Shown here: positions 1-64,000 of the stretch, piece by piece | How the letters are laid out: the number at the start of each line of letters is the position of its first letter | How positions within the stretch are numbered: the first letter of the stretch is position 1 | Assembly: GCA_016432365.1 (NCBI GenBank) | Contig: CP066686.1 | Location: forward strand, 192,355-256,354 | Length of the DNA stretch: 64,000 nucleotides | Origin: Candidatus Woesebacteria bacterium | GTDB taxonomy: Bacteria > Patescibacteriota > Microgenomatia > UBA8517 | Direction of reading: 5' to 3' | Notes under the pieces: generated by a model | The model's database searches: none | What the model was told of the DNA's origin: nothing | Seen by the model: only the letters and a program-made list of their open reading frames with translations | Translations under genes and position numbers: made by a program

Positions 1-169
1 TTCTATCATTCTTAAAGTTGTTAAGGACTAAGTACTTCTTGATTTTCCTGTTTATTCTTATTACCGGAATGGTTGATCATTATTGGTTAACTCTTCAGCA
101 AAATCTTCTTTTGTCCTCGTTTTTGGTCGGACTTTCTTTAAAGAGATTAAAAATGTAAAATTCTATTTA

Positions 170-601
170 ATGGTATTAACCGAAATTACAATTCATACAG
201 ATGGGGGGGCTAGGGGAAACCCTGGTCCTGCTGCATGTGCCTTTGTTGCAACAAGCACCGGCAAGCTATTAGGTGAGGGGTCACAATTTTTAGGAACCAC
301 AACGAACAATGTCGCTGAGTACAAAGGAGTTTTACTTGCTTTAGAGTGGTTGTTAAAATTGAAGGATTTTAACTCTGACACTTGTACGATTTCGTTTTAT
401 TTAGACTCTGAATTAATAGTTAAACAGTTGAAGGGTATATATAAAGTAAAAAATGAAACTTTAAAAAAATTTAATTTAGAAATAGTAAATATTATTCAGA
501 ACAACAATTTAAGAGTTTCACTATTCAATGTACCAAGAAGTCAAAATAAAGAAGCTGACTTGTTGGTAAACAAAGAACTTGATGGACAAGCAACCGATTG
601 A
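170..601 (+). CDS. rnhA: Ribonuclease HI
   Basis: ORF 83-601 carries the RNase H motifs IHTDGGARGNPGPAA and TNNVAEYKGVLLAL. 83 is a TTG; ATG at 170 (MVLTEITIHTDGG) is the likely start. Confidence 0.85.
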   Translation: MVLTEITIHTDGGARGNPGPAACAFVATSTGKLLGEGSQFLGTTTNNVAEYKGVLLALEWLLKLKDFNSDTCTISFYLDSELIVKQLKGIYKVKNETLKKFNLEIVNIIQNNNLRVSLFNVPRSQNKEADLLVNKELDGQATD

Positions 602-735
602 TCCATTCGGCGTGTATTTCGGGAGGTCTTTCACGTTCCCACATGCCTCGAAGTTCCACCACAGGAAAAATAAATTTTTAAAAAATTTCCTGTCATTTAA
701 TAAATTTCTAGTTATGCGGTAATACAGTAGACAAC

Positions 736-3378
736 ATGAATTCGCAACCTTATCAAAACACAACGTCGCCTTCACTTATAAGAAATCAAACCGTAACGTT
801 ATTTTCAGAACCAAATTTTTTTGCCGTAAACATATTAGAACAACTTCTTTCAAAAAATTGTTTCGTAAACATTATTACAAAAGAAACTAAGAAGTGGGAA
901 GAAAAAACAAAACATTTAAACCGGGATAATTTTTTAATATCTTCTTATAAAAAAATCCCTGTTAGAAGATCTGACTACACAATTTTTTGTTCCGGATTTT
1001 TATCCATTAAAAATACTTACGATGATTTGTATTTCTTTAATAATAAAGTAAACGTCGCCGGATCCCGTGTAATAGCCGTTTTCCCGTTCGAAAGTTATTA
1101 TCTTGATTCCGAAGTGAAGCCATTGCCAAATGAAAACACTTCGATTATTTATGTAGGAGACTTGCTTGGTCCGAGGATTGACTTGGATAGCGACCTTCTT
1201 ACTTCAAGCCTGATGTTCGAAATTTTAACCAAGAGGAGCTTGTCGTTGGGAGTAGGGGAAACTTTTTACCCGATGTTTGTGTCGGATGCATCTAAAATTA
1301 TTTCCAAATGGATGTTTTCGTTCGGCCCATACGGCAAACAGGTGTTTTTATTGGGTCCCCCGGTTTCTGCCACAAACTACTGGAAGGCAAACAAAGATAT
1401 TGTTGATGAAGTAAAACTGAAGTATGTTAACGACATGCCGATCAGGCCCATACCGAAGGATTTTGAGGTTGTGAGAATTGAAGCAGACCTAAAGTATTGC
1501 TTAACAGAGACATTCAAATGGTTTGTGTACAAAGACGATAAGTCTGTGGCCAAAAAAGATGCCGCTGTTAAACCCTTGATACCCATCAAATTAAAGGTGC
1601 CAAAGAAAGTAAACAAAAGATTAAGAACAATAATAAGATCTTCGTTTCTTGTATTAACAATCTTAGTTTTCCCTTTGTTGATAAACGCTGCAGGTTGGGG
1701 AATGTTTTATTTTTTTTATAGGCAGCATTTTGTCGATCAAAAAAAGGATAGAACAAATTCTGTTTTGATTGCAAAAACACTCTTTGCAATCGGAAAAAAT
1801 TCAAGTTTGGTATTTACAAATATTCCCGTAATTGGAAGAGTTTACAAGGAGTCGGCTTTTGCTTCGACCGTTGGAACAACATCGTCGGAAATGATATTGT
1901 CTGCGAGTAGTGCGGTAAACGACGGGATAGTATTGTTTAACAATATTTTGGGAGATAAACCTTACGATTCGGCCGAAATCGGTAAGAATATAAAAGTTAA
2001 TGTGGATTTTTTGTATAGAGAATTGTCCCTAATGCAATCAGAGACCCAAGACGGAATTAAGTCCGGTTTGTTTTTGCCGAGTTATCTTTCTGAAAAAGTA
2101 AACTTTGAAAAATACAAGAACATGCTTGTTCAGGGAAGTGTATTGGCGGAGAATTTGCCGGACATATTAGGTAAGGGTCAAAAGAAAACATATCTTGTTC
2201 TATTTCAAAACAATATGGAGTTAAGACCAACGGGAGGGTTTATTGGGTCATACGGAGTCCTTTCCTTGGATAGCGGCAGACTTAACGAATTAAATGTGAA
2301 TGATGTTTACTCTGCCGATGGACAGCTAAAGGGACATGTCGAACCACCAGCACCTTTAAAAGAGCACTTAGGACAGGCGAACTGGTGGTTGAGGGACTCT
2401 AATTGGGACCCCGATTTTCCAACGTCGGCCCAAAGAGCTGAATGGTTTTTGAACAAAGAAACGGATCAACAAGTGGATGGTGTAGTGGCATTGGATCTAG
2501 ACATTGTTAAGGACATTCTCAGTTTTACCGGTCCAATATTTCTCCCGGATTATAATTTGACGATTTCTGATAAAAATCTCTATGAAACAACCCAGAGCGA
2601 AGTCCAGGATAATTTTTTTCCCGGTACTCATAAAAAAGCAAGCTTCTTAACAGCACTCTCTAGACAATTGCTCTTTGAGATAGGTAAAACTGAAGGTAAA
2701 AACAAAGGAAGCTTATTGAAAGCTTTTGTTGAAAATCTTGATGAGCGACATATTCAGGCCTACTTTCATAGCTCTAAGTTAGAAGACCCAATATTAATGT
2801 TGGGTTGGGGAGGGGCAGTTGGGGAATTTTCTTGTGGGGAAGATTGTTATCAGGATTCAGTGGGCCTGGTTGAGGCAAACCTAGGATTTAATAAATCCAA
2901 TTACTTTATTTCAAGGAAAGTTGGTTTGTCTGTGAACATGAACAAAGAAAACGTTATCAGGACACTTAATGTAAACTATCACAATAGCGCGAGTCCCGTG
3001 CTGGGGCCTTCCGGACGGTATGGGGTCTATTTGAGGGTTGTCTTACCGCCTGACACGAACAGTGTAACTGTAAGCAAGGTTTCCGGCGACAACGAAGAGC
3101 AGATAAGTCCCGAGATCACGATGGTTAAAAACAGAAAAGAAGCCGGGATATGGCTGACAGTTCTACCCGAACAGGATTTAGATGTAAAATTCATTTGGAA
3201 ATCAGATATCCCGGAAAATACACAATTATCAGGCTATGGTATTTATATAAGGAAACAAGCAGGGGTGTCGGACGACCCATGGAGCATCAATTTAGGGTTC
3301 ACCTTGACCAAACCGGAGAGTTTCAGGTATAATACGATTCTGACCAAGGATTTTTACCAAAAGATCTTCATTAAATAA
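736..3378 (+). CDS. DUF4012 domain membrane protein; N-terminal ~270 aa degenerate Rossmann-like domain, one TM helix (LVLTILVFPLLINAAGWGMFYFF), extracytoplasmic DUF4012 (PTGGFIGSYGVLSLD...VDGVVALDLD)
   Basis: 880-aa ORF; domain recognition by motif memory only. Confidence 0.55.
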   Translation: MNSQPYQNTTSPSLIRNQTVTLFSEPNFFAVNILEQLLSKNCFVNIITKETKKWEEKTKHLNRDNFLISSYKKIPVRRSDYTIFCSGFLSIKNTYDDLYFFNNKVNVAGSRVIAVFPFESYYLDSEVKPLPNENTSIIYVGDLLGPRIDLDSDLLTSSLMFEILTKRSLSLGVGETFYPMFVSDASKIISKWMFSFGPYGKQVFLLGPPVSATNYWKANKDIVDEVKLKYVNDMPIRPIPKDFEVVRIEADLKYCLTETFKWFVYKDDKSVAKKDAAVKPLIPIKLKVPKKVNKRLRTIIRSSFLVLTILVFPLLINAAGWGMFYFFYRQHFVDQKKDRTNSVLIAKTLFAIGKNSSLVFTNIPVIGRVYKESAFASTVGTTSSEMILSASSAVNDGIVLFNNILGDKPYDSAEIGKNIKVNVDFLYRELSLMQSETQDGIKSGLFLPSYLSEKVNFEKYKNMLVQGSVLAENLPDILGKGQKKTYLVLFQNNMELRPTGGFIGSYGVLSLDSGRLNELNVNDVYSADGQLKGHVEPPAPLKEHLGQANWWLRDSNWDPDFPTSAQRAEWFLNKETDQQVDGVVALDLDIVKDILSFTGPIFLPDYNLTISDKNLYETTQSEVQDNFFPGTHKKASFLTALSRQLLFEIGKTEGKNKGSLLKAFVENLDERHIQAYFHSSKLEDPILMLGWGGAVGEFSCGEDCYQDSVGLVEANLGFNKSNYFISRKVGLSVNMNKENVIRTLNVNYHNSASPVLGPSGRYGVYLRVVLPPDTNSVTVSKVSGDNEEQISPEITMVKNRKEAGIWLTVLPEQDLDVKFIWKSDIPENTQLSGYGIYIRKQAGVSDDPWSINLGFTLTKPESFRYNTILTKDFYQKIFIK

Positions 3379-3380
3379 AA

Positions 3381-4061
3381 ATGGATAAGAAAACACTAAA
3401 AGCTGAGGAAAGGAAGCTTGAGGGCCGAAAAGTTAAAACACTTAGGCTAAATGGTTTTGTTCCGAGCAACATCTCGGGTAAAAAGATAAAATCGCTTTCT
3501 GTCCAAGTTAAATTGAGTGACTTCGAAACTATCTACAAAGAAGTTGGTGAAACCGGACTGGTTGAATTAGACGTAAACGGAGACAAGAGGCCTGTTTTGG
3601 TTCACAACGTCCAAAAGAACGCAAAAACTGACGAAGTAGTACATATTGATTTTCTTCAGGTAGATCTTAAGCAAAAAGTTGAGGCAGACGTCCCCGTCGA
3701 ACTTACCGGCGAATCTCCGGCCGAAAAACAGGCTTTGGGAACCGTTGTCCAGTATATTAACGAAATTAAAGTTGAAGCACTCCCGACAGACTTACCAGAG
3801 AAATTTGTTGTTGACACGTCAGAGCTGGCAGAGGTCGACCAATCAATTCTAGTCAAGGACCTTAAGGTTGATAGGACAAAAGTTGATATTAAGACTGGTG
3901 CCGATGACATTGTGGTCAAAGTTGAGCCGCCTCAAAAAGAGGAGGTAGTTGAGACGCCAATAGTTCCTGTTGGTGCAGACGGCGAAGTGGTAGCAGAAGG
4001 TGCACCAGTAGCTGAGGGTGAACAACCCGCTGAAACTTCTAAGGAAGAAACCAAGAGCTAG
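3381..4061 (+). CDS. rplY: 50S ribosomal protein L25 / general stress protein Ctc (long form)
   Basis: 226 aa; N-terminal L25 fold motifs (VHIDFLQV, VPVELTGESPAEKQ) and an acidic C-terminal extension typical of Ctc-type L25. Confidence 0.8.
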   Translation: MDKKTLKAEERKLEGRKVKTLRLNGFVPSNISGKKIKSLSVQVKLSDFETIYKEVGETGLVELDVNGDKRPVLVHNVQKNAKTDEVVHIDFLQVDLKQKVEADVPVELTGESPAEKQALGTVVQYINEIKVEALPTDLPEKFVVDTSELAEVDQSILVKDLKVDRTKVDIKTGADDIVVKVEPPQKEEVVETPIVPVGADGEVVAEGAPVAEGEQPAETSKEETKS

Positions 4062-4071
4062 AATCTAGCCG

Positions 4072-4341
4072 CTAGTAACTAGTGTCTAGTTTGAAGTTTG
4101 GGTCGATCTCCTTTACCTTATCCATTCTTCCTAGTTCTATCCAACCGGGGATATAGTTCGGGTGATTGGATGTAAAATCTGTCCAGAAAGATTGCTCGTC
4201 GCCAGGTGTCGAAACTCCCAACACTTTTGTCTTTAGTCTAAGAAAGACGCTAATATCAAACGCCGAAAGAAAAAGAACAAGTAATAATAAGGAGTAGATA
4301 ATAAACCTGACGAAGTTTTGTTTGACCTTTTTATCAGACAT
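4072..4341 (-). CDS. Small hypothetical membrane protein
   Basis: ORF 4072-4383; ATG at 4341 (MSDKKVKQNF...) followed by one TM helix; no recognisable domain. Confidence 0.35.
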   Translation of the reverse strand: MSDKKVKQNFVRFIIYSLLLLVLFLSAFDISVFLRLKTKVLGVSTPGDEQSFWTDFTSNHPNYIPGWIELGRMDKVKEIDPNFKLDTSY

Positions 4342-4356
4342 GTGATAATCTAAATT

Positions 4357-4770
4357 ATGGATCCGAATCACCCCATGCCGCAAGGGGAAAATTTACAGAA
4401 TTTACCACAAACTTCTCAGCAACCGATTACGCCATCTCCTGAAGCCGTTCCTCCTCAAGCGATGCCCACACCTCCGGATGGTTCTACTGCAGAACTTCCA
4501 CTTTCAGAACCACAGCAAAAAAAGGCTTCTCCTCTTTTAATTATTTCTATGGTTCTACTTGCAGTTTCTCTTGTAGTTGCTGTTGCCTACATGATTGGGT
4601 CAAAATTTTTTGCCGGTTCTCCAAAACGAGTTTCCACCCCAACGCCTGTAGCAACGCCGATACAAACTGTAGTGCCTACAAATTCACCTGAAGCAACTCC
4701 TTCACTTGCGCCGGAGGCCACCTCCAGTGCATCACCTTCCCCTTTGGCTACACCTTCGGCCACGCCGTAG
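4357..4770 (+). CDS. Pro/Thr/Ser-rich membrane-anchored hypothetical protein
   Basis: 137 aa; proline-rich N-terminus, one TM helix (LLIISMVLLAVSLVVAVAYMI), low-complexity PTPVATP tail. Confidence 0.4.
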   Translation: MDPNHPMPQGENLQNLPQTSQQPITPSPEAVPPQAMPTPPDGSTAELPLSEPQQKKASPLLIISMVLLAVSLVVAVAYMIGSKFFAGSPKRVSTPTPVATPIQTVVPTNSPEATPSLAPEATSSASPSPLATPSATP

Positions 4771-6898
4771 TTATTAGGAGGTCTGTTTTCCCCAGCTCCT
4801 TCCATATTTGTTCTGTAACAAAAGGCATGAATGGATGGAGGAGTTTAATAAATATTTCGAGTCCCCAGTTCAAATCCGCTTTACCAACTTTTCCCAGCTT
4901 TGCCTCTTCTATAGCCTGGTCGCAAAACCAGTGCCAAAACTCCTCATATAGTATTTCGGCAGATCGGTTCAAGTCGAACCTGTCCAGATATTCGGTTACA
5001 TCCTTGGTAATTTGAATTATCTTGTTTCTAAATTCGACATTCTTGTCTGCATCATTACTAAATTCTTTGACAAACCTTGCTGCGTTCCAGATTTTGTTTG
5101 AGAAGTTCCTCATACCGCGTACTTTCTCTTCGGAAAGTATTGCCTTACTACCCGCCGGAACACCATACAGTAGCGACATTCTTAAAGCATCTGCCCCATA
5201 TTTGTCTACAAATTCAAGTGGATTGACAACGTTTCCTTTTGACTTGCTCATTTTCACTCCTTTAGAGTCTGCAACCATGCTCCAAAGATAAACATTTTGA
5301 AAAGGAATTTCGTTTTTAAGGTATAGGCTAAACAAAATCATTCGGCTAACCCAAAACTTCAAAATATCAGAAAGCGTAGCCATGACATCCGTTGGAAAAC
5401 GTGTTTTGAATTCAGCATTTTTTAGAGTAACGGTTGGCCACTGACCCGATGAAAACCAGGTATCAAAAGTATCTGTTTCGGGGAGGTATTTCCCTTTTGT
5501 CGGTTTTTTGTCACAGACAACGTAGTTGGAACCGGCAGCTGCACGTACAGACTGTAAACCCTTTTCAATCTCTTCAAAATCAAAATCGTTAACATTCCCA
5601 AATTTTTTTTGTCCGTCTTTATCAATAAATGTAACCTGGATATCTGAATTTTCGTTAACTTCATACCAAACCGGAATTCTTATACACCAGACAATCTGTC
5701 TGCTTATCGGCCAGTCGTGCATAATTTCCAGCCAAGATAGCATGTGTCTCTTAAATTTTTTCGGATAAAAATTAATTTTGTCTTCTTTTACAACCTTAAT
5801 TACCTTTTTCTTAAGTTCGGTAACCTTTATAAACCAATTGGGGGTGGTCATGGGTTCAAGATCTCGACCGCATTTATAACAGGTTAAGACACTGTGATTA
5901 TAATTAGTGTCAATGTGGTCAATTAATCCTTTAGCTTCTAAATCTTTGACAACCTCTACTCTGGCATCTTTAACTTTCATTCCCGCATATTTACCGCCGT
6001 TATTCCGCACACGACCAAAAAGGTCGATTGCTGATATTATTGGGAGGTTGTGCTTTTTGGCAACCGCATAATCATTAGCGTCATGAGCAGGCGTAAGCTT
6101 TACAATGCCTGTTCCAAAGTCAGGATCAACAAAATCATCCCCGATAATTTCCATTTCAACCTCAGTTAAGGGGTTAAGGACTTTGGAACCGATTAGGTGT
6201 TTATTCTTATTATCCTCAGGATTTACCGCTAAATGAGTGTCGACAAAGATTGGTTCGGGTCTAGTCGTGGCAATAACAATATAATCTTTCTTATCTAAAG
6301 TGGGGTATTTTACATAATAAAGTTTGTCTATCCTTTCCAAGTGTTTTACTTCTAATTCCGCAAGAGATGTGCCGTCGTGAACACAGTAGTTGACTATATA
6401 GTTATCACGATAAACAAGTCCGTCAGCCTCCATTTTTATAAAAGTGTCATAGACCTCGGTAATAACGTCGGGGTCCCATGCATTAACGCTTCTACCCCAA
6501 TCTGCGGAAAAACCCAAACGTTTGAATTGGTGAAAAATAAGACTGGAGTTGTCTTTTACAAAATTATAGATGTTGTTATACAAAGTGGCTCTATCGAAAT
6601 CCATTCTACTTTTACCCTCTTTTGCCAGGTTCTTTTCATAAACATACTGAGTTTCAAATCCTGCATGGTCCATTCCCGGAATCCATAAAGCAGAGTAACC
6701 CTGCATACGTTTGTAGCGGATCAATATGTCGTCGACCGTATACATTGCGTGGCCAGCATGAAGCGAGGCGTTCGCATTTGGGGGAGGCATGAGTATTGTG
6801 TAAGGCTCTCCCGTCGCGCTGGGTTTAAAAGCGCCGGAGGTCTCCCATTTTTTGTAAATTTCTGATTCAAACAAATTGTGATCGTAAGCTTTGTCCAT
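4748..6898 (-). CDS. valS: Valine--tRNA ligase (minimal form, no C-terminal coiled coil)
   Basis: 716 aa; class I aaRS motifs PPPNANASLHAGHA (HIGH region) and KMSKSKGN; ValRS-like core WIPGMDHAGFETQ. Confidence 0.85.
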   Translation of the reverse strand: MDKAYDHNLFESEIYKKWETSGAFKPSATGEPYTILMPPPNANASLHAGHAMYTVDDILIRYKRMQGYSALWIPGMDHAGFETQYVYEKNLAKEGKSRMDFDRATLYNNIYNFVKDNSSLIFHQFKRLGFSADWGRSVNAWDPDVITEVYDTFIKMEADGLVYRDNYIVNYCVHDGTSLAELEVKHLERIDKLYYVKYPTLDKKDYIVIATTRPEPIFVDTHLAVNPEDNKNKHLIGSKVLNPLTEVEMEIIGDDFVDPDFGTGIVKLTPAHDANDYAVAKKHNLPIISAIDLFGRVRNNGGKYAGMKVKDARVEVVKDLEAKGLIDHIDTNYNHSVLTCYKCGRDLEPMTTPNWFIKVTELKKKVIKVVKEDKINFYPKKFKRHMLSWLEIMHDWPISRQIVWCIRIPVWYEVNENSDIQVTFIDKDGQKKFGNVNDFDFEEIEKGLQSVRAAAGSNYVVCDKKPTKGKYLPETDTFDTWFSSGQWPTVTLKNAEFKTRFPTDVMATLSDILKFWVSRMILFSLYLKNEIPFQNVYLWSMVADSKGVKMSKSKGNVVNPLEFVDKYGADALRMSLLYGVPAGSKAILSEEKVRGMRNFSNKIWNAARFVKEFSNDADKNVEFRNKIIQITKDVTEYLDRFDLNRSAEILYEEFWHWFCDQAIEEAKLGKVGKADLNWGLEIFIKLLHPFMPFVTEQIWKELGKTDLLITTAWPKV

Positions 6899-6950
6899 TT
6901 AAGTATTGGCTTGCCTCTACATGGCTGAATTATAGTCTAATCAGAGAAAA

Positions 6951-7991
6951 TTAGCCACCAATTTTTAGGTTGGGGATTCGGTCGATAGTTTTAGGATCAA
7001 CAAACTCACCTCTTTGGGCTTTAAAATAAGCTGCGACTCCGACCATTGCCGCATTATCTCCCGTCATATTCTTGGAATAAGGAAAGGACACATTTATGTC
7101 AAACTGCTTGCCTAGATGCCTTAACCTTTTTCTAAGTTCTATATTGGCTGAGACCCCGCCGCCAACGAGCAAATTTACGATTTTTAATTTACAATTTGCA
7201 ATTGAATACGAACAGACACGGAATAGGTGGGTAAAAGATGCGTCTTGAAAAGAGGAAGCAAGGTCGTAGATATTTTGTTTTGAAAGAGCTCCGTTTGTTT
7301 CTCTTATTTCCACAATCTTTCTCATCATTGAAGTCTTCAGTCCAGAATATGAAAAAATTTTTCTTTCTTCCTGACCAATCATTGGGATTGGGAGTTTATA
7401 TTTTAAAGGATCCCCCAACTTTGCAAATTTTTCTAATATGGCCCCTCCGGGGTAACCCAGGCCCAACATTCTTGCGGCTTTGTCGAGCGCTTCCCCCAGT
7501 GCGTCGTCCGCAGTTTGAGCCAGCGTTTCGTATTCTCCGATTTCGTTGATTTTAACAAGAATAGTATTTCCCCCCGACACAACCAACCCAAGCGCCGGAA
7601 ATTTAGAATTAAGAATTGAAAACTGAGAATTTGCGAATGGAGACAACACATGAGCCTCAAGGTGATTTACGGCAATTAATTTTTTGTTATGTTTTATAGC
7701 CAGCTCTTTTGCCTTTTTAATTCCAACTCCGAGTGCAATCGAAAGTCCCGGACCCACCGTTACGGCAATTGCATCGATTTTCTCTAATGGCTGTTGGCTA
7801 TTAACTAATGCTTTGTTTGTAACAAAGTCAATTCGCTCTTCGTGCATGCGTTGGGCAAGCGAGGGCATCACGCCTCCGAATTTCGCATGATCTTTTGCCT
7901 GTGACCAAATAATATTGGACAAAATTTTTGTGTCACTGGTAATAGCACAAGCTGTTTCATCACATGATGTATCGATAGATAGGATTGTCAT
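6951..7991 (-). CDS. tsaD: tRNA N6-adenosine threonylcarbamoyltransferase TsaD (Kae1/YgjD)
   Basis: 346 aa; ILSIDTSCDETACAI N-terminus and the conserved metal-binding ASKAT fold of the Kae1/TsaD family. Confidence 0.9.
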   Translation of the reverse strand: MTILSIDTSCDETACAITSDTKILSNIIWSQAKDHAKFGGVMPSLAQRMHEERIDFVTNKALVNSQQPLEKIDAIAVTVGPGLSIALGVGIKKAKELAIKHNKKLIAVNHLEAHVLSPFANSQFSILNSKFPALGLVVSGGNTILVKINEIGEYETLAQTADDALGEALDKAARMLGLGYPGGAILEKFAKLGDPLKYKLPIPMIGQEERKIFSYSGLKTSMMRKIVEIRETNGALSKQNIYDLASSFQDASFTHLFRVCSYSIANCKLKIVNLLVGGGVSANIELRKRLRHLGKQFDINVSFPYSKNMTGDNAAMVGVAAYFKAQRGEFVDPKTIDRIPNLKIGG

Positions 7992-8494
7992 ATTTTATGA
8001 GAAAACAGCAAGGCAGTTGCGTTTTCTTCAGTTCTGTAATAAACACCAATGTTTTCAGGACGGTAAGGGCGTTTGCTATTGACTGCAAAGGCATTTTTTG
8101 GAAGTTTAATACTTCCTGAACCTCTGTAGTCCTTATAAATAGATATATGGGGTAAGAATTCGATCTGCCTACCGGGAGTAATACCAAAATTTTTTTCAAA
8201 AAGCTCGTGCAACTCTTCTATCTCTTTTGTATTTTCAATTTTTAGAACTAACGTTTTTCCGTGTACTCCAACAATATCGAGTTCCTGGGGTCTTAATATG
8301 GTGGAAACAATTAGATTTCTGTTGGCTAGAATTACGTCTTTAACTTGACGAAGTTTGTCGTCGTCAACCTCCGTAAGCATGTGTATGGTAAAATGCGCAA
8401 ATTTTTTATTTGGGTTTATTGTCTTAATATATTTAAGTAAGGGGCCTTCTTTAATCGGAAAAGCTACATATGATTGTTGGTAAATTTCTTTCAT
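7988..8494 (-). CDS. 2H phosphoesterase superfamily protein (LigT/ThpR-like RNA 2',3'-cyclic phosphodiesterase)
   Basis: 168 aa with two H-x-T/S-x motifs (HFTIH.. and PHISIY); overlaps tsaD by 4 nt, so operonic. Confidence 0.6.
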   Translation of the reverse strand: MKEIYQQSYVAFPIKEGPLLKYIKTINPNKKFAHFTIHMLTEVDDDKLRQVKDVILANRNLIVSTILRPQELDIVGVHGKTLVLKIENTKEIEELHELFEKNFGITPGRQIEFLPHISIYKDYRGSGSIKLPKNAFAVNSKRPYRPENIGVYYRTEENATALLFSHKI

Positions 8495-8497
8495 TTT

Positions 8498-9568
8498 TTA
8501 GATATTGCCCCAACTAATAAGCCGTTGATTCATATTTTTTCCGTATCTAATTTTTACCCAAACAACAATTGCTTGGTCCCTAAATTTTCTAATTACATCT
8601 ACAACTCGATCCGCCCATTCAATGCTCATTACCGTATTTTTGTTTTCAACCATTTTCAAAAACCCAAGCGTTTCCATTTCGGTCGAGTTAGACAGTCTCC
8701 ATGCGTCAAAGTGTTCTAAAACAAATTTTGAATTTGAAACTTTATATTCTTCGACCAAGCTGAAAGTAGGAGAAACTACAAGTTCTGTTACTCCCATCGC
8801 TCGTGCCAGCCCTTTTGTAAATTGTGTTTTCCCGGTTCCCATCTCGCCTTCCAGAGCAAAAATAATAGATCGTTTTCCGCTATAGTTTTCATATTTTTGC
8901 CAAAGCTCCTTACCTACATTTTGGGTGTTTTCCTCACTACTGCTTAAAACTTCATTTTCATCTTTTAGTCTTATATACCCCTGACGAAGTGTAATTGCTT
9001 CATCAAACGTAGTATCAATTACCGTTGACGGTTCGTTATGTGGGAGTTCACCAACGTCGATAATCAAGTCGACAAGCTCCTTTTGCTTTTTGGAAACGTT
9101 ATCTAGGATGTCAGTTATTTTATATGGTCGCTTTTGATAAGAACTGTTGGCGCTAGTTGCCACTATTGGCCTATCAAATTCTTTTATTAATTTCAACAAA
9201 TTAGGATAGGCTGGAATTCTGACCCCTAGTGTTCCGGCCTCGGATTCGATACCTTTTGCAACTTTCCTTTTACCGACAGATATTACCGTGACGGGGCCAG
9301 GGAGAAAGGTGTTATAGAGATTTTTAGCAGTGGTATTTAATTCGACGTATTTTTCTGCCATCTCTTGATTGGCGCACATAATTGCGTACGGTTTGCCAAA
9401 CGGACGCTTTTTGTATGTATTCAATTTTTCGACGGCGATATTATTTGATGAGTCGACGGCCACTCCGTAAACTGTTTCGCAGGGAAATATCACAAGTCCG
9501 CCTTGTTTTAGAACATTGATTATTAATTTGTTATCAAACTTGTTTATGACCTTCATGATGGGGTTCAT
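8498..9568 (-). CDS. Fusion protein: N-terminal L-threonylcarbamoyladenylate synthase (TsaC/YrdC domain) + C-terminal TsaE (YjeE) P-loop ATPase
   Basis: N-terminus has YrdC motifs (VIFPCETVYGVAVD, GTLGVRIP, ATSANSS). C-terminus has the TsaE Walker A GEMGTGKT, SPTFSLVEEY and HFDAWRL motifs. Confidence 0.8.
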   Translation of the reverse strand: MNPIMKVINKFDNKLIINVLKQGGLVIFPCETVYGVAVDSSNNIAVEKLNTYKKRPFGKPYAIMCANQEMAEKYVELNTTAKNLYNTFLPGPVTVISVGKRKVAKGIESEAGTLGVRIPAYPNLLKLIKEFDRPIVATSANSSYQKRPYKITDILDNVSKKQKELVDLIIDVGELPHNEPSTVIDTTFDEAITLRQGYIRLKDENEVLSSSEENTQNVGKELWQKYENYSGKRSIIFALEGEMGTGKTQFTKGLARAMGVTELVVSPTFSLVEEYKVSNSKFVLEHFDAWRLSNSTEMETLGFLKMVENKNTVMSIEWADRVVDVIRKFRDQAIVVWVKIRYGKNMNQRLISWGNI

Positions 9569-10178
9569 CGTCCTTAAAGTGTTTATATTCGTGTTTTATA
9601 GCTCTAAAAATCACAAAGACGGCTATCATCAGAAATATCCAAGCCAGTATTCCGATGCTGCTCACAACATTTTTTAAATCCTCCTTTTGATATCCGGCAA
9701 AGTATCCTATTAAAGTCATCAATGAAACCCAGCTTAAAGAAGCACCTATTGCATACAAATTAAATTTCCAGAAATTATACCTCTCGACTCCCGCAATATA
9801 GCTTACCCAAAATCGTGTTAAGTTTGCCATCATGGAAGTTGTCAAAATTACCGCGCCATTTTTGTGCAAAAGTTGCTTGGCAAATTTGGCACTTCTTTCC
9901 TGATGAAGTTTCTTAACAAGCCACATTCCGGTTTTTTTACCAAGCAGATAAGCGAGTAAAAATGCCAGCCAAGCTCCAAGTGTTCCTATAATAATTACGG
10001 GGATTACCGGCAACTGCTGATCGCCGTTGGAAATGTAGCCGGCTATAATCAAAATTCCCCCGCCTGGTACCGCCCATGCCAGAGGTGTGATTTCAATTAA
10101 AGACCCCAAAAAAATGATTAGGTAGCCGTATTGTTCAAAAAGAACGGTGACTGTGTTTAAAACCAAAACTATATCCAT
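9534..10178 (-). CDS. DedA family (SNARE-associated/VTT domain) membrane protein
   Basis: 214 aa; multiple TM helices; DedA signature around GYISNGD...NLTRFWVSYIAGVERYNFWKF. Confidence 0.8.
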   Translation of the reverse strand: MDIVLVLNTVTVLFEQYGYLIIFLGSLIEITPLAWAVPGGGILIIAGYISNGDQQLPVIPVIIIGTLGAWLAFLLAYLLGKKTGMWLVKKLHQERSAKFAKQLLHKNGAVILTTSMMANLTRFWVSYIAGVERYNFWKFNLYAIGASLSWVSLMTLIGYFAGYQKEDLKNVVSSIGILAWIFLMIAVFVIFRAIKHEYKHFKDDEPHHEGHKQV

Positions 10179-10190
10179 GAGGCTATTATA

Positions 10191-11960
10191 CTAGATTTTT
10201 GTTCCTCGGAGATAAACTGCCGCCCAAGGGCGATAGTTGCTGACAAAAGTCTTTTCGAATATTACTTCGCCGGCACGCTTAACAGAATAGTTAAACGAGA
10301 CCTTGGCCCCGGTGGCGGCAAAATCTATCTGTTTAACGACCCCTAACGGGAGAGTGGGATCATCCTGATAGATCGTTGGAAGTGCGGGCACAATGTTTGA
10401 GACAACGGGTTTGGTAATTGAGGCAACTCTCCCGTCGCTTGTACCATAGATATCGAAGACCAGTGAATAATGTTTGGAGTCGGCTTTTGCCTCAATTAAT
10501 ATGTAGTTTTGTGTATTATTAATAAACTTAAAATCCGGAGATGGTCCATAAACCGTTGCATCGAGTCCGGGAGATGAATTTTGTTCATAGTACCCGACCT
10601 TGTATGCATGTGCGGCCCGTTCAATAATCGGAAGCCCGGCATTCAAAATCGCTCTAAAAAGAGTTGTTGAAACTTGACACACACCACCGCCGTCTCCGAG
10701 AATCGTTTTCCCCCCAGAAATTATATATGCCTGCTGATATCCGGTAAAAGCTGATACGTCCCCTAAAGTATCGTTAAATGAAAAAGTCTCACCTGGAGCC
10801 ACCAATGTTCCGTCAATTCGACTTGTAGCCAAGGCAACGTTGTAAACACGGGAAGGAATCGAGTGATAGTAAGTTGAAATACCGTGTCCGATTAACTCTT
10901 TTATACCAAGATTATTGACATTTTCAGTTGTCACATCGGGGGGTGTACGCTTAACAGGCAAGTCGAATGACGTTTCCGATTGATCGCTGGTAACCAAAAG
11001 ATTAAAAGAAGCAATAATTTTATCTTTTGTTTCTTCAGTGTTAACAGCAATGCCATCGAGAGCAGGTAGGAACTCTGTTACTTTTCCCCCATTAAAATCA
11101 AATTTAGGATTTTGTGGATTTCTATTTATTTTGTCGGAAATGCTTATCGTTTTTGAGTAAATCACTTCATCGTAAAATCCTCCTTTAAGATTTATGAATT
11201 TTAATAAGTCGGCGTCCGTTAAAACAAACTTATTAGATTCAAAATTTATTGTTATTTTTTTACCGACAAACTTTTGCACGAGAGCTTTGACAGTTTCCGC
11301 TTCTTGATCATCTAAAGATATATCTACTTTTTTGATGGGTATAGAAATTTGTTCTTCTGATGAGTACGCCAAACTCCTCCCGATTTCGGCTCTAAGTTTT
11401 TGCTGGTCAATTTCTGTGCCCGCCTTTCCTTTAAACACGTTAACCTTTCCGTTAACAATCTTTACAGATGGGGGAATTGGTTCTATATAATCTTGTCCGG
11501 CAATTACAGACAATATTTTTGTAAGTTTTTCTTCGTTCAGCTTCGTTGTTAGGCCAATAAATGTGGTATTACGTAGCAAATCTACTCTTTTAATCCAATC
11601 AAAAAAAATATTCCCCGTTCGGGCCAGATAATATGCTCTAATGGCCGAGTCGCTGAAGTTGTATGACAAATCAATGTCTTTTGTCTTTATTTCAAAAAAC
11701 TGAGTTCCGTCAGTCAAAACCAATTTTTTTGGAACGACAATTCTGTTAGTTAATAATATACCAGCCTCATCAATTTTTAAGCCACCCAGGTTGGTTTCTC
11801 CAACAAAAGTATTAGGGTATATTTTATCCGTGAATTTGTAATTATAGACTGCAAACATCCCTAATAAGATAGACAATAATATTAGAAGAGGTGTCGTCAA
11901 TCGTAATTTTTGCATATACCAAAAAAGGTCTTTGCCCGCCTGACTTTCATATGGTAACAT
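10191..11960 (-). CDS. VanW family protein (N-terminal TM anchor, C-terminal VanW domain)
   Basis: 589 aa; VanW-like core GETFSFNDTLGDVSAFTGYQQAYIISGGKTILGDGGGVCQVSTTLFRA. Confidence 0.7.
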   Translation of the reverse strand: MLPYESQAGKDLFWYMQKLRLTTPLLILLSILLGMFAVYNYKFTDKIYPNTFVGETNLGGLKIDEAGILLTNRIVVPKKLVLTDGTQFFEIKTKDIDLSYNFSDSAIRAYYLARTGNIFFDWIKRVDLLRNTTFIGLTTKLNEEKLTKILSVIAGQDYIEPIPPSVKIVNGKVNVFKGKAGTEIDQQKLRAEIGRSLAYSSEEQISIPIKKVDISLDDQEAETVKALVQKFVGKKITINFESNKFVLTDADLLKFINLKGGFYDEVIYSKTISISDKINRNPQNPKFDFNGGKVTEFLPALDGIAVNTEETKDKIIASFNLLVTSDQSETSFDLPVKRTPPDVTTENVNNLGIKELIGHGISTYYHSIPSRVYNVALATSRIDGTLVAPGETFSFNDTLGDVSAFTGYQQAYIISGGKTILGDGGGVCQVSTTLFRAILNAGLPIIERAAHAYKVGYYEQNSSPGLDATVYGPSPDFKFINNTQNYILIEAKADSKHYSLVFDIYGTSDGRVASITKPVVSNIVPALPTIYQDDPTLPLGVVKQIDFAATGAKVSFNYSVKRAGEVIFEKTFVSNYRPWAAVYLRGTKI

Positions 11961-11984
11961 TTAGTTGGGTTAATATCCTAACAT

Positions 11985-13370
11985 ATGCCTCCACAAAACA
12001 GTCCACAACCACAACCGCAAGCACAACAACCTGTAAAACCGGCAATACTTCCACCGCTTCCAAAAAGGGAGTTCCCTAAAGTAATTATTTGGATAGGGCT
12101 GGTCGTTGTGGTTCTTATATTGGCCTTTGTTATTTTTAGTCTTTTGACCAAATCTAAAACAAAATCGTCCGCAATTGTATGGTGGGGTTTATGGGAGGAC
12201 GATGCCAATGTTTCTTCTTTGATTTCGGCGTATGAATCTTCTCATCCCAACGTAAAAATTACATATGTAAAACAGTCCCCTCAGGATTATCGGGAGCGGT
12301 TGACCAACGCTCTTGCCAAAGGCACGGGTCCGGACATATTTAGATTCCACAATACGTGGGTTCCTATGTTCAAAAATGATTTAGATGTTCTCCCTCCCTC
12401 TGCGATGAGCCCTGCTGAATATGCAAAAACTTTTTATCCCGTTGCCTCGTCCGACCTCACAAGCGGTACGGGAATAGTGGGAATTCCTCTAGAGTATGAT
12501 GCGTTAACACTCTATATAAATGAGGACATCTTCAATAAGGCCGGAAAAACTCCGCCAGCCACTTGGGACGAGCTTAGAAACCTAGCAAGTCAGTTGACTG
12601 TCAAGGACGACCAAGGAACAATAACTCAATCGGGAGTAGCGATGGGGAGAACTGAAAATGTGGATCATTGGCCGGAAATTTTGGCACTTCTCATGATTCA
12701 GAACGGTGTCGATTTATCAAACCCTACGGGAAAAATTGCCGAAGACGCGCTCAGTTTTTTTACATATTTTGCTTCAACTGACGGAGTTTGGGATGTCACG
12801 CTTCCCCCTTCCACTCAGGCATTTGCTTCAGGAAAGCTCGCTATGTATTTTGGGCCAAGTTGGAGAACCTTCGAGATCTCTCTGGCAAATCCTAATTTAA
12901 AGTTTAAAACGGTCCCGATACCACAGCTACCAAAAGATAATCCGAACCAGCCGGATATTACATATGCAACATATTGGGCTGAGGGTGTATGGTCCAAAAG
13001 CACCAAAAAGGCCGCAGCCTGGGATTTCCTTAAATTTTTAAGTACCCAGGACTCGGCCCAGAAGCTGTTTCAGAATGAATCAAAAGTAAGGTCTTTCGGC
13101 GAACCTTATTCAAGAATCGATATGGCGAACCTTTTGAATACACATCCCATTTTAGGATCAATTATCACTCAAGCCCCTGGAGCTGCTAGCTGGTATTTAG
13201 CCTCGCGCACTTTTGATGGTCCCACAGGAATTAATTCACAAATGGCCAACTATTTTGGCGACGCAGTTAATTCCATGTCCGAAGGTAATACAACCCCAAC
13301 GAAAGCACTAGAAGCTGCGGCTCAAGGGGTAAGTCAGGTATTGGTTCAATATAGACTTATCGCAAAATAG
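11985..13370 (+). CDS. Extracellular solute-binding protein (ABC-type family 1), membrane-anchored by an N-terminal Pro/Gln-rich segment plus TM helix
   Basis: 461 aa; SBP_bac_1-like core (GPDIFRFHNTWVPMF..., GIPLEYDALTLYINEDIFNKAGK); no adjacent permease or ATPase genes. Confidence 0.7.
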   Translation: MPPQNSPQPQPQAQQPVKPAILPPLPKREFPKVIIWIGLVVVVLILAFVIFSLLTKSKTKSSAIVWWGLWEDDANVSSLISAYESSHPNVKITYVKQSPQDYRERLTNALAKGTGPDIFRFHNTWVPMFKNDLDVLPPSAMSPAEYAKTFYPVASSDLTSGTGIVGIPLEYDALTLYINEDIFNKAGKTPPATWDELRNLASQLTVKDDQGTITQSGVAMGRTENVDHWPEILALLMIQNGVDLSNPTGKIAEDALSFFTYFASTDGVWDVTLPPSTQAFASGKLAMYFGPSWRTFEISLANPNLKFKTVPIPQLPKDNPNQPDITYATYWAEGVWSKSTKKAAAWDFLKFLSTQDSAQKLFQNESKVRSFGEPYSRIDMANLLNTHPILGSIITQAPGAASWYLASRTFDGPTGINSQMANYFGDAVNSMSEGNTTPTKALEAAAQGVSQVLVQYRLIAK

Positions 13371-13378
13371 TTAATATT

Positions 13379-14248
13379 ATGCCCAACCTCTATTCGATCA
13401 ACGTAAGTTCGTCTCCTTCGCGAAGTCTCTTACCAGATGAAATAAAAGCCGTTGTTTACCATGATTGTTTTGATTGCCCTCTAAGTTTTTCCGAAATGAT
13501 TAAGTGGAGGTCAACAAATTTAGCCGATATAAAAATTGATATGCATGAAGTTGTTGTTCGTAACGGTTATTGTTTTTTGGGGGGAAGAGAAGGGTTGATA
13601 TATAAAAAATCTTTACGCCAAAGGATTTCTGCCAAGAAAACGGAAATTGCCAAACGTGCGGCTAAGATTTTATCATTGGTTCCGGGAATAAAAATGGTGG
13701 CGGTTACGGGTTCCTTGGCAATGGAGAACTCTGATGATGAAAGCGATATAGATTTAATGATTGTTACAAAGACCGGAAGGCTCTGGACCACCCGTCTTTT
13801 GTCCTACCTTTCACTTTATGCTTTTCGATTTTCGCTTCGTAGCCCAAATGACAAAAATCAAAAGGACAAGCTCTGTTTAAATATGTGGCTCGACGAGCAC
13901 GACCTGGTGTGGCGTGAACGTAATATTTACACTTCCCATGAGATAGCTCAGATACTCCCTCTGGTTAATAAGGACAAAACTTACGAGAAGTTTTTATATA
14001 AAAATAAATGGATTTTGGAGTATTGGCCAAATGCGGTTAGGATAAATGAAGAGGGAAGAGTGAAGAGCGAAAAAGTTTTTAGCTCTTCGTTTTTCGCTTT
14101 TACTTTGCGATTGGTTGAAAAGATCGCATTCTGGCTCCAGTACAGACATATGAGGTCTAAAATTTCCCGTGAGGTAATATCTCCAACCCGAGCCCTCTTT
14201 CACCCTCAAGATTGGGGAAAGGTTGTTATGGGGAGACTTTCTCCCTGA
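13379..14248 (+). CDS. Nucleotidyltransferase-domain protein (Pol beta superfamily)
   Basis: 289 aa; GS...D.D signature GSLAMENSDDESDIDLMIV; remainder unassigned. Confidence 0.5.
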   Translation: MPNLYSINVSSSPSRSLLPDEIKAVVYHDCFDCPLSFSEMIKWRSTNLADIKIDMHEVVVRNGYCFLGGREGLIYKKSLRQRISAKKTEIAKRAAKILSLVPGIKMVAVTGSLAMENSDDESDIDLMIVTKTGRLWTTRLLSYLSLYAFRFSLRSPNDKNQKDKLCLNMWLDEHDLVWRERNIYTSHEIAQILPLVNKDKTYEKFLYKNKWILEYWPNAVRINEEGRVKSEKVFSSSFFAFTLRLVEKIAFWLQYRHMRSKISREVISPTRALFHPQDWGKVVMGRLSP

Positions 14249-14288
14249 TTCAACAACGCCCGCACTTCGTGAGGCAGGCATATGGCAC

Positions 14289-14317
14289 TTGACAGGGTCC
14301 GCTAGTGTTCGTAAAAT
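14289..14317 (+). promoter_or_regulatory. Sigma-70-type promoter of groES-groEL (TTGACA-N17-TAAAAT)
   Basis: TTGACA at 14289-14294, 17-nt spacer, TAAAAT at 14312-14317; about 70 nt upstream of the groES ATG. Confidence 0.5.
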
Positions 14318-14342
14318 AGCACTCAGTTGTTAAGAATGCTAA
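14316..14342 (+). promoter_or_regulatory. CIRCE operator (HrcA binding site) of the groE operon
   Basis: aTAGCACTC-agttgttaa-GAaTGCTAA matches the TTAGCACTC-N9-GAGTGCTAA consensus in 16 of 18 positions; lies immediately after the -10 element. Confidence 0.65.
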
Positions 14343-14389
14343 ATTTATTCTTGACAAACTTGTTTTCATATTTTAAATTTCAAAACGAA

Positions 14390-14698
14390 ATGACAAAACT
14401 TAATTTAAAACCAACGGCGGGATATCTTCTTATTGAGCCTTTGGAAAAAGAGGTCAAAACCGCTTCAGGAATTTACCTACCGGAAAATGCCGGCGAAAAA
14501 CCGCAAAAAGGTAAAGTCATAGCAACCGGCGCGGCCAGTTGTTCGGATTGCAAAGGTGGTAGTTGTTGCATGATAGATTCTCCGGCCAAAACAGGAGATG
14601 TTGTTTTATATAAAAAGTGGGGTGGAAATGAGGTTAAAATCGAAGGTAAAGAGTATTTGTTTGTGAAGTTTGAGGATGTTTTAGCCGTCGAGGCGTAA
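14390..14698 (+). CDS. groES: Co-chaperonin GroES (with a Cys-rich insertion in the roof-loop region)
   Basis: ORF 14327-14698; ATG at 14390 gives [21 protein letters not shown]...[14 protein letters not shown], canonical GroES ends. Internal segment [20 protein letters not shown] is atypical. Confidence 0.9.
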
Positions 14699-14720
14699 AA
14701 CATCCTTCATAGATATCATT

Positions 14721-16352
14721 ATGGCTAAACAATTAAAATTTGGAACAGAAGCAAGAGAGTCACTTAAAAAAGGAATTGATATTGTGGCTAAAGCTGTGGT
14801 AACAACTCTTGGACCAAAAGGTAGGAATATTGCATTGGACAAAAAATGGGGAGCACCTAACATTGTTCACGACGGAGTGTCCGTTGCTAAAGAAATAGAT
14901 CTTCCGGATCCGTTTGAAAACATGGGAGCTCAACTTGTAAAAGAGGCCGCCAGTAAAACCAACGACAACGCCGGTGATGGAACCACAACCTCAACACTTC
15001 TGGCCCAGGTAATGACAGATAAGGGCATGAAGAAAATTGACGCGGGAGCAAACCCCATGATTGTTAAGAAAGGAATAGAAAAAGCAGTTGAAGCGGTTGT
15101 AGCAGAACTTAAAAAGATGGCAAAGCCGATCAAAGGTAAAGAAGAGATTGCTCAGGTTGCCACCATTTCGGCAGGAGATGAAGCAATTGGTGCAAAAATC
15201 GCTGAAGCACTCGATAAAGTCGGCCGCGACGGAGTAGTCACTGTTGAGGAGGGAAAAGGGCTCACAATCGATATTGAATACAAAGAAGGAATGGAATTTG
15301 ACAGGGGTTACGCTTCTGCATATTTCGTCACCAATGCTGACAAAATGGAGGCGGAAATCGAAGACGCTTACATCCTTCTTACAGACAAAAAGATTTCCTC
15401 TATCCAAGATCTTCTTCCTTTCCTGGAAAAATTCGTAAAGGTGAGTAAGAGTTTGGTAATTATTGCAGATGAGATTGACGGTGAGGCTTTGGCTACTCTT
15501 GTTGTTAACAAACTTCGTGGAACCTTCAATGTTTTGGCCATCAAGGCCCCAGGATTTGGGGACAGACGCAAGGAAATGCTGGAAGATATTGCAACCCTAA
15601 CAGGAGGAACTGTTATAAGTGAGGATACCGGTCGAACTTTTGAATCAATTGAAGTAACAGATTTAGGGAGGGCCGACAAAGTTTGGGCGGACAAGGACAA
15701 TGCAAGAATAATTGGAGGAAAAGGAGATAAAACCGCGATTAATAGCAGGGTAGAGTCAATCAAAAAACAGATTAAGGCCACAGATAGCGATTTTGACAAA
15801 GAAAAATTTGAAGAAAGATTGGCTAAACTTTCTGGCGGTGTTGCCCAGATAAACGTAGGAGCGGCTACAGAAATTGAACTTAACGATAAAAAAGAGCGAG
15901 TAAAAGATGCGGTTGGGGCCACCAAAGCTGCCGTAGAAGAGGGAATTGTTCCGGGAGGGGAAACCGCTCTTCTTAGGGCACGTGAGGTTCTAAAGGGTGT
16001 CAAAGTCGAAAAAGGAGATGAACAAATCGGCGTTGACATTATTTCCGAATCGCTTGAAGAACCCATAAAATGGCTTGCTAAAAATGCAGGTGACGATGAA
16101 AAAGCCGTTCTTAAGAAGGTTTTGGATTCGAAAGATAATGATTTTGGTTACAACGCACTAACTGGTGAATTTGGGTCGATGACTAAAATGGGAATAATCG
16201 ACCCTGTTAAGGTTACCAGAAGCGCACTACAAAACGCCGCAAGCGTTGCAATGATGGTTCTCACGACCGAAGGATTAGTAACAGACCTACCGGAACCCAA
16301 GAAAGATGTGCCACAAATGCCACCTGGAGGTATGGGTGGAATGGACTACTAA
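14721..16352 (+). CDS. groL: Chaperonin GroEL (60 kDa)
   Basis: 543 aa; unmistakable GroEL sequence ([14 protein letters not shown]..., [13 protein letters not shown]-terminal GGMGGMDY). Confidence 0.95.
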
Positions 16353-16454
16353 CTTCTAGCTAATAATCAAGAACTAATAATTTATGACATCCTCCTCACA
16401 TTTTGAATGCGAGGTTTCCCTTAAGGGAGGATGACATATCAGCGTTCAATTTAT

Positions 16455-16479
16455 CCTCGCAGCCTGCGAGGTTTTCTTG
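16455..16479 (+). terminator. Rho-independent terminator downstream of groEL
   Basis: Hairpin CCTCGCAgccTGCGAGG followed by TTTTCTTG. Confidence 0.6.
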
Positions 16480-16501
16480 AAAGCTGTTATAATTGCACTC
16501 A

Positions 16502-17098
16502 ATGTGGAAAGATGCTGAAGAATTTCTTCAAAAGGACAAATATATTGAACCTCTGATCAGAGCATGGGGACATTGTACAATTAAACCCATCGAAAAATCA
16601 AAATACTTTGAAGATTTGGTTAACGCAATTTGTTCACAACAACTTTCGGGCAAAGCCGCGGAAACAATTTTTGGCCGTGTAAAAAAAGCTCTAAACAACA
16701 AAATTACTTCAGAAAATTTAACAAAAATAGACACAGAAGAATTAAGAAAGTGTGGCCTTTCTTATGCAAAATGTTCATACGTTAAGGATTTAGCCCTAAA
16801 AGCTAAAAGCAAAAAGCTAAAAGTGAAAAGTTTGGATAGCCTCGCCGATGAAGAGGTGGTTAACGAACTGATCCAAGTAAAGGGAATAGGAAGATGGACC
16901 GCCGAGATGTTTTTAATGTTTAGTTTGGGTAGACAGGATGTTTTTCCGGTTGATGATCTCGGGATAAAAAAGGGGTTCGAGAAGGTAATCGGGAAAAAAT
17001 GGGACAAAATTAGATCTGCCAAATTTGCTCAAAAACACTGGTCCCCATATAGAACAATGGCCTCTTGGTATCTATGGCGATCGCTGGAAAACAGATAA
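16502..17098 (+). CDS. HhH-GPD family DNA glycosylase (DNA-3-methyladenine glycosylase II / AlkA-like)
   Basis: ORF begins at TTG 16493, first ATG 16502. Has an HhH motif (VKGIGRWTAEMFLMF) and a conserved Asp downstream (VFPVDDLGIKKG). Confidence 0.65.
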   Translation: MWKDAEEFLQKDKYIEPLIRAWGHCTIKPIEKSKYFEDLVNAICSQQLSGKAAETIFGRVKKALNNKITSENLTKIDTEELRKCGLSYAKCSYVKDLALKAKSKKLKVKSLDSLADEEVVNELIQVKGIGRWTAEMFLMFSLGRQDVFPVDDLGIKKGFEKVIGKKWDKIRSAKFAQKHWSPYRTMASWYLWRSLENR

Positions 17099-17116
17099 TT
17101 AGTCCCTACCGGATGG

Positions 17117-17809
17117 CTATCTGGGTATTACAGATAGGGGATTAAGTGGGGCACCGTTTTGGCGTACCTCTAAATGTAGATGAGGCCCGGTCGTATGGCC
17201 GGTAATACCTACTTTACCAATCTCCGTAGCAGTGGTGATCGTTTCCCCGGTTTTAACTTCGATTTTGGATAAATGGGCATATCGGGAGGTTAAACCTTTG
17301 CCGTGGTCTACGACTACTGTATTACCATAGCCGTCGGTGGCATACCCGGCTTCGATGACATGACCCGATTTAATTGGTTCTATAGGCTCTCCGACTTCTG
17401 CTCCAAAATCGATACCAGGGTGGAAAAAGCTATATCCCTGGTTAATTTTTACCTGAGAAAGCGGATATTGGGTTCCTATTTGGGTTTCAAGAGTATTTTG
17501 AGGCTCAATGACTACTTGATCGGAAGGAGTAGAACTTTCAAAGGCATTAACATCAGAAGCTTGATTAAAAGGTAAAAAAGAAGTGATAACGGCAATAGCA
17601 GCAAAATTAGTGGCCATAATGCGTCGTGCCTTTTTATGCCCGGTTATGTGCCTAATCACTTTACCAATAAGCGTGCCCTTTCTGTATTTTTTGTTCACAA
17701 AGGCCACAGTAGGCACAACAGGTTCATCCAACAAAGGTTTGCGCCTTTTTATCAAGCGAAAATGCATCGCAAGGCGGTACTTAGGCAGTTCGAGGCTAAA
17801 TTTTTTCAT
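17117..17809 (-). CDS. M23 family metallopeptidase (peptidoglycan DD-endopeptidase-like), signal-anchored
   Basis: LytM motifs HPGIDFGAEVGEPI, HGKGLTSRYAHL and GITGHTTGPHLHLEV. Basic N-terminus then hydrophobic anchor; the true start could be an internal Met (about 17609). Confidence 0.85.
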   Translation of the reverse strand: MKKFSLELPKYRLAMHFRLIKRRKPLLDEPVVPTVAFVNKKYRKGTLIGKVIRHITGHKKARRIMATNFAAIAVITSFLPFNQASDVNAFESSTPSDQVVIEPQNTLETQIGTQYPLSQVKINQGYSFFHPGIDFGAEVGEPIEPIKSGHVIEAGYATDGYGNTVVVDHGKGLTSRYAHLSKIEVKTGETITTATEIGKVGITGHTTGPHLHLEVRQNGAPLNPLSVIPR

Positions 17810-17863
17810 AATACCCCGCTCAGCGGGGCAAAGCCCTCCTTCGCTTCTGAAGCTACAGAAGGG

Positions 17864-17887
17864 TACAAAAAATCCCGCATAAGCGGG
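17864..17887 (-). terminator. Rho-independent terminator (minus strand) after the 17931-18362 gene
   Basis: On the minus strand, hairpin CCCGCttatGCGGG followed by ATTTTTTGT. Confidence 0.6.
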
Positions 17888-17897
17888 ACAAGCCGTG

Positions 17898-17927
17898 ATT
17901 ATACCTCGTGTGAAGACCCAATGTCAA
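17898..17927 (-). promoter_or_regulatory. Consensus sigma-70-like promoter on the minus strand (TTGACA-N18-TATAAT) ahead of the M23 peptidase gene
   Basis: Minus-strand TTGACA at 17927-17922 and TATAAT at 17903-17898, starting 3 nt after the upstream gene's stop codon; could be coincidental. Confidence 0.35.
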
Positions 17928-17930
17928 ATT

Positions 17931-18362
17931 TTAGAAGCTGACATCGTAATCAATAGCAGGAGGAGAAAGTTTCTGTTGACTGACATCAAGTGAATTGATC
18001 TGGCTGTTTAGTTCTTTTAGTTTGATCTCAGTTACTGACAATATGTCCCCGCTGGGTGTGGCGATTGGAGTTGTTACTACAAATGGTGTCGGGGTTTTCT
18101 TTGGAGGAATAAACACAACCGGGGCACTTCTTGTACCAAATAATAGCCCCAGTATGATTATTAAAAAAATCAAACCGAACGCCACGGTCACTGGAATAAA
18201 AACCTTCTTATTTGCATAAAATTTGATGAGTATGTTTTTGACAGGAAGTGGAAAAGAACCCCAAACTCTTAATAAGACCGTCTTTATTTTTCCAATAACT
18301 TCTGTAACACCGCCTTTAGGTTTGGGTTGAGTCACGGTTTGGTTGATTTCAGGGTTGTTCAT
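17931..18362 (-). CDS. Hypothetical membrane-anchored protein
   Basis: 143 aa; one TM helix (VTVAFGLIFLIIILGLLFG), Pro/Thr-rich exterior; no recognisable domain. Confidence 0.4.
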   Translation of the reverse strand: MNNPEINQTVTQPKPKGGVTEVIGKIKTVLLRVWGSFPLPVKNILIKFYANKKVFIPVTVAFGLIFLIIILGLLFGTRSAPVVFIPPKKTPTPFVVTTPIATPSGDILSVTEIKLKELNSQINSLDVSQQKLSPPAIDYDVSF

Positions 18363-19171
18363 TGCTGGTTTTTTATATAATTTAATACTTCTGTCAAAAA
18401 TTTATTAAATTGGGAAAGCTGCGGAACTCCCAACCCCAATATCTCAATACTGGCTTCAAAACTACCTTGAGGTGAGTATGATTGGTTGTAAATCTTTTGG
18501 ATCCGGGTTCTTACATCACTCTCATTTTGTTTAAGCATTGAGTCCGTCGCGTCAATGTCTGTCAACCAATGATTAAATGGATTACGGGTAAGTTTCCCCG
18601 TGGCCACCCCCGCGTCGATAGCTGTTTTTAGAGTTGAGTAGACAGCTTCATGCTCATTTCTTAGTGCGATTTCTTCCCCGAGTCCAATGTCCACCAGGGC
18701 TTCGTCGATAGTAAGAAGGGTATTGGCCTTATACCTTGCACGAGCCTCATCACTTCGGCTGAATAAAGTTTCTAAAGAATCGTTGGAATTGTATTTTTCT
18801 TTATCACTTTTATACCAATCCACCTCGGAGTCGATTTTGACAAAAATGTTATTTTTATCTTCACCACTTAGGCCTTTATCCTCAACTATTTTTTGTTTAA
18901 GCATTTGCATGTAGACTGTCATCATTTGATCCCTGGACCTAAGCATATTAAGGGTTTTTTGTCTGGCATCCTCCTTAAGTGAGAGGGTTTTGTTGGCTAG
19001 ATAAGAGTTTTTAGCATCCTGATAATCAGAGTAGGCCTGGTTGTATAAAGTTAGATTATAAAGATGGTCTTGATATGCTTTATTGAAGTCAAAGGTTTGG
19101 GCGTGAATACTAGTACTAAGTACTAAGTACAAAGAGCCAAGTACAAGCGTTGTTAGGACAGCCTTTTTCAT
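18359..19171 (-). CDS. Hypothetical secreted protein with signal peptide
   Basis: 270 aa; N-terminal MKKAVLTTLVLGSLYLVLSTSIHAQ signal peptide; otherwise unassigned; 4-nt overlap with the downstream gene. Confidence 0.5.
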   Translation of the reverse strand: MKKAVLTTLVLGSLYLVLSTSIHAQTFDFNKAYQDHLYNLTLYNQAYSDYQDAKNSYLANKTLSLKEDARQKTLNMLRSRDQMMTVYMQMLKQKIVEDKGLSGEDKNNIFVKIDSEVDWYKSDKEKYNSNDSLETLFSRSDEARARYKANTLLTIDEALVDIGLGEEIALRNEHEAVYSTLKTAIDAGVATGKLTRNPFNHWLTDIDATDSMLKQNESDVRTRIQKIYNQSYSPQGSFEASIEILGLGVPQLSQFNKFLTEVLNYIKNQQ

Positions 19172-19212
19172 ATTTATTTATTTTAACACGACAAACGCAT
19201 TTGAGAGAACTC

Positions 19213-19229
19213 GAGGCCGGAGCGGGAAT
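19213..19229 (-). repeat. 17-nt direct duplicate of the tRNA-Cys 3' end (acceptor 3' strand plus T-stem)
   Basis: gaggccggagcgggaat is identical at 19213-19229 and 19283-19299 (inside the tRNA); copies 70 nt apart. Confidence 0.7.
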
Positions 19230-19283
19230 TATGCGCAAAAATGCAATTCAATTTGCGCTGTCGATTGCCGATTCGGACTTCTG

Positions 19284-19356
19284 AGGCCGGAGCGGGAATC
19301 GAACCCGCGCGATAGAAGTTTTGCAGACTCCCGTGTTTCCACTTCACCATCCGGCC
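19284..19356 (-). tRNA. tRNA-Cys (anticodon GCA)
   Basis: Minus-strand sequence folds as a cloverleaf: acceptor GGCCGGA/TCCGGCC, anticodon stem GGAGT/ACTTC, loop CTGCAAA (anticodon GCA), T-arm GCGGGTTCGATTCCCGC. No encoded CCA. Confidence 0.75.
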
Positions 19357-19417
19357 GTGTAGTCCTATTGTATCTTAAGCTCGACGTTAACTCAAAACTT
19401 TGCTAAACTCGGGGACA

Positions 19418-20308
19418 ATGAAGACTTTTAAGGTTGTTATAGCCACCCTTGTCGCTATATCTTTTTTGACAGTAGCTATATTTTTTTTGATCGGTTTTTT
19501 AAAACCGAAGCAGGCGGGTATAAAGATAGAGACCTTACCTTCAGCCACGATATATTTAAACGGTGTTATTGTGGGCAAAACGCCATTTGAAGGAGTATAC
19601 AAACCCGGCGAGACACTGATTAAATTGGTCCCAGACGGTGACGGAAAGCTACTTCCGTTTGAGACTAAGGTAAAGCTTCTGCCCGGAATAAAAACGTTAA
19701 TACGGCGTGAGTTTGGAACAACGGAGGATCTCTCCTCGGGTGATATAATTTCGTTTGACAATATTTCGTCTAAAGACACTAGCTTAATAGCAATTTCTAT
19801 TCCCGAAAACGCGCAGATATCTCTTGACGGTGTTCCCAGAGGCTTTACACCATACAAAACCTCCGCAATTTCTCCGGCTGAGCATCAAATTACAATTAAA
19901 GCGCCGGGATATAACGACAGGGTGATGAAACTTAAAACTCTTGTTGGCTACCGCCTGACAATTTTTGTTAAGTTAGCAAAAAGCTCTCAAAATGAAACAT
20001 TGGAAAATCCAAAAAATACCTTAGAGCCTGCTGTTAAAAAGTATGTTGAAATACTTAAAACACCCACAGGATTTCTTAGGGTTAGGACCCAACCCGGAAC
20101 AAAAGGTGAGGAAATAGCGGAAGTAAAACCCGGTCAAAGGTTTTTATATTTAGAAACGGACCCCAATACCGCCTGGAACAAAATTCAATATCAGGAACCT
20201 CGTCCCGGGCTTCCCAACGGGATAACGGGCTGGGTTTCCGGTGAATTTTCAAAAGTGGTTGAAGAATCAGCAAATAACGCAACGGGTAGTGCAAATACTA
20301 CAATTTAA
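19418..20308 (+). CDS. PEGA-domain protein with C-terminal SH3b-like domain, N-terminal TM anchor
   Basis: ORF begins at TTG 19400, ATG 19418. Two PEGA-like repeats (ATIYLNGVIVGKTPFEG, AQISLDGVPRGFTPYKT) and an SH3-like GFLRVRTQPGTKGEEIAEVKPGQRF. Confidence 0.6.
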   Translation: MKTFKVVIATLVAISFLTVAIFFLIGFLKPKQAGIKIETLPSATIYLNGVIVGKTPFEGVYKPGETLIKLVPDGDGKLLPFETKVKLLPGIKTLIRREFGTTEDLSSGDIISFDNISSKDTSLIAISIPENAQISLDGVPRGFTPYKTSAISPAEHQITIKAPGYNDRVMKLKTLVGYRLTIFVKLAKSSQNETLENPKNTLEPAVKKYVEILKTPTGFLRVRTQPGTKGEEIAEVKPGQRFLYLETDPNTAWNKIQYQEPRPGLPNGITGWVSGEFSKVVEESANNATGSANTTI

Positions 20309-21264
20309 ATTCCGGTGGCGGAAACTCCGCTATACAATACCCAATAGACCAGAATCACCCAAAGGCCAACAGCAATAATGAGTGCGCGATCAGACAGAAG
20401 AAGTTTTTCCGGAGTCTCGCTTTTACCCTCAAAAATTAAATATTCATACCTCATTATTCCAAAAATTGTTACGGGAATTGTCAACATTAATAGTTTGTTG
20501 ATAGTTGTGGTTCTGGAAAGCTCAGCAAGAACCAGCCAAAACGGAAGTGTTGCTTTTGGGCTTTCAAAAAAAGTGAAAAGGGCCCAACTCATCCAGGAGG
20601 CATTTCCAAACATGGTTACATACGAATTTAGCAAATCCTTTTTATAATTGCCCAAGCTTTTTCTTGTAAGAATATCGCTTTCCTGGGATAGATTAAGCTC
20701 GGCACGCCTTTTCCCCGAAGCCAGAAAGAGAGCCACAGAGATTACACATAGTAAGAACCAAACCGACAGGTGCGCATCGATTACGAAAGCCCCTGCGTAT
20801 ACACGCATGATAAACCCTGTAGCAATTATCAAAATGTCGAGTATTGCAATATTCTTAAGCCCCAAGCTATAAAATAATTGAAGTACGAGATACCCTAAAA
20901 TAGTAAAAAAGAAAAGTGAGTTCAAAGAAACGCTAACAAGGAGCGCCAAAATCCCAAGAAAAATAGCTTCAAAAAAAGCCAAGATAACGGGCACTGAGCC
21001 GGAGGCGACAGGACGGAATTTTTTGGTAGGATGAAGTCTGTCTCGTTTTGCATCGAGTATGTCATTAAAAACATAAGTGGCAGAAGTGGCAAAGTTAAAA
21101 GCAATAAAGGCAAAAAAAACTTCCCTGAAGGCCACTTTGTCAAAGAACATTCCGGTCAGAAATAGAGCTGCGAAAAGCCCCAGGTTTTTTAGCCAATGAA
21201 GGGGGCGCGCCAGCATGATAGCCGAAAGAACTAGATTGTCTTTTTGGGTCTGTAAGTAAGCCAT
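20305..21264 (-). CDS. UbiA-family prenyl-phosphate transferase (decaprenyl-phosphate phosphoribosyltransferase-like)
   Basis: 319 aa polytopic membrane protein with the NDILDAKRD aspartate-rich motif. Confidence 0.7.
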   Translation of the reverse strand: MAYLQTQKDNLVLSAIMLARPLHWLKNLGLFAALFLTGMFFDKVAFREVFFAFIAFNFATSATYVFNDILDAKRDRLHPTKKFRPVASGSVPVILAFFEAIFLGILALLVSVSLNSLFFFTILGYLVLQLFYSLGLKNIAILDILIIATGFIMRVYAGAFVIDAHLSVWFLLCVISVALFLASGKRRAELNLSQESDILTRKSLGNYKKDLLNSYVTMFGNASWMSWALFTFFESPKATLPFWLVLAELSRTTTINKLLMLTIPVTIFGIMRYEYLIFEGKSETPEKLLLSDRALIIAVGLWVILVYWVLYSGVSATGI

Positions 21265-22301
21265 ATTATTAATCCTCCAATTAGTGTCGCTACACCGATC
21301 ATTGTATATATCTTTTCTCCCGTATTCAAATTAAGAGCAGCAAAACCCAGTATGCCGGTAATTATCCAGTAAAAAACGGCAACTTGAGATTTACTCATTC
21401 CTGCGTCGAGCAGTTTGTGATGCAAATGTCCTCTGTCTCCCCAAACGGGAGACTTACCTGAAGCAATTCTTCTAATGATTGTATAGCCGGTATCAATTAA
21501 GGGGACCCCTAAAACTACCATTAATGCTCCAACTTTAGTTGTAGAAAGTATAGATAAGATTGCAAGAAGGTATCCAGCTAAAGTGCTTCCGCCGTAACCC
21601 GGCATGATTTTTTGAGGGAAAATATGCCAAGGCAGAAACCCTAAGTAAGATCCCGCCGTAATGGCTGCCAAAATTATGACCGGCCACTGGGTTATATCTG
21701 CCGAAAACTTCAAAGAAAGAAAGGCAATAGTTAAGGCACCAATTACAGTTACTCCGCTCATTTGACCGTCGACCCCCTTAGCCCCCATGTTTACAATGTT
21801 CATCAAAAAAGTTATCCAAAAAAGCGCAAAAAGGTCGCTCAAAATCCAGATGCTATGATTTCCAAAAAAAGTAAAATTTATTTGGGGCTGACTCAGGTTG
21901 ATTGTTCCCCCTAGGGGGTTACTAATAAAAGAAATTCCAATTCCGGCTATAATAGGGGACGCAGCGGCCGTAAAACCCAAAAGCAATCTCAGATATGGAT
22001 TAAGATTATATTTGTCGTCAAGAAAACCCATTAAGACCAAAATAGCGGCCCCAATCAGAATTCCGGCAATATGCTTATCTATTGGTAAAAAAAGCAGAGT
22101 GGAGATAATTAGTGCAATAAAAATCGGGATTCCTCCACCCCTGGGGACAGGATATGTATGAATGACTTTAGCGTGTTTGTTGAGTTTTGGGTCATCAATA
22201 ATACCCAACTTGCCGGCAAATTTGATGACAATGGGCGTTGCCAAAAAAGACAGAATGGCAGCCGTTATCCAAGGTACGAAGAAAAGATTGTTGATATTCA
22301 T
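21231..22301 (-). CDS. Glycosyltransferase family 4 polyprenyl-phosphate sugar-1-phosphate transferase (MraY/WecA/TagO-like)
   Basis: 356 aa polytopic; DDxxN motif (MGFLDDKYNL) and MraY/WecA-like core; overlaps the UbiA gene by 34 nt, so operonic. Confidence 0.8.
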   Translation of the reverse strand: MNINNLFFVPWITAAILSFLATPIVIKFAGKLGIIDDPKLNKHAKVIHTYPVPRGGGIPIFIALIISTLLFLPIDKHIAGILIGAAILVLMGFLDDKYNLNPYLRLLLGFTAAASPIIAGIGISFISNPLGGTINLSQPQINFTFFGNHSIWILSDLFALFWITFLMNIVNMGAKGVDGQMSGVTVIGALTIAFLSLKFSADITQWPVIILAAITAGSYLGFLPWHIFPQKIMPGYGGSTLAGYLLAILSILSTTKVGALMVVLGVPLIDTGYTIIRRIASGKSPVWGDRGHLHHKLLDAGMSKSQVAVFYWIITGILGFAALNLNTGEKIYTMIGVATLIGGLIIWLTYRPKKTI

Positions 22302-22307
22302 TACATG

Positions 22308-22670
22308 CTATCCGAAAAAACCTACTAAAAAAACTATTTTTAATATAGTGATTGTTATCAAAAGTGAAAAGAGAAAAGCTCCTGAAATCAAAATTTTTTT
22401 AGAAAAAACATCCTCAGTGATCAAAGCTAATCCTGAGTTGGTCAATGTTATTACAATTGAGACGATTGGAGCAAAGAACAGGTTTAAAACGGGTACCAAC
22501 TGTGATTCACCGAAGGGTCTCCCATAAAAAAGAGGAACGATTGGGGGGAGAATGTTTTTGAAAATAAATATAATGGCAATTGAGGAAAAACCGAGTCCAA
22601 GGGATGCGTAAAAGAAACCTCTGAAAGGAGTTTTGTGCCATGACGAGGCAATTTCCGTATTAGTAGACAT
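22308..22670 (-). CDS. Small hypothetical polytopic membrane protein
   Basis: 120 aa, three or four predicted TM helices; no domain recognised. Confidence 0.35.
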   Translation of the reverse strand: MSTNTEIASSWHKTPFRGFFYASLGLGFSSIAIIFIFKNILPPIVPLFYGRPFGESQLVPVLNLFFAPIVSIVITLTNSGLALITEDVFSKKILISGAFLFSLLITITILKIVFLVGFFG

Positions 22671-22691
22671 TGTATGGAGATTTTAACACAA

Positions 22692-24188
22692 CTAAGGTAG
22701 CAAGGAGTATATGTTTGCCCCATCTATCTGCTGAATGAGAATATATTTGTTGGTGATTAACGGCGCTAGTTCCGGATAGGTGTTCCCGGGAGTAAGAATA
22801 ATAAACTTTGGAGGATTAACCGAAACTTGTTTGGCGACTTCACTGCGGGAAGAAAAATCGCTTACATGATAAGGAACGACATATTTAATTGGAGGAAGCC
22901 TTCCGGCCAGGGCGTAGACCGCAGCCGAATCCGGGTCCCACATGAATACCCGGTCAGTTTTATGGCTCGATTGTGACAAGAACACGGCTATTTTGTAATT
23001 TCTATTTGTCGTAGAAGAAAATCCGGAAAAATATTGATCCTTACTTATTTTGTGAGTTGCGAAATTTATAAAGCGCGCGTAATAACTTGCGGTGGGGTAA
23101 AGGTAGAACTTATAAAATACAGGGACTGCAAACGCTACCATTAGAGGAATCACTACCAGAGATTGTTCAACACTTTTGTCAGTAAAAAACATAGCAAGAA
23201 GGAACGAAATCGGAGCCACGGCTTGTATAAAATAATGGGGATACGGACGTTCCGAAAGAGTTACTGCGAATAAAGCAAAGAGTGTCCATATTACGAATAA
23301 AATGAATTTTTTTGAAAGTTTTTTTCTAAACAACCATACAACAACAGAGCCAATTAAAACGACTAACGCCCTAGTCAAAAGCGGGGCATTTCTGACAATG
23401 AACGGTTTTTGAACATCTCCCGGTCTGAAACTGCTTAGGTATCCGACGTTTTGCAAATATGCCGCCTTTATATATTCTGGTAGGGATCCGGCAAAATAGT
23501 ACCAGATAAAAGTTAAAAGAATGGGTAGGGCAAACCCAAGAATAAGAATAATGGTGTTTTTGATTATATTTTTCCATTCCTTTTTAATGTCACCGGTTAT
23601 TAACCAGTAGGCAACGATTATCGGCGCGTCGAAGGCGGCAGGGATTTTAAAGAGTGTGCCAAGTCCCAAAAAGATTCCGGCAAGAAATACCCTTTTGGCT
23701 GTAAGTCCTCTTTCTAGCAGTATTAAAAAGGCAAGAATGGTAAAACCGATCATAAAAAGTTCGGAGTTAACGGTATTGCCCTCAAGAAGCGGAAGAGTAG
23801 TAAGTGCGGCAAAGATAATTGTAGAAATCTTTTGTGCTCCTTCATTTCTTTCGAAAAATGTTTTTGATAGCTTGTAAAACCAAACAGTGGAAACAATCAT
23901 CCAAAAGGCAAGAGCTACTTTAAACCAGAATAAGTTGTCGGTAACTGCGGCGGTTAAATAGAGAAGTGGGGGCTTATTGTCATGGACGTCTTTATATAGA
24001 GTAAGTCCTTGTCGAACCCCTTGTCCCATTGTCAGATACACCATTTCGTCACCGTAATAGTAAGGTTCAAAAAAGGAGGGAATTCTAAGAACTAAAATTA
24101 AAAACAACAAACCACAAAGCCAGTTTGGAATGTTTGGAAGATGTAGAACGTCGCCGATTTTGTGAAGTTTTTGCCAGGTGGATTTCAT
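22692..24188 (-). CDS. GT-C fold glycosyltransferase family 39/83-like (ArnT/PMT-type) membrane protein
   Basis: 498 aa, many TM helices; first-loop DE motif (YYYGDEMVYLTMG) typical of ArnT/PMT enzymes. Confidence 0.6.
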   Translation of the reverse strand: MKSTWQKLHKIGDVLHLPNIPNWLCGLLFLILVLRIPSFFEPYYYGDEMVYLTMGQGVRQGLTLYKDVHDNKPPLLYLTAAVTDNLFWFKVALAFWMIVSTVWFYKLSKTFFERNEGAQKISTIIFAALTTLPLLEGNTVNSELFMIGFTILAFLILLERGLTAKRVFLAGIFLGLGTLFKIPAAFDAPIIVAYWLITGDIKKEWKNIIKNTIILILGFALPILLTFIWYYFAGSLPEYIKAAYLQNVGYLSSFRPGDVQKPFIVRNAPLLTRALVVLIGSVVVWLFRKKLSKKFILFVIWTLFALFAVTLSERPYPHYFIQAVAPISFLLAMFFTDKSVEQSLVVIPLMVAFAVPVFYKFYLYPTASYYARFINFATHKISKDQYFSGFSSTTNRNYKIAVFLSQSSHKTDRVFMWDPDSAAVYALAGRLPPIKYVVPYHVSDFSSRSEVAKQVSVNPPKFIILTPGNTYPELAPLITNKYILIQQIDGANIYSLLP

Positions 24189-24213
24189 TCTGATTTGAGT
24201 ATACTATATTGAT

Positions 24214-25167
24214 ATGCAAAAAATCATAGTAACGGGTGGGGCGGGGTTCATTGGTTCCCATCTTTGCGATTCTCTTCTTGAGAACAATTACAAAGTAGTA
24301 TGTTTGGATAATCTTTTAACGGGATCTAAAAAAAATATAGAACACCTTCTTGATAACCCCAACTTTGAATTTGTTGATGGAGACGTTATTCAACAGTCAA
24401 CAGTTAACAGTCAACATTTCAGCGGTGTTTCCTATATATTTCACTTGGCTTCCCCCGCATCTCCGGTTGATTACCAAAGTTACCCGGAAGAAACACTTAT
24501 GGTCAATTCTTTGGGAACAATCAACATCTTAGAATTAGCAAAAAAAGAGCGAGCAAAGGTTCTCATTGCTTCTACATCAGAAGTTTACGGCGACCCCTTA
24601 GAACACCCGCAAAAAGAAACGTATTGGGGGAATTCAAACTCGTTTGGCCCACGTTCTTGCTACGACGAGAGTAAACGTTTTGCCGAATCGGCAACTTATG
24701 TTTATCTGCAGAAATATAATTTAGACGCAAGAGTGGTGAGAATTTTTAATACTTACGGACCAAGAATGCAGGTAAATGACGGACGGGTGATAAGCAACTT
24801 TATAAACCAGGCAATTAAAAATGAGCCGATAACTATCTACGGTGATGGCACACAAACACGCTCTTTTTGTTTTGTTAGCGACTTGGTCGAGGGTCTTATT
24901 AAAGCAATGTTTACCGAAGGAACAACCGGTGAAGTTTTTAACCTAGGAAACCCGGAAGAATATTCGATGAACGATCTGGCCAAAAAAATCAAGGAAATGA
25001 CAGATTCCGCATCTGACATAGTAAACAAAGAGCTTCCGCCGGATGACCCTAAGCAAAGAAGGCCGGACATAAGTAAGGCCGAACGGTATTTGAATTGGAA
25101 ACCCACAGTAAAGGTTAACGAAGGGCTTCAAAAAACGATTGACTACTATAAAAACCTGAGTATTTAA
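24214..25167 (+). CDS. UDP-glucuronate decarboxylase (UDP-xylose synthase), NAD-dependent SDR
   Basis: 317 aa; IIVTGGAGFIGSHLCDSLL..VVCLDNLLTGSKKNIEHL...FEFVDGDV, catalytic YDESKR; close to eukaryotic and bacterial UXS. Confidence 0.85.
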   Translation: MQKIIVTGGAGFIGSHLCDSLLENNYKVVCLDNLLTGSKKNIEHLLDNPNFEFVDGDVIQQSTVNSQHFSGVSYIFHLASPASPVDYQSYPEETLMVNSLGTINILELAKKERAKVLIASTSEVYGDPLEHPQKETYWGNSNSFGPRSCYDESKRFAESATYVYLQKYNLDARVVRIFNTYGPRMQVNDGRVISNFINQAIKNEPITIYGDGTQTRSFCFVSDLVEGLIKAMFTEGTTGEVFNLGNPEEYSMNDLAKKIKEMTDSASDIVNKELPPDDPKQRRPDISKAERYLNWKPTVKVNEGLQKTIDYYKNLSI

Positions 25168-25173
25168 CTAAAA

Positions 25174-25851
25174 ATGGATAGAGTTGCGAAAAATATTATC
25201 GATTCCTATAGCCAGGGTCCTGACGCCATTTATGCAGATTGGAAGGAGAGAGAGGCACTACCGCCTTACGAAGCCGTTGATATTTGGAGGGATGTTAGCA
25301 GGCTTTTTTTTAGAGACAAAAATGCCGACCTCATATTTTTGAGTCCGACATCTAATTTACCAACACACGAAGTTGCTATTTTTAAAGACGAAGTTCAAAG
25401 TAGAAAGGGTAGTACGATATTTTTGGTTGGTGATTTAGCCAATTTGAATCCAAAAGATGAGCTAGCACAAGTTGCAAACTTGCAAGACGATAAACAAAAG
25501 TTTATTTATTTCAAATGGGATGCCAGGAATCTTCCTGTAAAAAAAGGAACCGTCGATTCAATTTGGGATAGAAGAGGGTGGATATGGCACAGTGCCAATT
25601 TAGAAGATAATAGAGAAAAAGCAACATTGGATTCACTCATTAATTACAGGAAAATGCTCAAGAAGGGTGGAATAATCATATTAGATGCTGACTATGGAAT
25701 GAAAAGTGGACAAAGAGGTCATTCGACAGATTCTGTAGTTAGGACCAGGATAAGAGAAGATTTTTTTGAAAAGCCAGAAATCAAGAAAATGTTTGACAGT
25801 TATTACATAGGTGAAGACCAGAAACGTGTTTTAGTTTTGATAAAGAAATAG
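25174..25851 (+). CDS. Hypothetical protein, possible class I SAM-methyltransferase-like fold
   Basis: 225 aa; DARNLPVKKGTVDSIW resembles MTase motif II/III, but no clear glycine-rich motif I; low confidence. Confidence 0.3.
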   Translation: MDRVAKNIIDSYSQGPDAIYADWKEREALPPYEAVDIWRDVSRLFFRDKNADLIFLSPTSNLPTHEVAIFKDEVQSRKGSTIFLVGDLANLNPKDELAQVANLQDDKQKFIYFKWDARNLPVKKGTVDSIWDRRGWIWHSANLEDNREKATLDSLINYRKMLKKGGIIILDADYGMKSGQRGHSTDSVVRTRIREDFFEKPEIKKMFDSYYIGEDQKRVLVLIKK

Positions 25852-25864
25852 CCACACTTTTTCA

Positions 25865-25991
25865 GTTACCCTGTATTCTATCCTGCAGTTCATGAATTGC
25901 GAAAGAAGTCTTTCTTGAGCAACCGAATGAACTAAAGGATATAGTACAGAGTAAATAACTTTCATACCTTCTCGGTTACTCTGTACTCTAT
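25865..25991. repeat. Three copies of a ~17-nt motif gttacYctgtaYtctat (two direct, one inverted) between convergent genes
   Basis: 25865-25881 gttaccctgtattctat; 25941-25954 atagtacagagtaa (inverted); 25975-25991 gttactctgtactctat. The inverted copy and third copy form a ~14-bp stem. Confidence 0.5.
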
Positions 25992-27515
25992 GTATTTACC
26001 TAGCATTAGACGTGTGTGAGCATCGATGCCGGGTAGAGCGGAAAAGAAAAACCCAGCAATCGGCATTAATATAAATTCAAATGGTGTAAAAATTTGTCTC
26101 CAAACGGAAACTTCTTTGGGCCTTGCTGGTTTTTGGATGTTGTCGATTACAAGCATAATGACCAGGAAAACCAGAGAAATCGTAAGGATGAAAGAAGAGA
26201 GTTTGGGTACAGTGTAGCCCAGTGCTGTACGTCCAAAGGCAGGATTAAGAAGTGTTGGTAGCGTTAAACCGATTGTAATAATAAACCAGTTAACTGGCCA
26301 CAGAAAATGTGCCCAAATCACTTGGAATAGGCGGGTGGTTTTGTCCCAAAAAGGAACGTCGCGAGCCAACAAATAACTTTTTATAATCCATGGATCATCA
26401 CTTACTCCCCAGGCCCATCTTTGTATTTGCTGATATTGATTTTGCAAAGTTTTCCAAAATGAAGAAGATTGGGCCGCATCAGCCATTAGAGGCAAGTAAA
26501 TCGGTTCTACCTCGATTCCACCACCGCTTTTATAGAATGCTTTGAAGAATATTCCCCAGTCTTCAGGAATTTTATCAGGGTCCCAATAGCCCACAGAATC
26601 GAGGAGTTTAAATGAAAGTGAGTAATTTTGAGCGTTTATGAGTCTGTCGTGTCTTGGAAGAAGAGAGAGGTTCCAAATTGTCATCAAGGTATTTGGGACG
26701 CGTGTAATTGCGGGAATTTCCCATATATTGTTATAGAACATGACAGCAGGTTGCCAAAAAGTTTTGTACCGTTTGGGGTTATCCAAGAATTTGTAAGTTA
26801 AATTTGCAAAATGCTTAGGATGAAACTTGTGGTCTGCATCACAGCTGGTTACTGTTACATAGTTGAGGTCGATTTTGTTTCGGTCGATATAGTTTTTCTT
26901 TATCCAAATAGCCGCAAATCTTTCGTTACTGGCTTTCCCCGCAACCTCTCCCATCTCCAGTTCGTGGGTGGTTACAAATATATGATCGAAATATTTCCCA
27001 AATTTAGCTTTTAACTCTTTGCTTTTAGCGTTTCGCGATTCCCTCGTCTCTTTTCCTTCCATGGCAAAAACCGGGATTATATGTTTAGTCGGGAATTCCT
27101 GATCGGCAAGCGACTTGAGGGTTCTTTCCAAAATGTGAACCGGTTCGTTATATGTAGGAATTATTACGATATGCCGTACTCTTTCCCAGTCGGGGAACCC
27201 GCGAACATCTCCCATCCAGTCGTAAATCTTGGCCGACTGAATTTTGAGGTGTGAGACGATTGAGGAAATTGCAATCTGAAGTGATTGATAAAACCAATAA
27301 ATATTGAAAAAAAGTATAAAGTAGGCAACGACAACAGGAATAACCAGGATTCCCCAGTACGGGAAGAGGATAAGGTTCCAAGAGACCATTCCCGGCAAAA
27401 TTTCCAGCAACCTTAGGATACGTTTCTCATGACGAATGATAAAGTTACGCATATTACCTTTTCTTGCCCCGCAACCTATGCCCTTGCGACGCAAACGCGT
27501 AGCATTTGGGTGCAA
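25962..27515 (-). CDS. Processive family-2 glycosyltransferase (cellulose/chitin/hyaluronan-synthase-like), polytopic
   Basis: GT2 motifs IPTYNEP, SCDADH and QQIQRWAWG (Q-x-x-RW processivity motif); N- and C-terminal TM helices; likely start at internal Met 27452. Confidence 0.8.
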   Translation of the reverse strand: MHPNATRLRRKGIGCGARKGNMRNFIIRHEKRILRLLEILPGMVSWNLILFPYWGILVIPVVVAYFILFFNIYWFYQSLQIAISSIVSHLKIQSAKIYDWMGDVRGFPDWERVRHIVIIPTYNEPVHILERTLKSLADQEFPTKHIIPVFAMEGKETRESRNAKSKELKAKFGKYFDHIFVTTHELEMGEVAGKASNERFAAIWIKKNYIDRNKIDLNYVTVTSCDADHKFHPKHFANLTYKFLDNPKRYKTFWQPAVMFYNNIWEIPAITRVPNTLMTIWNLSLLPRHDRLINAQNYSLSFKLLDSVGYWDPDKIPEDWGIFFKAFYKSGGGIEVEPIYLPLMADAAQSSSFWKTLQNQYQQIQRWAWGVSDDPWIIKSYLLARDVPFWDKTTRLFQVIWAHFLWPVNWFIITIGLTLPTLLNPAFGRTALGYTVPKLSSFILTISLVFLVIMLVIDNIQKPARPKEVSVWRQIFTPFEFILMPIAGFFFSALPGIDAHTRLMLGKYIEYRVTEKV

Positions 27516-27558
27516 GTAAGTATGGTGTGGGGTTGTGTTTGATTATGTAGTTCCTCAT

Positions 27559-29022
27559 TTATGGAAGGCGGGGGAATAGTGGTTTACCGGATTGTATTTT
27601 TGGACCTCGGAACTGATCCTCTATTTTTTGTGCTGTTTCTGGCATGAAAGGTAATAGATGATGGCAAATAACTAATAGTGAGGAGACAGAGATGGTTAGC
27701 ACTTCCTTAAGTCTCTCGCCGGAAAGTTTCCAGGGTTCGTTTTCATTAATATATTTATCGGTTTCAGCAACATTAACCCAAATTATTCTCAGCGCCTCAT
27801 CAAATTTGTATTCGTTCAAAGCTTTTTCTATCTCTTTATTGCCTTTTTCGTTGATTGATGTATCACTAGAGAATTCGAAGCCTGAATTTTCGCAAAGCTT
27901 GGCGCATCTGGCGACCAAATTACCAAGTCCATTTGCCAGGTCGGCATTGTAAGTTTCTTCAAATTTTTCTTTGGTAAAATCACTGTCTTCCGAAGGGCTA
28001 ATTTTTGCTAACAAATAATAGCGGAGCGCATCCGTTCCGTATTTTTCTACATAATCAAACGGGTTAACAACATTCCCTAAAGATTTACTCATCTTTTGTC
28101 CGTTACTTGTAATGAATCCATGAATAAATATTTGTCTTGATGGTGGAAGCCCTGCGGCGATTAACATTGCCTGCCACATTGAAGATTGTTGCCTTAGGTT
28201 GTCCTTACCTGCTACTTGAATGGCATTTGGTGAATCTTTCGTTCCCCAAAATTCTTCAAACTTAGATGGTTTACCCGCCGTAGCTTTAGCGGAGGTGGGC
28301 CACCCCAAGGCAGAAATATAATATGTTAGGGCGTCGAACCAAACGTACATAACTTGTTTAGAATCTTCCGGGACAGGAACTCCCCACGGCATTTTTTCTT
28401 TGATTCTACTTATACTAAAATCAGAAAGACCGGCTTCGACAAAGTTACGTATTTCTTTTTGTCGATGCTCTGGAACTACAAAATCAGGGAATCGATCGAA
28501 ATGTTTTAGCAACTTGCCTTGAAGCCTTGAAAATTTAAAGAAATAATTTTCCTCCTCGATTAGTTCGATATCTTTATTTGGATGGAGCGGGCATTTGCCA
28601 TCAACCAAATCGGAATCGGTTTTTTCCAATTCGCAACCCACACAATATTTGGCCTTATAAATTCCTTTTTCTATAAACCCGGCCGCATCAACCCGCTTCC
28701 ACATCTCTTGAGCAGCCTTTATGTGTTCTGGGTTTGTCGAGCGCCAAAAACTATTGTACGAAAGATTCAAGCCCTTTCTTAAATTATCAAACTTAGCAGC
28801 ATACTCATCGACATATGTTTGGGGTTCTTTTCCTTCTTCAAGCGCCTTTTCGTAAATTTTTTTGCCATGTTCGTCTGTTCCTGTATTAAAAAAGACCTCA
28901 TCTCCCAATTGCGCGTGGTAGCGTGCAAGAACGTCTGCCTGAATTATTTCCAATGCAAATCCAATATGGGGGTCACTGTTCACATAAGGAGCCGTGGTTG
29001 TTATGTAATATTTCCTGGCCAT
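27559..29022 (-). CDS. metG: Methionine--tRNA ligase (minimal, no C-terminal tRNA-binding domain)
   Basis: 487 aa; HIGH-region equivalent TTAPYVNSDPHIGFA and KMSKSLGNVV. Confidence 0.9.
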   Translation of the reverse strand: MARKYYITTTAPYVNSDPHIGFALEIIQADVLARYHAQLGDEVFFNTGTDEHGKKIYEKALEEGKEPQTYVDEYAAKFDNLRKGLNLSYNSFWRSTNPEHIKAAQEMWKRVDAAGFIEKGIYKAKYCVGCELEKTDSDLVDGKCPLHPNKDIELIEEENYFFKFSRLQGKLLKHFDRFPDFVVPEHRQKEIRNFVEAGLSDFSISRIKEKMPWGVPVPEDSKQVMYVWFDALTYYISALGWPTSAKATAGKPSKFEEFWGTKDSPNAIQVAGKDNLRQQSSMWQAMLIAAGLPPSRQIFIHGFITSNGQKMSKSLGNVVNPFDYVEKYGTDALRYYLLAKISPSEDSDFTKEKFEETYNADLANGLGNLVARCAKLCENSGFEFSSDTSINEKGNKEIEKALNEYKFDEALRIIWVNVAETDKYINENEPWKLSGERLKEVLTISVSSLLVICHHLLPFMPETAQKIEDQFRGPKIQSGKPLFPRLP

Positions 29023-29081
29023 ACTCGTATTTTAGTCTATTTAAAACAAAAATACCTCTTGTTGATAAATGTCCAGAGCAG

Positions 29082-29321
29082 TTACGGGGTTTTAGCCTCT
29101 AACTCTTGAAGATTTGCAGCCGACTTCCATTCTAGCGATTTTAATTCGGCTTGCCCTTGTTTACCATGAGCAAAGCCTAAGGTTACTAGGCCGCTCATTA
29201 CACTTTCCCATTTTTGGACATCATCGCCTTCTAAATAGCTTATGGTGCCATCCTCGTGCTCAATGATGACCCTTTTTGTGACAGGTCCTTCGTTTTCTTT
29301 AGTTTGACTTCTTTCTGGCAT
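29082..29321 (-). CDS. Small hypothetical protein
   Basis: ORF 29082-29360; likely start MPERSQTKENEGP at 29321; no domain recognised. Confidence 0.3.
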   Translation of the reverse strand: MPERSQTKENEGPVTKRVIIEHEDGTISYLEGDDVQKWESVMSGLVTLGFAHGKQGQAELKSLEWKSAANLQELEAKTP

Positions 29322-29378
29322 AATATGGCCGATTCTAAATGATTTTAGGAAAAACGTCAATCTTGTTGCACCCCAATT

Positions 29379-29714
29379 TCACTTTTTCTTCGTAAATCTT
29401 TTAATTTTTTCACTCCAGACATTTGCCCATTCTTCTGCCTCGATTTTTTTGAGGGCGAGTTTGATGCCCTCTTTTTTGAGAGATTTTTCGGCTTCCGTTA
29501 TTTCTTTCGAAGTTGCTGATAGGTTTCTTTTTATGTTTTCTTGGTCACGACCCTTTTTTAGCCAGTAAGCGATGGATATTCTTTTTATATATTTTTCAAG
29601 CTCATCCTCATCAAAAAAGTCGGTCAGGAAGCTTTCCACTTCTTTTGGATCCTTCAGGTCGTCGATCATTTGTGCAAATGTTTTGAGGAGTTGACGTTTC
29701 AGGGAGGGGTTCAT
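29379..29714 (-). CDS. TrpR-like YerC/YecD family protein (putative small DNA-binding protein)
   Basis: 111 aa. Block DDLKDPKEVESFLTDFFDEDELEKYIKRISIAYWLKKGRDQENIKRNLSATSKEITEAEKSL matches the YerC/YecD (Trp_repressor family) pattern; 4-nt overlap with the upstream gene. Confidence 0.6.
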   Translation of the reverse strand: MNPSLKRQLLKTFAQMIDDLKDPKEVESFLTDFFDEDELEKYIKRISIAYWLKKGRDQENIKRNLSATSKEITEAEKSLKKEGIKLALKKIEAEEWANVWSEKIKRFTKKK

Positions 29715-30064
29715 CTCGGTATTGCGTTTTTAACGGCAGACATTAAGTTGTTTCTGGCAACCTGAGACTGTCTGGCATACACGGTTGGAACATCTGCCTC
29801 CTCGATTCCCGCGTTTATCCTATCATTCAAATAAACAACTAATTTGGGAGGAAAATTTTCAGGAGTGGCGTGTTTCATGATTACCTGTAACATATAACTC
29901 TCTCGAGGCTCAAGATCCAAGCCTTGCATTTTTATACCCCGATTAAAAAGTTCTTGAGCAAAATTGACGTCTCTGTCTTCAGGTATTTCTATTTCCATTT
30001 CCAGGGCAATCTGAGCAAGCACAGAATAGTTTGCTTCCGGGAAGGCTGTTTCTCTTTCTTTCAT
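29711..30064 (-). CDS. Hypothetical protein
   Basis: 117 aa, soluble, no recognisable motif; translationally coupled (ATGA overlap) to the YerC-like gene. Confidence 0.4.
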   Translation of the reverse strand: MKERETAFPEANYSVLAQIALEMEIEIPEDRDVNFAQELFNRGIKMQGLDLEPRESYMLQVIMKHATPENFPPKLVVYLNDRINAGIEEADVPTVYARQSQVARNNLMSAVKNAIPR

Positions 30065-30097
30065 TCCGGCCTTATGATATCAGCTTGTTTTAGAATG

Positions 30098-30451
30098 TCA
30101 AAATTTGAATGAATAGTACATTTCGATACAAATCACGATTGCAGTTATTAAAATCAAATTTAATACATTCCCAACTCCTAAATAGAGAAGGGTGAGGAAT
30201 AAAGTTGATGCAATAGTTGTAACCATTCCGCGCCTACTGTCGGCAAACAAAAGCGAAAAAGTAAAAAGAAGAGTAAAGAAAGCTACAATAAAAAAAAGAG
30301 GTGTTGCGCCAAAAGTTCCCGGATCAACGAAATAAACGATTCCGGCAGTCCCAAGCCACAACAAAATTGTGACCAATAGTGTGGGGAAGAAGTTCTTGCG
30401 CTTTAGTTTTTGCTCCGTATGCCTGATATACTTATGTCGTGGAACTCGCAT
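30098..30451 (-). CDS. Hypothetical polytopic membrane protein
   Basis: 117 aa; basic N-terminus then three TM helices. Confidence 0.4.
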   Translation of the reverse strand: MRVPRHKYIRHTEQKLKRKNFFPTLLVTILLWLGTAGIVYFVDPGTFGATPLFFIVAFFTLLFTFSLLFADSRRGMVTTIASTLFLTLLYLGVGNVLNLILITAIVICIEMYYSFKF

Positions 30452-31371
30452 TACTCATTATAGTATTAATGGCGCTTGTTGTACTTATATATCTAACCGT
30501 AAACAAGAGACCTTCAAATGAAATAGTTGAGTGGCTTAAGTCAACCAATGTCCGAATGGAAGGACAGAGTAAATCTTTTAACGAAAGGCTGGATGGTGCC
30601 ACCCACACGATGAGCCAATTGCAAAGAAGTTTGGGCGAGATGAGCGAGATTGGAAAAGGAATTCGTACTTTGCAGGATTTTTTGCAGTCTCCAAAACTTC
30701 GCGGTGGCTTGGGAGAGGAGGTTTTAAAAGAAATGATAGGCCAGACTTTTCCTAAAAATGCTTTCCATCTCCAATATGCCTTCAAAAGTGGCGTAAAGGT
30801 GGATGCGGTACTAAAAACCGATGCGGGCCTACTGTGTATCGACTCAAAATTCCCAATGGAAAATTTTAACTTGATGAATAAAGGGGAAACTGAAGCTGAG
30901 AGAAATTTTGCCAAGAAACAATTTATTACCGATGTAAAGAAACATATAGAAGATATAAGTCGTAAATACATCTTGCCGGATGAGGGGACAATGGATTTTG
31001 CCTTAATGTATATTCCGTCCGAAGCGGTTTATTATGAGGCGGTGAATATTCCAGAACTTTCCACCTTTGCCAGAAGAATGCGGGTTTATCCGGTTTCTCC
31101 GAACACCCTATATGCACATCTTCAAGTCCTTCTCCTTTCGTTTGAGGGAAAAGATTTGGAAGCAAAATCCAAAGAAGTGTTTAGGATACTTCGGGCCATT
31201 CAAACGGATTATGGAAAGGTTGAAGAAAATCTTTCTACCCTCCAAAAACATTTGAACAACGCCTACAATATGATGGGGAATGTATTTTCCTCGTTTAACA
31301 TATTGGGACAAAAGATTAGTTCTACTCAGCGACTGGGGGGTAGTCAAAAATCGGATAAAGAATTAAAATAA
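30439..31371 (+). CDS. rmuC: DNA recombination protein RmuC
   Basis: 310 aa; N-terminal TM plus coiled coil, RmuC core (KLRGGLGEEVLKEMIGQ..., MYIPSEAVYYEAVN). Confidence 0.75.
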   Translation: MELALLIIVLMALVVLIYLTVNKRPSNEIVEWLKSTNVRMEGQSKSFNERLDGATHTMSQLQRSLGEMSEIGKGIRTLQDFLQSPKLRGGLGEEVLKEMIGQTFPKNAFHLQYAFKSGVKVDAVLKTDAGLLCIDSKFPMENFNLMNKGETEAERNFAKKQFITDVKKHIEDISRKYILPDEGTMDFALMYIPSEAVYYEAVNIPELSTFARRMRVYPVSPNTLYAHLQVLLLSFEGKDLEAKSKEVFRILRAIQTDYGKVEENLSTLQKHLNNAYNMMGNVFSSFNILGQKISSTQRLGGSQKSDKELK

Positions 31372-31376
31372 CAGTT

Positions 31377-32612
31377 ATGGATATAGGAAACTATTTAGAC
31401 GAGATTAAAAAAGAGGAGGCAAGAAATAAAGAATTTCTTCATTTGACGGCAAACGAAAACCAGCTATCCAAGACAGCGAGGATGTTTCTTGGGTCGAAGC
31501 TAAGCGAACGTTATTTTTTTGGTCCAGGAAATGGAAGTGGTATAGTTGAGGCGGGGTCTTTCGTGGGATTAGGCTTAAAAAGTGTTAATGATATTATTGT
31601 TGCGGCAAAAGAAGCTGCGAAAGACATGCTTCATGCGGCCGATGTTAATTTAAATGTACTTTCCGGGGTTCACGCCATGATGTCATCAATCCTTTCGACA
31701 ACAAATCCTGGTGACGTGGTTATGACTGTTCCCCATGAATACGGAGGGCATTTTGCTACCGAGGGAATTCTCGAAAGAACGGGTAGGAAGCATGTATTTG
31801 CAGATTTTAATATGAGCACGCTTAGTTTTGATGTAGAAAAAATAGCTAATAAATTTGAAGAAAGTAACGCAAAAGCACTTTACCTCGACGTCTCTTATTA
31901 CCTTAACCCTCATAATTTAAGAGAAATTAGAAGAGCGATAGGGGAAGACCCGATTATTATTTATGATGCCAGCCACACAATGGGTTTAATAATGGGGCAG
32001 CGGTTCCAATCGCCATTAGAAGAAGGAGCAAACGTAATTAGTGCAAATACCCACAAGACTCTTCCAGGTCCGCATAAAGGAATGGTGGCATTTAGAGATA
32101 AAGAACTTGCGGACAAAGCAAACGCAATAATTGATGGGTCACTTTATTCTACTCCCCATACAACGCACCTAATTGCCCTCTCGACGACGATATTGGAAAT
32201 GAAGGAGTTCGGCCAAGCTTTCGCGGAACAAATTATTTCCAACTCAAATGCAATAGGACAGGCTTTTGAAAGTTTGGGCTATGATGTGAGAAAAGCAAAC
32301 ACAGGTCGATACTCAGAAAACCATCAGGCACATGTTTTTATAGACAATAAAGGTGATCACTTAGATCTGTACAAGAACTTGATTAATAACAATATCATTA
32401 CCAATTTTGAGGGAGAAGAATTGAGTGGTGGCAGGTGGTTTATTAGAGTGGGAACGCAGGAAATAACCCGACGTGGAATGAAGGAAACTGAAATGGCTCA
32501 AATTGCTAACCTTGTGGACAGGGCGATGAAAGGATTAAATGTAAAAGATGAAGTTTTAGCAATAAATAAAAATTTTCCAAATATTTTTTTCTCTTTCGAT
32601 AAAGATGAATAA
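31377..32612 (+). CDS. Divergent serine hydroxymethyltransferase-family PLP enzyme
   Basis: Collinear with SHMT: LTANEN vs LIASEN, VPHEYGGHFATEG vs LAHGGHLTHG, and NTHKTLPGPHKG vs TTHKTLRGPRGG (PLP lysine). Confidence 0.7.
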   Translation: MDIGNYLDEIKKEEARNKEFLHLTANENQLSKTARMFLGSKLSERYFFGPGNGSGIVEAGSFVGLGLKSVNDIIVAAKEAAKDMLHAADVNLNVLSGVHAMMSSILSTTNPGDVVMTVPHEYGGHFATEGILERTGRKHVFADFNMSTLSFDVEKIANKFEESNAKALYLDVSYYLNPHNLREIRRAIGEDPIIIYDASHTMGLIMGQRFQSPLEEGANVISANTHKTLPGPHKGMVAFRDKELADKANAIIDGSLYSTPHTTHLIALSTTILEMKEFGQAFAEQIISNSNAIGQAFESLGYDVRKANTGRYSENHQAHVFIDNKGDHLDLYKNLINNNIITNFEGEELSGGRWFIRVGTQEITRRGMKETEMAQIANLVDRAMKGLNVKDEVLAINKNFPNIFFSFDKDE

Positions 32613-33192
32613 AGTAAAAGTATTGGTAGAAGGATATGCATATCCAAACGGTGACGGTACCTATGCTGCCAGCCCAACATGCACACTGATTGAATCTAAT
32701 GGAAAAAAGTTTTTGGTAGATCCAGGAACAAACCCAGAAAAACTTCTAAAAGCTCTAGAGAAAGAAAATATTGGTGAACATGATTTATCTTTTATTTACA
32801 TAAGTCACTATCATCCTGACCATTGGTTAAACTCACGACTCTTTCCAAACCTGGATATTTACGATGGCGGGATTCGTTGGAGAAACGATTTAGAAATCTT
32901 TCACCAAGGAAAATTACCGGAAGTTGATGTAGAAATATTAAAAACTCCTGGCCATGCTATAGAAGACACATCTCTTTTGATCAGAACTGAAGATGGTGTA
33001 GTTTGCATTTGTCCTGACGTATTTTGGTGGGAAGACGGGAAACAAAAATCGGATAATAGGGATGATTTGTTAAATTTAGAAGACCCGTTTGCTAATGACA
33101 AAGAAGCACTGCTTGTTTCAAGGAAATTGGTTTTGTCAAAAGCAAATTTAATAATTCCCGGACATGGGAAAATGTTTAAAGTTGCCACTTAA
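32605..33192 (+). CDS. MBL-fold metallo-hydrolase
   Basis: 195 aa; HxHxDH motif in YISHYHPDHWLN and a downstream His (TPGHAIEDT, IIPGHGKMF). Confidence 0.75.
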   Translation: MNKVKVLVEGYAYPNGDGTYAASPTCTLIESNGKKFLVDPGTNPEKLLKALEKENIGEHDLSFIYISHYHPDHWLNSRLFPNLDIYDGGIRWRNDLEIFHQGKLPEVDVEILKTPGHAIEDTSLLIRTEDGVVCICPDVFWWEDGKQKSDNRDDLLNLEDPFANDKEALLVSRKLVLSKANLIIPGHGKMFKVAT

Positions 33193-33228
33193 ATACCGTG
33201 CAGTGTTTAAGTGGATGATAAAGGTAAA

Positions 33229-33744
33229 ATGAAAGTAATTTTATACACGGCGACTACTATTAATGGCATGCTTGCAACCAAAGACAACAAAACTCCGTGG
33301 TCGGAAGCCGAATTTAAAAGTTTTTTTGAAAACGTCAGAAAAGCCGGAAATGTGATTGTGGGAAGTAAAACCTTTCCGCTATTTTTAGACACGGACTTTG
33401 AGGATATGGGGGATCCGGTAGTTGTAATCCTGACTAGAGAGAAGAGGGTTGATACAGACAAAGTAAAATATGTCGACTCTCCGCAAAAAGCCTTATCTCT
33501 TTTATCTAATTTGGGGTTTGTGACAGCTCTGATAACCGGGGGTGGTTTGACTAATGGTGCTTTCTTAAAAGAAAATTTAGTCGATGAAATTTATTTAGAT
33601 ATAGAGCCTATGATTTTTCAAGAAGGTATACCGCTTTTTAATCCAGCGCCAAATGAAATAGATTTAAAATTTTTAGATCAAAAGATGCTCAACGAGAATA
33701 CTATTCAACTTCATTATAGCGTGACAAATAAACCAACGATCTAG
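33229..33744 (+). CDS. Dihydrofolate-reductase-family protein (RibD C-terminal / DHFR-like reductase domain)
   Basis: ORF begins at GTG 33211, ATG at 33229. MKVILYTATTINGMLATKDNKTPW...GNVIVGSKTF...ITGGGLTNGAFLKENLVDEIYLDIEPMIFQEGIPLF is typical of the RibD_C/DHFR-like family. Confidence 0.7.
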   Translation: MKVILYTATTINGMLATKDNKTPWSEAEFKSFFENVRKAGNVIVGSKTFPLFLDTDFEDMGDPVVVILTREKRVDTDKVKYVDSPQKALSLLSNLGFVTALITGGGLTNGAFLKENLVDEIYLDIEPMIFQEGIPLFNPAPNEIDLKFLDQKMLNENTIQLHYSVTNKPTI

Positions 33745-33834
33745 TTGACTTCATGGTTACCAATATATTAAATTAATATAGCGTTACAAAATAGTAACAA
33801 GTTAGTAACAAAGTAGATTGGGGGTGAAATATAT

Positions 33835-34359
33835 ATGGCATTAAGTTCTATAGTTAACGAATTAAAAGACATGATGGTCGCCACACTTAAGGGTGCATCC
33901 GATGTTTTATCTGCCCTTCGCGATGGTGTAAAAACCCAAATAGTTGGAAGCGCTAAAGACGTTTCCGATGTTGTCGCTGCCGGAGTTCTTTCGGCGAAAG
34001 ATGTAGGTATTGCACTTCTCGACGCTGTACACGATACCGTGTCAACTGCGGTTGCAGCTGTTTCAGAAACCGGGGGAGATGTGATTTCAGCTTCCGGTAA
34101 AGCAGTTTCCGGAGCAGTCGTGGCCGCATCTGAAGTAGGAGAAGATGTTGGCAAAGTTGCAGTTTCTGCAGTTGAAGGAGCGATTGAAGCCGTAGGCAAG
34201 GTTGGAAAAGATACAGGTGAAGCTACCAAAGAAGCGGTCACATCTGCGGTGAGAGCTGCAGACGGTATCGGTTCAGAAGCCGGCAAATCTGTAAGAGATG
34301 CATTAAGAGCAACCGCGTCTCTTCCAAAAGACTTAATAGAATCAGCAATCAAAGGCTGA
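33835..34359 (+). CDS. Ala/Val/Ser/Gly-rich low-complexity repeat protein (amphipathic, no aromatics or cysteines)
   Basis: 174 aa; imperfect ~11-residue repeats (SAKDVSDVVAAGVL / SAKDVGIALLDAV / SGKAVSGAVVAAS...). GGGGTGAAA SD-like sequence 8 nt upstream; own terminator; locally GC-rich DNA. Confidence 0.5.
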   Translation: MALSSIVNELKDMMVATLKGASDVLSALRDGVKTQIVGSAKDVSDVVAAGVLSAKDVGIALLDAVHDTVSTAVAAVSETGGDVISASGKAVSGAVVAASEVGEDVGKVAVSAVEGAIEAVGKVGKDTGEATKEAVTSAVRAADGIGSEAGKSVRDALRATASLPKDLIESAIKG

Positions 34360-34373
34360 AACATTTAGATGGA

Positions 34374-34409
34374 CCCTCGCCGGCAAACGATCGTCGGCGG
34401 GGGCTTTTG
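34374..34409 (+). terminator. Rho-independent terminator after the Ala-rich protein gene
   Basis: CCCtCGCCG-gcaaacgatcgt-CGGCGGGG followed by CTTTTGT. Confidence 0.55.
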
Positions 34410-34426
34410 TGGTAGGCAAAAAAAAT

Positions 34427-34473
34427 AACCAGCATTTCATTTTTTTTGCTTTCAAAAATGAAAGAGGCTGGTT
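34427..34473 (-). terminator. Long hairpin terminator for the convergent CBS-domain gene
   Basis: aaccagcatttcattttt...aaaaatgaaagaggctggtt inverted repeat; on the minus strand it is followed by a T-run. Confidence 0.5.
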
Positions 34474-34480
34474 AGAGTTC

Positions 34481-34936
34481 CTACCCTCGGTAGACGGAAC
34501 CCGTGATGTAATCTTGAAGGTTCTGTGCAACCAATTCTTGATAGCGCACAAGAGCGATCAGGACATCTCGCATGGAGACAATACCGACGACCTCACCCTT
34601 GTCAATTACAGGTACGTGACGAAATCCTTTTTCTTTCATCAGTTCCATACAATCGATCAGTTGAGTGCTCGGAGTTATTGTTTCCGGGTTTGCAGTCATC
34701 ACCGCCGATACTTTGATAACACCGGAGTTTACCGACGGGTATTTTGCAACCTTACGGGTGATATCGCGCTCGGTTATGATTCCGAGCAATACCTTCCCTT
34801 CCATCACCAGAAGTGCACCGATGTTTTTTTCTTCCATTAGTGCTACAGCTTCTGAGACCCGAGTTTCCGGACCTACTCTGTAAACGACAGACGGATCCTT
34901 GTGGGTTGCGTTAATCAACGCTGAAACTTGTGTCAT
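34481..34936 (-). CDS. CBS-domain pair protein
   Basis: 151 aa; two CBS motifs (GALLVMEGKVLLGIITERDITRK and HVPVIDKGEVVGIVSMRDVL). Confidence 0.8.
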   Translation of the reverse strand: MTQVSALINATHKDPSVVYRVGPETRVSEAVALMEEKNIGALLVMEGKVLLGIITERDITRKVAKYPSVNSGVIKVSAVMTANPETITPSTQLIDCMELMKEKGFRHVPVIDKGEVVGIVSMRDVLIALVRYQELVAQNLQDYITGSVYRG

Positions 34937-35011
34937 TTTGTTCTCCTTTTTTTTTGCTGATAAAGTGCTTGAGACTCGGATTATATATCACTTTTCTGCT
35001 AAAATGCGACT

Positions 35012-37924
35012 GTGTCCAAAGATATTCCTGATTTGAAGTTAAACAAGGAACAGCAAGAGGCTATAAAGTTCGGTGACGGACCACTTCTTATTATTGCCGG
35101 GGCAGGAACCGGGAAAACCACTGTAATTACAGAGCGTGTAAAACATTTAATAATGACAGGTAAAGCCAAACCTGAGGAAGTATTGGCGCTAACTTTTACG
35201 GAAAAAGGCGCGCGTGAAATGGAGGAAAGAATTGATATCGCTCTTCCTTATGGTTATACACAAATGTGGGTTATGACATTCCATTCTTTCTGTGATCAAA
35301 TTCTTCGTGACAACGCAATTCATATTGGACTATCTCCATCATATAAATTGATGACAGAAGCGCAGGCAATTGATTTGGTCCGTAAAAATCTATTCGAATT
35401 AGATCTCGACTATTTTAGACCACTTGGAAATCCGAATAAGTTTATTGATGGGCTACTTCAACATTTTTCGAGATTACAAGACGAATGTGTGACACCTGGG
35501 GAATATATTGATTGGGTAAAAAGGCAAAAGTCAAAAGTCAAAAGTCAAAATGACAATTTTAAAGTAAAAAGTATAAAAGATTTAGAACAACAGAAGATAC
35601 AAGAATTGGCCAGCGCTTATAAAAAATATTGCGAACTAAAAATAAAAGAGAATGTGATGGATTTCGGCGACCTCATCACAAATACTATAAAACTTTTTAG
35701 AGAGCGAACAAATATTCTTAAAATTTATCAGGATAAATTTAAATACGTTTTGATTGATGAATTCCAAGATACGAACTTCGCACAAAACCAGTTGGCGATT
35801 CTTCTTGCAGGGAAAAATGCAAATATTACTGCTGTTGGAGATGACGATCAGTCGATTTATCGTTTTCGTGGAGCGGCGGTAAGTAACATCATTCAATTTA
35901 GAAAAACTTTTCCAAAAACAAAGATTGTAGTGTTAACAAAAAATTACCGTTCGAGTCAGGAAATATTAGATAGGGCATACGATTTAATCCAGCACAATAA
36001 TCCTGATAGGTTGGAAGTGGTGGAGGGTGTCAATAAGAAATTAGTAGCTAGTAATAAGCAGCTAGTAGTTAGAAAAAACAATATAGAGTTTTTTCATACA
36101 GGAAATGTGGGTGATGAAGCAGTTAGAGTGGTTGAAGAAATATCAAAATTAACAAATCCTAACTACAAACTACGTGCTACTGGCTACAACTTTTCAGATA
36201 TCGCCATATTGGTTCGAGCTAACAATCATGCCGATCCATTTATTCGGGAACTGGAAAGGCGGGGGATACCGAACCAATTTTTGGGTCCTTCGAATTTATT
36301 TGAAAAAGAAGAAGTAATGGACCTTATATCTTATCTTAAAGTTTTATATAACCCGGAAGATTCAGAATCTTTTTACAGATTATTATCATCCGACATTTTT
36401 GATATGTCTCCATTGGAATTAATTAAAATATCATCCGCTGCCAAAAAGAGAAGCCTTTCGATTTTTGAAATTGCCACAGAATCAGAGAGTGAACAAATCA
36501 AAAAACTGTTATCAATTATCGATAAACATCTCAAAGTAATTAAGAAACAAACAGCTGGGGAGATTATTTACAATTACATTCAAGAAGTCGGTCTTCTTTC
36601 CAAGTTGATAGAAAACTCGGAGGACATTAAAGCAAAAAATATAGCCAAGTTTTTTGAAAAAATTAAATCGTACGAGGACGAAAACAAAAACGCAGGAGTT
36701 ACGGCCGTCGTAGACTATATAGATTTACTGATTGAAGTGGGGGAGAGCCCCAATGTTACGGACGGTGATTGGCAGGAAAACAATGCAGTAAATATTCTGA
36801 CAGTTCATTCTTCGAAAGGCCTTGAATTTCCGGTCGTGTTTTTGGTTAATTTGGTGGGGGAGAGATTTCCAGGACGCGAACGTCATGAACAAATTCCAAT
36901 TCCACAGGAATTGATAAAAGAAGTTTTACCACAAGGGGATTTTCATTTGCAGGAAGAAAGGCGACTTTTTTACGTCGGCATGACGAGAGCGAAAGAAAAA
37001 CTTTTTTTTAGTGCTGCGGATTTCTACGGTGAGGCAAAAAGGAAAAAGAAAATAAGCCCGTTCGTTGTTGAGGCGCTTGGCGACTCACGGAATCTCCAAT
37101 CTCCAATCTCCAATCTCCAATCAATTTCCAATTATCAAATTATTAAATCGGAAAAGTCGGAACAAAAAAAGGACAAGATAAAAATTGATTACTTGTCAGT
37201 TTCTCAGATTGAAACATTTCAAACATGTCCGTTACACTATAAATTGAAATATATTTATAAACTTCCTACAAAACCTTCGGCGTCAAGTAGTTTTGGTGTA
37301 TCGATACATGAGACTCTTAAAAAATTTTACATGAACCCGCCTTCGCACAAGGCTTCGGCGAGGCTTTCGGAACAACTACTATTATATTTGTATAAGGAGT
37401 CGTTCCTGCAGGAAGGGTATTTAAATAAAAAACATAAAAAAGAGTTTTACAAGAAGGGAGAGTCATATCTTCAAGGCTTTTTAAAAAATGGGTATAACCC
37501 AAAAACAAAAACTGTTTTATTAGAAGAAAAATTTATTTTACCGATCGATTCGACTTTAAAAATCGGTGGCACAGTAGACAGGGTTGATAAATTACCGAAC
37601 GGAAGACTTGAAATCATCGATTACAAAACAGGGGCAAGCATTCCGACGCAAAAAGAAGTGGATAAAGATCTGCAGCTTTCTTTTTACGCGCTGGCAATGA
37701 GTTCTATCCGCAAAATTAATCCGGAAGAAATTAAACTTTCACTTTATTATTTGGATACTCAGGAAAAAATTTCTACAACCAGGACAGTGAAAGATCTGGA
37801 AAAAGTAAAAGAAGAAATTTTAGAAATTCGAGACGAAATCGAAAGTTCGGACTTCAAATGCAACAACAACTTTTTTTGTCAGGGAAAATGTGAGTTCTCA
37901 ATGTTTTGTAAATCAGACGAGTAG
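35012..37924 (+). CDS. UvrD/Rep-family helicase fused to a C-terminal PD-(D/E)XK (RecB/AddB-type) nuclease domain with a Cys4 cluster
   Basis: 970 aa. SF1 helicase motifs (AGAGTGKT, LIDEFQDTN, VGDDDQSIYRFRGA, TVHSSKGLEFPVVF, FYVGMTRAKEKL). C-terminus has IIDYKTG...QLSFYA nuclease motifs and C-x5-C-x3-C-x5-C. Confidence 0.8.
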   Translation: MSKDIPDLKLNKEQQEAIKFGDGPLLIIAGAGTGKTTVITERVKHLIMTGKAKPEEVLALTFTEKGAREMEERIDIALPYGYTQMWVMTFHSFCDQILRDNAIHIGLSPSYKLMTEAQAIDLVRKNLFELDLDYFRPLGNPNKFIDGLLQHFSRLQDECVTPGEYIDWVKRQKSKVKSQNDNFKVKSIKDLEQQKIQELASAYKKYCELKIKENVMDFGDLITNTIKLFRERTNILKIYQDKFKYVLIDEFQDTNFAQNQLAILLAGKNANITAVGDDDQSIYRFRGAAVSNIIQFRKTFPKTKIVVLTKNYRSSQEILDRAYDLIQHNNPDRLEVVEGVNKKLVASNKQLVVRKNNIEFFHTGNVGDEAVRVVEEISKLTNPNYKLRATGYNFSDIAILVRANNHADPFIRELERRGIPNQFLGPSNLFEKEEVMDLISYLKVLYNPEDSESFYRLLSSDIFDMSPLELIKISSAAKKRSLSIFEIATESESEQIKKLLSIIDKHLKVIKKQTAGEIIYNYIQEVGLLSKLIENSEDIKAKNIAKFFEKIKSYEDENKNAGVTAVVDYIDLLIEVGESPNVTDGDWQENNAVNILTVHSSKGLEFPVVFLVNLVGERFPGRERHEQIPIPQELIKEVLPQGDFHLQEERRLFYVGMTRAKEKLFFSAADFYGEAKRKKKISPFVVEALGDSRNLQSPISNLQSISNYQIIKSEKSEQKKDKIKIDYLSVSQIETFQTCPLHYKLKYIYKLPTKPSASSSFGVSIHETLKKFYMNPPSHKASARLSEQLLLYLYKESFLQEGYLNKKHKKEFYKKGESYLQGFLKNGYNPKTKTVLLEEKFILPIDSTLKIGGTVDRVDKLPNGRLEIIDYKTGASIPTQKEVDKDLQLSFYALAMSSIRKINPEEIKLSLYYLDTQEKISTTRTVKDLEKVKEEILEIRDEIESSDFKCNNNFFCQGKCEFSMFCKSDE
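35525..35552 (+). repeat. Heptanucleotide tandem repeat (CAAAAGT)x3 plus one degenerate unit inside the helicase-nuclease CDS
   Basis: Read directly: caaaagt caaaagt caaaagt caaaatg; encodes QKSKVKSQN. Confidence 0.8.
37094..37121 (+). repeat. Heptanucleotide tandem repeat (CTCCAAT)x4 inside the helicase-nuclease CDS, between helicase and nuclease domains
   Basis: Read directly: ctccaat x4, followed by degenerate caatttccaat; encodes NLQSPISNLQSIS. Confidence 0.8.
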
Positions 37925-38266
37925 TTATTTGAAAGCAACCATGCTGATTTCTACTTCAGCACCGAGAGGAAGTTCTTTGACGCAGACAACTTCACGGGCG
38001 GGGTAGGGCTCTGATAAATATGTGGCGTAAACCTCATTTACTTTTCCATAACTTGCCATGTCTATTACATAAATTGTTGTTTTGACAACATTGGTGAAAG
38101 ATGTTCCAGCTTCTTTCAAAATCCCATCTAAATTTCTCATCACTTGGTGAACTTTCTCTTCCACAGTCCCTTCGAGAAGTTTTCCTTCTGGGGTTAAGTA
38201 AACCTGACCGGAGGTATAAATCAACCCGTTTGCCTCTCTGAATTTAGAAATTGGTACTCCGGCCAT
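37925..38266 (-). CDS. ridA: RidA/YjgF family reactive-intermediate deaminase
   Basis: 113 aa; YjgF-family C-terminal signature P.REVVCVKELPLGAEVEI. Confidence 0.8.
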   Translation of the reverse strand: MAGVPISKFREANGLIYTSGQVYLTPEGKLLEGTVEEKVHQVMRNLDGILKEAGTSFTNVVKTTIYVIDMASYGKVNEVYATYLSEPYPAREVVCVKELPLGAEVEISMVAFK

Positions 38267-38300
38267 ACGATTATTTTACTACCCCTGTATTTAAAAGCAA

Positions 38301-39245
38301 TTATTTTGAGGCTAAGAATGGAAATCTAAACTTGGTATAACATCCAGGGTAGGGTACATCGTGGCCTCCAAAAGAGCGTTTAAAATGGGTAAAACCCAAC
38401 CAACTTTTGTTAGGAAAGCGTTCATCGTAAACACCTTCAAAGTCGAAAACTTTACAACCCATCTTTTTAGCCCATAGTATACCTTGATAGAGGAGGGAGT
38501 ACTGGGAGAGGGAAGTGCGGCCTTCTTTATTTGTAAATCCATACCAATAATATGTGATATAGTTTGATACATCGTGTGAAGATATCGTGAAAAGCGCTCC
38601 ACCTATAATTCTGCTAGAAATATTGTGCGACGCAAGGAAAAGGGAGTGGTTTTGTGGAAAACTTTTTTTTATATTTAAAAGTTGTTCGGCGCTTGGTACA
38701 TATCTATCAAAATTAACAGAATTTTTCCATGCTTCGCGCCATTTTTCAATTTCTGCGGGGGTTGAATAAGACGAAATATAAAACCCCCCTACTCCCTTGC
38801 CGGCCATAGCTTTAGCGACGGCTGGCCCCGTTGGCTCGCCGCCCACGAAGTGATGCACTCTGCTAACAGCTAAGGCGGCTTTTCGGACCGCATACTTACA
38901 ATCTTTTGTAAAATTTGCGTAAATTTTTTCTTTTGACTGGGTTAAGTCGATTTGTAGCGTTTTAGACGGTAAATACGGGCTTTTTGATAGTTTGTAGCCT
39001 TGTATTACTAATAATTTAGCCTGAATTTCATCTTGAGGCTCTACAATTATCTGAAAGACTTTGTATCTATGTAGTAATACACTGATACAACCAAAATCGA
39101 CTTTTTCAGGTCTCTGGAGTTTCAAAATCGACCCAACCAACGGAAGTTTGCGAATAAAATAGTTTGTATTGTTAATTCGTTCAACAACCCAACCCTCAGA
39201 TGACAGATAGTTAGCGTAATTCTTTGTTTGTCGGATATCTGTCAT
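38301..39245 (-). CDS. FemAB-family peptidoglycan branch aminoacyl/peptidyl transferase (GNAT fold)
   Basis: 314 aa; FemAB signatures (ISSYSTPAEIEKW, FDFEGV...WLGFTHFKRSFGG). Confidence 0.7.
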   Translation of the reverse strand: MTDIRQTKNYANYLSSEGWVVERINNTNYFIRKLPLVGSILKLQRPEKVDFGCISVLLHRYKVFQIIVEPQDEIQAKLLVIQGYKLSKSPYLPSKTLQIDLTQSKEKIYANFTKDCKYAVRKAALAVSRVHHFVGGEPTGPAVAKAMAGKGVGGFYISSYSTPAEIEKWREAWKNSVNFDRYVPSAEQLLNIKKSFPQNHSLFLASHNISSRIIGGALFTISSHDVSNYITYYWYGFTNKEGRTSLSQYSLLYQGILWAKKMGCKVFDFEGVYDERFPNKSWLGFTHFKRSFGGHDVPYPGCYTKFRFPFLASK

Positions 39246-39358
39246 AAATTCGAAATTACAAATAACAAATTCGAAACAATATCTAAATTTCTAAGTTTTA
39301 AATATTCAGACATTAATATTTTGAATTTGTTTCGGATTTCTGATTTCGTACTTCGAAT

Positions 39359-40333
39359 TTAAAACCGGTGTTTCGATAGTCCGAAACTAGCTGCTAACTT
39401 AAGTGCTGGCCATCTTATCGATTCACCAATTTTATATATGTAGTACATTGGTTTGTTTATAATCAAATCCCATGTGCCCACAAATTCAATTACGCTAGGA
39501 TTGTAGCCTTCTTTAAATTTTGTAAACCCTTTGCCCTCCTCCCTCCCCCAAAGGTCAAATGTTCTCAAACCTTTTTTCTTCCCAAATCTAATTGCTTCCC
39601 ACATCATTAAGTTGTTGGCCATAACATTTTTGTGCTCTTCGGTAGAAGCGCCGTAGGGATAATATAGAAAGTCCTTCCAAACAAATAAAATCCAGGTGGT
39701 TATGATTTCTCCTTTGTAGCGGGCGGTGAGTAAGTGTGCGATTCCAGCCTTTTTTAAAATCTCCCACATTAATTTGTGATATCTGCGGGTATGGGCGTAG
39801 AATCCTTGACGACTGACGGTTTCTTCAGTTAATTCCAGGTACCTTTCAAATGCCTTATCGGAATTGTCTTCTTTAATGGTTACGCCGTTTTTTGTGGCGA
39901 CTCTAATGTTGTATCGGGTTTTGCTTGAAAAACTTTTCATTAGTTCTTCTTCGGACGGTGTGAGGTCAATCCAAAAAGTGGTGGGAGTGAAAACGGTTTT
40001 ACCGGGAACAGCACCATTTTTTGTTAAAAGATCTGTGGCCTTGAGTTTGTCTGCGCAAGCCATACCATCTTTTTTAATTGCGTAATTTGGCTCAAGTTTT
40101 ATAAAGATTAATCTATTTTCTTTACCGATTTTTATAAGATTCTTAATCATTCCCGGCGTTGGCATGGTCCCTTTTTCAAAAATGCCAACACGGTAGCTTG
40201 TAGCTGGTAGCTTGTGGGTGGTTATAATTCCATAAGGGGTTTCCAGAACTTCGTTCCCCCACTTGCGTCTAAACTCTGCCCACGCTGAAGTTTGTAGGGG
40301 GTGTGTAGCTATTTTGTCTAGATTGTTAATCAT
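39359..40333 (-). CDS. FemAB-family peptidoglycan branch aminoacyl/peptidyl transferase (second paralog)
   Basis: 324 aa; FemAB signatures (HPLQTSAWAEF, FDLWGREEGKGFTKFKEGY). Confidence 0.7.
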   Translation of the reverse strand: MINNLDKIATHPLQTSAWAEFRRKWGNEVLETPYGIITTHKLPATSYRVGIFEKGTMPTPGMIKNLIKIGKENRLIFIKLEPNYAIKKDGMACADKLKATDLLTKNGAVPGKTVFTPTTFWIDLTPSEEELMKSFSSKTRYNIRVATKNGVTIKEDNSDKAFERYLELTEETVSRQGFYAHTRRYHKLMWEILKKAGIAHLLTARYKGEIITTWILFVWKDFLYYPYGASTEEHKNVMANNLMMWEAIRFGKKKGLRTFDLWGREEGKGFTKFKEGYNPSVIEFVGTWDLIINKPMYYIYKIGESIRWPALKLAASFGLSKHRF

Positions 40334-42251
40334 CGTGTGGTAAATATTTTTCGATTATGTCGTCGAAAGTTCCCTTGATATCCTCTACAGAGTCCAATTT
40401 TAGATCATCCGGCTTTGAAAAACTATTCATACCGATGTTTTCAAGCAAATTTTCCGGTATGTCCATAATAAATCTGGAAGGAGGGTTACTTAGTCTTTCT
40501 CCAAAATAAAGCCGGGAGTTTGCATAAGTTAAATATAGAATTTCTTTGGCGCGCGTTATGCCAACGTAAGCCAGACGCCTCTCCTCTTCCAATTGATTGA
40601 CATCCATTAAGCTTCGGGAATGGGGAAATAAACCTTCTTCCATGCCGACAATAAAAACAATTGGGAATTCCAATCCTTTAGCCGCATGTAGGGTCATCAG
40701 GGTCACGGAATCTTTTGCGACTGAGACGGAGTTGACCGGTTTTTGAGTTGATTCTACAAGCGCAACATTTTCCAAAAAATCATTAATTGCCGGAAACTCG
40801 GTAGCTACACTTCTCAATTCTTTAATGTTTTCCAACCTGGCCAAATTTTCCTCCGACTCTTTTTGGAACAAAGAAAGATAATCGGTTTTTTGTATAACAA
40901 CATCCAGAATTTCTAAGGTAGTCATACCGTCCAGCCAGTTTTCCGGAAGCCCTGATCTAAATTCCTCGAGTTTTTCAAAACGCCTAACGCCTATTTTTTC
41001 GATTCTCTTTTTAGATACAGAGTCTTTTGGATTAACTGTATACTTCAAATAGCTAATAATATCTTTTACTTCTTTACGGTCATAAAACCTGGTCCCCCCT
41101 ACTAATGAATATGGGACCCCCGTGTGAAGAAGGGCCTCTTCAAGTACACGGGACTGGGCATTTGTTCTGTATAAGATTGCAATGTCGCCGTATTTTCTTC
41201 CGATTGTTAATAAATCGCCAATCTCTTCGGCCAAAAAGTCTGCCTCTGCGAATCCATTATTGGCGGCGTAAAGTTTTATTTTTGAACCAGAATGCTTATC
41301 TGTCCAAAGTTTTAAAATAGGATGGTTTGTATTTTTTGAAATAACCAAATTGGCGGCGTCAAGGATATTTTGAGTTGATCTGTAATTTTGCTCCAAATTA
41401 ATTATCTTGATGTCCGGGTAATCGCGGGTGAGCAGGGTAATATTTCGATAATCTGCCCCACGCCATGAATAGATCGATTGAGAAGCGTCCCCCACAGCTG
41501 TAATATTTCGATTTTTTCCGACCAATAGTTTTGTTAGGGCATATTGAATTTTATTTGTATCTTGCCATTCGTCGACAAAGATGTGTGTTAGGGTTGTCTG
41601 CCATTTTGTTAGAATTTCGGGAGATTCCTTAAAAAGCTGGACCGTTTTAATCATCAGGTCGTCAAAATCCAGCGCCCCAATCTCCTTAAGCATTTTTTCG
41701 TATTGCTCATAGACTTTAGCAACTACTTCTTGCCACTCGCCTCTAACAAAATTTTTGTATTCGGCTGGGGTCAACATCTGATTTTTGGCTTCTCCGATTC
41801 CATTTAAGATCGAGGCCGGAGCAAATTGATCGGTTGAAATATTCAGACCTTCCAAAATTTGCTTAACGGCATCCTTTTGGTCTTGGTCGTCGTAAATAAT
41901 GAAATTTGTCGGAATTCCAATATATTTTCCGTCAATTCTAAGAACTTTGGCACAAAAACTATGAAATGTTCCGGAGAAAACTGTTGACTGCTTGCCGTTG
42001 ACTGACGGCTGACCGAGTAGGTCGTTAATTCTTTGCCGCATCTCAGTTGCTGCTTTATTGGTGAATGTTAAAAGAAGTGCATTTTCAGGTTTAATTAAGC
42101 CTTGGGCAATAAAATAAGCAACACGGTGAGTTAAGACTTTTGTTTTCCCGCTCCCTGCTCCGGCCAAAACCAGAAGGGGTCCTGCGGTATAAGTTACAGC
42201 AGCGAGCTGATCTTTGTTTAAATCGTTTGTTAGCTTGCCTACGTCATTCAT
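40326..42251 (-). CDS. uvrD: ATP-dependent DNA helicase UvrD/PcrA (compact, 641 aa)
   Basis: SF1 motifs LAGAGSGKT, FVDEWQDTN, VGDASQSIYSWRGA, TLHAAKGLEFPIVF, AYVGITRAKE. Confidence 0.85.
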   Translation of the reverse strand: MNDVGKLTNDLNKDQLAAVTYTAGPLLVLAGAGSGKTKVLTHRVAYFIAQGLIKPENALLLTFTNKAATEMRQRINDLLGQPSVNGKQSTVFSGTFHSFCAKVLRIDGKYIGIPTNFIIYDDQDQKDAVKQILEGLNISTDQFAPASILNGIGEAKNQMLTPAEYKNFVRGEWQEVVAKVYEQYEKMLKEIGALDFDDLMIKTVQLFKESPEILTKWQTTLTHIFVDEWQDTNKIQYALTKLLVGKNRNITAVGDASQSIYSWRGADYRNITLLTRDYPDIKIINLEQNYRSTQNILDAANLVISKNTNHPILKLWTDKHSGSKIKLYAANNGFAEADFLAEEIGDLLTIGRKYGDIAILYRTNAQSRVLEEALLHTGVPYSLVGGTRFYDRKEVKDIISYLKYTVNPKDSVSKKRIEKIGVRRFEKLEEFRSGLPENWLDGMTTLEILDVVIQKTDYLSLFQKESEENLARLENIKELRSVATEFPAINDFLENVALVESTQKPVNSVSVAKDSVTLMTLHAAKGLEFPIVFIVGMEEGLFPHSRSLMDVNQLEEERRLAYVGITRAKEILYLTYANSRLYFGERLSNPPSRFIMDIPENLLENIGMNSFSKPDDLKLDSVEDIKGTFDDIIEKYLPHDD

Positions 42252-42269
42252 TACAAATACAATAGTAGC

Positions 42270-43238
42270 ATGAGTATTAAAAAAATTACCCTCTTGATAT
42301 TAGGCATCGCAGTTGTATTTTTTTTGATTTTCCTATATGTTTTTAGATCGCAAGTTCATATAGCTTCGAAATTTTTGTTTCCTGATATAGCTCAAGTGAG
42401 GTCTGATAGCAACCGCACCAACTTTTTGATTTTGGGTATTGGAGGAAAGGACCATACAGGAGGAGACCTAACCGACACAATAATGCTTGTTTCGGTAAAT
42501 CTAAAAGGTCAGGGAGTGGATGTAGTTTCAATTCCCAGGGATTTGTGGATTCCTGAAATCCGCGCCAAAATTAATAGCGCCTATCATTACGGAGGCACGG
42601 ACTTGGCAAAGTCTTCGGTAGAGAAGGTTACGGGAATAAAGATCCAATATTCAGCGATAGTGGACTTTTCAGCCTTTAAAGATATTGTAGATGCCCTTGG
42701 CGGAATTCAAGTGGATGTAGAAACAGGCTTCTCTGATAAATTGTATCCAATTGCTGGGCGGGAAAACGATACATGTAGCGGGGACAGAACTCTTGCCTGT
42801 CGTTATGAGACGGTAACTTTTGTACCCGGTCTTCAATTGATGAATGGCGACACAGCTTTAAAATTTGTCCGTTCGCGACACGCCGAAGGACCAGAGGGGA
42901 CAGATCAGGCGCGTGAGGCCCGACAACAAAAAGTTATAGATGCCATCAAGAATAAATTACTTACGCCTCAAATTTATCTTTCGTTGAATATGGACAAGGC
43001 AATATTTAATGTACTAAGAAATTCTGTCGAAACGGATGTTGATGATAAGACAGCAGCAATTATTGCCAGAAAAGTTTTTGATTCCAGAAATTCAATAAAT
43101 AAATATTTAATTCCGGACGGTTTTTTGATCAACCCCCCAATTACAAGTAGTTATGATAAACAATACGTCTTAATACCAAAAGAGGGTAATGGGAAATGGG
43201 AGGAGATTCAAAAATGGATCAGTAGACTTCTTAAGTAA
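42270..43238 (+). CDS. LCP family (LytR-CpsA-Psr) cell-wall glycopolymer ligase
   Basis: N-terminal TM; RTNFLILGIGGKDH, DTIMLVSV and SIPRDLW motifs. Confidence 0.8.
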   Translation: MSIKKITLLILGIAVVFFLIFLYVFRSQVHIASKFLFPDIAQVRSDSNRTNFLILGIGGKDHTGGDLTDTIMLVSVNLKGQGVDVVSIPRDLWIPEIRAKINSAYHYGGTDLAKSSVEKVTGIKIQYSAIVDFSAFKDIVDALGGIQVDVETGFSDKLYPIAGRENDTCSGDRTLACRYETVTFVPGLQLMNGDTALKFVRSRHAEGPEGTDQAREARQQKVIDAIKNKLLTPQIYLSLNMDKAIFNVLRNSVETDVDDKTAAIIARKVFDSRNSINKYLIPDGFLINPPITSSYDKQYVLIPKEGNGKWEEIQKWISRLLK

Positions 43239-43240
43239 AA

Positions 43241-44899
43241 ATGCGAGATCTATTAAAAAAAATACGCAAAGAACCCGTTTGGATACTTGTGGCGGTACTG
43301 GGTTGCATTATCTACTTTCTTTTTGATAGTCACATAATCAAACCCGACATAAACGGAAATTTAACAACAGGGGAAAGCACCTATGGAGATTTGCCGTTTC
43401 ATTTGGCGACTGTTTCCCGAATGGCCTACACTGGGACCCTTCCTCCGGAAAACCCATTATTTTCAGGAATTCCCTTGGTTTATCCATTTTTTATAAACTT
43501 TTTATCGGCTGTAATTGTGATTTGGGGATTTAGTCTCAGATCTTCAATAATTTTCCCGGGTATGATTTTTTCTATTCTCATGATCATATCTCTTTACTTT
43601 TTTTACAAAAAGTTGACCGGACGCAAGTCGGTCGCCTTTTTGGGAACACTTTTATTTTTCCTCAATGGTGGCCTTGGCTTCTATTATTTTTTGAAAGACG
43701 TTGCATTAAAGGGAAAACTTGAAAATTTTATAACCAACCCTGGCGCCTATCCGGATTACAGTCATTTATTCGGACAAAATATACAATGGTGTAATTTTTT
43801 ATCCCGGATATTGATTCCCGAACGGAGCGTCCTTTTGGGAATTCCGATGGGAATTTCTATTTTGTATATACTTTTTTTGAAGGAGAAAGAGGACAAAAAA
43901 AATTTAGATTGGTGGTTTATTTTAGCAGCAGTGTTAACAGGTCTTTTGCCGCTTTCCCATACTCATACGTTTATAGTTTTTAGTCTCTTGATTCCGTTTT
44001 TGGCTTTTTTTGAGTTGCGCATAAGTAATTGGAAAGAATGGTTAAAAAGATGGTCAATTTTTGGGGCGATAACTCTGGTGGTTGCAGTTCCGCAATTAAG
44101 GTTAATTTTTTTCCATTTAAATACCAGCTCGACCTTCTTTAAATATCACATCGGTTGGATGAGCAATCCGGGAATATTGGAATTTACAATGTTTTGGTGG
44201 AAAAATACGGGTGTATTAATTCCCCTATTAATTTCATCTCTATTTTTTATCAAAACCTACAAATTATTGACCAGACTGGTTTGGTTTTCGTTTTTTGTTT
44301 TTACAATCATAAATTTATTTATTTTCCAACCATTTGATTGGGACAACGTTAAGTTTCTTTTTTGGTTTGCAATCATCGCTTACGGGGCAATTGCTTTTCT
44401 TTTGGTAAAATTATGGCAGAGCAAAATCTTTTTTGGAAAAATACTCGCGGCAATTCTCGTTGCTTCACTAACTCTGTCTTCACTACTGTCTATATATCGT
44501 GAGATGAATGTAAGCTATCAGTTGTTTTCTAAGGAAGAGGTTGATTTAGGATCGTGGGTTAGGGAAAATACACCGTTTGATTCGTTATTTTTGACGGAGT
44601 TCACTCACAGGAGCTTTGCAAGCAACTTAGGCGGGAGAAAAATATTAATGGGCTATCAAGGTAGTCTTTGGGTTCACGGAATAAAATATGGGGACAGGGA
44701 AAGGGATATTAAAAATATATATTTAGGTGCCAGCGACGCGATGAACCTTTTGTATAAATATGATGTCGACTATGTTGTAATAGGTCCGGGAGAAAGGAAT
44801 GTGCTAAAAGCAAGCGAAGATTTTTTTATAGAAAATTTCTGTCTTGTTAAAGCTACTACAAATTACAGGATTTATTCTGTAAAATGCGGCATCGAATAA
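43241..44899 (+). CDS. Large polytopic membrane protein, probable GT-C-fold glycosyltransferase with C-terminal extracytoplasmic domain
   Basis: 552 aa, more than 10 TM helices, conserved-looking loop GESTYGDLPFHLAT; family not identifiable by eye. Confidence 0.4.
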   Translation: MRDLLKKIRKEPVWILVAVLGCIIYFLFDSHIIKPDINGNLTTGESTYGDLPFHLATVSRMAYTGTLPPENPLFSGIPLVYPFFINFLSAVIVIWGFSLRSSIIFPGMIFSILMIISLYFFYKKLTGRKSVAFLGTLLFFLNGGLGFYYFLKDVALKGKLENFITNPGAYPDYSHLFGQNIQWCNFLSRILIPERSVLLGIPMGISILYILFLKEKEDKKNLDWWFILAAVLTGLLPLSHTHTFIVFSLLIPFLAFFELRISNWKEWLKRWSIFGAITLVVAVPQLRLIFFHLNTSSTFFKYHIGWMSNPGILEFTMFWWKNTGVLIPLLISSLFFIKTYKLLTRLVWFSFFVFTIINLFIFQPFDWDNVKFLFWFAIIAYGAIAFLLVKLWQSKIFFGKILAAILVASLTLSSLLSIYREMNVSYQLFSKEEVDLGSWVRENTPFDSLFLTEFTHRSFASNLGGRKILMGYQGSLWVHGIKYGDRERDIKNIYLGASDAMNLLYKYDVDYVVIGPGERNVLKASEDFFIENFCLVKATTNYRIYSVKCGIE

Positions 44900-47334
44900 T
44901 AATGTTCACATTTATTAAAAGAATGTTAAGCAGTAGGATTTTTTTATTACTTTTTTTTGGTTTATTTTTTAGGGTCGTGCTCTCTTTTTTTGGGACATTG
45001 AATCTGGATCAGGGAACATTTGTTGCCTGGAGCATTAACCTTGCCCGGGATGGTTTTAGAAATTTCTATAACGGATGGAGTGATTATCTACCCGGATACC
45101 TTTATGTTCTTTGGCTCTTGGCGAAGATCAATCTGTTTGGGATATTTCCGACGTCAATTCTTTACAAACTACCGGCGATAATTTCCGACTTGTTGACTGG
45201 GCTTATTATTTATAAGATATTGCGTAAATCCAAGGGCGAAAAATGGGGACTTGTTGGAAGTGCTATTTATATTTTTAATCCTGCTGTTTTTGCAAACTCT
45301 GCTTTGTGGGGTCAGGTTGATTCTTTGACATCATTGTTCTCGGTGTTGTCTGTTTATCTATTGCCATTTAGTCTTCACCTTTCTGCTGTAGGTCTAGCGA
45401 TTGGAACCCTCGTAAAACCGCAAACAGCCTTTATTTTTCCTGTAATTCTGTTTTTACTAATCAAAAATAAGAAAAAGTTTTCAGATTTCCTGGTTTATGG
45501 TATCACGGGTTTAATTGTTTTTGTTGCCGGATTCATTCCTTTTTGGAACCACGGTAATTTGATATCTTTTATTTTTGAGAGATTGGGTTTATCTCTAAAT
45601 CAATACCCATATACTTCAGTAAACGCCTTTAATTTTTGGGGACTTATCGGGCTATGGAAACCTGACAATGTCGTCTTCCAAGTTTGTGGATATGTTTTAT
45701 TTATAGCTGCGACAGTGTTTTTATCCTTTAAATTGTGGAAACAAAAGAACCCTGAATATTATTTAACATCTTTTATATTTGCTGTAAGTTTTGTTTTTTT
45801 TACCCGGATGCACGAGAGACATCTTCTTCCATTATTTGCACCCCTTGCCATCGTAGCGATAGAGAATCCGGTTCTTATGATTCCTTATCTTAGTTTTTCT
45901 TTAACTTATGTTGCAAATCTTTACTATGCGTATGTTTGGATTTCATCTAACTTCAAAGAGGTGTTTTCTGATTTTTTTATCAAAATTCTTGAGCTTATTA
46001 ATATCGGATCAGTCTTTTTTATGTTTACCGTTATTGCTAAAAAAATAAATAAAACATGGTTGTGGTTTAAATATCCGTTTAATCGAGTATTTGGAAACAA
46101 AAAACAATCGATTGTAAAATACAAGTTACCTCAGAATAGTCTTTCTAAAAATAAAGCAAAATATATTTTAATTGGAATTTTGGCATTCGCATTTGTTACC
46201 AGAATATATAATTTAAATTCTCCTAAAACCGAATATTTTGATGAGGTTTACCACGCTTTTACCGCGAAGGTAATGATACACGCAGATGCCAACAAGGCTT
46301 GGGAATGGTGGAACACCCCGCCGGAAGGATTTGCTTACGAATGGACGCACCCACCTTTGGCAAAGTTGGGCATGGTAATGGGGATGAAAATATTTGGGGA
46401 AGATTCTTTTGGATGGAGAGTCCCCGGAGCAATTCTTGGTGTTGGATCGGTACTACTGGTTTATCTTTTAGCAAAATTTTTATTTAAAGATGAATTAACC
46501 GGGCTTTTGTCGGCTGCCGTCTTTTCTCTCGACGGACTGGTACTTGTAATGAGCAGGATAGGAATGAACGACAGTTATTTGCTGTTTTTTGTATTGCTGT
46601 CGATATATTTCTTTTTGCAGAAAAAAGATTTTCGGTCTGCAGTCTCATTTGGTTTGGCAATTTCTTCCAAGTGGTCGGCAATTTGGGCAATTCCAATTTT
46701 GGGGATTATCTGGCTAAAGAGGAAGAATAAATTTAGACTTTCAACTTTTGCGTTTTTTTTAGTTATTCCGTTTATCATATATCTTTCATCTTACATCCAG
46801 ATGTTCCTAACCGGTCATGGTCTTGATATCTGGTGGGGAATGCAGGAGCAGATGTGGTGGTATCACACGGGGCTAAAGGCAACTCATGCATATTCCTCTT
46901 CTTGGTGGAGTTGGCCTTTTTTGATTCGTCCTATTTATCTTTACACCTCCAATGAGGTGGCTGGTTGGGTTGCAAGAATCTATGCGATGGGCAATCCATT
47001 GGTTTTTTGGTTCGGTATGACCTCAGTTGTCATGGGATTCGTTTATGCGTTCATGGAAAAAAATAAAAAGATTGGATTTGTCGTATTTAGTTATCTGATA
47101 TTTTTTGTTCCTTGGGCACTCTCCCCGAGAATAATGTTTTTATATCATTACCTTCCTTCAATTCCTTTCTTAGCGATAGCAATTGGGTATATTCTACGCC
47201 GTAACCCCAAGTTGATTTTCCCGTTCTTAGTTTTTAGCTTTTCGCTTTTCCTTTACTTTTATCCTCATTGGATCGGTCTTCAAATCCCGTTATGGTTAGA
47301 CAGGGGCTACTATTGGGTAGCCTCATGGCGTTGA
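44884..47334 (+). CDS. Double GT-C membrane glycosyltransferase: N-terminal mannosyltransferase-like (DUF2029/PIG-M-like) module + C-terminal GT39 PMT/ArnT-like module (DEVYHA motif)
   Basis: 816 aa with about 20 TM helices. Second half begins with a TM then FDEVYHAFTAKVM (the DE motif of PMT-type enzymes). Alternative ATG at 44902. Confidence 0.55.
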   Translation: MRHRIIMFTFIKRMLSSRIFLLLFFGLFFRVVLSFFGTLNLDQGTFVAWSINLARDGFRNFYNGWSDYLPGYLYVLWLLAKINLFGIFPTSILYKLPAIISDLLTGLIIYKILRKSKGEKWGLVGSAIYIFNPAVFANSALWGQVDSLTSLFSVLSVYLLPFSLHLSAVGLAIGTLVKPQTAFIFPVILFLLIKNKKKFSDFLVYGITGLIVFVAGFIPFWNHGNLISFIFERLGLSLNQYPYTSVNAFNFWGLIGLWKPDNVVFQVCGYVLFIAATVFLSFKLWKQKNPEYYLTSFIFAVSFVFFTRMHERHLLPLFAPLAIVAIENPVLMIPYLSFSLTYVANLYYAYVWISSNFKEVFSDFFIKILELINIGSVFFMFTVIAKKINKTWLWFKYPFNRVFGNKKQSIVKYKLPQNSLSKNKAKYILIGILAFAFVTRIYNLNSPKTEYFDEVYHAFTAKVMIHADANKAWEWWNTPPEGFAYEWTHPPLAKLGMVMGMKIFGEDSFGWRVPGAILGVGSVLLVYLLAKFLFKDELTGLLSAAVFSLDGLVLVMSRIGMNDSYLLFFVLLSIYFFLQKKDFRSAVSFGLAISSKWSAIWAIPILGIIWLKRKNKFRLSTFAFFLVIPFIIYLSSYIQMFLTGHGLDIWWGMQEQMWWYHTGLKATHAYSSSWWSWPFLIRPIYLYTSNEVAGWVARIYAMGNPLVFWFGMTSVVMGFVYAFMEKNKKIGFVVFSYLIFFVPWALSPRIMFLYHYLPSIPFLAIAIGYILRRNPKLIFPFLVFSFSLFLYFYPHWIGLQIPLWLDRGYYWVASWR

Positions 47335-47380
47335 GACAGACGTTTGACGACAGAAGTATGAAGTCTGATAATGAATTTAG

Positions 47381-47770
47381 ATGGAAGAAATAGGAAGACC
47401 GATTATAAAGAGTTTCAAAGATTTAGAGATTTACACGGAAAGTTTTCAACTTCAGATAGAGATTGAAGAATTACTAAAAACATTTCCAGAACTAGAGAGG
47501 TATCTATTGGTTGATCAAATGAGAAGGTGTTGCCGGTCAATTCCCGCAATAATATCAGAAGGATGGGCGCTGCGTGATTCGGTGAAGGAGTTTAAGAATT
47601 TTTTACGAAGAGCTTACGGAAGTAATTGTGAAATGATAAACCACCTTATGCTTGCGAAGTATAAGAGTTATATAAAAATGGATGGTTATGCAGACGAACT
47701 TATAAAAAGATATGAAATATTGGGAATGAAAATCACTAAACTTCGAAACAATTGGCAGAAATTTAAATAG
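47381..47770 (+). CDS. Four-helix-bundle protein of the 23S-rRNA intervening-sequence family (TIGR02436-like)
   Basis: 129 aa; IKSFKDLEIYTESFQLQIEIEELLKTFPELERYLLVDQMRRCCRSIPAIISEGWAL...FKNFLRRAYGSNCEMINHLMLAKY fits the family pattern SF.DL.V......L...IY.LT..FP..E.Y.L..Q.RRA..SI..NIAEG. Confidence 0.65.
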   Translation: MEEIGRPIIKSFKDLEIYTESFQLQIEIEELLKTFPELERYLLVDQMRRCCRSIPAIISEGWALRDSVKEFKNFLRRAYGSNCEMINHLMLAKYKSYIKMDGYADELIKRYEILGMKITKLRNNWQKFK

Positions 47771-47843
47771 ATTCAACCTTCCATTTTCGTATTTCAGTCT
47801 TCGTTTCTGTCTTCAAAACTCGAACATCTGTCTTCGTATTTTT

Positions 47844-48188
47844 TTATGCCGGTCCTAGGACAAAATTTCCTTTCCCCAGAAAATATATAAGCAGTCCCAA
47901 GAACAAAATTATTATGAGGAAATAACCGACAGACCAGCCCCCCTCGTGTGGGAAAAAAAGATCAAAAGGATACGATGTAAAAATAGAAGTTTTAAGCTTC
48001 TTAAGGGAAGACATGGTTAAATAAAAAGCGGCATACACAATTATTGCCGTAGTGAGAACAACAATTATAAAAACATAATTGTTTTTAAAAAAATCTAATA
48101 ATGTGTTAAGAAGTGTGATCAAAGCGCCAGTAAGAGTGACCCCAAGATGACCAGTATTCCAAGTCCGGCTCCTGCCATTGTCGGCCAA
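47844..48188 (-). CDS. Hypothetical membrane protein (overlaps the 3' end of the next gene in another frame)
   Basis: 114 aa, three hydrophobic helices; 70-nt overlap with 48119-49051, so one of the two ends may be wrong. Confidence 0.3.
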   Translation of the reverse strand: MADNGRSRTWNTGHLGVTLTGALITLLNTLLDFFKNNYVFIIVVLTTAIIVYAAFYLTMSSLKKLKTSIFTSYPFDLFFPHEGGWSVGYFLIIILFLGLLIYFLGKGNFVLGPA

Positions 48189-49051
48189 TCCGTTCCTGAT
48201 TGTGGAAGAGTCGGAGGTGTTGCGGTTGGTGCGGGCGTGCCGTTACAAACACAGTCGCTTTCGGCTGTACAAGAGGGATTTCTACAAAAACCGTTGTAGC
48301 AGACAAGATCGCTTCCGCAATTAAAGTTGCTTCCACATGTTCCGCCGCATGAGTTTGGTGGAGCGGTTGGCGTAGCTGTAGGTGAGGCACTAGGACTTTC
48401 CGTTTGTGTGCCGGCCACAGTTACAGCAATAGAACAGTTAGAGGTTGAGTCACCTGCACCCTGGACGGTGGCTGTATTTGATATAGTTCCTGTCGCCGTG
48501 TCGTTTACGGACACTCTAAAGGCGGCCTGAGTATTTGTTCCCGCCAGAGTACATGTGACTTTTCTGGTCGAAGCCGCGTAGCCACACTCACTATCGCTAT
48601 CAACAAATGTAACTTCAGTTGGCAGGGTGTCCGTTATTGTAATGGCCTTCGTGGTATTGGGTGGCCCCGGTTTTACAACAAACACAATTTTATCGCCGAC
48701 ATTCACACTGGCGTTATTTGCAAGCAAGTTTGCATTAGAGATGTCGTAACTACCAGCGGTATTCGAAGCCACATCCTTGTACACTCTTTTGCTTGTACAA
48801 ACAATCACTCCGGGTGTTGCGGTGGGGGTTGCTGTTGGTGTCGCAGTTGGGGTGGGAGTAGCTGTTTGTGTGGTAAAAGTAAAAGAAAGATTGCAGGAAT
48901 TTTCGGACGCTTTTGGATTACTTGAAGGAACGTTCGGAGCCACTGACGTTTGACGCAACTGGTAAAGCCTGATAGCGGTAAAAATGGCAACACCTGCCAA
49001 GATTAGGGTAATAATTATTATTAAGCCGGTTGCAAATTTAGATTTTTTCAT
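48119..49051 (-). CDS. Surface protein: N-terminal signal anchor, (TATP)n linker, DUF11-type conserved repeat domain, Cys-rich module, C-terminal LPXTG-like motif (LPQSG) + hydrophobic tail
   Basis: 310 aa; ITITDTLPTEVTFV...TATVQGAGD resembles DUF11/TIGR01451; 10+ cysteines in the last 70 aa; tail LPQSGTDWPTMAGAGLGILVILGSLLLAL lacks a basic C-terminus. Confidence 0.5.
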   Translation of the reverse strand: MKKSKFATGLIIIITLILAGVAIFTAIRLYQLRQTSVAPNVPSSNPKASENSCNLSFTFTTQTATPTPTATPTATPTATPGVIVCTSKRVYKDVASNTAGSYDISNANLLANNASVNVGDKIVFVVKPGPPNTTKAITITDTLPTEVTFVDSDSECGYAASTRKVTCTLAGTNTQAAFRVSVNDTATGTISNTATVQGAGDSTSNCSIAVTVAGTQTESPSASPTATPTAPPNSCGGTCGSNFNCGSDLVCYNGFCRNPSCTAESDCVCNGTPAPTATPPTLPQSGTDWPTMAGAGLGILVILGSLLLAL

Positions 49052-49066
49052 AATTCAGGTGTTGCG

Positions 49067-49936
49067 TTATCTCCAAATCCTTACTATCTTTAACTCCGCT
49101 GAAACAACAAATGTCGTAACTCCTTCGGGAATGGTATAAAGATCACAAAACTCGTTTGGTACTCCACCAGGCCTTGTTGCAGATGTTTCTGGTCTTAATA
49201 CGCCATTAATTGTGAATCTGGCCATACTAAAAGGAAGATTACTGTTTGTGAATCCAGTAGCGCAAAAATTAACTTGGTTGCCACCCCTAAGTTTTGTAAG
49301 ATCGACATCATTCAATAATACCCAGTCTGTTGAATATGCTTTAATGTTTCGGCACTCGGCAATAAGCTTGAAATCAGTTTTACCTTCACAGTCATGAACC
49401 CATTCATAACTACAGCCACTATTTTTACAATAATCCAACAACTGACAGCGAGTACAGTTATCGTCTGGATCTGGGGGGTCACAGTTCAGATTATCCGCTT
49501 TAGAATTTGGATTTTGATTCTGTCCAGTTAGTAGCACTCCTGTGCCAATTCCGCCGACCAAAAGAAGTAGTCCTAAAATTGTGGCAATAATTTTACCCCC
49601 GCCGAATTTCTTTTTAGGAGAGGATGTTGTCATTGGGGAGAGGCTGCCATCCGGCACCTCCTGTGGTGCGGCGGAGCCAGCCTGTGTGGTATCCGGTGCC
49701 ACACTGGTGGTGGTTGTTGTAGTCGTCGTGGTTATTGGTGGTTCCGGTGGAACGCCAACCGGATCCGCCGGGGTGACGGGTGGAACGTTCTGAATATCCT
49801 GAACATCCTGAAAATCAGGAGGAAGCGGTGGAAGGTCGGCTTGGGGAAAAATAACAGGAGTTGCCCCAGAATCCGTTGGTTGGTTCTGGTTATTCTGATT
49901 TGGATCGTTTTGATTGGGCATGTTTTTGAAAAACAA
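49067..49936 (-). CDS. Pro/Thr-rich membrane-anchored protein with extracellular Cys-rich domain
   Basis: 289 aa; poly-Thr run (TTTTTTTTT), TM helix IIATILGLLLLVGGIGTGVLL, then a 10-Cys domain (CDPPDPDDNCTRCQLLDYCKNSGC...). Confidence 0.45.
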   Translation of the reverse strand: MFFKNMPNQNDPNQNNQNQPTDSGATPVIFPQADLPPLPPDFQDVQDIQNVPPVTPADPVGVPPEPPITTTTTTTTTSVAPDTTQAGSAAPQEVPDGSLSPMTTSSPKKKFGGGKIIATILGLLLLVGGIGTGVLLTGQNQNPNSKADNLNCDPPDPDDNCTRCQLLDYCKNSGCSYEWVHDCEGKTDFKLIAECRNIKAYSTDWVLLNDVDLTKLRGGNQVNFCATGFTNSNLPFSMARFTINGVLRPETSATRPGGVPNEFCDLYTIPEGVTTFVVSAELKIVRIWR

Positions 49937-49989
49937 ATGACGATGTCAAACGACATCTATACTCAGAATAGAGAAAAGACTAGTTATAG

Positions 49990-50736
49990 TCAAGGAGATC
50001 GGCTAAATGTGTCGGAAATCGTGATTTTTCCTGTGCTTCCGTCAATTAATATATTTGTTCCGTCAGATATTTTTAATTTAGGCGAGACTATTGCAGGAAT
50101 ATTAAATTCGCGGGCTAAAATCGCTCCGTGGGAGGTTACTCCACCGTTTAACAATATAATACCAATACATTTTGAAAATTGTCTGGTATATTTAGTTCCG
50201 GCTGTCGGAAAAATCCCGATGCAATTTTTTGGAATTGTCTGCCTTTCGGAAGTAATATTTAGCGCTTTTCCTTTAACAACACCATCTGATACTCCGAATG
50301 TTTTGACCGTTTTTATAACCTGATCATTTTGCGCATCTTTTTTATTAGACCCGGTTATCATTTTTTTTACAGCTAGCCTGTATTTTCTAAGTTCTATCAG
50401 AGTATTAATGAGGTTGTTATTAGTCTTGGTGCCACGGTCTACCTTTTTATTAATGGAAATTATTTCCTGATTCGATTTGCCATAGGCCAAATACTTGGCA
50501 TAGAACTCGTTTAAATAACCAATCGCGATCGCCCGTGGATAGACCGTATTTATCAAATATTCTTGGTCTTTCGATGCTTTAATCTCAGAGACAAGTTTGT
50601 GAGCAAACTTAACATTTTTTTGAGGATTAACAACCCATTTAACAAAAAGATAGGTAGTTTTGATGATGTTTGTGGTTCCGAGCAGCTTCATTGCTAAGTC
50701 GTAGCTTGTTTTGTTTTCTATCAAAATGGATTTCAT
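49990..50736 (-). CDS. Standalone PEP-utilizing-enzyme mobile (phosphohistidine swivel) domain protein
   Basis: 248 aa; C-terminal GGVTSHGAILAREFNIPAIV...TGKITI matches the swivel domain of PEP synthase/PPDK/enzyme I, catalytic His in TSHGA. Confidence 0.6.
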   Translation of the reverse strand: MKSILIENKTSYDLAMKLLGTTNIIKTTYLFVKWVVNPQKNVKFAHKLVSEIKASKDQEYLINTVYPRAIAIGYLNEFYAKYLAYGKSNQEIISINKKVDRGTKTNNNLINTLIELRKYRLAVKKMITGSNKKDAQNDQVIKTVKTFGVSDGVVKGKALNITSERQTIPKNCIGIFPTAGTKYTRQFSKCIGIILLNGGVTSHGAILAREFNIPAIVSPKLKISDGTNILIDGSTGKITISDTFSRSP

Positions 50737-50756
50737 TGGCGAGTATAATTAATTAT

Positions 50757-51050
50757 ATGATATTCGCAGCATCGCTTTTATTATTTTTGGTAATTTTTAC
50801 ACTTTCTGTAACAGATGCCAAAGCCATAGTTGTTCTTATCCCCGTAGTTCTAATTCCGATCGTAAATGTAGTTGTTTGGGTTATTGGAGCGATTGCAACA
50901 CCAGTTGTGGGACTCACAGCTTTGTACTTCAAAATTAAGAAGAAATCGCCGGTGATTGGTATATTACTCGGAGTGGTTCTGCTTTTACTACTAGGGTTAA
51001 TAATTACAATTGTATTTAAGATAATTAACCCCGAAAGGCCAATCTATTGA
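50757..51050 (+). CDS. Small hypothetical membrane protein
   Basis: ORF 50670-51050 overlaps the previous gene; ATG at 50757 gives about 97 aa with three TM helices. Confidence 0.35.
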   Translation: MIFAASLLLFLVIFTLSVTDAKAIVVLIPVVLIPIVNVVVWVIGAIATPVVGLTALYFKIKKKSPVIGILLGVVLLLLLGLIITIVFKIINPERPIY

Positions 51051-52021
51051 TACAACTGTTCGTAGATTCCGAATCCGTTTATTCGTTTTCCATTTTCTGT
51101 AACAACTTCACCTTCGACCTGTCCGGTAGTCCAAGCATAGGGGGAAAAGGACACATTCTTATCGATCTCGTTTAAAAAGCTTACATTGATATTTTTGTTG
51201 ATATTGGCAGGGATTTTGATCTTATATCCGGTGGTTAAGACTTTTTGAATATCAAAAGCAAAAGATTTTTGGATTCGGCCATAATTATCTTTATAGATCG
51301 CAATGGAGTGTGATTTATATTCACCTTTATAGTTGTTATCAACGGATGTCTTGTCTACATGATAAAAATTTCCGTCTGTGTCCCAAAAAGCAACCCAATC
51401 GCTGTTTATTCCTACCGGGTTGTTTACAACGATAGAACTAATAGAAGTGGCATAAGCATAGGTTCTGCTATAAAGGACATGGCTATCATATGACTTTCCG
51501 TTTAAGATTATCTGACCGGAAGTTTCAGATCTGAACTGAGTATATTCGGGGAGGCTTCTAATCCCCAGTTCATTATTAAATTCCGGTACATTAAATTCGA
51601 CCTTGTTACTGCCAATTTGCACTTCTCCTGAGACACTTTGTTTTAAAACGCGGGTTGGATCAACGACAACGTTCCATTTTGGTATTATCGGACTGCTTAC
51701 AATGTCAGAATCAACAGAGATAGTATTTGAGATGTCGCTTTGCCATGTTTTACCGTCGAAAAAAAATGCCTTCTGTCGTTGTGAGTATGACGAACTCGTT
51801 TTAAAAGTCCTGGATGCATAAGCAATTAAAGTATAGTGGGGTGCGTCTTTTGAAATAAGAATTATTTCATCACTAAAATAAGGCTTTAAATTTGACTGGC
51901 TTGTTTCTGTTTCTACATCAGATTTTATGAATAAATCTTTCAAAAAATATCCTGAATAAAACGAGGCAAGAACACTTAACACGAAGATGGCGACAACGAA
52001 AACATACTGTTTAGTAGTCAT
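51044..52021 (-). CDS. Hypothetical secreted/membrane-anchored protein
   Basis: 325 aa; N-terminal signal anchor; otherwise unassigned, Ser/Asn/Tyr-rich. Confidence 0.45.
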   Translation of the reverse strand: MTTKQYVFVVAIFVLSVLASFYSGYFLKDLFIKSDVETETSQSNLKPYFSDEIILISKDAPHYTLIAYASRTFKTSSSYSQRQKAFFFDGKTWQSDISNTISVDSDIVSSPIIPKWNVVVDPTRVLKQSVSGEVQIGSNKVEFNVPEFNNELGIRSLPEYTQFRSETSGQIILNGKSYDSHVLYSRTYAYATSISSIVVNNPVGINSDWVAFWDTDGNFYHVDKTSVDNNYKGEYKSHSIAIYKDNYGRIQKSFAFDIQKVLTTGYKIKIPANINKNINVSFLNEIDKNVSFSPYAWTTGQVEGEVVTENGKRINGFGIYEQLYQ

Positions 52022-52024
52022 AGC

Positions 52025-53320
52025 TTAATTTTCAGATGCCTTCCAGATAAAAGTGCCAAAACTCAAAATTGCTATGCCTATCGCAAACAATATAAGAGTG
52101 GGAACCGTTTCACCTGTAACCGGAATGGGTTTAGGGGAAGCTGTAGGTGATGCGCTAGCGGTTGCCCCGGGGGTCGGGGATGGGAATATTCCTGAATTAG
52201 ATGCGGTGAAAGCCGGGTTCTCGCTAGCCTGAACAATAAAGTTTCTGGTAAGAGTTCTGGTTATTCCGTTTGAATCAATCCAGGAAATGGTAATTGAATG
52301 AGCACCAGCTGCTAAATCGACCGGAGCACTAAAGGTCCAAGTGCCGTCTTTGGCGATAAACATATCTTGTGTAACGGGATCGGATTGAATTGTGATGGTA
52401 ATTTTTTCCCCTCCCGGGCCTCGGCCAAAAAATTCCGGCCGGGAACTGGTTACAATTTCTCCTTCACTCAAGCTTTCCAGTATTACACTGGTTGGAGTCG
52501 GAGATCCCGTTGCAACAGGAATAGAAAATTTCGACTCCTTTACTGTATTCTCAGGGAGACTCAAATTGGCATTTGGAATCTGACCGCTTTGGGATGGAGG
52601 AAGACCTCTTAAATCGTAGACTTGTCCCAAAACCATTGGTGGGACCGGGTTGGCGGACTGTGGAAAAATTTGAGCGGAGCTTACCCCATCTGCTCCTGCT
52701 TGAATTGAGATTGAAAGTAAAGTTTGAGCCTTGTCTATTTGCGCATAGCTCGTTAAGTCTTGAGTTCTTACAGATCCCAATTGAAAAACAAAGTTTCCCG
52801 TATCAGACGTGAGAGTGGAAAGAAGGTATCCGCCAACTTCTATATAGGCGAGCACTCCTTTTTCAGGGACTCCCGAGGCATTTATGACGGAACCGGAAAC
52901 AAGTAGATTATTTTGGCTGATTCCCAGGTCCGGGCCTGTAGAAAATTCCCACGGGATTCCACCGTTATCAAACATTGTTCCATCCGAATTTATTTTGTAG
53001 AAATATTTTGTACCGGCTTTAAGTCCGGTAAGAGTTATGGCGTGAATCGAAAGTTTTGCATTATTTTCCCCATCGGTTTTGTTTAATGATGATTTGGATT
53101 CCCCCCAAGAAATAAAACTCAAAGTTTCTTTATCGGTGACCCATGAGATTGTGGCGGAGGTGTCGCTGATATTACTTATGCGGATGTCTTTTGGAGCAAT
53201 GGAGCTGTCTGCTCCAATCCTAAAAACTTGATTCATGCCCAAAAAGAAAACTCCGGCAAAAATTCCTACAAGAAGTATAACTATTCCTAGGATTGTTGGT
53301 ATTTTATTTTTTTTGATCAT
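52025..53320 (-). CDS. Surface protein with fibronectin type III-like domain, N- and C-terminal TM anchors
   Basis: 431 aa; FN3-like RISNISDTSATISWVTDKETLSFISWGES...TGLKAGTKYFYKI; C-terminal TM plus a short tail. Confidence 0.5.
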   Translation of the reverse strand: MIKKNKIPTILGIVILLVGIFAGVFFLGMNQVFRIGADSSIAPKDIRISNISDTSATISWVTDKETLSFISWGESKSSLNKTDGENNAKLSIHAITLTGLKAGTKYFYKINSDGTMFDNGGIPWEFSTGPDLGISQNNLLVSGSVINASGVPEKGVLAYIEVGGYLLSTLTSDTGNFVFQLGSVRTQDLTSYAQIDKAQTLLSISIQAGADGVSSAQIFPQSANPVPPMVLGQVYDLRGLPPSQSGQIPNANLSLPENTVKESKFSIPVATGSPTPTSVILESLSEGEIVTSSRPEFFGRGPGGEKITITIQSDPVTQDMFIAKDGTWTFSAPVDLAAGAHSITISWIDSNGITRTLTRNFIVQASENPAFTASNSGIFPSPTPGATASASPTASPKPIPVTGETVPTLILFAIGIAILSFGTFIWKASEN

Positions 53321-53329
53321 TTTTGAAAA

Positions 53330-53680
53330 TTAAGGCGATGGCGACGCAGACGGCGACGAGATTGGCTCTTGTGAGAGGTTCGGAGTGGGAGTGGGATTGG
53401 ATGTGGATGTGCCGGTCGGTTGGGAAGGCGTAGTCGCGGAAAGTTTGGCGGTAACCACGTTATCCGGGATTTGAGAATCGTCAAGAAAAATACGGGATTC
53501 TATTTGTTTTAGAGTATCGATATCTAATGTTGGTGTAAGGGGTTCAGACACTTCTTTTGGAACCACGGCGGGAGGCTTCGACGTCAATGCCCCGTAAATA
53601 GTTAGAGATATCCACATAATAACTGTAATTAATGTAAGTATAAGTATTATTACAACATTTGGTATCTTTTGAACTTTCAT
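53330..53680 (-). CDS. Small membrane-anchored Pro/Thr-rich protein (PilP-position gene)
   Basis: 116 aa; one TM helix, then a low-complexity P/T/S tail. Confidence 0.35.
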   Translation of the reverse strand: MKVQKIPNVVIILILTLITVIMWISLTIYGALTSKPPAVVPKEVSEPLTPTLDIDTLKQIESRIFLDDSQIPDNVVTAKLSATTPSQPTGTSTSNPTPTPNLSQEPISSPSASPSP

Positions 53681-53681
53681 A

Positions 53682-54278
53682 TTAATTTTTTAGAAACGGA
53701 ACCCTGCCGGCAATTATTGCAACTATAACTTGTCCGGAATCGGTTTGGGAAGCATTAATTCCCAAACTGTCAATCTTAATTGTTACCCTCAGATTCTCAA
53801 GATCTTTTATGAAAGACTCTATATTTGGATAAGCCCCTTTAATACTTAAAGAGATTTGCATCTCGCCAGGATTGCCCGGGATTGGTTTGTAATCGGAACT
53901 CTTCTTTGCGGACGGGTTGGCTCCGACCAGCACTGTCTGGCCGATGGAAAATCCTAAAATAGAGACAGCGTCTTTTACGGCAAGTCCCTGGATTTGTTTT
54001 GAGATGATGTCTACATTGGCTTGAGATGATATTGCAATGTCGACATCCCTCGTGGCGGCCTCGTTTTGCGTTAGAACGTTCTCGGCAGTTTGCAGGTTTT
54101 TTATTTTAAGGTTCAAACCGGCGAGGGTGGTCTTTTTTTCCTGGATTTGTTGAACCAAACTTATAATTGTTAGTACTGTGGGCTTGAGAGCAAATGAAAG
54201 AAAAATTGTAATGGTTGTAAGAGAAAGTATGATTTCGAGAAACGCGCGAAGTTCGGCCCTTTTTTTATAAAGAGCCAT
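53682..54278 (-). CDS. pilO: Type IV pilus assembly protein PilO-like
   Basis: ORF reaches 54335; likely start MALYKKRAELRAF at 54278. N-terminal TM, coiled coil, PilO-like C-terminal domain; immediately downstream of pilN. Confidence 0.5.
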   Translation of the reverse strand: MALYKKRAELRAFLEIILSLTTITIFLSFALKPTVLTIISLVQQIQEKKTTLAGLNLKIKNLQTAENVLTQNEAATRDVDIAISSQANVDIISKQIQGLAVKDAVSILGFSIGQTVLVGANPSAKKSSDYKPIPGNPGEMQISLSIKGAYPNIESFIKDLENLRVTIKIDSLGINASQTDSGQVIVAIIAGRVPFLKN

Positions 54279-54341
54279 AATATTTAAAAAATATTCTCTA
54301 TATCGTAAGTATGATCCTCTCCAACCAAGTGCCATGTTTTT

Positions 54342-54875
54342 TTAGAATAAAATTTTTATTATGAAAATCGTCGATCCGGGTCTGTCTTCAGATGAATTGA
54401 TTGAGCTGAGTTCCACTTTTTTGAAAGAGGGAATGTTTCCCAGATTGCTTGCAAACTGAGCAATTGCAAGTTCGGAGGACGCAATTCCTTTTACTGCCAT
54501 GCTATTTTCTTGAACGGATACAGAAGAAAGGGTCACATCGGTTGGGGTCACCGACGCCACAGTTCCCGCTCTATCGCTGGGTTTTACTACTGAGGAAAGT
54601 GCTTTGAAAATACTTAGTTTGGCTTGGATTCCTCTGAAACGTTTTTCCAATTCTTCCTGGGCGGATATTTGGGCGCTACGAATCTTCACTGAGTCGGTTA
54701 AATCTGAATTTTGTGCATCCAGCCAAAAGCGCGAAAGAAATGCGGCCATAACTACCATCTCTGTTATTATGACAATTATTCTAAAAGTGCCGGTTGCCCA
54801 CCTTAATACACGACCAATAGTGGAAGCTTCAAATTCTTCTTGAGGTAATAAATTGATTGATTTATTTTTGGGCAT
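54342..54875 (-). CDS. pilN: Type IV pilus assembly protein PilN-like
   Basis: 177 aa; hallmark N-terminus KSINLLPQE, single TM, periplasmic domain. Confidence 0.6.
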   Translation of the reverse strand: MPKNKSINLLPQEEFEASTIGRVLRWATGTFRIIVIITEMVVMAAFLSRFWLDAQNSDLTDSVKIRSAQISAQEELEKRFRGIQAKLSIFKALSSVVKPSDRAGTVASVTPTDVTLSSVSVQENSMAVKGIASSELAIAQFASNLGNIPSFKKVELSSINSSEDRPGSTIFIIKILF

Positions 54876-54909
54876 GACAACAAGATCTACTTGTATTCAA
54901 TATAGCATA

Positions 54910-54997
54910 TAAGCAAACCTTGGCCAACTAATATTTCAGTGGTAAGCATAGCTTGCATTTCGATGACTCAAAGTAAGCAAAGCTTGGCCAACTAATA
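54910..54997. repeat. Direct repeats taagcaaaScttggccaactaata (24 nt, 23/24 identical), each with the palindrome TTGGCCAA, plus a degenerate middle copy at 32-nt periodicity
   Basis: Copies at 54910-54933 and 54974-54997; related taagcatagcttgc at 54942; located between rpsT and pilN. Confidence 0.6.
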
Positions 54998-55049
54998 AAA
55001 GTTGGTGAAAAGAAGCGAAAGAAGATGTTAAATTTTTAAAACAAAAAAA

Positions 55050-55343
55050 TTATGACTTCTTTTTTGGAGTTTTTGAAGATTTTGGCTTAATTTCTTTCTT
55101 TTCCGTTTTCTTGACCAAAAGTTTTGCCATTTGTGATTTTATTCTTGCGGCCTTATTTTTGTGGATGACCTTTTTCTTGGCGGCTCTATCTGCAAGTGAA
55201 ATAGCCACTGTGATTTTTCCGGTAGTTTTGTCTTTTTTGGCAATTCTGATAGCCGCCTCAAGCTTGCTGATAATAAGCTTGTTTACTGATTCTTTGACTT
55301 TGCTGCCCCTAAGGGCTCTTTTGGCTGTTTTTGTTACTGGCAT
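55050..55343 (-). CDS. rpsT: 30S ribosomal protein S20
   Basis: ORF 55050-55358; ATG 55343 gives MPVTKTAKRALRGSK...VIHKNKAARIKSQMAKL, typical S20. Confidence 0.85.
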   Translation of the reverse strand: MPVTKTAKRALRGSKVKESVNKLIISKLEAAIRIAKKDKTTGKITVAISLADRAAKKKVIHKNKAARIKSQMAKLLVKKTEKKEIKPKSSKTPKKKS

Positions 55344-55414
55344 ATATATTGAAATCAAACCCCTGATTTCACGATTGTTAGTATACGATAAAGAGGCTAG
55401 AATATCAACCAGAT

Positions 55415-57115
55415 ATGAATGATTTGATCGCCAGGGGCAAAAAACTTCTGAATTCTCAGCAAAATACAGTTCTTTCAGCGGCTAGCCTTATCATGATAAT
55501 GATTGTTGCCAGCAGGATCCTGGGTTTAGTCAGACAAAGAGTGTTAGCCAATTATTTTGCTCCAAGCGAACTTTCGCTCTTCTTTGCCGCTTTTAGGCTT
55601 CCGGATGCAATTTTTGAGGTTTTGGTTTTTGGAACATTTTCTTCTGCTTTTATTCCGGTTTTTACAAAAGCTTTAAGAAAAGGTAAAAAAAGAGCCTGGG
55701 AAATCGCCGGACGGGTGGTCACGATAGGTCTTTTGGCGTTTGGGTTTGCCGCAATATTGCTAGCTATTTGGGCGCCACAAATTTACTCTGTCATAGCTCC
55801 GGGTTATAAAGATGGGGAAACTGCTCAAATTGCAAATCTTGCCAGAATTCTTTTTGCGGCCCAAGGATTTTTTGTTGTAAGTTATGTTTTAACAGGAGTT
55901 TTGGAAAGTCTGAGAAGATTTTTAGTACCTGCACTTGCTCCTCTTTTTTACAATGTCGGCATAATTTTGGGGACGGTATTTCTTACGCGTCATTTGGGGC
56001 TAATGGCTCCGGCGGTAGGGGTTGTAATCGGAGCCTTTGCCCACTTTATGGTCCAGTTCCCACTATCCCGAAAACTCGGTTTCCGGTTTGTCTGGGATTT
56101 TAAACCTGACAGTGGAGTTAAAAAGGTTGGAACATTGGCCCTTCCCCGTGTAATAGATCTAACTTTTGACCAGATGGGTAAAACTACCGAGCTTTTTCTT
56201 TCGTCCATTATTTCCCAAGCTTCTTATACATATTACATATTTGCTAATACCTTGCAGCTCCTGCCGGTGACTCTTTTTGGAACATCGCTTGCAAAGGCTG
56301 TTTTGCCACTTTTGTCTCGCGCTGACGGTGATAAAAAAGAATATAGAAGAATTCTTCTGACTGCAATCTTTCAGGCGATATTTTTTACCTTACCGCTTTC
56401 TGCGGCTCTCATAGTTCTGAGAATTCCAATCGTCCGTCTCGTCTATGGAACAAAAATATTTGATTGGGAAGCCACTGTTCAGACAGGAATGGTCTTGTCG
56501 GTTTATGCAATAGGAGTCGTTTCGCAAACATTAATGTCAATTCTGGCACGTGCCTTTTTTGCTCTCCACGACACTCGTACTCCGGTTAAGATTTCTTTTA
56601 TCGGTCTCACTCTATTGATTAGCGGTGACTTTCTTTTGGTGAAAGGCCTTGGACTTCCTGTCTGGGCGCTTGCCGCATCTTTTTCATTTAGTACTATAGT
56701 TGAGGCAATAATTTTATCCATTCTTCTTCACAAGAAAGTGGGTGAACTGATTGGGCTAAAATTTTTTTGGCATATTGCTAAGATTTTCGTAGCTACGATA
56801 ATCTCAGGATTTTCGATGTTTTTCCTAATCAAATTTTTTGACAGGTGGTATTGGTTGAAACAGGCGACCTCGATCCCGTTTGAGAAATTTGTTCTGGATA
56901 CCCGTTACGCAGGAAACTTATTGATTTTAACAGTTGTCACTTTTTTAATCGGTATGGCAATCTATATCCTTGTCTCACTTATCCTGAGAGTGGCCGAAGC
57001 AAGCTACTTCATAACTATTGTAAAGAGATTGGTAACTAAAAAAACACTTCCGCGCATTTCCGACAAAGAGCAGGAGCCTGTGAGTCCCACAACTACCGAT
57101 ACTCAGGAACAATAA
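55415..57115 (+). CDS. murJ: Lipid II flippase MurJ (MviN)
   Basis: 566 aa, 14 TM helices; conserved N-terminus SAASLIMIMIVASRILGLVRQRVLANYFAPSELSLFFAAFRLPD. Confidence 0.9.
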   Translation: MNDLIARGKKLLNSQQNTVLSAASLIMIMIVASRILGLVRQRVLANYFAPSELSLFFAAFRLPDAIFEVLVFGTFSSAFIPVFTKALRKGKKRAWEIAGRVVTIGLLAFGFAAILLAIWAPQIYSVIAPGYKDGETAQIANLARILFAAQGFFVVSYVLTGVLESLRRFLVPALAPLFYNVGIILGTVFLTRHLGLMAPAVGVVIGAFAHFMVQFPLSRKLGFRFVWDFKPDSGVKKVGTLALPRVIDLTFDQMGKTTELFLSSIISQASYTYYIFANTLQLLPVTLFGTSLAKAVLPLLSRADGDKKEYRRILLTAIFQAIFFTLPLSAALIVLRIPIVRLVYGTKIFDWEATVQTGMVLSVYAIGVVSQTLMSILARAFFALHDTRTPVKISFIGLTLLISGDFLLVKGLGLPVWALAASFSFSTIVEAIILSILLHKKVGELIGLKFFWHIAKIFVATIISGFSMFFLIKFFDRWYWLKQATSIPFEKFVLDTRYAGNLLILTVVTFLIGMAIYILVSLILRVAEASYFITIVKRLVTKKTLPRISDKEQEPVSPTTTDTQEQ

Positions 57116-57171
57116 CCCCTTGACCCCACTTCGCCAAGGCTTCGCGGGGTCGGCGGGCCGTCAAACGGCTC

Positions 57172-57200
57172 TTGACATCCGTTAGCACTCGAGGTAAGAT
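57172..57200 (+). promoter_or_regulatory. Sigma-70-type promoter of the hrcA-grpE-dnaK-dnaJ operon (TTGACA-N17-TAAGAT)
   Basis: TTGACA 57172-57177, TAAGAT 57195-57200. Confidence 0.5.
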
Positions 57201-57208
57201 ACTGCTAA
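57182..57208 (+). promoter_or_regulatory. CIRCE-like operator overlapping the hrcA promoter
   Basis: TTAGCACTC-gaggtaaga-tAcTGCTAA; left half 9/9, right half 7/9 versus consensus. Confidence 0.55.
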
Positions 57209-57290
57209 AGTAGAGTAAAAGAGTGAAAGAGTCTAAGAGTTTAAGTTTCAAACTCCGGCTCTCCAGCTCTCCTGCTCTTCAACTCTAAAA

Positions 57291-58022
57291 ATGGATTCAC
57301 TTACTTCCCGTCAAACTCAAATATTAAAGACGATTATCGATGAATATATCGAAACCGCCGAACCTGTGGGAAGCGATGCTTTGGACAAAAAATACAATCT
57401 TGGCGTTTCTCCGGCAACGATCAGAAACGAAATGGTTGCACTTACGAAGTCTGGATATCTCCGCCAACCCCACACCTCTGCAGGAAGAATTCCTTCTCCG
57501 CTTGCGATGAAATTTTACATCAATCAACTTATGGAAGAAAAACAAATGAGCTTGGTCGACGAAGTTAAAGCTAAAGAGGAAGTTTGGGATTCCCGTGATG
57601 ATATTGATGAACTCATGGACGAGGCAACTCATGCATTAGCCTCCCGAACACGTTCCTTGGCTGTGGCAGCGCTTAAAGACAAGAAGGATCGATTTTGGCA
57701 GGCCGGTCATTCTTATGTTTTTAATAATCCTGAGTTTGCCGAAATGGCGGCTTGTCAGAATCTATTTTCAATTTTTGACGAGTTTGATAAACTGGACAGA
57801 CTTTTCTTTGGATTTCAGTCTACCTCGCCCTTGGAAGTTTTATTTGGTGAAGAATTGGGAATGCCGGAGCTTGCTACCTCGGGTATAATTTCGACACATT
57901 TCAATATAAAAGGAAAGCCCGGAGCGCTCGGTGTAATTGGCCCCGCCAGAGCAGACTATGCATCGGTTATTCCGATTTTAAGATATTTTGGTAATTTAAT
58001 TGAGGATGTAGCGAACCAATGA
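57291..58022 (+). CDS. hrcA: Heat-inducible transcription repressor HrcA (short form)
   Basis: 243 aa; N-terminal wHTH RQTQILKTIIDEYIETAEPVGSDAL...SPATIRNEM typical of HrcA. Confidence 0.85.
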   Translation: MDSLTSRQTQILKTIIDEYIETAEPVGSDALDKKYNLGVSPATIRNEMVALTKSGYLRQPHTSAGRIPSPLAMKFYINQLMEEKQMSLVDEVKAKEEVWDSRDDIDELMDEATHALASRTRSLAVAALKDKKDRFWQAGHSYVFNNPEFAEMAACQNLFSIFDEFDKLDRLFFGFQSTSPLEVLFGEELGMPELATSGIISTHFNIKGKPGALGVIGPARADYASVIPILRYFGNLIEDVANQ

Positions 58023-58501
58023 TGAAAATCAAAAAGACTGCATCATCTGATGCGCAAAAATCAAAAGTCAAAAGTGAAGACAAAATACACGAAGAAATTG
58101 AGGTTATGAAAGGGATGTTGGCAAGGACTTTGGCGGATTATGATAATTTAAAAAGAAGAACCGAAGAAGAGAAAATTTCATGGACGAAGTTTTCGTCTCT
58201 CAGTATAATTTCAAGGTTGTTGCCAATATTAGATATGTTGGAGAAAGGTCAGGAACATCTTAAAGATTCGGGTCTTGCAATTGCAATTTTAGAATTCAAA
58301 AAAGTTTTTATTGAAGAAGGACTAGAGGAAGTGAATCCCAAAATCGGAAGCGAGTTTGATGAAAACACACAAGAAGTTGTTGAAGTTGTTGACGGAAAAG
58401 TGGATAATATGATCTCAGAAGTGGTCGTAACCGGTTGGAAGTTTAAAGACGGTAATGTTGTAAGACATGCTAAGGTGAAAGTAACGAAAGTTAATAATTA
58501 A
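58019..58501 (+). CDS. grpE: Nucleotide exchange factor GrpE
   Basis: 160 aa; LARTLADYDNLKRRTEEE and C-terminal beta-domain; 4-nt overlap with hrcA. Confidence 0.85.
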   Translation: MMKIKKTASSDAQKSKVKSEDKIHEEIEVMKGMLARTLADYDNLKRRTEEEKISWTKFSSLSIISRLLPILDMLEKGQEHLKDSGLAIAILEFKKVFIEEGLEEVNPKIGSEFDENTQEVVEVVDGKVDNMISEVVVTGWKFKDGNVVRHAKVKVTKVNN

Positions 58502-58579
58502 TATATATAAAATTCTGTCAGGAGTTTAAGCGATTCGAAGAATCTCCAAGGATGAATTTTATATAACATTATAAATATT

Positions 58580-60502
58580 ATGGGAAAAATTATAGGAATA
58601 GATCTTGGTACTACAAATAGTTGTTTAGCCGTTATGGAAGGCGGTCGCCCCGTCGTGATTTCTGCAAGTGACACTGGGCGAAACACTACACCGTCTGTTG
58701 TTGAACCGACTAAAAATTTAGTTGGAGATGTTGCCAAGAGACAGATGATTCTCAATGCTAAAAATACCGTATATTCGGCTAAAAGGCTGATGGGTAGGAG
58801 GTTCGAGGACAAAGAAGTTAAGCGCACCATAGAAATGGTTCCTTATAAAGTAGTTTCTGGTAAGGGTGGAATGGCAGATATTGAAGTAGATGGCAAGAAC
58901 TATACTCCTCAAGAAATCGCCGCAAGAGTTCTAATGAAACTCAAAAAGGATGCCGAAAAGTATTTGGGCGAGGATGTGACCCAGGCAGTCATTACTGTCC
59001 CAGCCTACTTTGACGATTCTCAAAGGCAGGCCACAAAACAAGCCGGAGAAATTGCCGGACTTAAAGTAGAAAGAATTATCAATGAGCCAACCGCGGCGGC
59101 TTTGGCCTACGGACTTGATAAAAAGAATGCTCACAAAATTGCCGTTTACGACTTGGGTGGAGGAACTTTTGATATTTCGGTATTAGAACTTGGAGATGGA
59201 GTTTTTGAAGTCAAAGCTACAAACGGAGATACCCATTTAGGTGGAGACGATTTTGATGCTGTAATAGTTGACTACATTGTCTCTGAATTCAAAAAAGAAA
59301 ATTCGGTCGACCTTAAGGCCGATTCCCAGGCCCTACAGAGAGTTCGTGATGCCGCCGAAAAAGCCAAGATAGAACTTTCCGCTGCCAACGAAGTAGAAAT
59401 TAACCAGCCTTATATAACCCAGAATAACGGCGCGCCGCTTCACCTTACAATGAAATTAACCCGCGCAAAACTTGAGAGTTTGGTTGACGATCTAATTCAA
59501 AAGACAATCAAACCTGTTGAGGCTTGTTTGAAAGATGCCAAACTTGATGCGCACGATATTGATGAGGTAATTATGGTCGGAGGAATGACCAGAATGCCCA
59601 AAGTGGTTGAGGTTGTTAAGAACTTTTTTGGAAAGGACCCGAATCAGTCAGTTAACCCCGACGAGGTCGTGGCAATCGGAGCTGCAATTCAAGGTGGAGT
59701 TTTGGGAGGCGAAGTAAAAGACATTCTTTTGCTGGACGTTACACCCTTAACTCTTGCTATCGAAACAATGGGGAATATTGCCACCCCCATGATTCCAAGG
59801 AATACCACTGTTCCAACCAGTAAAACTGAAACATTTTCTACAGCCAGCGACAATCAAACACAAGTCCAGATAGTTGTCACTCAAGGAGAACGCCCAATGA
59901 GCGCAGACAACAAGACCCTGGGTACTTTTGTTTTGGATGGAATTCCGCCCGCCCCGCGTGGAGTGCCTCAAGTTGAAGTCACCTTTGATATGGATGCCAG
60001 CGGAATTTTGACCGTCACGGCAAAAGACAAGGCGACCAACAAGACTCAAAACATTAAAATTACTGGCGCTGTTGGTTTGTCTGACGATGAAGTTAAAAGA
60101 ATGCAGGAAGAGGCGGAAAAGCATAAAGAGGAAGATGAAAAGAAAGCGGACGTTATTAAAACCAAAAATAGTGCTGATGCAATGGTGGCAACAGCAGAAA
60201 AATCACTTAAAGATGCCGGGGACAAGGTTCCTGCGGACGTAAAAGAAAAGGTTGAAGAGAAAATTAAGAAAGTAAAAGAAGTTGCAGGGAAAGAAGATGC
60301 CTCAAAAGAGGATATCGAAAGCGCAACAAAAGAGCTGTCAGAAGAATTATCTAAGATTGGGGAAGCAATGTACGCAGATAAAAATCAAAATCCAAATGTC
60401 AAAAGTCAAAATGGGGAAGAAAAGAGCGATGAATCCAAAACAGAGGAAAAATCTGACAAAAAAGATGACGCCAAAGTTGAAGAGGGCGAAGTGGTAGAAT
60501 AG
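58580..60502 (+). CDS. dnaK: Molecular chaperone DnaK (Hsp70)
   Basis: 640 aa; [27 protein letters not shown] and other Hsp70 signatures. Confidence 0.95.
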
Positions 60503-60506
60503 CTTC

Positions 60507-61391
60507 ATGTCCACCAGCACCGATTACTACGATATATTAGGAGTCTCAAAAGGTGCTTCTGCTGACGAAATTAAAAAAGCATATCGCAAGCAGGCTTTGG
60601 AGTGGCATCCGGATAGACACAAAGATGACAAAGAAGCGGCAGAAAAAAGATTCAAAGAAATAAATGAGGCTTATCAGGTGCTTAGCGACCCAAAAAAGAA
60701 ATCAATGTTTGACCAGTATGGCAGTGCGGGTGGTCCAGCTGGGAACCCATTCGCCGGAGGAGGATCCCCGTTCGCACAAGGCTTCGGGGGACAAGGGTCT
60801 CCTTTTACCTATACTTACACTTCGGGTGGTGAAAATCCGTTTGGAAATGTTGATTTTGGCGATCCGTTTGATATTTTTGAATCATTTTTCGGTGGGGGCG
60901 GGTCACCGTTCGGCGCCCGCCAAGGTCGCAGTATCCCAAGGTATTCGATAAATCTTGACTTTATGGAGGCTGTACAGGGAGTTTCAAAAGAGGTTGACGT
61001 TGGGGGAAAGAAAAGAAAGATCAAGATACCTGCCGGTATATATGAAGGAGCGAGAATCAATTTCGGTGACTTTACGCTTTCGGTTAATATAAAGCCCGAT
61101 AAGGTTTTTGAGCGTCAGGATGATGATATCTATGTAACCGTAGGAATCCCATTCTCCCTCGCCGTACTCGGCGGTGAGATAAAAGTTCCAACTATTGAGG
61201 GTGAAATTAAAATCAAAATCCGCCAAGGGACTCAAAGTGGAGTAATGATGAGGCTTAGAGAGCAGGGTGTTCCACATTTGCACGGGCGCGGAAAAGGCGA
61301 TGAATATATCCGTATAAACGTCATTATCCCTGAAAAATTAAACAGAAATCAAAAAAGTTTGATTGAGGAGATGAAGGAAGAGGGATTGTAG
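60507..61391 (+). CDS. dnaJ: DnaJ-family co-chaperone lacking the Cys-rich zinc-finger domain (type II / CbpA-like)
   Basis: 294 aa; J-domain with HPD (WHPDRH), Gly/Phe-rich linker, two C-terminal beta-domains; no CxxCxGxG repeats. Confidence 0.8.
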
Positions 61392-61392
61392 C

Positions 61393-62214
61393 TTATCCCA
61401 GGAAAATGCCTTCCCTCGGTACAAAAATAAGTCTTGATGCAAAACTACTTCCACCATAAGGTTCCATAAAATCGTCTTCGTAATTTATAGCTATATAGTT
61501 TTTATCGACATTCAGATTAAAAGGAAGTGCGACGATGCTTTTCTCGCCGAAAAACCTTGCATATTCAAAGGCTATATCAACGTTGTTGTCAACATCCACT
61601 CCCATTGCCCCAACATATTCGTTAAAATTAATATCTGGATCTCTCCATCCGGCAGATTTAAGTTGTCGCTCAAGCAGGATTTTTATTTGCTGCCATTTAC
61701 CCGGAAGCACAACGTAATCTTCTGCATCAATGTTGCGGTAGTTTCTTTCGGCAAAGTTTGACAGTTTTCCGTTAGGATCGTAAAGTTCGGTGACAAGGAG
61801 GTCTGATGCAACCAATCTTGTTGCTAGTCGATGGGTATCGGTCAGCGACATCCCTAAAATCTCCCTTTCGGGAAAGCCGTGAAGTTTTAATACTTTTTGG
61901 GCCATAAAATGTAACTTTGGTTTTTTGGTTTTTTCGTCACCAAAATTTGGTCCGAGAATAGTATTTATTCTTGATGAGGAATTTTTATGAAGTTCTGCTC
62001 TTCGCTGTTCAATAAATTGAACTGTCTCCCCATGCACAATTCCATTAAGTAGTTTTTCAGGTTGTATTACCGCTCTTTTTTTGGCTGATGTTTGTCTTTC
62101 CATGCCGGCATTATAATATAGGATATAAGTATTGTCAAACCTTATACTGTTAGTTGACATATAAGAATATCTGAATATAAACTTAAGACGTGCCACAGGA
62201 AAACACACCATCAC
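61393..62214 (-). CDS. Hypothetical protein
   Basis: 273 aa; no recognisable motif; start may be the internal Met MERQTSAKK (about 62103). Confidence 0.35.
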   Translation of the reverse strand: MMVCFPVARLKFIFRYSYMSTNSIRFDNTYILYYNAGMERQTSAKKRAVIQPEKLLNGIVHGETVQFIEQRRAELHKNSSSRINTILGPNFGDEKTKKPKLHFMAQKVLKLHGFPEREILGMSLTDTHRLATRLVASDLLVTELYDPNGKLSNFAERNYRNIDAEDYVVLPGKWQQIKILLERQLKSAGWRDPDINFNEYVGAMGVDVDNNVDIAFEYARFFGEKSIVALPFNLNVDKNYIAINYEDDFMEPYGGSSFASRLIFVPREGIFLG

Positions 62215-62705
62215 CAGCTGTCAGTCAGCTACAACCCCAGATTGATCCTCAGGCTGCTTCCACTGCTGGAACGGTAGTTTACGCAGGTTTTTGGGCCCGA
62301 TTTGGGGCTTCATTATTGGACGGGCTTATTATCGGTGTGGTCTCTTTTGTAATCAATCTTGTAATGGGGATTGTTACCGCGGTTGCGGGGGGTGGTTCAG
62401 CTTCTTCTGTCGTCGCAGTAGTTTCCATGGTGGTGTCATTAATATTTTTTGTACTCGAACTTGTCTACTTTATCTATTTTATAGGGGCAAAAGGGCAGAC
62501 TTTGGGTAAGATGGCACTTAAAATTAAGGTTGTAAAGGTGGGGACTACTGAGGCGCCAGGATATCTTAAGGCTTTTTTGAGGGAGGTTGTAGGAAAATTC
62601 ATATCATCTTTTGTATTCCTGCTCGGATTCTTGTGGATGCTTTGGGATAAAAATAAGCAGACGTGGCACGATAAAATCGCTGGTACTGTAGTTGTTAAAG
62701 TCTAA
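62190..62705 (+). CDS. RDD family membrane protein
   Basis: GTG start; YAGFWARFGASLLDGLII, GQTLGKMALKIKVV and WHDKIAGTVVV are the RDD-family hallmarks. Confidence 0.75.
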   Translation: MPQENTPSPAVSQLQPQIDPQAASTAGTVVYAGFWARFGASLLDGLIIGVVSFVINLVMGIVTAVAGGGSASSVVAVVSMVVSLIFFVLELVYFIYFIGAKGQTLGKMALKIKVVKVGTTEAPGYLKAFLREVVGKFISSFVFLLGFLWMLWDKNKQTWHDKIAGTVVVKV

Positions 62706-63738
62706 CTTCATGCAAAACATTGATTACGGAAAGATAATCAAGCGCTCCTGGGAGCTGACCTGGAAAAATAAATGGCTGTGGGTAATGGGACTGGTGCTGG
62801 CGGCTTTTGGCGGCGGCAGTTCCGGTGGCAGTGGTGGGGGCGGTGGTTCAAGTAGTTCCAATGTAAATATTCCCGATGCTTCTCCTAGTCCAAATCCAAC
62901 AAATATCCAAAACATACGGGAACAGACGTCATATGTTTTGGGGGAGGCCACAAATATTTTTAAAAATTGGGTTACTGGGATTCCAGTCGGAACGTGGATT
63001 CTCCTGGGGCTTCTGATTTTAATAGTTGCGGTTTTTACAACTGCCGTACTCTGGGTGCTGACGTCTTGGGCTAAAGGAGCGCTGATTGCGGGACTGAATA
63101 TGGCCGATATGGACGAGGCGGTTGATTTGAAAAAAGTTTCACCAAAAGGAATCGCCAAAATCAAAGATTTAATTATTTTCAATTTGATTTCGTTTGGTAT
63201 AACTACTGTTTTAATTTTAGGTTTAATTTTCATTATAGGAATTGGTTTTCTAATCAAGCTATTAATACCCGTGCTCGGAATTATCTGGCTAATTCTTTTT
63301 GGGATAGTTGGAGTATTGGGTTTTATTGTCGCCATGGTTCTTTTTGTTATGCTTTCTATTTATGCAGAACGATTGATAGTTCTTAAAGATTACTCTCCAT
63401 GGAAGGCCTGGAAAAAAGGCCTATCATTAAGTAAAGGTAACTTTATCCCCACTTTTGTAATGGGTATTATCAATTCGGCGATAGGTTGTGCCTCGGGTTG
63501 TGTGGGGCTTTTAATCTTAGGTCTGGCGCTTGGAATCCCCGGTTATTTTTTGATTGCGCCTTCATTTGATAACGGGTTTCATTTTCCCGGGGCCGGTCAG
63601 ATAATTGGAATCGCGATTTTGTTTTTGGTATTTGTTTCTATTAATTCATTGATTAAAGCGGTGTTTATAGTATTTAATTACGGAAATTGGAACTTGTTGT
63701 TTAAAGAAATTTTTAAGGAGGAGACAAAAGATGAATAA
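62692..63738 (+). CDS. Hypothetical polytopic membrane protein with Gly/Ser-rich linker
   Basis: 348 aa; GGGSSGGSGGGGGSSSS linker, then about 6 TM helices. Confidence 0.45.
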   Translation: MLKSNFMQNIDYGKIIKRSWELTWKNKWLWVMGLVLAAFGGGSSGGSGGGGGSSSSNVNIPDASPSPNPTNIQNIREQTSYVLGEATNIFKNWVTGIPVGTWILLGLLILIVAVFTTAVLWVLTSWAKGALIAGLNMADMDEAVDLKKVSPKGIAKIKDLIIFNLISFGITTVLILGLIFIIGIGFLIKLLIPVLGIIWLILFGIVGVLGFIVAMVLFVMLSIYAERLIVLKDYSPWKAWKKGLSLSKGNFIPTFVMGIINSAIGCASGCVGLLILGLALGIPGYFLIAPSFDNGFHFPGAGQIIGIAILFLVFVSINSLIKAVFIVFNYGNWNLLFKEIFKEETKDE

Positions 63739-64000
63739 TATTGCAAGCCCTTGGCAAAGACTATTGGCACGAATAATCGATGTCACATTTTCGTGGCTTT
63801 TCCCGATCTTCTTAATCAATCTTTTTTCGACTTCAACTGATACTGCCAGCATGCTTAACAATCTGTCTTTGTATTTGGTGTTACAGGTCCTGGTCTATCC
63901 TATCGTTTATATATTTTTCACCTCATTTCTTATATCTAGATTTGGTGGAACAGTGGGTAAACTGGTAATTGGAATAAAGGTTGTTCTTGCGGACGGTCAT
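63731..64000 (+). CDS. RDD family membrane protein (5' partial, runs off the window)
   Basis: WQRLLARIIDVTF... and GGTVGKLVIGIKVV RDD motifs; no stop before 64000. Confidence 0.6.
   Translation, partial: MNNIASPWQRLLARIIDVTFSWLFPIFLINLFSTSTDTASMLNNLSLYLVLQVLVYPIVYIFFTSFLISRFGGTVGKLVIGIKVVLADGH

Follow-up and report, generated by a model that had tools for sequence, protein, structure and literature searches.

In bacterial formation of N6-threonylcarbamoyladenosine at position 37 of tRNA (t6A), TsaC uses threonine, bicarbonate and ATP to produce threonylcarbamoyl-AMP (TC-AMP). In characterised bacteria, TsaE binds at the interface of the TsaD-TsaB dimer, of which TsaB provides half of the docking site, and its hydrolysis of ATP resets TsaD for the next turnover. 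TsaC and TsaE are separate proteins in these systems, with TsaC standing outside the TsaBDE complex. The route of TC-AMP to TsaD is described as unknown, spatial or transient proximity having been proposed but not shown (PMC10484737). In the model for T. maritima, TsaE and tRNA compete for one site on TsaBD (PMC10484737).

In contrast to these systems, the locus described here encodes TsaC and TsaE as a single polypeptide. It lies in a 64-kb stretch of DNA from Candidatus Woesebacteria (Microgenomates/Patescibacteria), referred to below as the window, and consists of a gene for a TsaC-TsaE fusion, a small gene for a putative 2H phosphoesterase and tsaD (Table 1). The three open reading frames (ORFs) on which the original prediction was based are all present on the minus strand. 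We regard the locus as a t6A tRNA-modification operon in a compact form typical of the lineage, with a probability of about 0.8.

Table 1. Genes and fusion-protein domains of the locus, in positions of the 64-kb window
Feature	Position	Strand	Details
tsaC-tsaE fusion gene	8498..9568	-	single uninterrupted ORF, 356 aa; stop TAA 8500-8498
TsaC/YrdC (threonylcarbamoyl-AMP synthase) domain, predicted	8978..9514	-	residues 19-197; K53-x-R55 and S139-x-N141 tetrad
Inter-domain junction	8942..8977	-	short, residues 198-209; lowest model confidence (about 60)
TsaE P-loop ATPase domain, predicted	8570..8941	-	residues 210-333
2H (LigT-like) phosphoesterase gene, probable	7988..8494	-	168 aa
tsaD (tRNA A37 threonylcarbamoyltransferase)	6951..7991	-	346 aa; TIGR03723 and metal-ligand motifs
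DedA/VTT-domain membrane protein gene	9534..10178	-	upstream of the fusion

The genes are closely packed. The junction between the fusion and 2H genes reads ATC TAA AAA ATG, so that a 3-nt spacer separates the fusion stop codon from the ATG at 8494; the 4-nt overlap claimed for this junction is wrong. The corresponding claim for the next junction is borne out, as the start of tsaD and the stop of the 2H gene share the four nucleotides ATGA at 7991-7988. A scan of positions 4000-12500, across which promoter and terminator counts were at chance level, placed no terminator between the fusion, 2H and tsaD genes. Upstream, the 3′ end of the DedA/VTT gene extends 23-35 nt into the start of the fusion gene; the NCBI model of the fusion starts at Met5 (nt 9556) and gives a protein of 352 aa. 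The DedA/VTT gene is conserved synteny context and lies outside t6A chemistry. An Rfam scan of the 64-kb window returned tRNA-Cys only.

Both halves of the fusion are recognised by curated profiles. Over the residue ranges listed in Table 1, the N-terminal domain matches Sua5_yciO_yrdC (PF01300; E 2e-44, 151.5 bits against a cut-off of 25.1) and the C-terminal domain matches TsaE (PF02367; E 9e-30, 103.7 bits against 26.6), and the NCBIfam model TIGR00057 scores 154 bits with a cut-off of 123.2. No Pfam or NCBIfam match to a SUA5 domain was found in the fusion. The TsaE half contains a Walker A motif (GEMGTGKT, 241-248), SPTFSL (266-271), HFDAWRL (286-292) and EW (317-318), the first three as quoted in the original prediction. 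We take Walker A together with SPTF, HxDxY/WRL and EW to be the motifs that define TsaE. In 21 aligned fusions, all of these (with W in HxDxWRL) and the KRSN tetrad of the TsaC half are invariant, as is the helix SEENTQNxGKELWQKY, which opens the TsaE domain directly after the inter-domain junction.

Structural comparisons divide the protein in the same manner. Sequence matches in the PDB are split between Sua5/TsaC/YciO chains for residues 10-216 and the TsaE chains 5np9, 1htw and 6n9a_E for residues 222-330. The AF2 model of the fusion has a pLDDT of 87.3 and a pTM of 0.71; in Foldseek searches, its N-terminal domain resembles YrdC (1hru, TM 0.79) and YciO (1k7j, TM 0.82), and its C-terminal domain resembles TsaE (1htw, TM 0.75; 5np9, 0.72; 6n9a_E, 0.67). 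By its profiles and motifs, the N-terminal half is of the TsaC/YrdC type and is predicted to make TC-AMP, and the C-terminal half is a TsaE-type P-loop ATPase with predicted binding to TsaB-TsaD. With both halves above the Pfam and NCBIfam cut-offs and the predicted fold in agreement, the locus holds a genuine single-polypeptide TsaC-TsaE fusion adjoining tsaD, as had been proposed. The TsaD protein itself scores 333 bits with TIGR03723 (cut-off 296) and keeps the metal ligands H110-x3-H114 and D312.

The fusion recurs in related genomes. Both Pfam domains are present in all of the best 120 homologues (64-76% identity), and a full-length fusion occurs in at least 63 species-level Microgenomates genomes (about 63 among the best 80 loci of 578 confirmed matches, sampled from GTDB species representatives), including Woese-, Ames-, Chisholm-, Shapiro- and Roizmanbacteria and other Microgenomates. 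Wherever enough contig was available, tsaD is immediately downstream of the fusion (64/64 distinct loci), either abutting it directly (49 loci) or with an insert between the two (15 loci). The surrounding gene order VanW-DedA-fusion-tsaD-aaRS-L25 is conserved as well. Being conserved throughout a class-level group and adjoining tsaD in every case, the fusion constitutes natural evidence of the Rosetta-stone kind for the action of TsaC at the TsaD-TsaE complex. The t6A literature searched makes no mention of a TsaC-TsaE fusion, and a search for literature on t6A, TsaB or TsaE in CPR/Patescibacteria turned up nothing relevant.

The domain architecture suggests that physical tethering may be the means by which TC-AMP is passed on. 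Given that TsaE docks on TsaD, the fusion would tether the enzyme that makes the labile TC-AMP to the one that consumes it, and the resetting of TsaD and its reloading with TC-AMP could take place in one encounter instead of by diffusion. It is plausible, and in agreement with the literature, that the fusion couples the synthesis and transfer steps in this way. Since TsaE and tRNA compete for a site in the T. maritima model, a permanently tethered TsaC must be compatible with the release of TsaE. With the fusion, a construct is already at hand for testing channelling by structural and kinetic means.

The assignment of the middle gene to the 2H superfamily is supported at the level of its family, although the single protein falls below all curated cut-offs when scanned by itself (PF13563, 19.4 bits against 27; TIGR02258, 21 bits against 65.7). 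PF13563 is matched by all seven family members scanned (best E 2.9e-6) and LigT_PEase by four of the seven (1e-7). A profile built from the family matches the solved chains 1vdx (4.8e-7), 2fyh (3e-6) and YjcG 2d4g (7e-4); the first two we take to be LigT-like 2H proteins, a point on which their depositors' names are silent. The protein contains the motifs H34-F-T-I (34-37) and H116-I-S-I (116-119) and a conserved C-terminal segment, YYRTEENATALLFSHKI. Across 22 family members, H34, P115 and H116 are the sole invariant columns. The structure model, based on a four-sequence alignment, is poor (pLDDT 50.7), and the top eight PDB matches that Foldseek returned for this low-confidence model are all 2H proteins, though weak ones (E 0.02-0.4, TM about 0.37). 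The 168-aa protein is probably a divergent, catalytic 2H phosphoesterase, and would most likely act as a 2′,3′-cyclic phosphodiesterase on nucleotide or RNA ends. With 28 representatives among 1.84 billion, the family to which it belongs is very small; the family is restricted to the slot that separates the fusion from tsaD and occurs chiefly in a single subclade of Woesebacteria.

Several other explanations of the locus have to be weighed. The chance is close to nil that the fusion is an artefact of misassembly or of a frameshift, that a generic P-loop NTPase makes up its C-terminal half or that a YciO paralogue makes up its N-terminal half. The ORF is continuous and recurs as the same 356-aa ORF in an independent Logan assembly, at least 120 homologues contain both domains, and the junction sequence is invariant; a split into two genes is thereby excluded and the artefact reading was dropped. 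The generic P-loop reading was dropped on curated profile scores, the TsaE equivalog TIGR00150 reaching 89.7 bits (cut-off 60.1) and the generic AAA, KAP and dNK matches remaining below their own cut-offs, and the YciO reading on the KRSN tetrad, a published discriminator of TsaC from this paralogue (PMC4615747). For the middle gene, the original prediction had hinted at an RNA-end processing step tied to t6A. Some association of the three genes is real, because all 13 loci examined share the order fusion-2H-tsaD, down to 23% identity; a requirement for such a step is not supported, because the fusion abuts tsaD in most loci, as noted above, and the slot is filled in 10 of the 64 by unrelated genes, among them a DHDPS-like gene, an NTase/HEPN pair and a HIT-like gene. 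A role of the 2H protein as a functional t6A partner, either processing the 2′,3′-cyclic-phosphate ends of damaged tRNA, be it ahead of modification or following it, or binding or hydrolysing the adenylate intermediate, seems unlikely to us. Its shared gene order, the 3-nt spacer and 4-nt overlap at its borders, purifying selection on its catalytic His motifs and the confinement of the family to this slot favour such a partnership, but the gene is missing from 59 of the 64 distinct fusion loci, and a neighbour-joining tree places the loci that have it mostly within a single subclade. Moreover, because the whole neighbourhood is syntenic, position alone is no proof of a functional link, as a fixed position can also reflect vertical inheritance. 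We also know of no t6A step that uses a cyclic phosphate. Since most fusion loci do without it, the 2H gene is an accessory rather than a core t6A component, one that would be co-expressed with the t6A module yet dispensable to it. A word-indexed search, which gave four homologues, had made it appear a singular recent insertion; the 28 representatives found by profile and their constant placement led us to regard it instead as old and clade-restricted.

The remaining alternatives concern TsaB. The 168-aa protein could be thought a non-homologous structural replacement for TsaB because its gene, lying between the tsaE-encoding gene and tsaD, occupies the tsaB position of tsaE-tsaB-(rimI)-tsaD operons, as is seen in the control loci L084, L079 and L077, where tsaB sits in the equivalent slot. 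This is very improbable: most fusion loci have no 2H gene, the protein is not similar to the TsaD/TsaB (ASKHA) family (E 9), and the signals from both profile and fold are those of a 2H protein, with the two catalytic His invariant. The protein was accordingly dropped as a hidden TsaB. Consistent with the original prediction, TsaB is absent from the 64-kb window, where TsaD-family and mini-TsaB HMMs run on ORFs of at least 40 aa matched tsaD only. Up to 10 kb from the 64 distinct fusion loci, neither TsaB nor mini-TsaB was found, whereas the same HMMs recovered TsaB at the control loci. TsaB may thus have been lost, with TsaD forming a homodimer like mitochondrial Qri7 and TsaE docking at the TsaD-TsaD interface, a possibility that we find doubtful; that two polypeptides would then carry out the whole pathway is in equal doubt. 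In a sister lineage of the Levyibacteria type, where tsaE and tsaC are separate genes, TsaB has already been cut down to a mini-TsaB, an N-terminal domain of roughly 100 aa, and all six mini-TsaB contexts come from genomes with a separate tsaE, none of the six being on a fusion-bearing contig. Against a loss of TsaB stand the known contact between TsaE and TsaB and the fact that bacterial tsaB genes frequently lie apart from tsaD and tsaE; the search covered 64 kb of the 1.08-Mb contig, about 6% of this genome, and stretches of 20 kb in the other genomes. In addition, a survey of 9176 bacterial genomes reported none that keeps TsaE without TsaB, and only two Mycoplasma without both (PMC4615747).

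Taken as a whole, the proposal that the fusion-bearing Microgenomates (Woesebacteria and relatives) make t6A with the TsaC-TsaE fusion and TsaD, without TsaB and with assistance from the 2H protein in one subclade, is a tentative one, and the odds are against it. If true, it would be the first bacterial system with TsaE but without TsaB, and a naturally tethered machine, with the TC-AMP synthase brought to the active site by the ATPase responsible for resetting TsaD. A true absence of TsaB would redefine the minimal bacterial t6A machinery and would matter for TsaB and TsaE as antibacterial targets. Further leads on how a universal pathway is trimmed in ultra-small genomes come from the slot-specific 2H family and from the mini-TsaB of the sister lineage.

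Compared with the TsaC and TsaB-TsaD-TsaE proteins of E. coli, B. subtilis and T. maritima, the locus encodes the same three families with all signature motifs, and the chemistry, read here from the sequence, is presumed to be the same, with synthesis of TC-AMP followed by transfer to A37; the neighbourhood differs in having no tsaB. The Levyibacteria-type tsaE-tsaC-miniTsaB operon, from the same superphylum, is similar in that tsaE lies next to tsaC and in having a reduced auxiliary machinery, but its genes are separate and in the reverse order (E then C), with mini-TsaB alongside and tsaD elsewhere. The 168-aa protein resembles the LigT/ThpR and YjcG-type 2H proteins in its two H-x-T/S motifs, its length (about 170 aa) and its beta-alpha-beta two-lobe secondary-structure pattern. 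It differs from them in being very divergent, in its family-specific C-terminal motif YYRTEE(G/N)ATALL and in belonging to a tiny family with one genomic slot.

In overall layout, the fusion is reminiscent of Sua5/TsaC2, which also places its TsaC domain N-terminally in a two-domain protein of about 340-350 aa, and whole-chain Foldseek searches gave Sua5/TsaC2 chains (6f87 and 9d3h) as best matches. The difference is at the C terminus, where Sua5/TsaC2 has a SUA5 domain and the fusion a TsaE ATPase. Other Rosetta-stone fusions of functionally coupled partners include archaeal Kae1-Bud32, TobZ and HypF (YrdC-like with Kae1-like), Pandoravirus TsaN (TsaD-TsaC-SUA5-TcdA) and TsaC/HemK of M. genitalium. 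Unlike in other t6A fusions, the synthase is joined here to the regulatory ATPase and not to the transferase. TobZ and HypF provide the adenylate intermediate with a channel (PMC10484737, PMC4615747), whereas coupling to TsaD in the TsaC-TsaE fusion would run via the docking of TsaE rather than through a covalent channel.

The region encodes three intact t6A enzymes, two of them joined in one polypeptide, and comprises three co-directional minus-strand ORFs between window positions 6951 and 9568. In the product of the tsaC-tsaE fusion gene, residues 19-197 match Sua5_yciO_yrdC (2e-44) and residues 210-333 match TsaE (9e-30), both far above the Pfam gathering scores. The protein also passes the NCBIfam equivalogs TIGR00057 for L-threonylcarbamoyladenylate synthase (154 bits; cut-off 123.2) and TIGR00150 for TsaE (89.7 bits; cut-off 60.1). 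Matches to PDB sequences split cleanly, with residues 10-216 covered by Sua5/TsaC/YciO chains and residues 222-330 by TsaE chains. The AlphaFold2 model is confident (pLDDT 87.3, pTM 0.71), dipping only at residues 191-200 (~60), and Foldseek pairs the N-terminal domain with YrdC/YciO (TM 0.79-0.82) and the C-terminal domain with TsaE (TM 0.67-0.75), including a chain of the T. maritima TsaB2D2E2 complex. Across 21 aligned fusions (mean column identity 71%), the K-x-R and S-x-N residues of TsaC (K53, R55, S139, N141, numbered on the 356-aa ORF) are invariant, as are the Walker A, SPTF, HxDxWRL and EW motifs of TsaE and a junction helix, SEENTQNxGKELWQKY. The K-R-S-N tetrad tells TsaC apart from its paralogue YciO (PMC4615747). 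The tsaD product is a clear TsaD (TIGR03723, 333 bits; cut-off 296) that retains the metal ligands HxxxH (110-114) and Asp312.

A generic P-loop NTPase in the C-terminal half is ruled out by the TsaE equivalog score and invariant TsaE motifs, together with the AAA, KAP and dNK families, which reach only sub-cut-off scores. A frameshift artefact is likewise ruled out: the ORF is continuous, an independent Logan assembly, made from another sequencing run, shows this 356-aa ORF again with the same 168-aa gene and tsaD behind it, and the best 120 of 3415 relatives (64-100% identity, 329-375 aa), found among 5.8 billion proteins, all carry both Pfam domains. An identical protein is annotated on a 1.08-Mb contig of a Candidatus Woesebacteria MAG. 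Domain scores, relatives, independent assembly and predicted fold thus bear out the original prediction of a single-polypeptide TsaC-TsaE fusion, and its core reading of the module is correct.

The fusion is also conserved in related genomes. When each GTDB species was scanned through a single genome, 578 matches were confirmed, and the best 80 of these include ~63 full-length fusions, carried by Woesebacteria, Amesbacteria, Chisholm-, Shapiro- and Roizmanbacteria and other Microgenomates. Stand-alone TsaE appears among the same best 80 in Parcubacteria-type loci (Kuenen- and Komeilibacteria) and ordinary bacteria. Gene context was scored with HMMs built in this analysis, and in every fusion locus with enough contig tsaD lies immediately downstream on the same strand, a strict linkage across a large clade. 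Fusion and tsaD abut or overlap in 49 of 64 distinct loci; in the other 15 an insert of 0.2-1.2 kb separates them. The surrounding order is kept as VanW, DedA, fusion, (slot), tsaD, class-I aaRS and L25, the slot being the position between fusion and tsaD. Many species-representative MAGs with a Woesebacteria-type locus are titled 'uncultured Gammaproteobacteria', 'Pseudomonadales', 'Alphaproteobacteria', 'archaeon' or 'Aenigmatarchaeota'; these record titles are evidently unreliable for the bins of L011, L012, L015, L022, L023, L047-L050 and others (L numbers denote loci fetched from other genomes).

Within the window, VanW, DedA, fusion, slot gene, tsaD and aaRS form one long co-directional block. 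The predicted 4-nt overlap of the slot gene with tsaD is present (...ATA TGA C...), but that claimed between fusion and slot gene is instead a 3-nt spacer (...ATC TAA AAA ATG...). Upstream, the DedA/VTT gene overlaps the fusion start with its 3' end, by 35 nt or, counted from the annotated Met5, by 23 nt; this overlap is likewise present in L001-L003. A promoter and terminator scan found no terminator-like sites between the three genes, and its counts of both elements were at chance level. The synthetase encoded right after tsaD has tRNA-synt_1 and Anticodon_1 domains and a match to a LeuRS-type editing domain; its length is presumably short for a Val/Ile/Leu-type enzyme. Elsewhere, an Rfam scan detected no rRNA in the window despite a gene for a 23S rRNA-intervening-sequence protein (PF05635, 5e-24), and at the window edge a small RNase H/RVT_3-like gene, with TTG as start codon, precedes a large DUF4012 gene.

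Coordinates of features in the window and in loci from other genomes
Feature	Locus	Position	Strand	Length
tsaC-tsaE fusion ORF	window	9568..8498	minus	356 aa
2H gene ORF	window	8494..7988	minus	168 aa
tsaD ORF	window	7991..6951	minus	346 aa
C-terminal motif of 2H protein	window	7988-8041		residues 152-168
DedA/fusion overlap	window	9534-9568		
Class-I aminoacyl-tRNA synthetase	window	4748-6898		716 aa
PF05635 gene	window	47381-47770		
RNase H/RVT_3-like gene	window	83-601		172 aa
Slot insert	L004	7064-7954		
Slot insert	L013	9025-10002		
Slot insert	L054	7686-8192		
Slot insert	L048	8485-9303		
Slot insert	L049	11014-11838		
Slot insert	L047	11036-11449		
Slot insert	L050	4038-4508		
Slot insert	L023	11115-12056		
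mini-TsaB	L072	11406-11729		
mini-TsaB	L088	8001-8303		
mini-TsaB	L090	8001-8324		
mini-TsaB	L092	5001-5357		
mini-TsaB	L093	5001-5342		
mini-TsaB	L097	10001-10360		

The slot gene product is judged to be a divergent, probably catalytic 2H phosphoesterase. Alone it gives only sub-threshold 2H matches (PF13563, 19.4 bits; cut-off 27), and a word-indexed search returned four homologues only. Inspection of the slot in other fusion loci added three remoter ones (L009, L015, L022; 27-36% identity). All seven family members match PF13563 (best 2.9e-6) and four match LigT_PEase (1e-7), and the family profile finds PH0099 (1vdx, 4.8e-7), 2fyh (3e-6) and B. subtilis YjcG (2d4g, 7e-4), the first two of which we take to be LigT-like 2H proteins; polyubiquitin matches were dismissed as weak repeats summed. 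An HMM search run exhaustively over 1.84 billion representatives recovered only 28 relatives, and in 22 aligned members no columns are invariant other than H34, P115 and H116, which belong to the two H-x-T/S motifs defining 2H enzymes. The AlphaFold2 model is poor (pLDDT 50.7), and its best eight PDB matches are all 2H proteins, among them the AKAP18 central domain, plant CPDase, E. coli LigT and USB1. By default, family membership would imply 2',3'-cyclic phosphodiesterase activity. The C-terminal motif, YYRTEE(G/N)ATALL(F/Y)S(H/K)KI, is far better kept than the remainder, being invariant among homologues otherwise 47% identical, and runs into the tsaD overlap; it may serve in an interaction or be constrained by the tsaD translation start.

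The middle gene was thus rightly called 2H, but the role assigned to it was overstated. A functional tie to the t6A module draws on its fixed position, as all 13 visible contexts (the window, L001, L009, L015, L022, L094, L095, whose protein is only 23% identical, and six metagenome loci) place it either between fusion and tsaD or, where the contig ends, just upstream of tsaD. However, among the 64 distinct fusion loci from genome and context searches just 5 contain it, the slot being empty in 49 and holding unrelated genes in 10 (a DHDPS-like gene, an NTase/HEPN pair, a HIT-like gene on the opposite strand, unknown ORFs), and we consider such a tie improbable. A neighbour-joining tree of fusions puts most loci with the 2H gene into a single Woesebacteria subclade and shows one outlier. 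On the simplest reading, the gene is an accessory of long standing that evolves fast: it has been passed on at this position and was lost or replaced time and again, and it is expressed together with the t6A genes without being needed by them. The slot is also a hot spot of unrelated insertions in different Woesebacteria.

TsaB was sought in window ORFs of at least 40 aa and in all fetched loci, first with a TsaD-family HMM and then with one for mini-TsaB. As predicted, none is visible: in the window (64 kb of ~1.08 Mb) and within 10 kb of any fusion locus only TsaD itself matched, and Pfam scans of 35 window proteins gave no TsaB. In control loci whose tsaE stands alone (L077, L079, L082, L084, L085), the same HMMs do pick up TsaB. 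In the fusion lineage, TsaB is either encoded elsewhere in the genome or lost, and we regard loss as somewhat unlikely; it would be notable because a published survey reports no bacterium keeping TsaE without TsaB (PMC4615747). The interest of the fusion system rises if TsaB proves absent.

TC-AMP is made by TsaC, and TsaD moves the threonylcarbamoyl group to A37. TsaE with ATP binds the TsaD-TsaB interface, competes with tRNA and resets TsaD by hydrolysis (PMC10484737; PMC6009658); the former calls the delivery route of TC-AMP unknown and notes that proximity has been hypothesized. We infer that the fusion tethers and couples these steps. The short linker (~10 residues) between TsaC and TsaE would put the TC-AMP source at the entrance of the TsaD active site exactly while tRNA is absent, so that reset and reloading of TsaD would be coupled and labile TC-AMP spared diffusion. 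The fusion may thus offer a natural handle on TC-AMP channelling.

A related lineage of the Microgenomates group has a different arrangement. In a Levyibacteria MAG locus, tsaE and tsaC are separate and in reverse order relative to the fusion, and next to them comes a gene for a 107-aa protein bearing the TsaB signature GPGSFTGLRVG. As a query, this protein yields 952 matches, a mini-TsaB family of 96-119 aa; these correspond to the N-terminal half of TsaB and keep the signature. The six contexts examined, all from Levyibacteria-type Microgenomates, share the order ftsE-ftsX-M23-LTD-tsaE-(tsaC)-miniTsaB. In this sister lineage TsaB is thus cut down to the N-terminal domain, a truncation not described in the t6A papers covered. 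The TsaC-TsaE fusion is likewise unmentioned in the main t6A reviews, a paper that looked for TsaC/TsaD fusions and full-text literature searches, and its database label is simply "L-threonylcarbamoyladenylate synthase"; it is common in databases yet undescribed in the literature searched. The t6A pathway itself is known, and the TsaC-TsaE fusion is a new variant of it.

What the first reader, a model, noticed from the sequence alone, without database searches (positions are those of the whole stretch)
19201..19360. tRNA-Cys(GCA) followed by a 17-nt exact duplicate of its own 3' end: possible integration scar
gaggccggagcgggaat is identical at 19283-19299 and 19213-19229. The first copy is inside the tRNA (acceptor 3' strand plus T-stem); the second is 70 nt downstream of the tRNA's 3' end. 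Duplication of a tRNA 3' end is the hallmark of tyrosine-integrase-mediated insertion or excision at tRNA genes. Only about 53 bp separates the copies, so no element is present now; this looks like a remnant or a hot attB. A 7-bp hairpin (gcgcaaa...tttgcgc) lies between the copies.
Basis: partly seen in the sequence, partly recalled or inferred. Interest (0 to 1): 0.55.

Follow-up and report, generated by a model that had tools for sequence, protein, structure and literature searches.

The report
Leftover pieces of a rearranged tRNA-Cys gene
The repeated 17 bases are real, but they look like debris from a broken-up second tRNA-Cys copy, at a spot where related bacteria carry a selfish homing-endonuclease gene, rather than a viral integrase scar.

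Summary
tRNA-Cys(GCA) lies on the minus strand (19283-19356). Its last 17 nt recur exactly at 19213-19229, 53 nt downstream.

The integrase reading does not hold. No recombinase lies within 10 kb, and no phage, plasmid or viral contig carries a matching attP. The 53-nt spacer is not foreign DNA. It is a decayed, inverted copy of the tRNA's own 3' part, from the 3' end to the anticodon. The locus therefore reads tRNA, inverted pseudo-tRNA, exact direct 3' stump.

The window comes from a Woesebacteria-like member of the Microgenomates. Its closest relatives (L027, L011) lack exactly this 70-nt segment. Other relatives (L025/L121, L039, L159, L040, L042) carry homologous versions.

In further relatives with the same gene order (GT4-UbiA-PEGA-tRNA-Cys), a 0.7-kb LAGLIDADG homing endonuclease gene occupies the spacer's position. 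In several of them it is followed by the same stump, which starts in the T loop. All 9 endonuclease homologs I looked up map to this locus, as do four more copies (one partial) in loci from the genome scan.

Best reading (confidence about 0.55): the repeat is a relic of endonuclease-associated replacement or rearrangement of tRNA-Cys. This resembles the "mobile ORF" gene hybrids of fungal mitochondria. Why the stump stays exact while the payload is old is unexplained.

The parts
19283..19356 (-). Functional tRNA-Cys(GCA), 73 nt plus 1, CCA not encoded. It is 73/73 identical to the tRNA of the empty-site relative L027.
   Evidence: ARAGORN; Rfam RF00005, 58.1 bits; comparison with relatives.
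19283..19299 (-). Repeat copy 1: T-loop ATT, T-stem 3' strand, acceptor 3' strand, discriminator U, plus 1 nt. It lies inside the functional tRNA.
19230..19282 (-). 53-nt spacer, a decayed inverted partial tRNA-Cys (from the 3' end back to the anticodon loop), lying tail to tail with the functional tRNA. The best-aligned core is 19242-19279. It is homologous to the spacers of L025/L121, L039 and L159 ('type A').
   Evidence: Local alignment to the reverse complement of the tRNA gives 30/43 identical columns and score 14. 0/500 shuffles reach that score, and 7/18186 53-mers from the window do. Multiple alignments.
19233..19258 (.). 7-bp hairpin GCGCAAA(12 nt)TTTGCGC inside the spacer. By homology its arms descend from the inverted T-stem region and the inverted anticodon-loop motif (TTTTGC). 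It is not followed by a T run.
   Evidence: no terminator-like site; fold not more stable than shuffles, z = 0.43.
19213..19229 (-). Repeat copy 2: an exact 17-nt stump of a tRNA-Cys 3' end that starts in the T loop (TTCG^ATT). It is contiguous with the native trailer and promoter region of the next gene, as seen directly behind the tRNA in L027 and L011.
19367..19395 (-). Promoter-like site (TTGAGT-17-TACAAT) upstream of the tRNA.
   Evidence: consensus match only.
18359..19171 (-). Downstream flank: 270-aa ORF with no Pfam domain ('geneX'). It is 88-90% identical in L027 and L011, where it follows the tRNA directly.
19418..20308 (+). Upstream flank: PEGA/SH3 protein gene, part of the conserved GT4-UbiA-PEGA-tRNA-Cys synteny used to identify orthologous loci.

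Best explanation
The locus reads, on the tRNA strand: intact tRNA-Cys | inverted, decayed partial tRNA-Cys (3' end to anticodon) | exact direct 17-nt 3' stump | native downstream DNA. I interpret copy 2 as the in-situ 3' stump of an earlier tRNA-Cys copy that was cut off at the T loop. I interpret the spacer as the remains of an oppositely oriented tRNA-Cys copy that once lay between the two. The most likely driver is the LAGLIDADG homing endonuclease gene (HEG) that sits at this very position in related Microgenomates. There it arrives together with, or next to, a complete tRNA-Cys gene in either orientation, and it leaves the native 3' end stranded behind it. This is the logic of fungal mitochondrial 'mobile ORFs', which bring a replacement 3' end and displace the native one. 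In the window's lineage the HEG, and the 5' half of the inverted tRNA, would since have been deleted. What is shown: the anatomy, the empty sites in the nearest relatives, the homologous short versions elsewhere, the locus-specific HEG, and the identical T-loop boundary. What is inferred: that an HEG was ever present in this lineage, that the endonuclease cuts the tRNA-Cys T arm, and the order of events.
For: 1) Anatomy. The repeat is exact. The spacer matches the reverse complement of the tRNA. L040, and more weakly L042, also carry inverted tRNA remnants.
2) Empty sites. L027 (tRNA 73/73 identical) and L011 have the tRNA directly followed by the sequence that follows copy 2 in the window.
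3) Recurrence. 4 of 26 species-level CPR loci carry a second direct copy 62-124 nt downstream. L121 and L159 from metagenomes do too.
4) HEG at the same position. All 9 looked-up homologs of the L045 HEG (47-60% identity) lie between the PEGA gene and the next gene, beside tRNA-Cys. HEG copies, one of them partial, also occur in L015, L018, L029 and L021. They match Pfam LAGLIDADG_3 at E = 1e-8 to 5e-13.
5) The same stump follows the HEG. L165/L166 and L045 have ATTCCCGCTCCGGCCTC, L176 has ATCCCGCTCCGGCCTC, and L167-170 and L021 have GGTTCGATTCCCGCTCCGGCCTC. The stump always begins in or beside the T loop.
6) In L176 and L045 the stump sits next to GAPDH, just as the intact native tRNA does in L041, L013, L034 and L037. 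In L025 the stump, not the resident tRNA, is followed by CCA, as in the empty relative L012. So the stump is the native end.
7) The tRNAs beside these HEGs are different alleles: the T arm is ATGGG/CCCAT in 5 of 6 co-oriented cases, and the whole tRNA differs in L166.
8) The mobile-ORF precedent is described in PMC3630166.
Against: No HEG or HEG-derived sequence is detectable in the window. tblastn gives nothing below E = 8, and the whole spacer is explained by tRNA-derived sequence. The resident tRNA in the window is the native allele and is identical in its 3' end to the stump, unlike the HEG-bearing loci. L029, L015 and L018 have an HEG next to a tRNA with the same GCGGG/CCCGC T arm as the stump. 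A simple 'T arm is the target, changed T arm gives immunity' picture therefore fails. Several HEG loci have no stump (L171, L172, L174, L177, L178, L181). The hypothetical precursor (tRNA, inverted tRNA, HEG, stump) was not observed. The stump is exact while the inverted remnant is only about 70% identical, so the two are not one neutral event of equal age. The apparent direct pseudo-tRNA pieces in L088 and L137 are not statistically supported.
Confidence: 0.55

Rival explanations
1. Spontaneous rearrangement without any mobile element. A tandem inversion duplication (direct-inverted-direct) would form by snap-back or template switching at the tRNA's own hairpins (the T arm, the anticodon arm, and the 3' end paired with its trailer), and deletions would later trim it. 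The HEG of relatives would then merely share a permissive intergenic site.
For: The order direct / inverted / direct is exactly that of a tandem inversion duplication. The junctions fall at hairpin loops: tRNA 3' end, anticodon loop, T loop. L089 shows a plain 45-nt direct duplication starting in the anticodon loop, and its near-identical relative L101 lacks it. No HEG trace is present in the window.
Against: The copies are not of equal age: the inverted arm is about 70% identical while the direct stump is 17/17. The same stump boundary occurs directly behind intact HEGs. The type A payload has a single origin yet sits in distantly related hosts, in different downstream contexts, with empty-site relatives. 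This model also does not explain why tRNA orientation flips and tRNA allele replacement co-occur with the HEG.
Confidence: 0.25
2. The copies are attL/attR-like repeats left by a tRNA-targeting tyrosine integrase element that has been almost completely deleted, or the site is a recurrently used attB.
For: There is a 17-nt direct repeat running from the T loop to the tRNA 3' end, the classic extent of identity blocks at tRNA att sites. Relatives have empty sites.
Against: No integrase occurs among 20 ORFs within about 10 kb either side. No attP-like copy is found in IMG/VR, phage or plasmid collections. No occupied site with an integrase occurs in about 40 syntenic loci. The spacer is tRNA-derived rather than element-arm DNA. 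Every insert is 53-124 nt, with no large remnants.
Confidence: 0.07
3. The stump, with or without the spacer, is kept by selection for a host function. Candidates are part of the promoter or upstream region of the next gene, or a processing or termination signal in a tRNA-mRNA co-transcript.
For: Stumps are exact or carry 1 mismatch in every case, and no intermediate decay is seen, although the payload is old and diverged. The stump keeps the native spacing to the downstream promoter.
Against: The closest relatives do without it (L027, L011, L012). The predicted fold is no more stable than shuffled sequence (z = 0.43). There is no terminator and no Rfam family other than the tRNA. Pairing between the stump and the inverted arm is degraded. 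In the close pair L025/L121 the stump has changed (1 nt) while the 65-nt spacer has not.
Confidence: 0.08
4. The repeat is a scar of the IS-like large serine recombinase unit that inserts at the 3' end of tRNA-Cys in relatives.
For: In L167-169 a serine recombinase gene flanked by 122-nt inverted repeats is inserted exactly at the end of the stump. In L004 a homolog converges on the intact tRNA 3' end.
Against: That unit makes no duplication of the tRNA end: there is no third copy in L167. Nothing in the window's spacer resembles its inverted repeats, and no recombinase is present in the window region.
Confidence: 0.03

Closest known systems
Mobile ORF elements (mORFs) of fungal mitochondria. 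These are LAGLIDADG or GIY-YIG ORFs that insert into atp6, atp9, cox2 or nad3 and carry a replacement C-terminus, leaving the native C*-terminus downstream (Allomyces atp6; Glomus; PMC3630166).
   Same: In relatives (L165/166, L176, L045) the order is gene, LAGLIDADG ORF, displaced native 3' end. The native stump matches relatives, while the functional copy is divergent. The endonuclease ORF sometimes reads through into the stump. The window would be the ORF-less end state.
   Different: The host gene is a bacterial tRNA rather than a protein gene of an organelle. In several loci a whole tRNA, sometimes inverted, accompanies the HEG rather than only a 3' end. The window has no ORF, and its payload is an inverted pseudo-tRNA. 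Endonuclease activity and target are untested.
tRNA-gene attachment sites of tyrosine integrases, as used by prophages and genomic islands. The identity block runs from the anticodon loop or T loop to the 3' end (established knowledge, e.g. Williams 2002 NAR 30:866, cited from memory).
   Same: Both show a direct repeat of the tRNA 3' end starting in the T loop, and empty sites in relatives.
   Different: There is no integrase, no attP and no element DNA. The intervening DNA is tRNA-derived, and inserts are only 53-124 nt.
Free-standing homing endonuclease SegB in the phage T4 tRNA gene cluster (from memory: Brok-Volchanskaya et al. 2008 NAR; see also PMC13096335, listed).
   Same: Both are free-standing HEGs embedded next to tRNA genes that promote inheritance or rearrangement of the tRNA region.
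   Different: SegB is a GIY-YIG enzyme in a phage. No displaced tRNA stumps are described there, to my knowledge.
LAGLIDADG HEGs in rRNA introns of CPR bacteria (PMC7143001; Brown et al. 2015 Nature, from memory) and archaeal rRNA-intron enzymes. The only solved relative found is 2DCH, E = 9e-6.
   Same: They share the protein family and the host group.
   Different: Here the HEG is free-standing beside an intact tRNA gene and is not inside an intron. No ribozyme or intron was detected.
Tandem inversion duplications formed at quasi-palindromes (Kugelberg et al. 2010 Genetics, from memory).
   Same: Both show the copy order direct / inverted / direct, with junctions at hairpins.
   Different: The copies here differ greatly in decay, and the scale is tens of bases rather than kilobases.

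Membership tests
tRNA-targeting tyrosine-integrase element (attL/attR scar) | Direct repeat of the tRNA 3' segment flanking the inserted DNA | tested here: met
   17/17 exact repeat, 53 nt apart.
tRNA-targeting tyrosine-integrase element (attL/attR scar) | Integrase gene in or next to the inserted DNA, here or at the same site in relatives | tested here: not met
   Pfam scans of 20 ORFs spanning 8.5-29.7 kb found housekeeping genes only. About 40 syntenic loci show an HEG or a serine recombinase IS, and never a tyrosine integrase island bounded by the repeat.
tRNA-targeting tyrosine-integrase element (attL/attR scar) | Intervening DNA derives from a foreign element (attP arms) | tested here: not met
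   The spacer aligns to the reverse complement of the tRNA itself.
tRNA-targeting tyrosine-integrase element (attL/attR scar) | A matching attP on a phage, plasmid or other element | tested here: not met
   IMG/VR gave one chance hit inside an ORF. Phage and plasmid collections gave no match.
Homing-endonuclease 'mobile ORF' gene hybrid (replacement 3' end + HEG + displaced native 3' end) | Endonuclease ORF between the functional gene and a displaced 3' fragment | tested here: not met
   This is not met in the window, which has no ORF and no tblastn hit. It is met in orthologous loci L165/166, L176, L167-170 and L045.
Homing-endonuclease 'mobile ORF' gene hybrid (replacement 3' end + HEG + displaced native 3' end) | The displaced fragment is the native end, contiguous with the native downstream DNA | tested here: met
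   Window copy 2 plus its trailer aligns with the tRNA end plus trailer of L027 and L011. The L025 stump is followed by CCA as in L012. The L176 stump abuts GAPDH as native tRNAs do.
Homing-endonuclease 'mobile ORF' gene hybrid (replacement 3' end + HEG + displaced native 3' end) | The functional copy's 3' end is foreign, i.e. divergent from the native stump | tested here: not met
   In the window the two copies are identical. In L166 they are divergent, 13/17, and the whole tRNA is a different allele; the same holds for L171 and L176.
Homing-endonuclease 'mobile ORF' gene hybrid (replacement 3' end + HEG + displaced native 3' end) | The endonuclease cleaves the ORF-less allele at the insertion point | not testable with these tools
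   This needs enzyme assays. Stump boundaries cluster in the T loop (TT^CG^ATT), which is only suggestive.
Tandem inversion duplication | Three copies in the order direct, inverted, direct | tested here: met
Tandem inversion duplication | The copies arise together, so non-selected copies should be equally decayed | tested here: not met
   The inverted arm shows 30/43 identical columns while the direct stump is 17/17. Across loci, stumps have 0-1 mismatches and none are intermediate.
Intron in a tRNA gene (group I or other) | The tRNA coding sequence is interrupted, so the mature tRNA needs splicing | tested here: not met
   A complete, uninterrupted tRNA is present. Rfam finds no intron family.

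The most novel reading that the evidence does not exclude
The short module (replacement tRNA 3' end plus inverted pseudo-tRNA payload) is itself a non-autonomous homing element. It would spread horizontally among Microgenomates by inserting into the T loop of tRNA-Cys without needing splicing. It would be mobilised in trans by a LAGLIDADG endonuclease family dedicated to this one tRNA gene, whose autonomous form travels with its own endonuclease-resistant tRNA-Cys copy. That would explain exact stumps around an old, single-origin payload in distantly related hosts.
Probability: 0.2. Interest if true: 0.75.

Novelty: new variant of a known kind. Interest (0 to 1): 0.5.

Why it matters
tRNA 3'-end repeats are routinely read as integrase att sites and used to delimit genomic islands. 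This case shows a different route to the same signature. It points to a free-standing LAGLIDADG homing endonuclease family tied to a single tRNA gene across a major group of uncultivated bacteria. That family is associated with replacement, inversion and partial duplication of an essential single-copy tRNA gene. If the endonuclease does cut the tRNA-Cys gene, it would be a bacterial counterpart of the mitochondrial mobile-ORF gene hybrids. It would also be a natural enzyme specific for a conserved tRNA gene. For the window itself, the feature is a small non-coding relic with no obvious function.

Tried and rejected
- **Viral attP search with the 17-mer.** It gave one hit inside a coding ORF of a high-GC contig, which I judge to be chance.
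- **Phage and plasmid BLAST of the region.** No match.
- **Metagenome scan for non-tRNA copies of the 17-mer.** Only about 10 loci were useful.
- **L021 as the far end of an island.** The flanks are host genes (YkuD, GAPDH, PGK, M23) plus an HEG remnant, with no integrase.
- **Serine recombinase as the cause.** It is an IS-like unit with 122-nt inverted repeats that makes no tRNA-end duplication.
- **Spacer as a decayed direct tRNA copy.** Not supported for the window (forward score is at null level).
- **Direct pseudo-tRNA pieces with T-loop inserts in L088 and L137.** Suggestive by eye but not significant (p = 0.06-0.45), so I do not rely on them.
- **Spacer 3' end as a leftover of the HEG coding end** (resemblance to L045 'TTTTTTGCGTACACA'). 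Better explained as the inverted anticodon-loop motif TTTTGCA.
- **Hairpin motif GTCCTGC..GCAGGATCTGGCTC as part of the feature.** It is absent from the window.
- **Known RNA family in the spacer.** Only sub-threshold noise, for example YrlA at 19 bits against a gathering score of 69.
- **Strain polymorphism of the insert.** The only other contig with the same geneX protein is 100% identical.
- **Literature.** No paper was found that links LAGLIDADG genes to tRNA genes in CPR bacteria; only rRNA introns are described.

Full report
**1. The observation**

The window holds one tRNA gene, tRNA-Cys(GCA), at 19283-19356 on the minus strand. GAGGCCGGAGCGGGAAT occurs at 19283-19299 and again at 19213-19229, and nowhere else even with 2 mismatches allowed. 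None of 100 shuffles gave two copies.

On the tRNA strand the sequence reads as follows:
- the tRNA, ending ...GGTTCG-ATTCCCGCTCCGGCCTC;
- 53 nt: AGAAGTCCGAATCGGCAATCGACAGCGCAAATTGAATTGCATTTTTGCGCATA;
- ATTCCCGCTCCGGCCTC again;
- GAGTTCTCTCAAATGCG..., running into the start codon of a 270-aa ORF.

The repeat covers the last three bases of the T loop, the T-stem 3' strand, the acceptor 3' strand, the discriminator and one more base. A second assembly (L175) is identical over 3.7 kb. The only correction is that 70 nt is the period; the gap is 53 nt.

**2. Context**

The neighbours are ordinary cellular genes: GroES/GroEL, an HhH-GPD glycosylase, an M23 peptidase, a PEGA/SH3 protein, UbiA, a family 4 glycosyltransferase, MetRS and Sua5/TsaE. 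No recombinase of any kind is found among 20 ORFs from 8.5 to 29.7 kb.

A scan of one genome per species with the tRNA's last 22 nt found 43 loci. The low-GC ones are Microgenomates (Woesebacteria, Collierbacteria, Amesbacteria). Several are MAGs mislabelled as Gammaproteobacteria. They share the order GT4-UbiA-PEGA-tRNA-Cys. The nearest are L011 (Woesebacteria GW2011_GWB1_39_10) and L027, with geneX 88-90% identical.

**3. Relatives with and without the segment**

L027 (tRNA 73/73 identical) and L011 (72/73) have the tRNA directly followed by the homolog of what follows copy 2 in the window. They lack exactly the 53 + 17 nt.

Other species carry the same kind of structure:
- L025 and L121: 64-nt spacer;
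- L039: 61-nt spacer;
- L159: 71-nt spacer;
- L040 and L042: 122-123-nt spacers.

Among 26 species-level CPR loci, 4 have a second direct copy within 300 nt. The spacers of the window, L025/L121, L039 and L159 ('type A') are homologous to each other. They nevertheless sit in front of different genes (geneX, M23, others), and empty-site relatives exist in each context.

**4. What the spacer is**

The 53 nt are not foreign. They align to the reverse complement of the tRNA from its 3' end to the anticodon:
- spacer: AGTCCGAATCGGCAATCGA--CAGCGCAAATTGAA---TTGCA
- rc(tRNA): AGGCCGGAGCGGGAATCGAACCCGCGC-GATAGAAGTTTTGCA

This gives 30/43 identical columns and score 14. No shuffle out of 500 reaches that score, and only 7 of 18,186 53-mers from the window do.

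L040 shows the same relationship (p = 0.004-0.005), and L042 shows it weakly. The type A alignment fits the inverted tRNA throughout and shares derived states, for example GTCC for GGCC and ATCGAnAGCGC for ATCGAACCCGCGC. The conserved TTTTGC motif just before copy 2 is the inverted anticodon loop.

The locus is therefore: tRNA, then an inverted decayed partial tRNA lying tail to tail with it, then an exact direct 3' stump.

**5. What sits there in other relatives**

Two isolated copies of the stump (L045, L021) are immediately preceded by a LAGLIDADG endonuclease ORF. A protein search found 2,928 homologs. I looked up nine of them, at 47-60% identity (P0002, P0004, P0005, P0010, P0013, P0046, P0109, P0083, P0045). 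All nine lie at this same locus, between the PEGA gene and the next gene, beside tRNA-Cys. L015, L018 and L029 from the genome scan also carry the gene. Pfam confirms LAGLIDADG_3. The only solved relative is an archaeal rRNA-intron enzyme.

Two arrangements occur:
- The tRNA and HEG are co-oriented, with a conserved promoter directly after the tRNA (L165/166, L171, L176, L177, L178, L180/181).
- The tRNA is inverted and divergent from the HEG (L167-170, L172, L174, L029, L015, L018).

In L165/166, L176, L045, L167-170 and L021 the HEG is followed at once by the same stump. The stump starts at ATT, at TCCC or at GGTTCG, that is, in or just before the T loop. In three cases the ORF reads through it. 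In L176 and L045 the stump sits beside GAPDH, exactly where the intact tRNA's end lies in HEG-free relatives. In L025 the stump rather than the resident tRNA is followed by CCA, as in the empty relative L012.

The tRNAs next to the HEG are different alleles. In L166 the whole tRNA differs, and the T arm is ATGGG/CCCAT in five of six co-oriented cases. In L088 and L137 the stump even lies behind a tRNA-Cys with a different acceptor stem. The stump is therefore the stranded native 3' end, and the working tRNA can be a replacement.

**6. Interpretation**

The HEG-bearing loci match the mobile-ORF gene hybrids of fungal mitochondria. There, a LAGLIDADG ORF arrives with a replacement 3' end and leaves the native end as a downstream relic (PMC3630166).

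The window has the same boundary and the same native-end relic, but no ORF. Its payload is the remains of an inverted tRNA-Cys. This is what would remain if an arrangement like that of L167 (inverted tRNA, HEG, stump) lost the HEG and the tRNA's 5' half while a forward tRNA copy took over.

I therefore read the repeat as debris of HEG-associated replacement or rearrangement of tRNA-Cys, with confidence about 0.55. That an HEG was once present in this lineage, what the enzyme cuts, and the order of events are all inferences.

**7. What does not fit, and the rivals**

- There is no HEG trace in the window.
- L029, L015 and L018 keep the common T arm next to an HEG, so immunity by T-arm change is not general.
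- Several HEG loci lack a stump.
- The stump is exact while the inverted arm is about 70% identical. Across loci, stumps have 0, 0, 0 and 1 mismatches, with nothing between that and chance level. Yet the type A payload has a single origin and sits in hosts whose PEGA proteins are 42-55% identical.

A single old neutral event cannot give this pattern. Either the module spreads horizontally (the novel reading) or the stump is maintained.

A spontaneous tandem inversion duplication at the tRNA hairpins explains the copy order and the loop-centred junctions. It does not explain the unequal decay or the HEG-linked stumps (confidence 0.25).

The integrase reading fails on every feature except the repeat itself (0.07).

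The serine recombinase unit of L167 and L004 inserts at the tRNA end but makes no repeat (confidence 0.03).

A host function is not indicated. The fold is no better than shuffled sequence, there is no terminator and no Rfam family, and the nearest relatives lack the segment.

**8. Verdict**

This is a real, non-random feature. It is not an integrase att scar. It is a small relic at a tRNA-Cys locus that is a hot spot for a locus-specific homing endonuclease in Microgenomates.

In the window itself it is probably functionless. The wider pattern is, as far as the searched literature shows, undescribed, and is best classed as a new variant of a known kind.

Noticed in passing
L167 3749-5508 (also L168, L169); L004 70-1627: A large serine recombinase gene (515 aa; Resolvase + Recombinase + Zn-ribbon domains) is flanked by 122-nt, 99% inverted repeats and is inserted exactly at the 3' end of the tRNA-Cys stump. 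In L004 a 51%-identical homolog converges on the intact tRNA-Cys 3' end. This looks like an IS-like unit that targets the end of this tRNA.
   Followed up: partly
L027 6824-6847; L089 10475-10498; degenerate in L088 about 1290-1320 and in L101: The hairpin motif GTCCTGCnnnGCAGGATCTGGCTC occurs as a 30-nt in-frame insert in geneX of L027, relative to the window. It also occurs just downstream of tRNA-Cys in other Microgenomates. It is absent from the window. It may be a small mobile palindromic repeat.
   Followed up: partly
L012 about 1545-1600; also L005, L006, L009, L025, L028, L032, L033, L178: The M23 peptidase gene is preceded in many Microgenomates by a conserved promoter (TTGACTTT-17-TAGAAT). 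It is followed at once by a conserved hairpin plus T run (AGCGACTCATCCCGCAATTCGCGGGATTTTTT) before the start codon. This may be a leader or attenuator.
   Followed up: no
L003, L004, L006, L007, L013, L015, L025, L027, L028, L033, L039, L041, L042: These MAG records are titled 'uncultured Gammaproteobacteria' or 'Pseudomonadales'. They share the Microgenomates synteny GT4-UbiA-PEGA-tRNA-Cys and a low GC content, so the taxonomic labels look wrong.
   Followed up: no
L021 5983-6364: The ORF upstream of the isolated tRNA fragment is a chimera of a beta-lactamase-like N-terminal part and the C-terminal 85 aa of the LAGLIDADG endonuclease. It is an intermediate stage of HEG decay.
   Followed up: partly
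L089 10300-10590 versus L101 4385-4675: These are two near-identical genomes. L089 has a 45-nt direct duplication of tRNA-Cys (from the anticodon loop to 6 nt past the 3' end) that L101 lacks. The difference is a roughly 150-nt indel that is not bounded by the repeat.
   Followed up: partly
L167 2888-2910 and 3762-3784: The 3' end of the inverted tRNA-Cys and the stump form 23-nt inverted repeats (96%) that flank the tRNA body and the HEG. Recombination between them would flip the cassette while always restoring a complete tRNA. This may explain why tRNA orientation relative to the PEGA gene differs between lineages.
   Followed up: no
window 18359-19171 (-): The 270-aa ORF downstream of the feature has no Pfam domain and a signal-peptide-like N-terminus. 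It is conserved only in the closest Woesebacteria. In most relatives the M23 peptidase gene follows the tRNA instead.
   Followed up: no

Follow-up and report, generated by a model that had tools for sequence, protein, structure and literature searches.

What do two GT-C modules in a single polypeptide do in an uncultured Woesebacteria genome, and on which acceptor? The question is raised by an operon within a window of 64,000 nucleotides (the whole stretch of DNA analysed here, 64 kb), for which a first-pass annotation had proposed two giant GT-C membrane glycosyltransferases behind an LCP ligase, the second a double GT-C fusion performing sequential glycosyl transfers.

Organization of the locus

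An LCP gene and the genes of two large GT-C proteins were indeed recovered as three ORFs, arranged as an operon with 2-nt spacers. The operon opens with a 322-aa LCP (LytR-CpsA-Psr) phosphotransferase (42270-43238, + strand; PF03816 2.2e-37, TIGR00350 2.7e-31) that carries an N-terminal membrane anchor. After 2 nt follows an orphan membrane protein of 552 aa with a predicted GT-C_A fold (43241-44899, + strand), and then the fusion ORF (44884-47334, + strand; 816 aa from the ATG at 44884). Translation of the fusion probably begins at Met7, ATG 44902 (810 aa), matching NCBI protein P0001, which would create a TAA-TA-ATG junction with the 552-aa gene. The fusion is divided into an N-module of ~12 TM helices (44902-46038, + strand), a linker (46039-46146, + strand) and a C-module of ~11 TM helices without a MIR domain (46147-47334, + strand).

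The C-module

Judged by profiles and motifs, the C-module is a bacterial-type protein O-mannosyltransferase (GT39/PMT). Residues 425-816 match PMT (1.3e-15), PMT_2 (1.7e-18) and PMT_4TMC (9.3e-16), all above gathering scores, and to our knowledge the PMT and PMT_4TMC pair has been described for protein O-mannosyltransferases only. The previously annotated DEVYHA catalytic loop motif is present (ORF residues D453-E454-V-Y-H-A, nt 46240-46257), invariant in 121 homologs and aligned to the loop-1 motif 'FDEVH' of Pmt1; its invariant D453-E454 (nt 46240-46245), the predicted catalytic pair, falls on D77-E78 of Pmt1. Profile comparison detects Pmt1 (6p25) at 3.5e-12, and Foldseek matches Pmt4 (9i5k_A, 2.3e-8) as well as Pmt1/2. 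Since the module scores 72 bits against the NCBIfam Pmt equivalog, whose cutoff is 800, orthology to the characterised actinobacterial Pmt is not established.

The N-module

The N-module belongs to a separate, ALG6/PIG-M/GT87-like GT-C family. The N-half alone reaches PMT_2 with 30.8 bits (gathering score 26.1); the GT87 Pfam model is not reached by the fusion protein itself, and among the 3,903 N-module relatives, many of which stand alone at ~400 aa, some score as GT87 or PIG-U. Compared with the PDB, the family profile detects GPI-MT-I (2.2e-11) and ALG6 (1.2e-10). An invariant Asp, D42 in ORF numbering and D36 counted from Met7 (nt 45007-45009), represents the candidate catalytic base and aligns to the Asp of the ALG6 motif 'YGDFEAQRHW'; the catalytic base of ALG6 is D69. 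Further invariant residues are W49, W142-G-Q144, D146, K178 and H310-E-R312. Numbered from Met7, fused and stand-alone representatives together retain D36 in 141/141, Q138 in 147/149, K172 in 147/148, H304 in 139/139 and R306 in 138/139. The N-half is hence no decayed anchor, an option the first-pass annotation had allowed for: 138-147 of the 150 family representatives keep the Asp, Lys and His-Glu-Arg unchanged, although conservation across the half as a whole is slightly lower than in the C-half (mean top-residue frequency 0.69 vs 0.79). Candidate catalytic residues are retained in both modules.

The fusion protein

HMMs match both halves, and no single-module family takes in the protein as a whole, in line with the initial description of a mannosyltransferase-like GT-C joined to a PMT-type module. 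The initial count of about 20 TM helices was fair, with ~12 + 11 in the AF2 model, where the two sets are parted by a K/R-rich, low-confidence linker (7 K/R, 0 D/E; pLDDT <50 at model residues 393-404). As both the N-terminus and the linker are K/R-rich, and hence predicted to be cytoplasmic by positive-inside analysis, both catalytic loops would be placed outside. Inter-module packing is not confident (pTM 0.62 for the fusion), which we count against the explanation favored below. The halves are alike at the distant GT-C core only (hhalign probability 94.5%, E 8e-8), and their nearest solved relatives are different families; with homology confined to this core, the fusion is not a duplication.

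In 79/79 species-level loci of Woesebacteria, Microgenomates and Blackburnbacteria, complete genomes included, a single ORF encodes both modules, in a survey backed by at least 590 matching stretches, and the fusion is likewise uninterrupted in >120 protein clusters. A PMT is joined to at least 47 of the 150 N-family representatives, always behind the N-module. A fusion homologous to the Woesebacteria protein in both halves is present in Clostridiales, while Daviesbacteria possess two overlapping adjacent genes in its place (36% identity at 2e-50 and 45% at 1e-98). Given this distribution, in which the fusion is the norm for the clade, and a Paenibacillus fusion in a 2026 preprint, calling the architecture unusual was an overstatement.

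The 552-aa protein

The 552-aa protein, first annotated as GT-C-like, is GT-C by predicted fold. The AF2 model (pLDDT 94.7, pTM 0.92) displays ~11-13 TM helices and a C-terminal alpha/beta extracytoplasmic domain (residues ~425-552), and Foldseek retrieves STT3 (6e-9) and DPY19 (9e-9) together with AglB, PglB, AftA and ArnT (E 6e-9 to 1e-5), the best TM-scores including AftA (0.57) and ArnT (0.54). No family HMM matches the protein, its membrane domain is covered by no Pfam or NCBIfam family, a profile search of the PDB gave no match, and hhalign relates it to the other two modules with a probability of 10-27%. It has ~263 homolog clusters, each source-named one called 'hypothetical', with D50, H54, Y81, R195, H240, H242, W306, D368 and K371 invariant in the family; the candidate catalytic Asp is D50 (nt 43388-43390), with which the first juxtamembrane helix begins. 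Homologs immediately precede the fusion in 17/79 loci and the split pair in Daviesbacteria, i.e. the protein adjoins one or the other in two CPR lineages, and the slot of its gene constitutes a variable GT-C cassette.

Gene neighborhood

In 64/79 species loci an LCP gene precedes the fusion in the same orientation; none was found near the split trio in Daviesbacteria. Beyond the fusion lie two genes whose products are tentative candidate substrates. The first (48119-49051, - strand) is a 310-aa Thr-rich (16% T) surface protein, with homologs in 70/79 fusion loci. It has a membrane anchor at the N-terminus, T/P linkers and, at the C-terminus, an LPQSGTDWPT motif with a hydrophobic tail resembling a sorting signal; it also gives a weak match to an RrgB-type pilin domain (E 0.002). 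The second, of 289 aa (49067-49936, - strand; homologs in 62/79 fusion loci), starts with a region rich in Q/N/P/T and has a single TM segment and a domain at the C-terminus. A sortase was not found within the 64-kb window. Around the fusion, 119 T/P-rich ORFs are downstream vs 1 upstream, and a Thr/Pro-rich ORF follows within 2.5 kb in 61/67 loci; however, the whole region is syntenic in the clade, so this adjacency may be mere inherited gene order.

The locus is set among FemAB, MurJ and other wall genes. The UbiA, GT4, GT2 and DUF4012 genes annotated elsewhere in the window are present, along with an SDR epimerase/dehydratase, and a decaprenyl-phosphate phosphoribosyltransferase scores 216 bits (equivalog cutoff 207). 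The proposal that UbiA, GT4, GT2 and DUF4012 form one pathway with the fusion was not borne out, the genes being 17-44 kb distant (~20 kb for the UbiA/GT4 cluster), and no HMM supports the GT39 assigned to 22692-24188. A polyprenyl-phosphate-mannose/-glucose synthase (Ppm1/GtrB type) is not encoded within the window. As a separate observation, the protein at 22692-24188 carries GT-C-like loop motifs.

Proposed function and alternatives

Based on these analyses, we propose, giving the reading an even chance, that the locus encodes an extracytoplasmic glycosylation machine of three GT-C modules, in which the PMT initiates protein O-glycosylation and its partner elongates. The three modules would be fed by polyprenyl-phosphate sugars and co-transcribed with the LCP phosphotransferase, the 816-aa protein representing a covalent heterodimer. 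The C-module would place the first hexose, most likely mannose from polyprenyl-phosphate-mannose, on Ser/Thr of Thr/Pro-rich secreted or wall-anchored proteins emerging from the membrane. Tethering of the N-module through the cytoplasmic linker would orient the active sites side by side, facing outward. With its own putative catalytic Asp and phosphate-binding residues, the N-module would most likely extend the O-linked glycan by the next sugar(s), the role that PimE (GT87) plays for mycobacterial mannoproteins, and it may also serve as the dimer partner apparently required by eukaryotic PMTs and mycobacterial Pmt. The 552-aa orphan probably adds a further, lineage-specific sugar. The analyses show what the modules are, that catalytic-type residues are conserved, how the fused and split forms relate, and the synteny with LCP and Thr-rich proteins, whereas we infer the donor sugar, the protein acceptor, the order of transfer and any role of LCP. 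Sequential transfers by the fusion are plausible, while a Pmt1-Pmt2-like dimer role of the partner fits the fusion itself equally. Against O-glycosylation speaks that the most conserved neighboring enzyme is LCP, as the classical substrates of LCP enzymes are wall glycopolymers, not proteins. The lack of a Ppm1/GtrB-type synthase in the window, the low score against the Pmt equivalog and the possibly inherited adjacency of the Thr-rich genes weigh on the same side. In literature searches, no paper on protein glycosylation in CPR bacteria was found.

Alternatively, though we regard this as improbable, the GT-C enzymes may extend or decorate a polyprenyl-linked glycan outside the membrane, for LCP to ligate to peptidoglycan, i.e. 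wall-glycopolymer or lipoglycan assembly with a glycan or lipid as acceptor of the PMT-like module; Emb, Aft and Mpt enzymes play such a role for mycobacterial arabinogalactan and LAM. The LCP gene just upstream, the surrounding wall genes, the phosphoribosyltransferase, WecA-like GT4 and further GT-C-like protein of the window, and the TM-scores of the orphan to ArnT and the arabinosyltransferase AftA are compatible with this, and the variable cassette recalls serotype-type glycan diversification. However, the C-module displays the PMT and PMT_4TMC pair with the DE motif, the Daviesbacteria trio lacks a nearby LCP, the UbiA/GT4 cluster is remote from the locus, and the conserved Thr/Pro-rich neighbors suit a protein acceptor.

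Elongation by the N-module also has to be weighed against the quite doubtful option that this module is a non-catalytic partner, which stabilizes the PMT, shapes the acceptor cavity or binds the lipid carrier, leaving a single transfer, as modelled on PIG-U, on Rv0051/ML2687c for mycobacterial Pmt and, functionally, on Pmt2. Pmt function in mycobacteria reportedly requires the GT87-like partner even though this partner has no catalytic residues, and the Paenibacillus fusion has been read as evidence of dimerisation (bioRxiv 10.64898/2026.07.15.738315). PIG-U, a fold relative of the N-module, is non-catalytic, and the lower conservation of the N-half points the same way. But the DxD motif is gone from PIG-U and catalytic residues are said to be missing in Rv0051-type proteins, whereas the N-module keeps the Asp aligned to the ALG6 base with the K, Q and H-E-R, whether its members are fused or stand alone, and the many ~400-aa stand-alone relatives that share this signature presumably have enzymatic activity. 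Finally, mis-assembly, read-through of two genes or tandem duplication of one PMT gene, as the two-gene version in Daviesbacteria and the PMT_2 matches of both halves might suggest, is hardly conceivable and is refuted by the half-vs-half hhalign comparison, with its different nearest families, and by the single ORF in all 79 independent assemblies and the protein clusters.

Comparison with known systems

The preferred reading, initiation by the PMT and elongation by its partner, can be set against several characterized systems. Among solved structures, ALG6 (PDB 6SNH) and GPI mannosyltransferase I/PIG-M (Gpi14) come closest to the N-module family in sequence, the ALG6 alignment covering profile positions 29-384 with the catalytic Asp and the KPQ/FKQ and HER/HEK motifs. 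Both are, however, enzymes of the eukaryotic ER with lipid-linked oligosaccharide or GPI as substrate, neither carries a fused PMT, and ALG6 has 14 TM helices, compared to ~12 in the N-module, and transfers glucose. PimE (GT87; PDB 9DM5/9DM7), on whose role in elongation the proposed second transfer is modelled, is a polyprenyl-phosphate-mannose-dependent alpha-1,2-mannosyltransferase of ~12 TM helices that elongates O-mannose on M. smegmatis proteins, with a catalytic Asp in the first juxtamembrane helix and Lys/His phosphate ligands. The invariant Asp, Lys and His of the N-module are found at comparable places (fold match TMt 0.62), with K178/K195 and H310/H322 (N-module/PimE) as candidate equivalences; the N-module family profile gave no direct match to PimE in the PDB.

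The C-module resembles yeast Pmt1-Pmt2 (PDB 6P25) by profile, fold and DE motif, and both systems form a side-by-side GT-C pair; the Woesebacteria protein differs in lacking the MIR domain, in a partner from another GT-C family rather than a PMT paralog, and in covalent coupling. The orphan shares with STT3/AglB/PglB, DPY19, AftA and ArnT (GT-C_A) the overall fold (TM 0.43-0.57), an invariant Asp after TM1 and a membrane domain followed by an extracytoplasmic one at the C-terminus, but its sequence relationship to these enzymes is undetectable; WWD/DK or other OST motifs were not identified in it. We know of no GT-C enzymes in the Actinomyces oris LcpA-GspA pathway. The likeness to that pathway (PMC6381275) comes from gene neighborhood only, as an LCP-headed operon here adjoins Thr-rich proteins with an LPxSG-type C-terminal signal.

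The GT87-GT39 fusion is already known: a translational fusion occurs in Paenibacillus (UniProt V9WAU2), and M. smegmatis Pmt co-purifies with a GT87-like protein in pull-downs (bioRxiv 10.64898/2026.07.15.738315). In both this complex (Pmt with ML2687c/Rv0051/MSMEG_6899) and the Paenibacillus protein, a GT39 PMT is coupled to a GT87-like GT-C, as here. The mycobacterial partner reportedly lacks catalytic residues, so that partnership with Pmt alone implies no second transfer, whereas the Woesebacteria N-module retains its candidate catalytic residues. Beyond what these cases offer, the CPR locus has an LCP gene, conserved Thr-rich neighbors and a variable GT-C cassette, to which the sequence-orphan GT-C belongs.

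Results

Three forward-strand genes, for which the positions called in the first-pass annotation all proved exact, are packed in an operon-like manner. The first encodes the 322-aa LCP protein (42270-43238), with domain scores above the respective cutoffs (PF03816, 2.2e-37, 128.9 bits versus 24.6; TIGR00350, 2.7e-31, 108.9 bits versus 62.3). It is followed by a 552-aa GT-C-fold protein, here called the orphan (43241-44899), and by the 816-aa double GT-C fusion (44884-47334), composed of an N-module (44902-46038), a linker and a C-module (46147-47334). The LCP and orphan genes meet as TAA-AA-ATG, and the orphan and fusion genes as TAA-TA-ATG, provided that the fusion starts at Met7 (44902). An identical NCBI protein of 810 aa (P0001, 'MAG: glycosyltransferase family 39 protein [Candidatus Woesebacteria bacterium]') starts at this methionine. 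A scan for consensus promoters and terminators yielded nothing above chance inside the operon (12 promoter-like matches versus 18.4 expected; 6 terminator-like matches versus 5.4).

The AF2 model of the fusion (mean pLDDT 83, pTM 0.62) displays two well-predicted bundles of about 12 and 11 TM helices, connected by a low-confidence linker that contains seven K/R and no D/E residues. According to the positive-inside rule, the N-terminus and the linker are cytoplasmic, and hence both catalytic loops would face outward. Foldseek searches with this model matched Pmt4, Pmt1 and Pmt2, as well as a second class of targets of about 400 residues (ALG6, PIG-U, ALG3, GPI-MT-I and PimE; TMt 0.58-0.67), which, as the output is without query ranges, we attribute to the N-half by inference, consistent with the profile matches described below.

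The C-module (residues ~425-816) exceeds the Pfam gathering scores of PMT (PF02366, 1.3e-15; 58.1 bits versus 22.7, residues 433-635), PMT_2 (1.7e-18) and PMT_4TMC (PF16192, 9.3e-16; 58.3 bits versus 32.4, residues 649-799). Its DEVYHA motif is placed in the first extracytoplasmic loop, with D453-E454 invariant across 121 homologs and aligning with the FDEVH catalytic loop of yeast Pmt1. By domains and DE motif the C-module is assigned to GT39/PMT, with mannose transfer from polyprenyl-phosphate-mannose to Ser/Thr as the predicted activity. No MIR beta-trefoil domain was detected by HMM in loop 5, which spans about 40 residues in the model; as actinobacterial Pmts likewise are without large periplasmic domains (10.64898/2026.07.15.738315), this fits a bacterial-type PMT. 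The NCBIfam equivalog for characterised bacterial Pmt proteins, NF058602, is not reached (72.4 bits versus a cutoff of 800, with only residues 425-577 aligned).

The surroundings of the fusion are conserved, in the order FemAB, UvrD, LCP, a slot of variable content, the fusion, and then pilus genes and MurJ. LCP is found upstream on the same strand in 64 of the best 79 related loci, most exceptions being truncated contigs. Thr/Pro-rich ORFs are distributed asymmetrically, 119 downstream versus 1 upstream of the fusion in ~0.4 Mb on each side, and in 61 of 67 loci one is located within 2.5 kb of the fusion stop. In the window, two such predicted surface proteins of 310 aa (48119-49051) and 289 aa (49067-49936) are encoded on the reverse strand, convergent with the fusion, and homologs occur at the same place in 70/79 and 62/79 of the best loci, respectively. 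Proteins of the 310-aa type combine an N-terminal anchor, T/P linkers and a C-terminal LPxSGT(D/N)WPT motif with a hydrophobic tail; the protein of the window ends in LPQSGTDWPT and such a tail, which from its sequence looks like a sorting signal. NCBIfam searches with the Thr-rich proteins and a neighbouring 431-aa protein gave sub-threshold matches only (RrgB-type pilin domain, E 0.002; sortase-dependent surface-protein tail, E 0.067), and no sortase was seen within the 64-kb window.

An LCP gene placed in this manner could also belong to a wall-glycopolymer pathway completed by its product, a reading that we consider possible though doubtful. Next to the fusion lie the Thr/Pro-rich genes, and in Actinomyces oris an LCP enzyme mediates glycosylation of a wall-anchored protein (PMC6381275). 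Protein O-glycosylation is the reading developed in the Discussion.

Two further genes are present in this region. Between the fusion and the Thr-rich genes, 47381-47770 (+) encodes a four-helix-bundle '23S rRNA intervening-sequence protein' (PF05635, 5.4e-24); it has a homolog in only 2/79 loci (L024 and L062, on the opposite strand) and therefore looks like a sporadic insertion. The 248-aa product of 49990-50736 (-) shows only weak partial NCBIfam matches (E ~5e-12) to the C-terminal region of PEP synthase/PEP-utilising enzymes, the rest of these enzymes being unmatched, and a 211-aa PEP-utilizers gene occupies the same relative position in the related contig L007.

A second glycan-related cluster is located at 20305-27515. 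It comprises a UbiA homolog (20305-21264) that passes the decaprenyl-phosphate phosphoribosyltransferase equivalog cutoff (216.4 bits versus 207) and, beside it, a WecA-like GT4, a 498-aa multi-TM protein, an SDR epimerase/dehydratase, a 225-aa unknown protein and a 517-aa GT2, a gene set that suggests a route to polyprenyl-phospho-pentose donors in this CPR genome. The 498-aa protein (22692-24188) carries the GT-C-style loop motifs YYGDEMVY and DNKPPLLY; its earlier labelling as GT39 was not borne out, with no match to Pfam (E<=0.1), NCBIfam (E<=0.01) or the three module HMMs. No Ppm1/GtrB-type donor synthase was found among the ~50 ORFs of the window.

When the N-terminal 400 residues, which hold the N-module, were scanned alone, PMT_2 was reached (30.8 bits versus a gathering score of 26.1), and GT87 (PF09594) gave no match in the N-half even at E<=10. 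An exhaustive search with the N-half alone returned 3,903 relatives at E<=1e-3, many of them stand-alone proteins of about 400 aa, some of which score as GT87 and/or PIG-U; the GT87 gathering score of 25 bits is passed by the relatives P0279 (32.2), P0339 (32.3), P0263 (34.9) and P0253 (28.2). A family profile built from the N-half and 49 stand-alone relatives (27-45% identity) matched, among solved structures, GPI mannosyltransferase I (2.2e-11) and ALG6 (1.2e-10, profile positions 29-384). These matches place the N-module in the ALG6/PIG-M/GT87-like branch of the GT-C superfamily.

One aspartate, D42 in the ORF and D36 when numbered from Met7, is invariant in three alignments (63/63, 50/50 and 141/141 sequences). 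In the AF2 model it is located at the start of the first juxtamembrane helix (34-50), after TM1, and in the profile alignment it is paired with the Asp of the ALG6 'YGDFEAQRHW' motif, residue 87 of the chain in a 562-residue construct. Native Alg6 has 544 residues, and residue 87 presumably equals D69, assuming a tag of 18 residues. D69 has been described as the catalytic base of ALG6 (PMC12653191). Across 150 N-family representatives clustered at 50% identity, fused as well as stand-alone, conservation in Met7 numbering amounts to 141/141 for D36, 143/144 for W43, 147/149 for Q138, 147/148 for K172, 139/139 for H304 and 138/139 for R306; in ORF numbering, K172, H304 and R306 are K178, H310 and R312. 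The KPQ and HER motifs align with FKQ and HEK of ALG6. In PimE, D58, K195 and H321/H322 have been attributed catalytic or donor-phosphate roles (PMC12041525), and by analogy the D, K and H residues of the N-module may correspond to these. Non-catalytic relatives of the fold exist, as PIG-U has lost the motif equivalent to the catalytic one of ALG6 (PMC12653191), and the N-module might similarly be a non-catalytic partner; this is improbable for a module that has kept the full invariant signature and, judged by its conservation, looks catalytically intact.

The two halves share only a distant GT-C core (hhalign probability 94.5%, E 8e-8, 239 columns), and the protein is hence a fusion of two lineages. 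The architecture is common to more than 120 protein clusters of ~800 aa (60-83% identity), and a scan of species-representative genomes returned at least 590 matching stretches, a census that, through its use of C-module patterns, takes in fused or PMT-bearing loci and not all N-family genes. The best 79 of these loci stem from Woesebacteria, Microgenomates and Blackburnbacteria (39% identity in the last), and in all of them (79/79) a single ORF is matched by both module profiles. An artefact or duplication is therefore refuted, mis-assembly by the single ORF in 79/79 loci and tandem duplication of one PMT gene by the merely distant common core.

By a strict test, N-then-PMT fusions account for 37 of the 150 N-family representatives, and all ten of the further 'long' representatives without PMT by this test that were tested by Pfam are fusions, so that at least 47/150 are fused; the module order is N-then-C in every fusion found among them. 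A fusion of 1,136 aa occurs in Clostridiales. The unfused form is represented by the Daviesbacteria contig L006, in which the gene of a 404-aa N-module homolog (8898-10112; 36% identity, 2e-50) overlaps that of a 405-aa PMT (10090-11307; 45%, 1e-98). GT39 and GT87-like modules are thus coupled covalently in 79/79 of the best loci and as a split adjacent pair in Daviesbacteria. The first-pass annotation had recognised two GT-C modules in one polypeptide, which is confirmed, and its interpretation was largely right; its description of the arrangement as unusual does not stand, as the fusion is common in the clade and had been noted once before.

We note two irregularities among the related loci. 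In contig L007 (8659-10659), an 84%-identical homolog of the 552-aa protein is present and 2 kb at the place expected for the N-module and PMT core have no called gene, followed by only a 177-aa PMT_4TMC fragment; this could reflect a pseudogene, a frameshift or an assembly gap. Moreover, L013, L016, L019, L023, L024 and about 25 other scan loci have gene content and synteny of the Woesebacteria type and carry titles such as 'uncultured Gammaproteobacteria bacterium' (one Alphaproteobacteria, one Pseudomonadales), probably due to mis-assigned taxonomy in deposited MAGs.

The slot between LCP and the fusion, corresponding to 43241-44899 of the window, holds one to three multi-TM genes in 58 of 64 loci, and LCP abuts the fusion directly in five. 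Most often the occupant is an unassigned multi-TM gene of ~385 aa that runs on the opposite strand and resembles the N- or C-module profiles only weakly; the orphan and paralogs of the N-like or PMT-like kind occur as well. In the window and its two closest relatives (L008 and L023), the 552-aa orphan is the only gene in the slot. The slot is a variable GT-C cassette.

The orphan belongs to a family of ~263 homolog clusters from Microgenomates, Daviesbacteria, Acidobacteriota and Clostridia, in which all named homologs are 'hypothetical'. Its membrane domain falls outside all Pfam and NCBIfam families; the only matches are to DUF6798, on the C-terminal domain of 17/64 family members, and two faint ones to Dpy19. 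The family profile matched no PDB sequence, and hhalign detected no relationship to the N-family or to the C-half (probabilities 10% and 27%). The AF2 model is confident (pLDDT 94.7, pTM 0.92), and Foldseek matched STT3 (E 6e-9), DPY19 (E 9e-9), AglB (TM 0.56), PglB (E 1.6e-6), AftA (TM 0.57) and ArnT (TM 0.54). Model and matches together assign to the orphan a predicted GT-C_A fold with a C-terminal alpha/beta domain and a conserved acidic residue in loop 1. This residue, D50, is invariant in 64 sequences and situated at the start of helix 50-64, after TM1 (13-31); H54, Y81, R195, H240, H242, W306, D368 and K371 are also invariant.

The orphan lies directly 5' of the fusion in 17 of the best 79 loci and upstream of the split pair in Daviesbacteria; on a Clostridia contig its homolog stands alone. 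In a 3-Mb non-CPR genome (L004, 7001-10658), the gene directly after that of a 669-aa orphan homolog encodes a PMT_2 protein of 524 aa outside the N-module family, a hint that pairing with PMT_2-type GT-Cs is a more general trait of the orphan family.

Discussion

We propose, as a judgement that we hold to be evenly poised, that the locus encodes an outward-facing protein O-glycosylation machine. The PMT module would start the glycan on Thr/Pro-rich surface proteins, the tethered ALG6/GT87-like module would serve as dimer partner and second transferase, and the cassette GT-C would add lineage-specific sugars. The proposal builds on module identities, residue conservation, the fusion/split relationship and synteny, which are observed; we infer the donor, the acceptor, the sequence of the transfers and what LCP does.

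A more far-reaching scheme, which we put forward only tentatively and regard as rather unlikely in its entirety, is that the operon and its conserved neighbours form a complete CPR-specific surface-glycoprotein pathway. The fused PMT initiator and ALG6/GT87-like elongator would act on Thr-rich, sortase-type anchored proteins, a swappable GT-C cassette would diversify the glycan between species, and LCP would couple glycoprotein or glycan to the wall. The orphan would found a new glycosyltransferase family, and the intact fused partner would be ancestral, with the mycobacterial pseudo-GT87 degenerated from it.

To our knowledge, work on protein O-mannosylation in bacteria has been confined almost entirely to Actinobacteria, and CPR/Patescibacteria envelopes are essentially uncharacterised. 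A literature search for GT-C enzymes or O-mannosylation in CPR bacteria brought up no relevant work. The locus suggests that these organisms glycosylate surface proteins, and it nominates specific candidate substrates. The orphan, moreover, represents an unannotated family with a confident GT-C model, a candidate new GT family whose members range from CPR to Acidobacteriota and Clostridia.

Among known systems, mycobacteria offer a close comparison. In M. smegmatis, the GT87 enzyme PimE is reported to elongate O-mannose (PMC12757957), and, according to a July 2026 preprint, a GT87-like protein, described there as lacking catalytic residues and interpreted as a Pmt2-like partner, co-purifies with Pmt (10.64898/2026.07.15.738315). 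A need of Pmt for such a partner has only just been proposed in Actinobacteria, and the same preprint mentions, in one sentence, Paenibacillus GT39 enzymes translationally fused to a GT87 enzyme (10.64898/2026.07.15.738315); in the literature searched, no other mention of a GT39-GT87 fusion was found. The pairing of Pmt with a GT87-like protein here gains independent support of the Rosetta-stone type, being fused in Woesebacteria and Clostridiales and split-adjacent in Daviesbacteria. However, whereas the mycobacterial partner reportedly is without catalytic residues, the N-module of the fusion keeps the full invariant signature; as the partner thus still looks catalytic, whether it is a scaffold or a second enzyme is directly testable with two point mutants. 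To the GT39-GT87 fusion noted once before, the present analysis adds an apparently catalytically intact partner, a putative orphan GT-C family and nominated candidate substrates.
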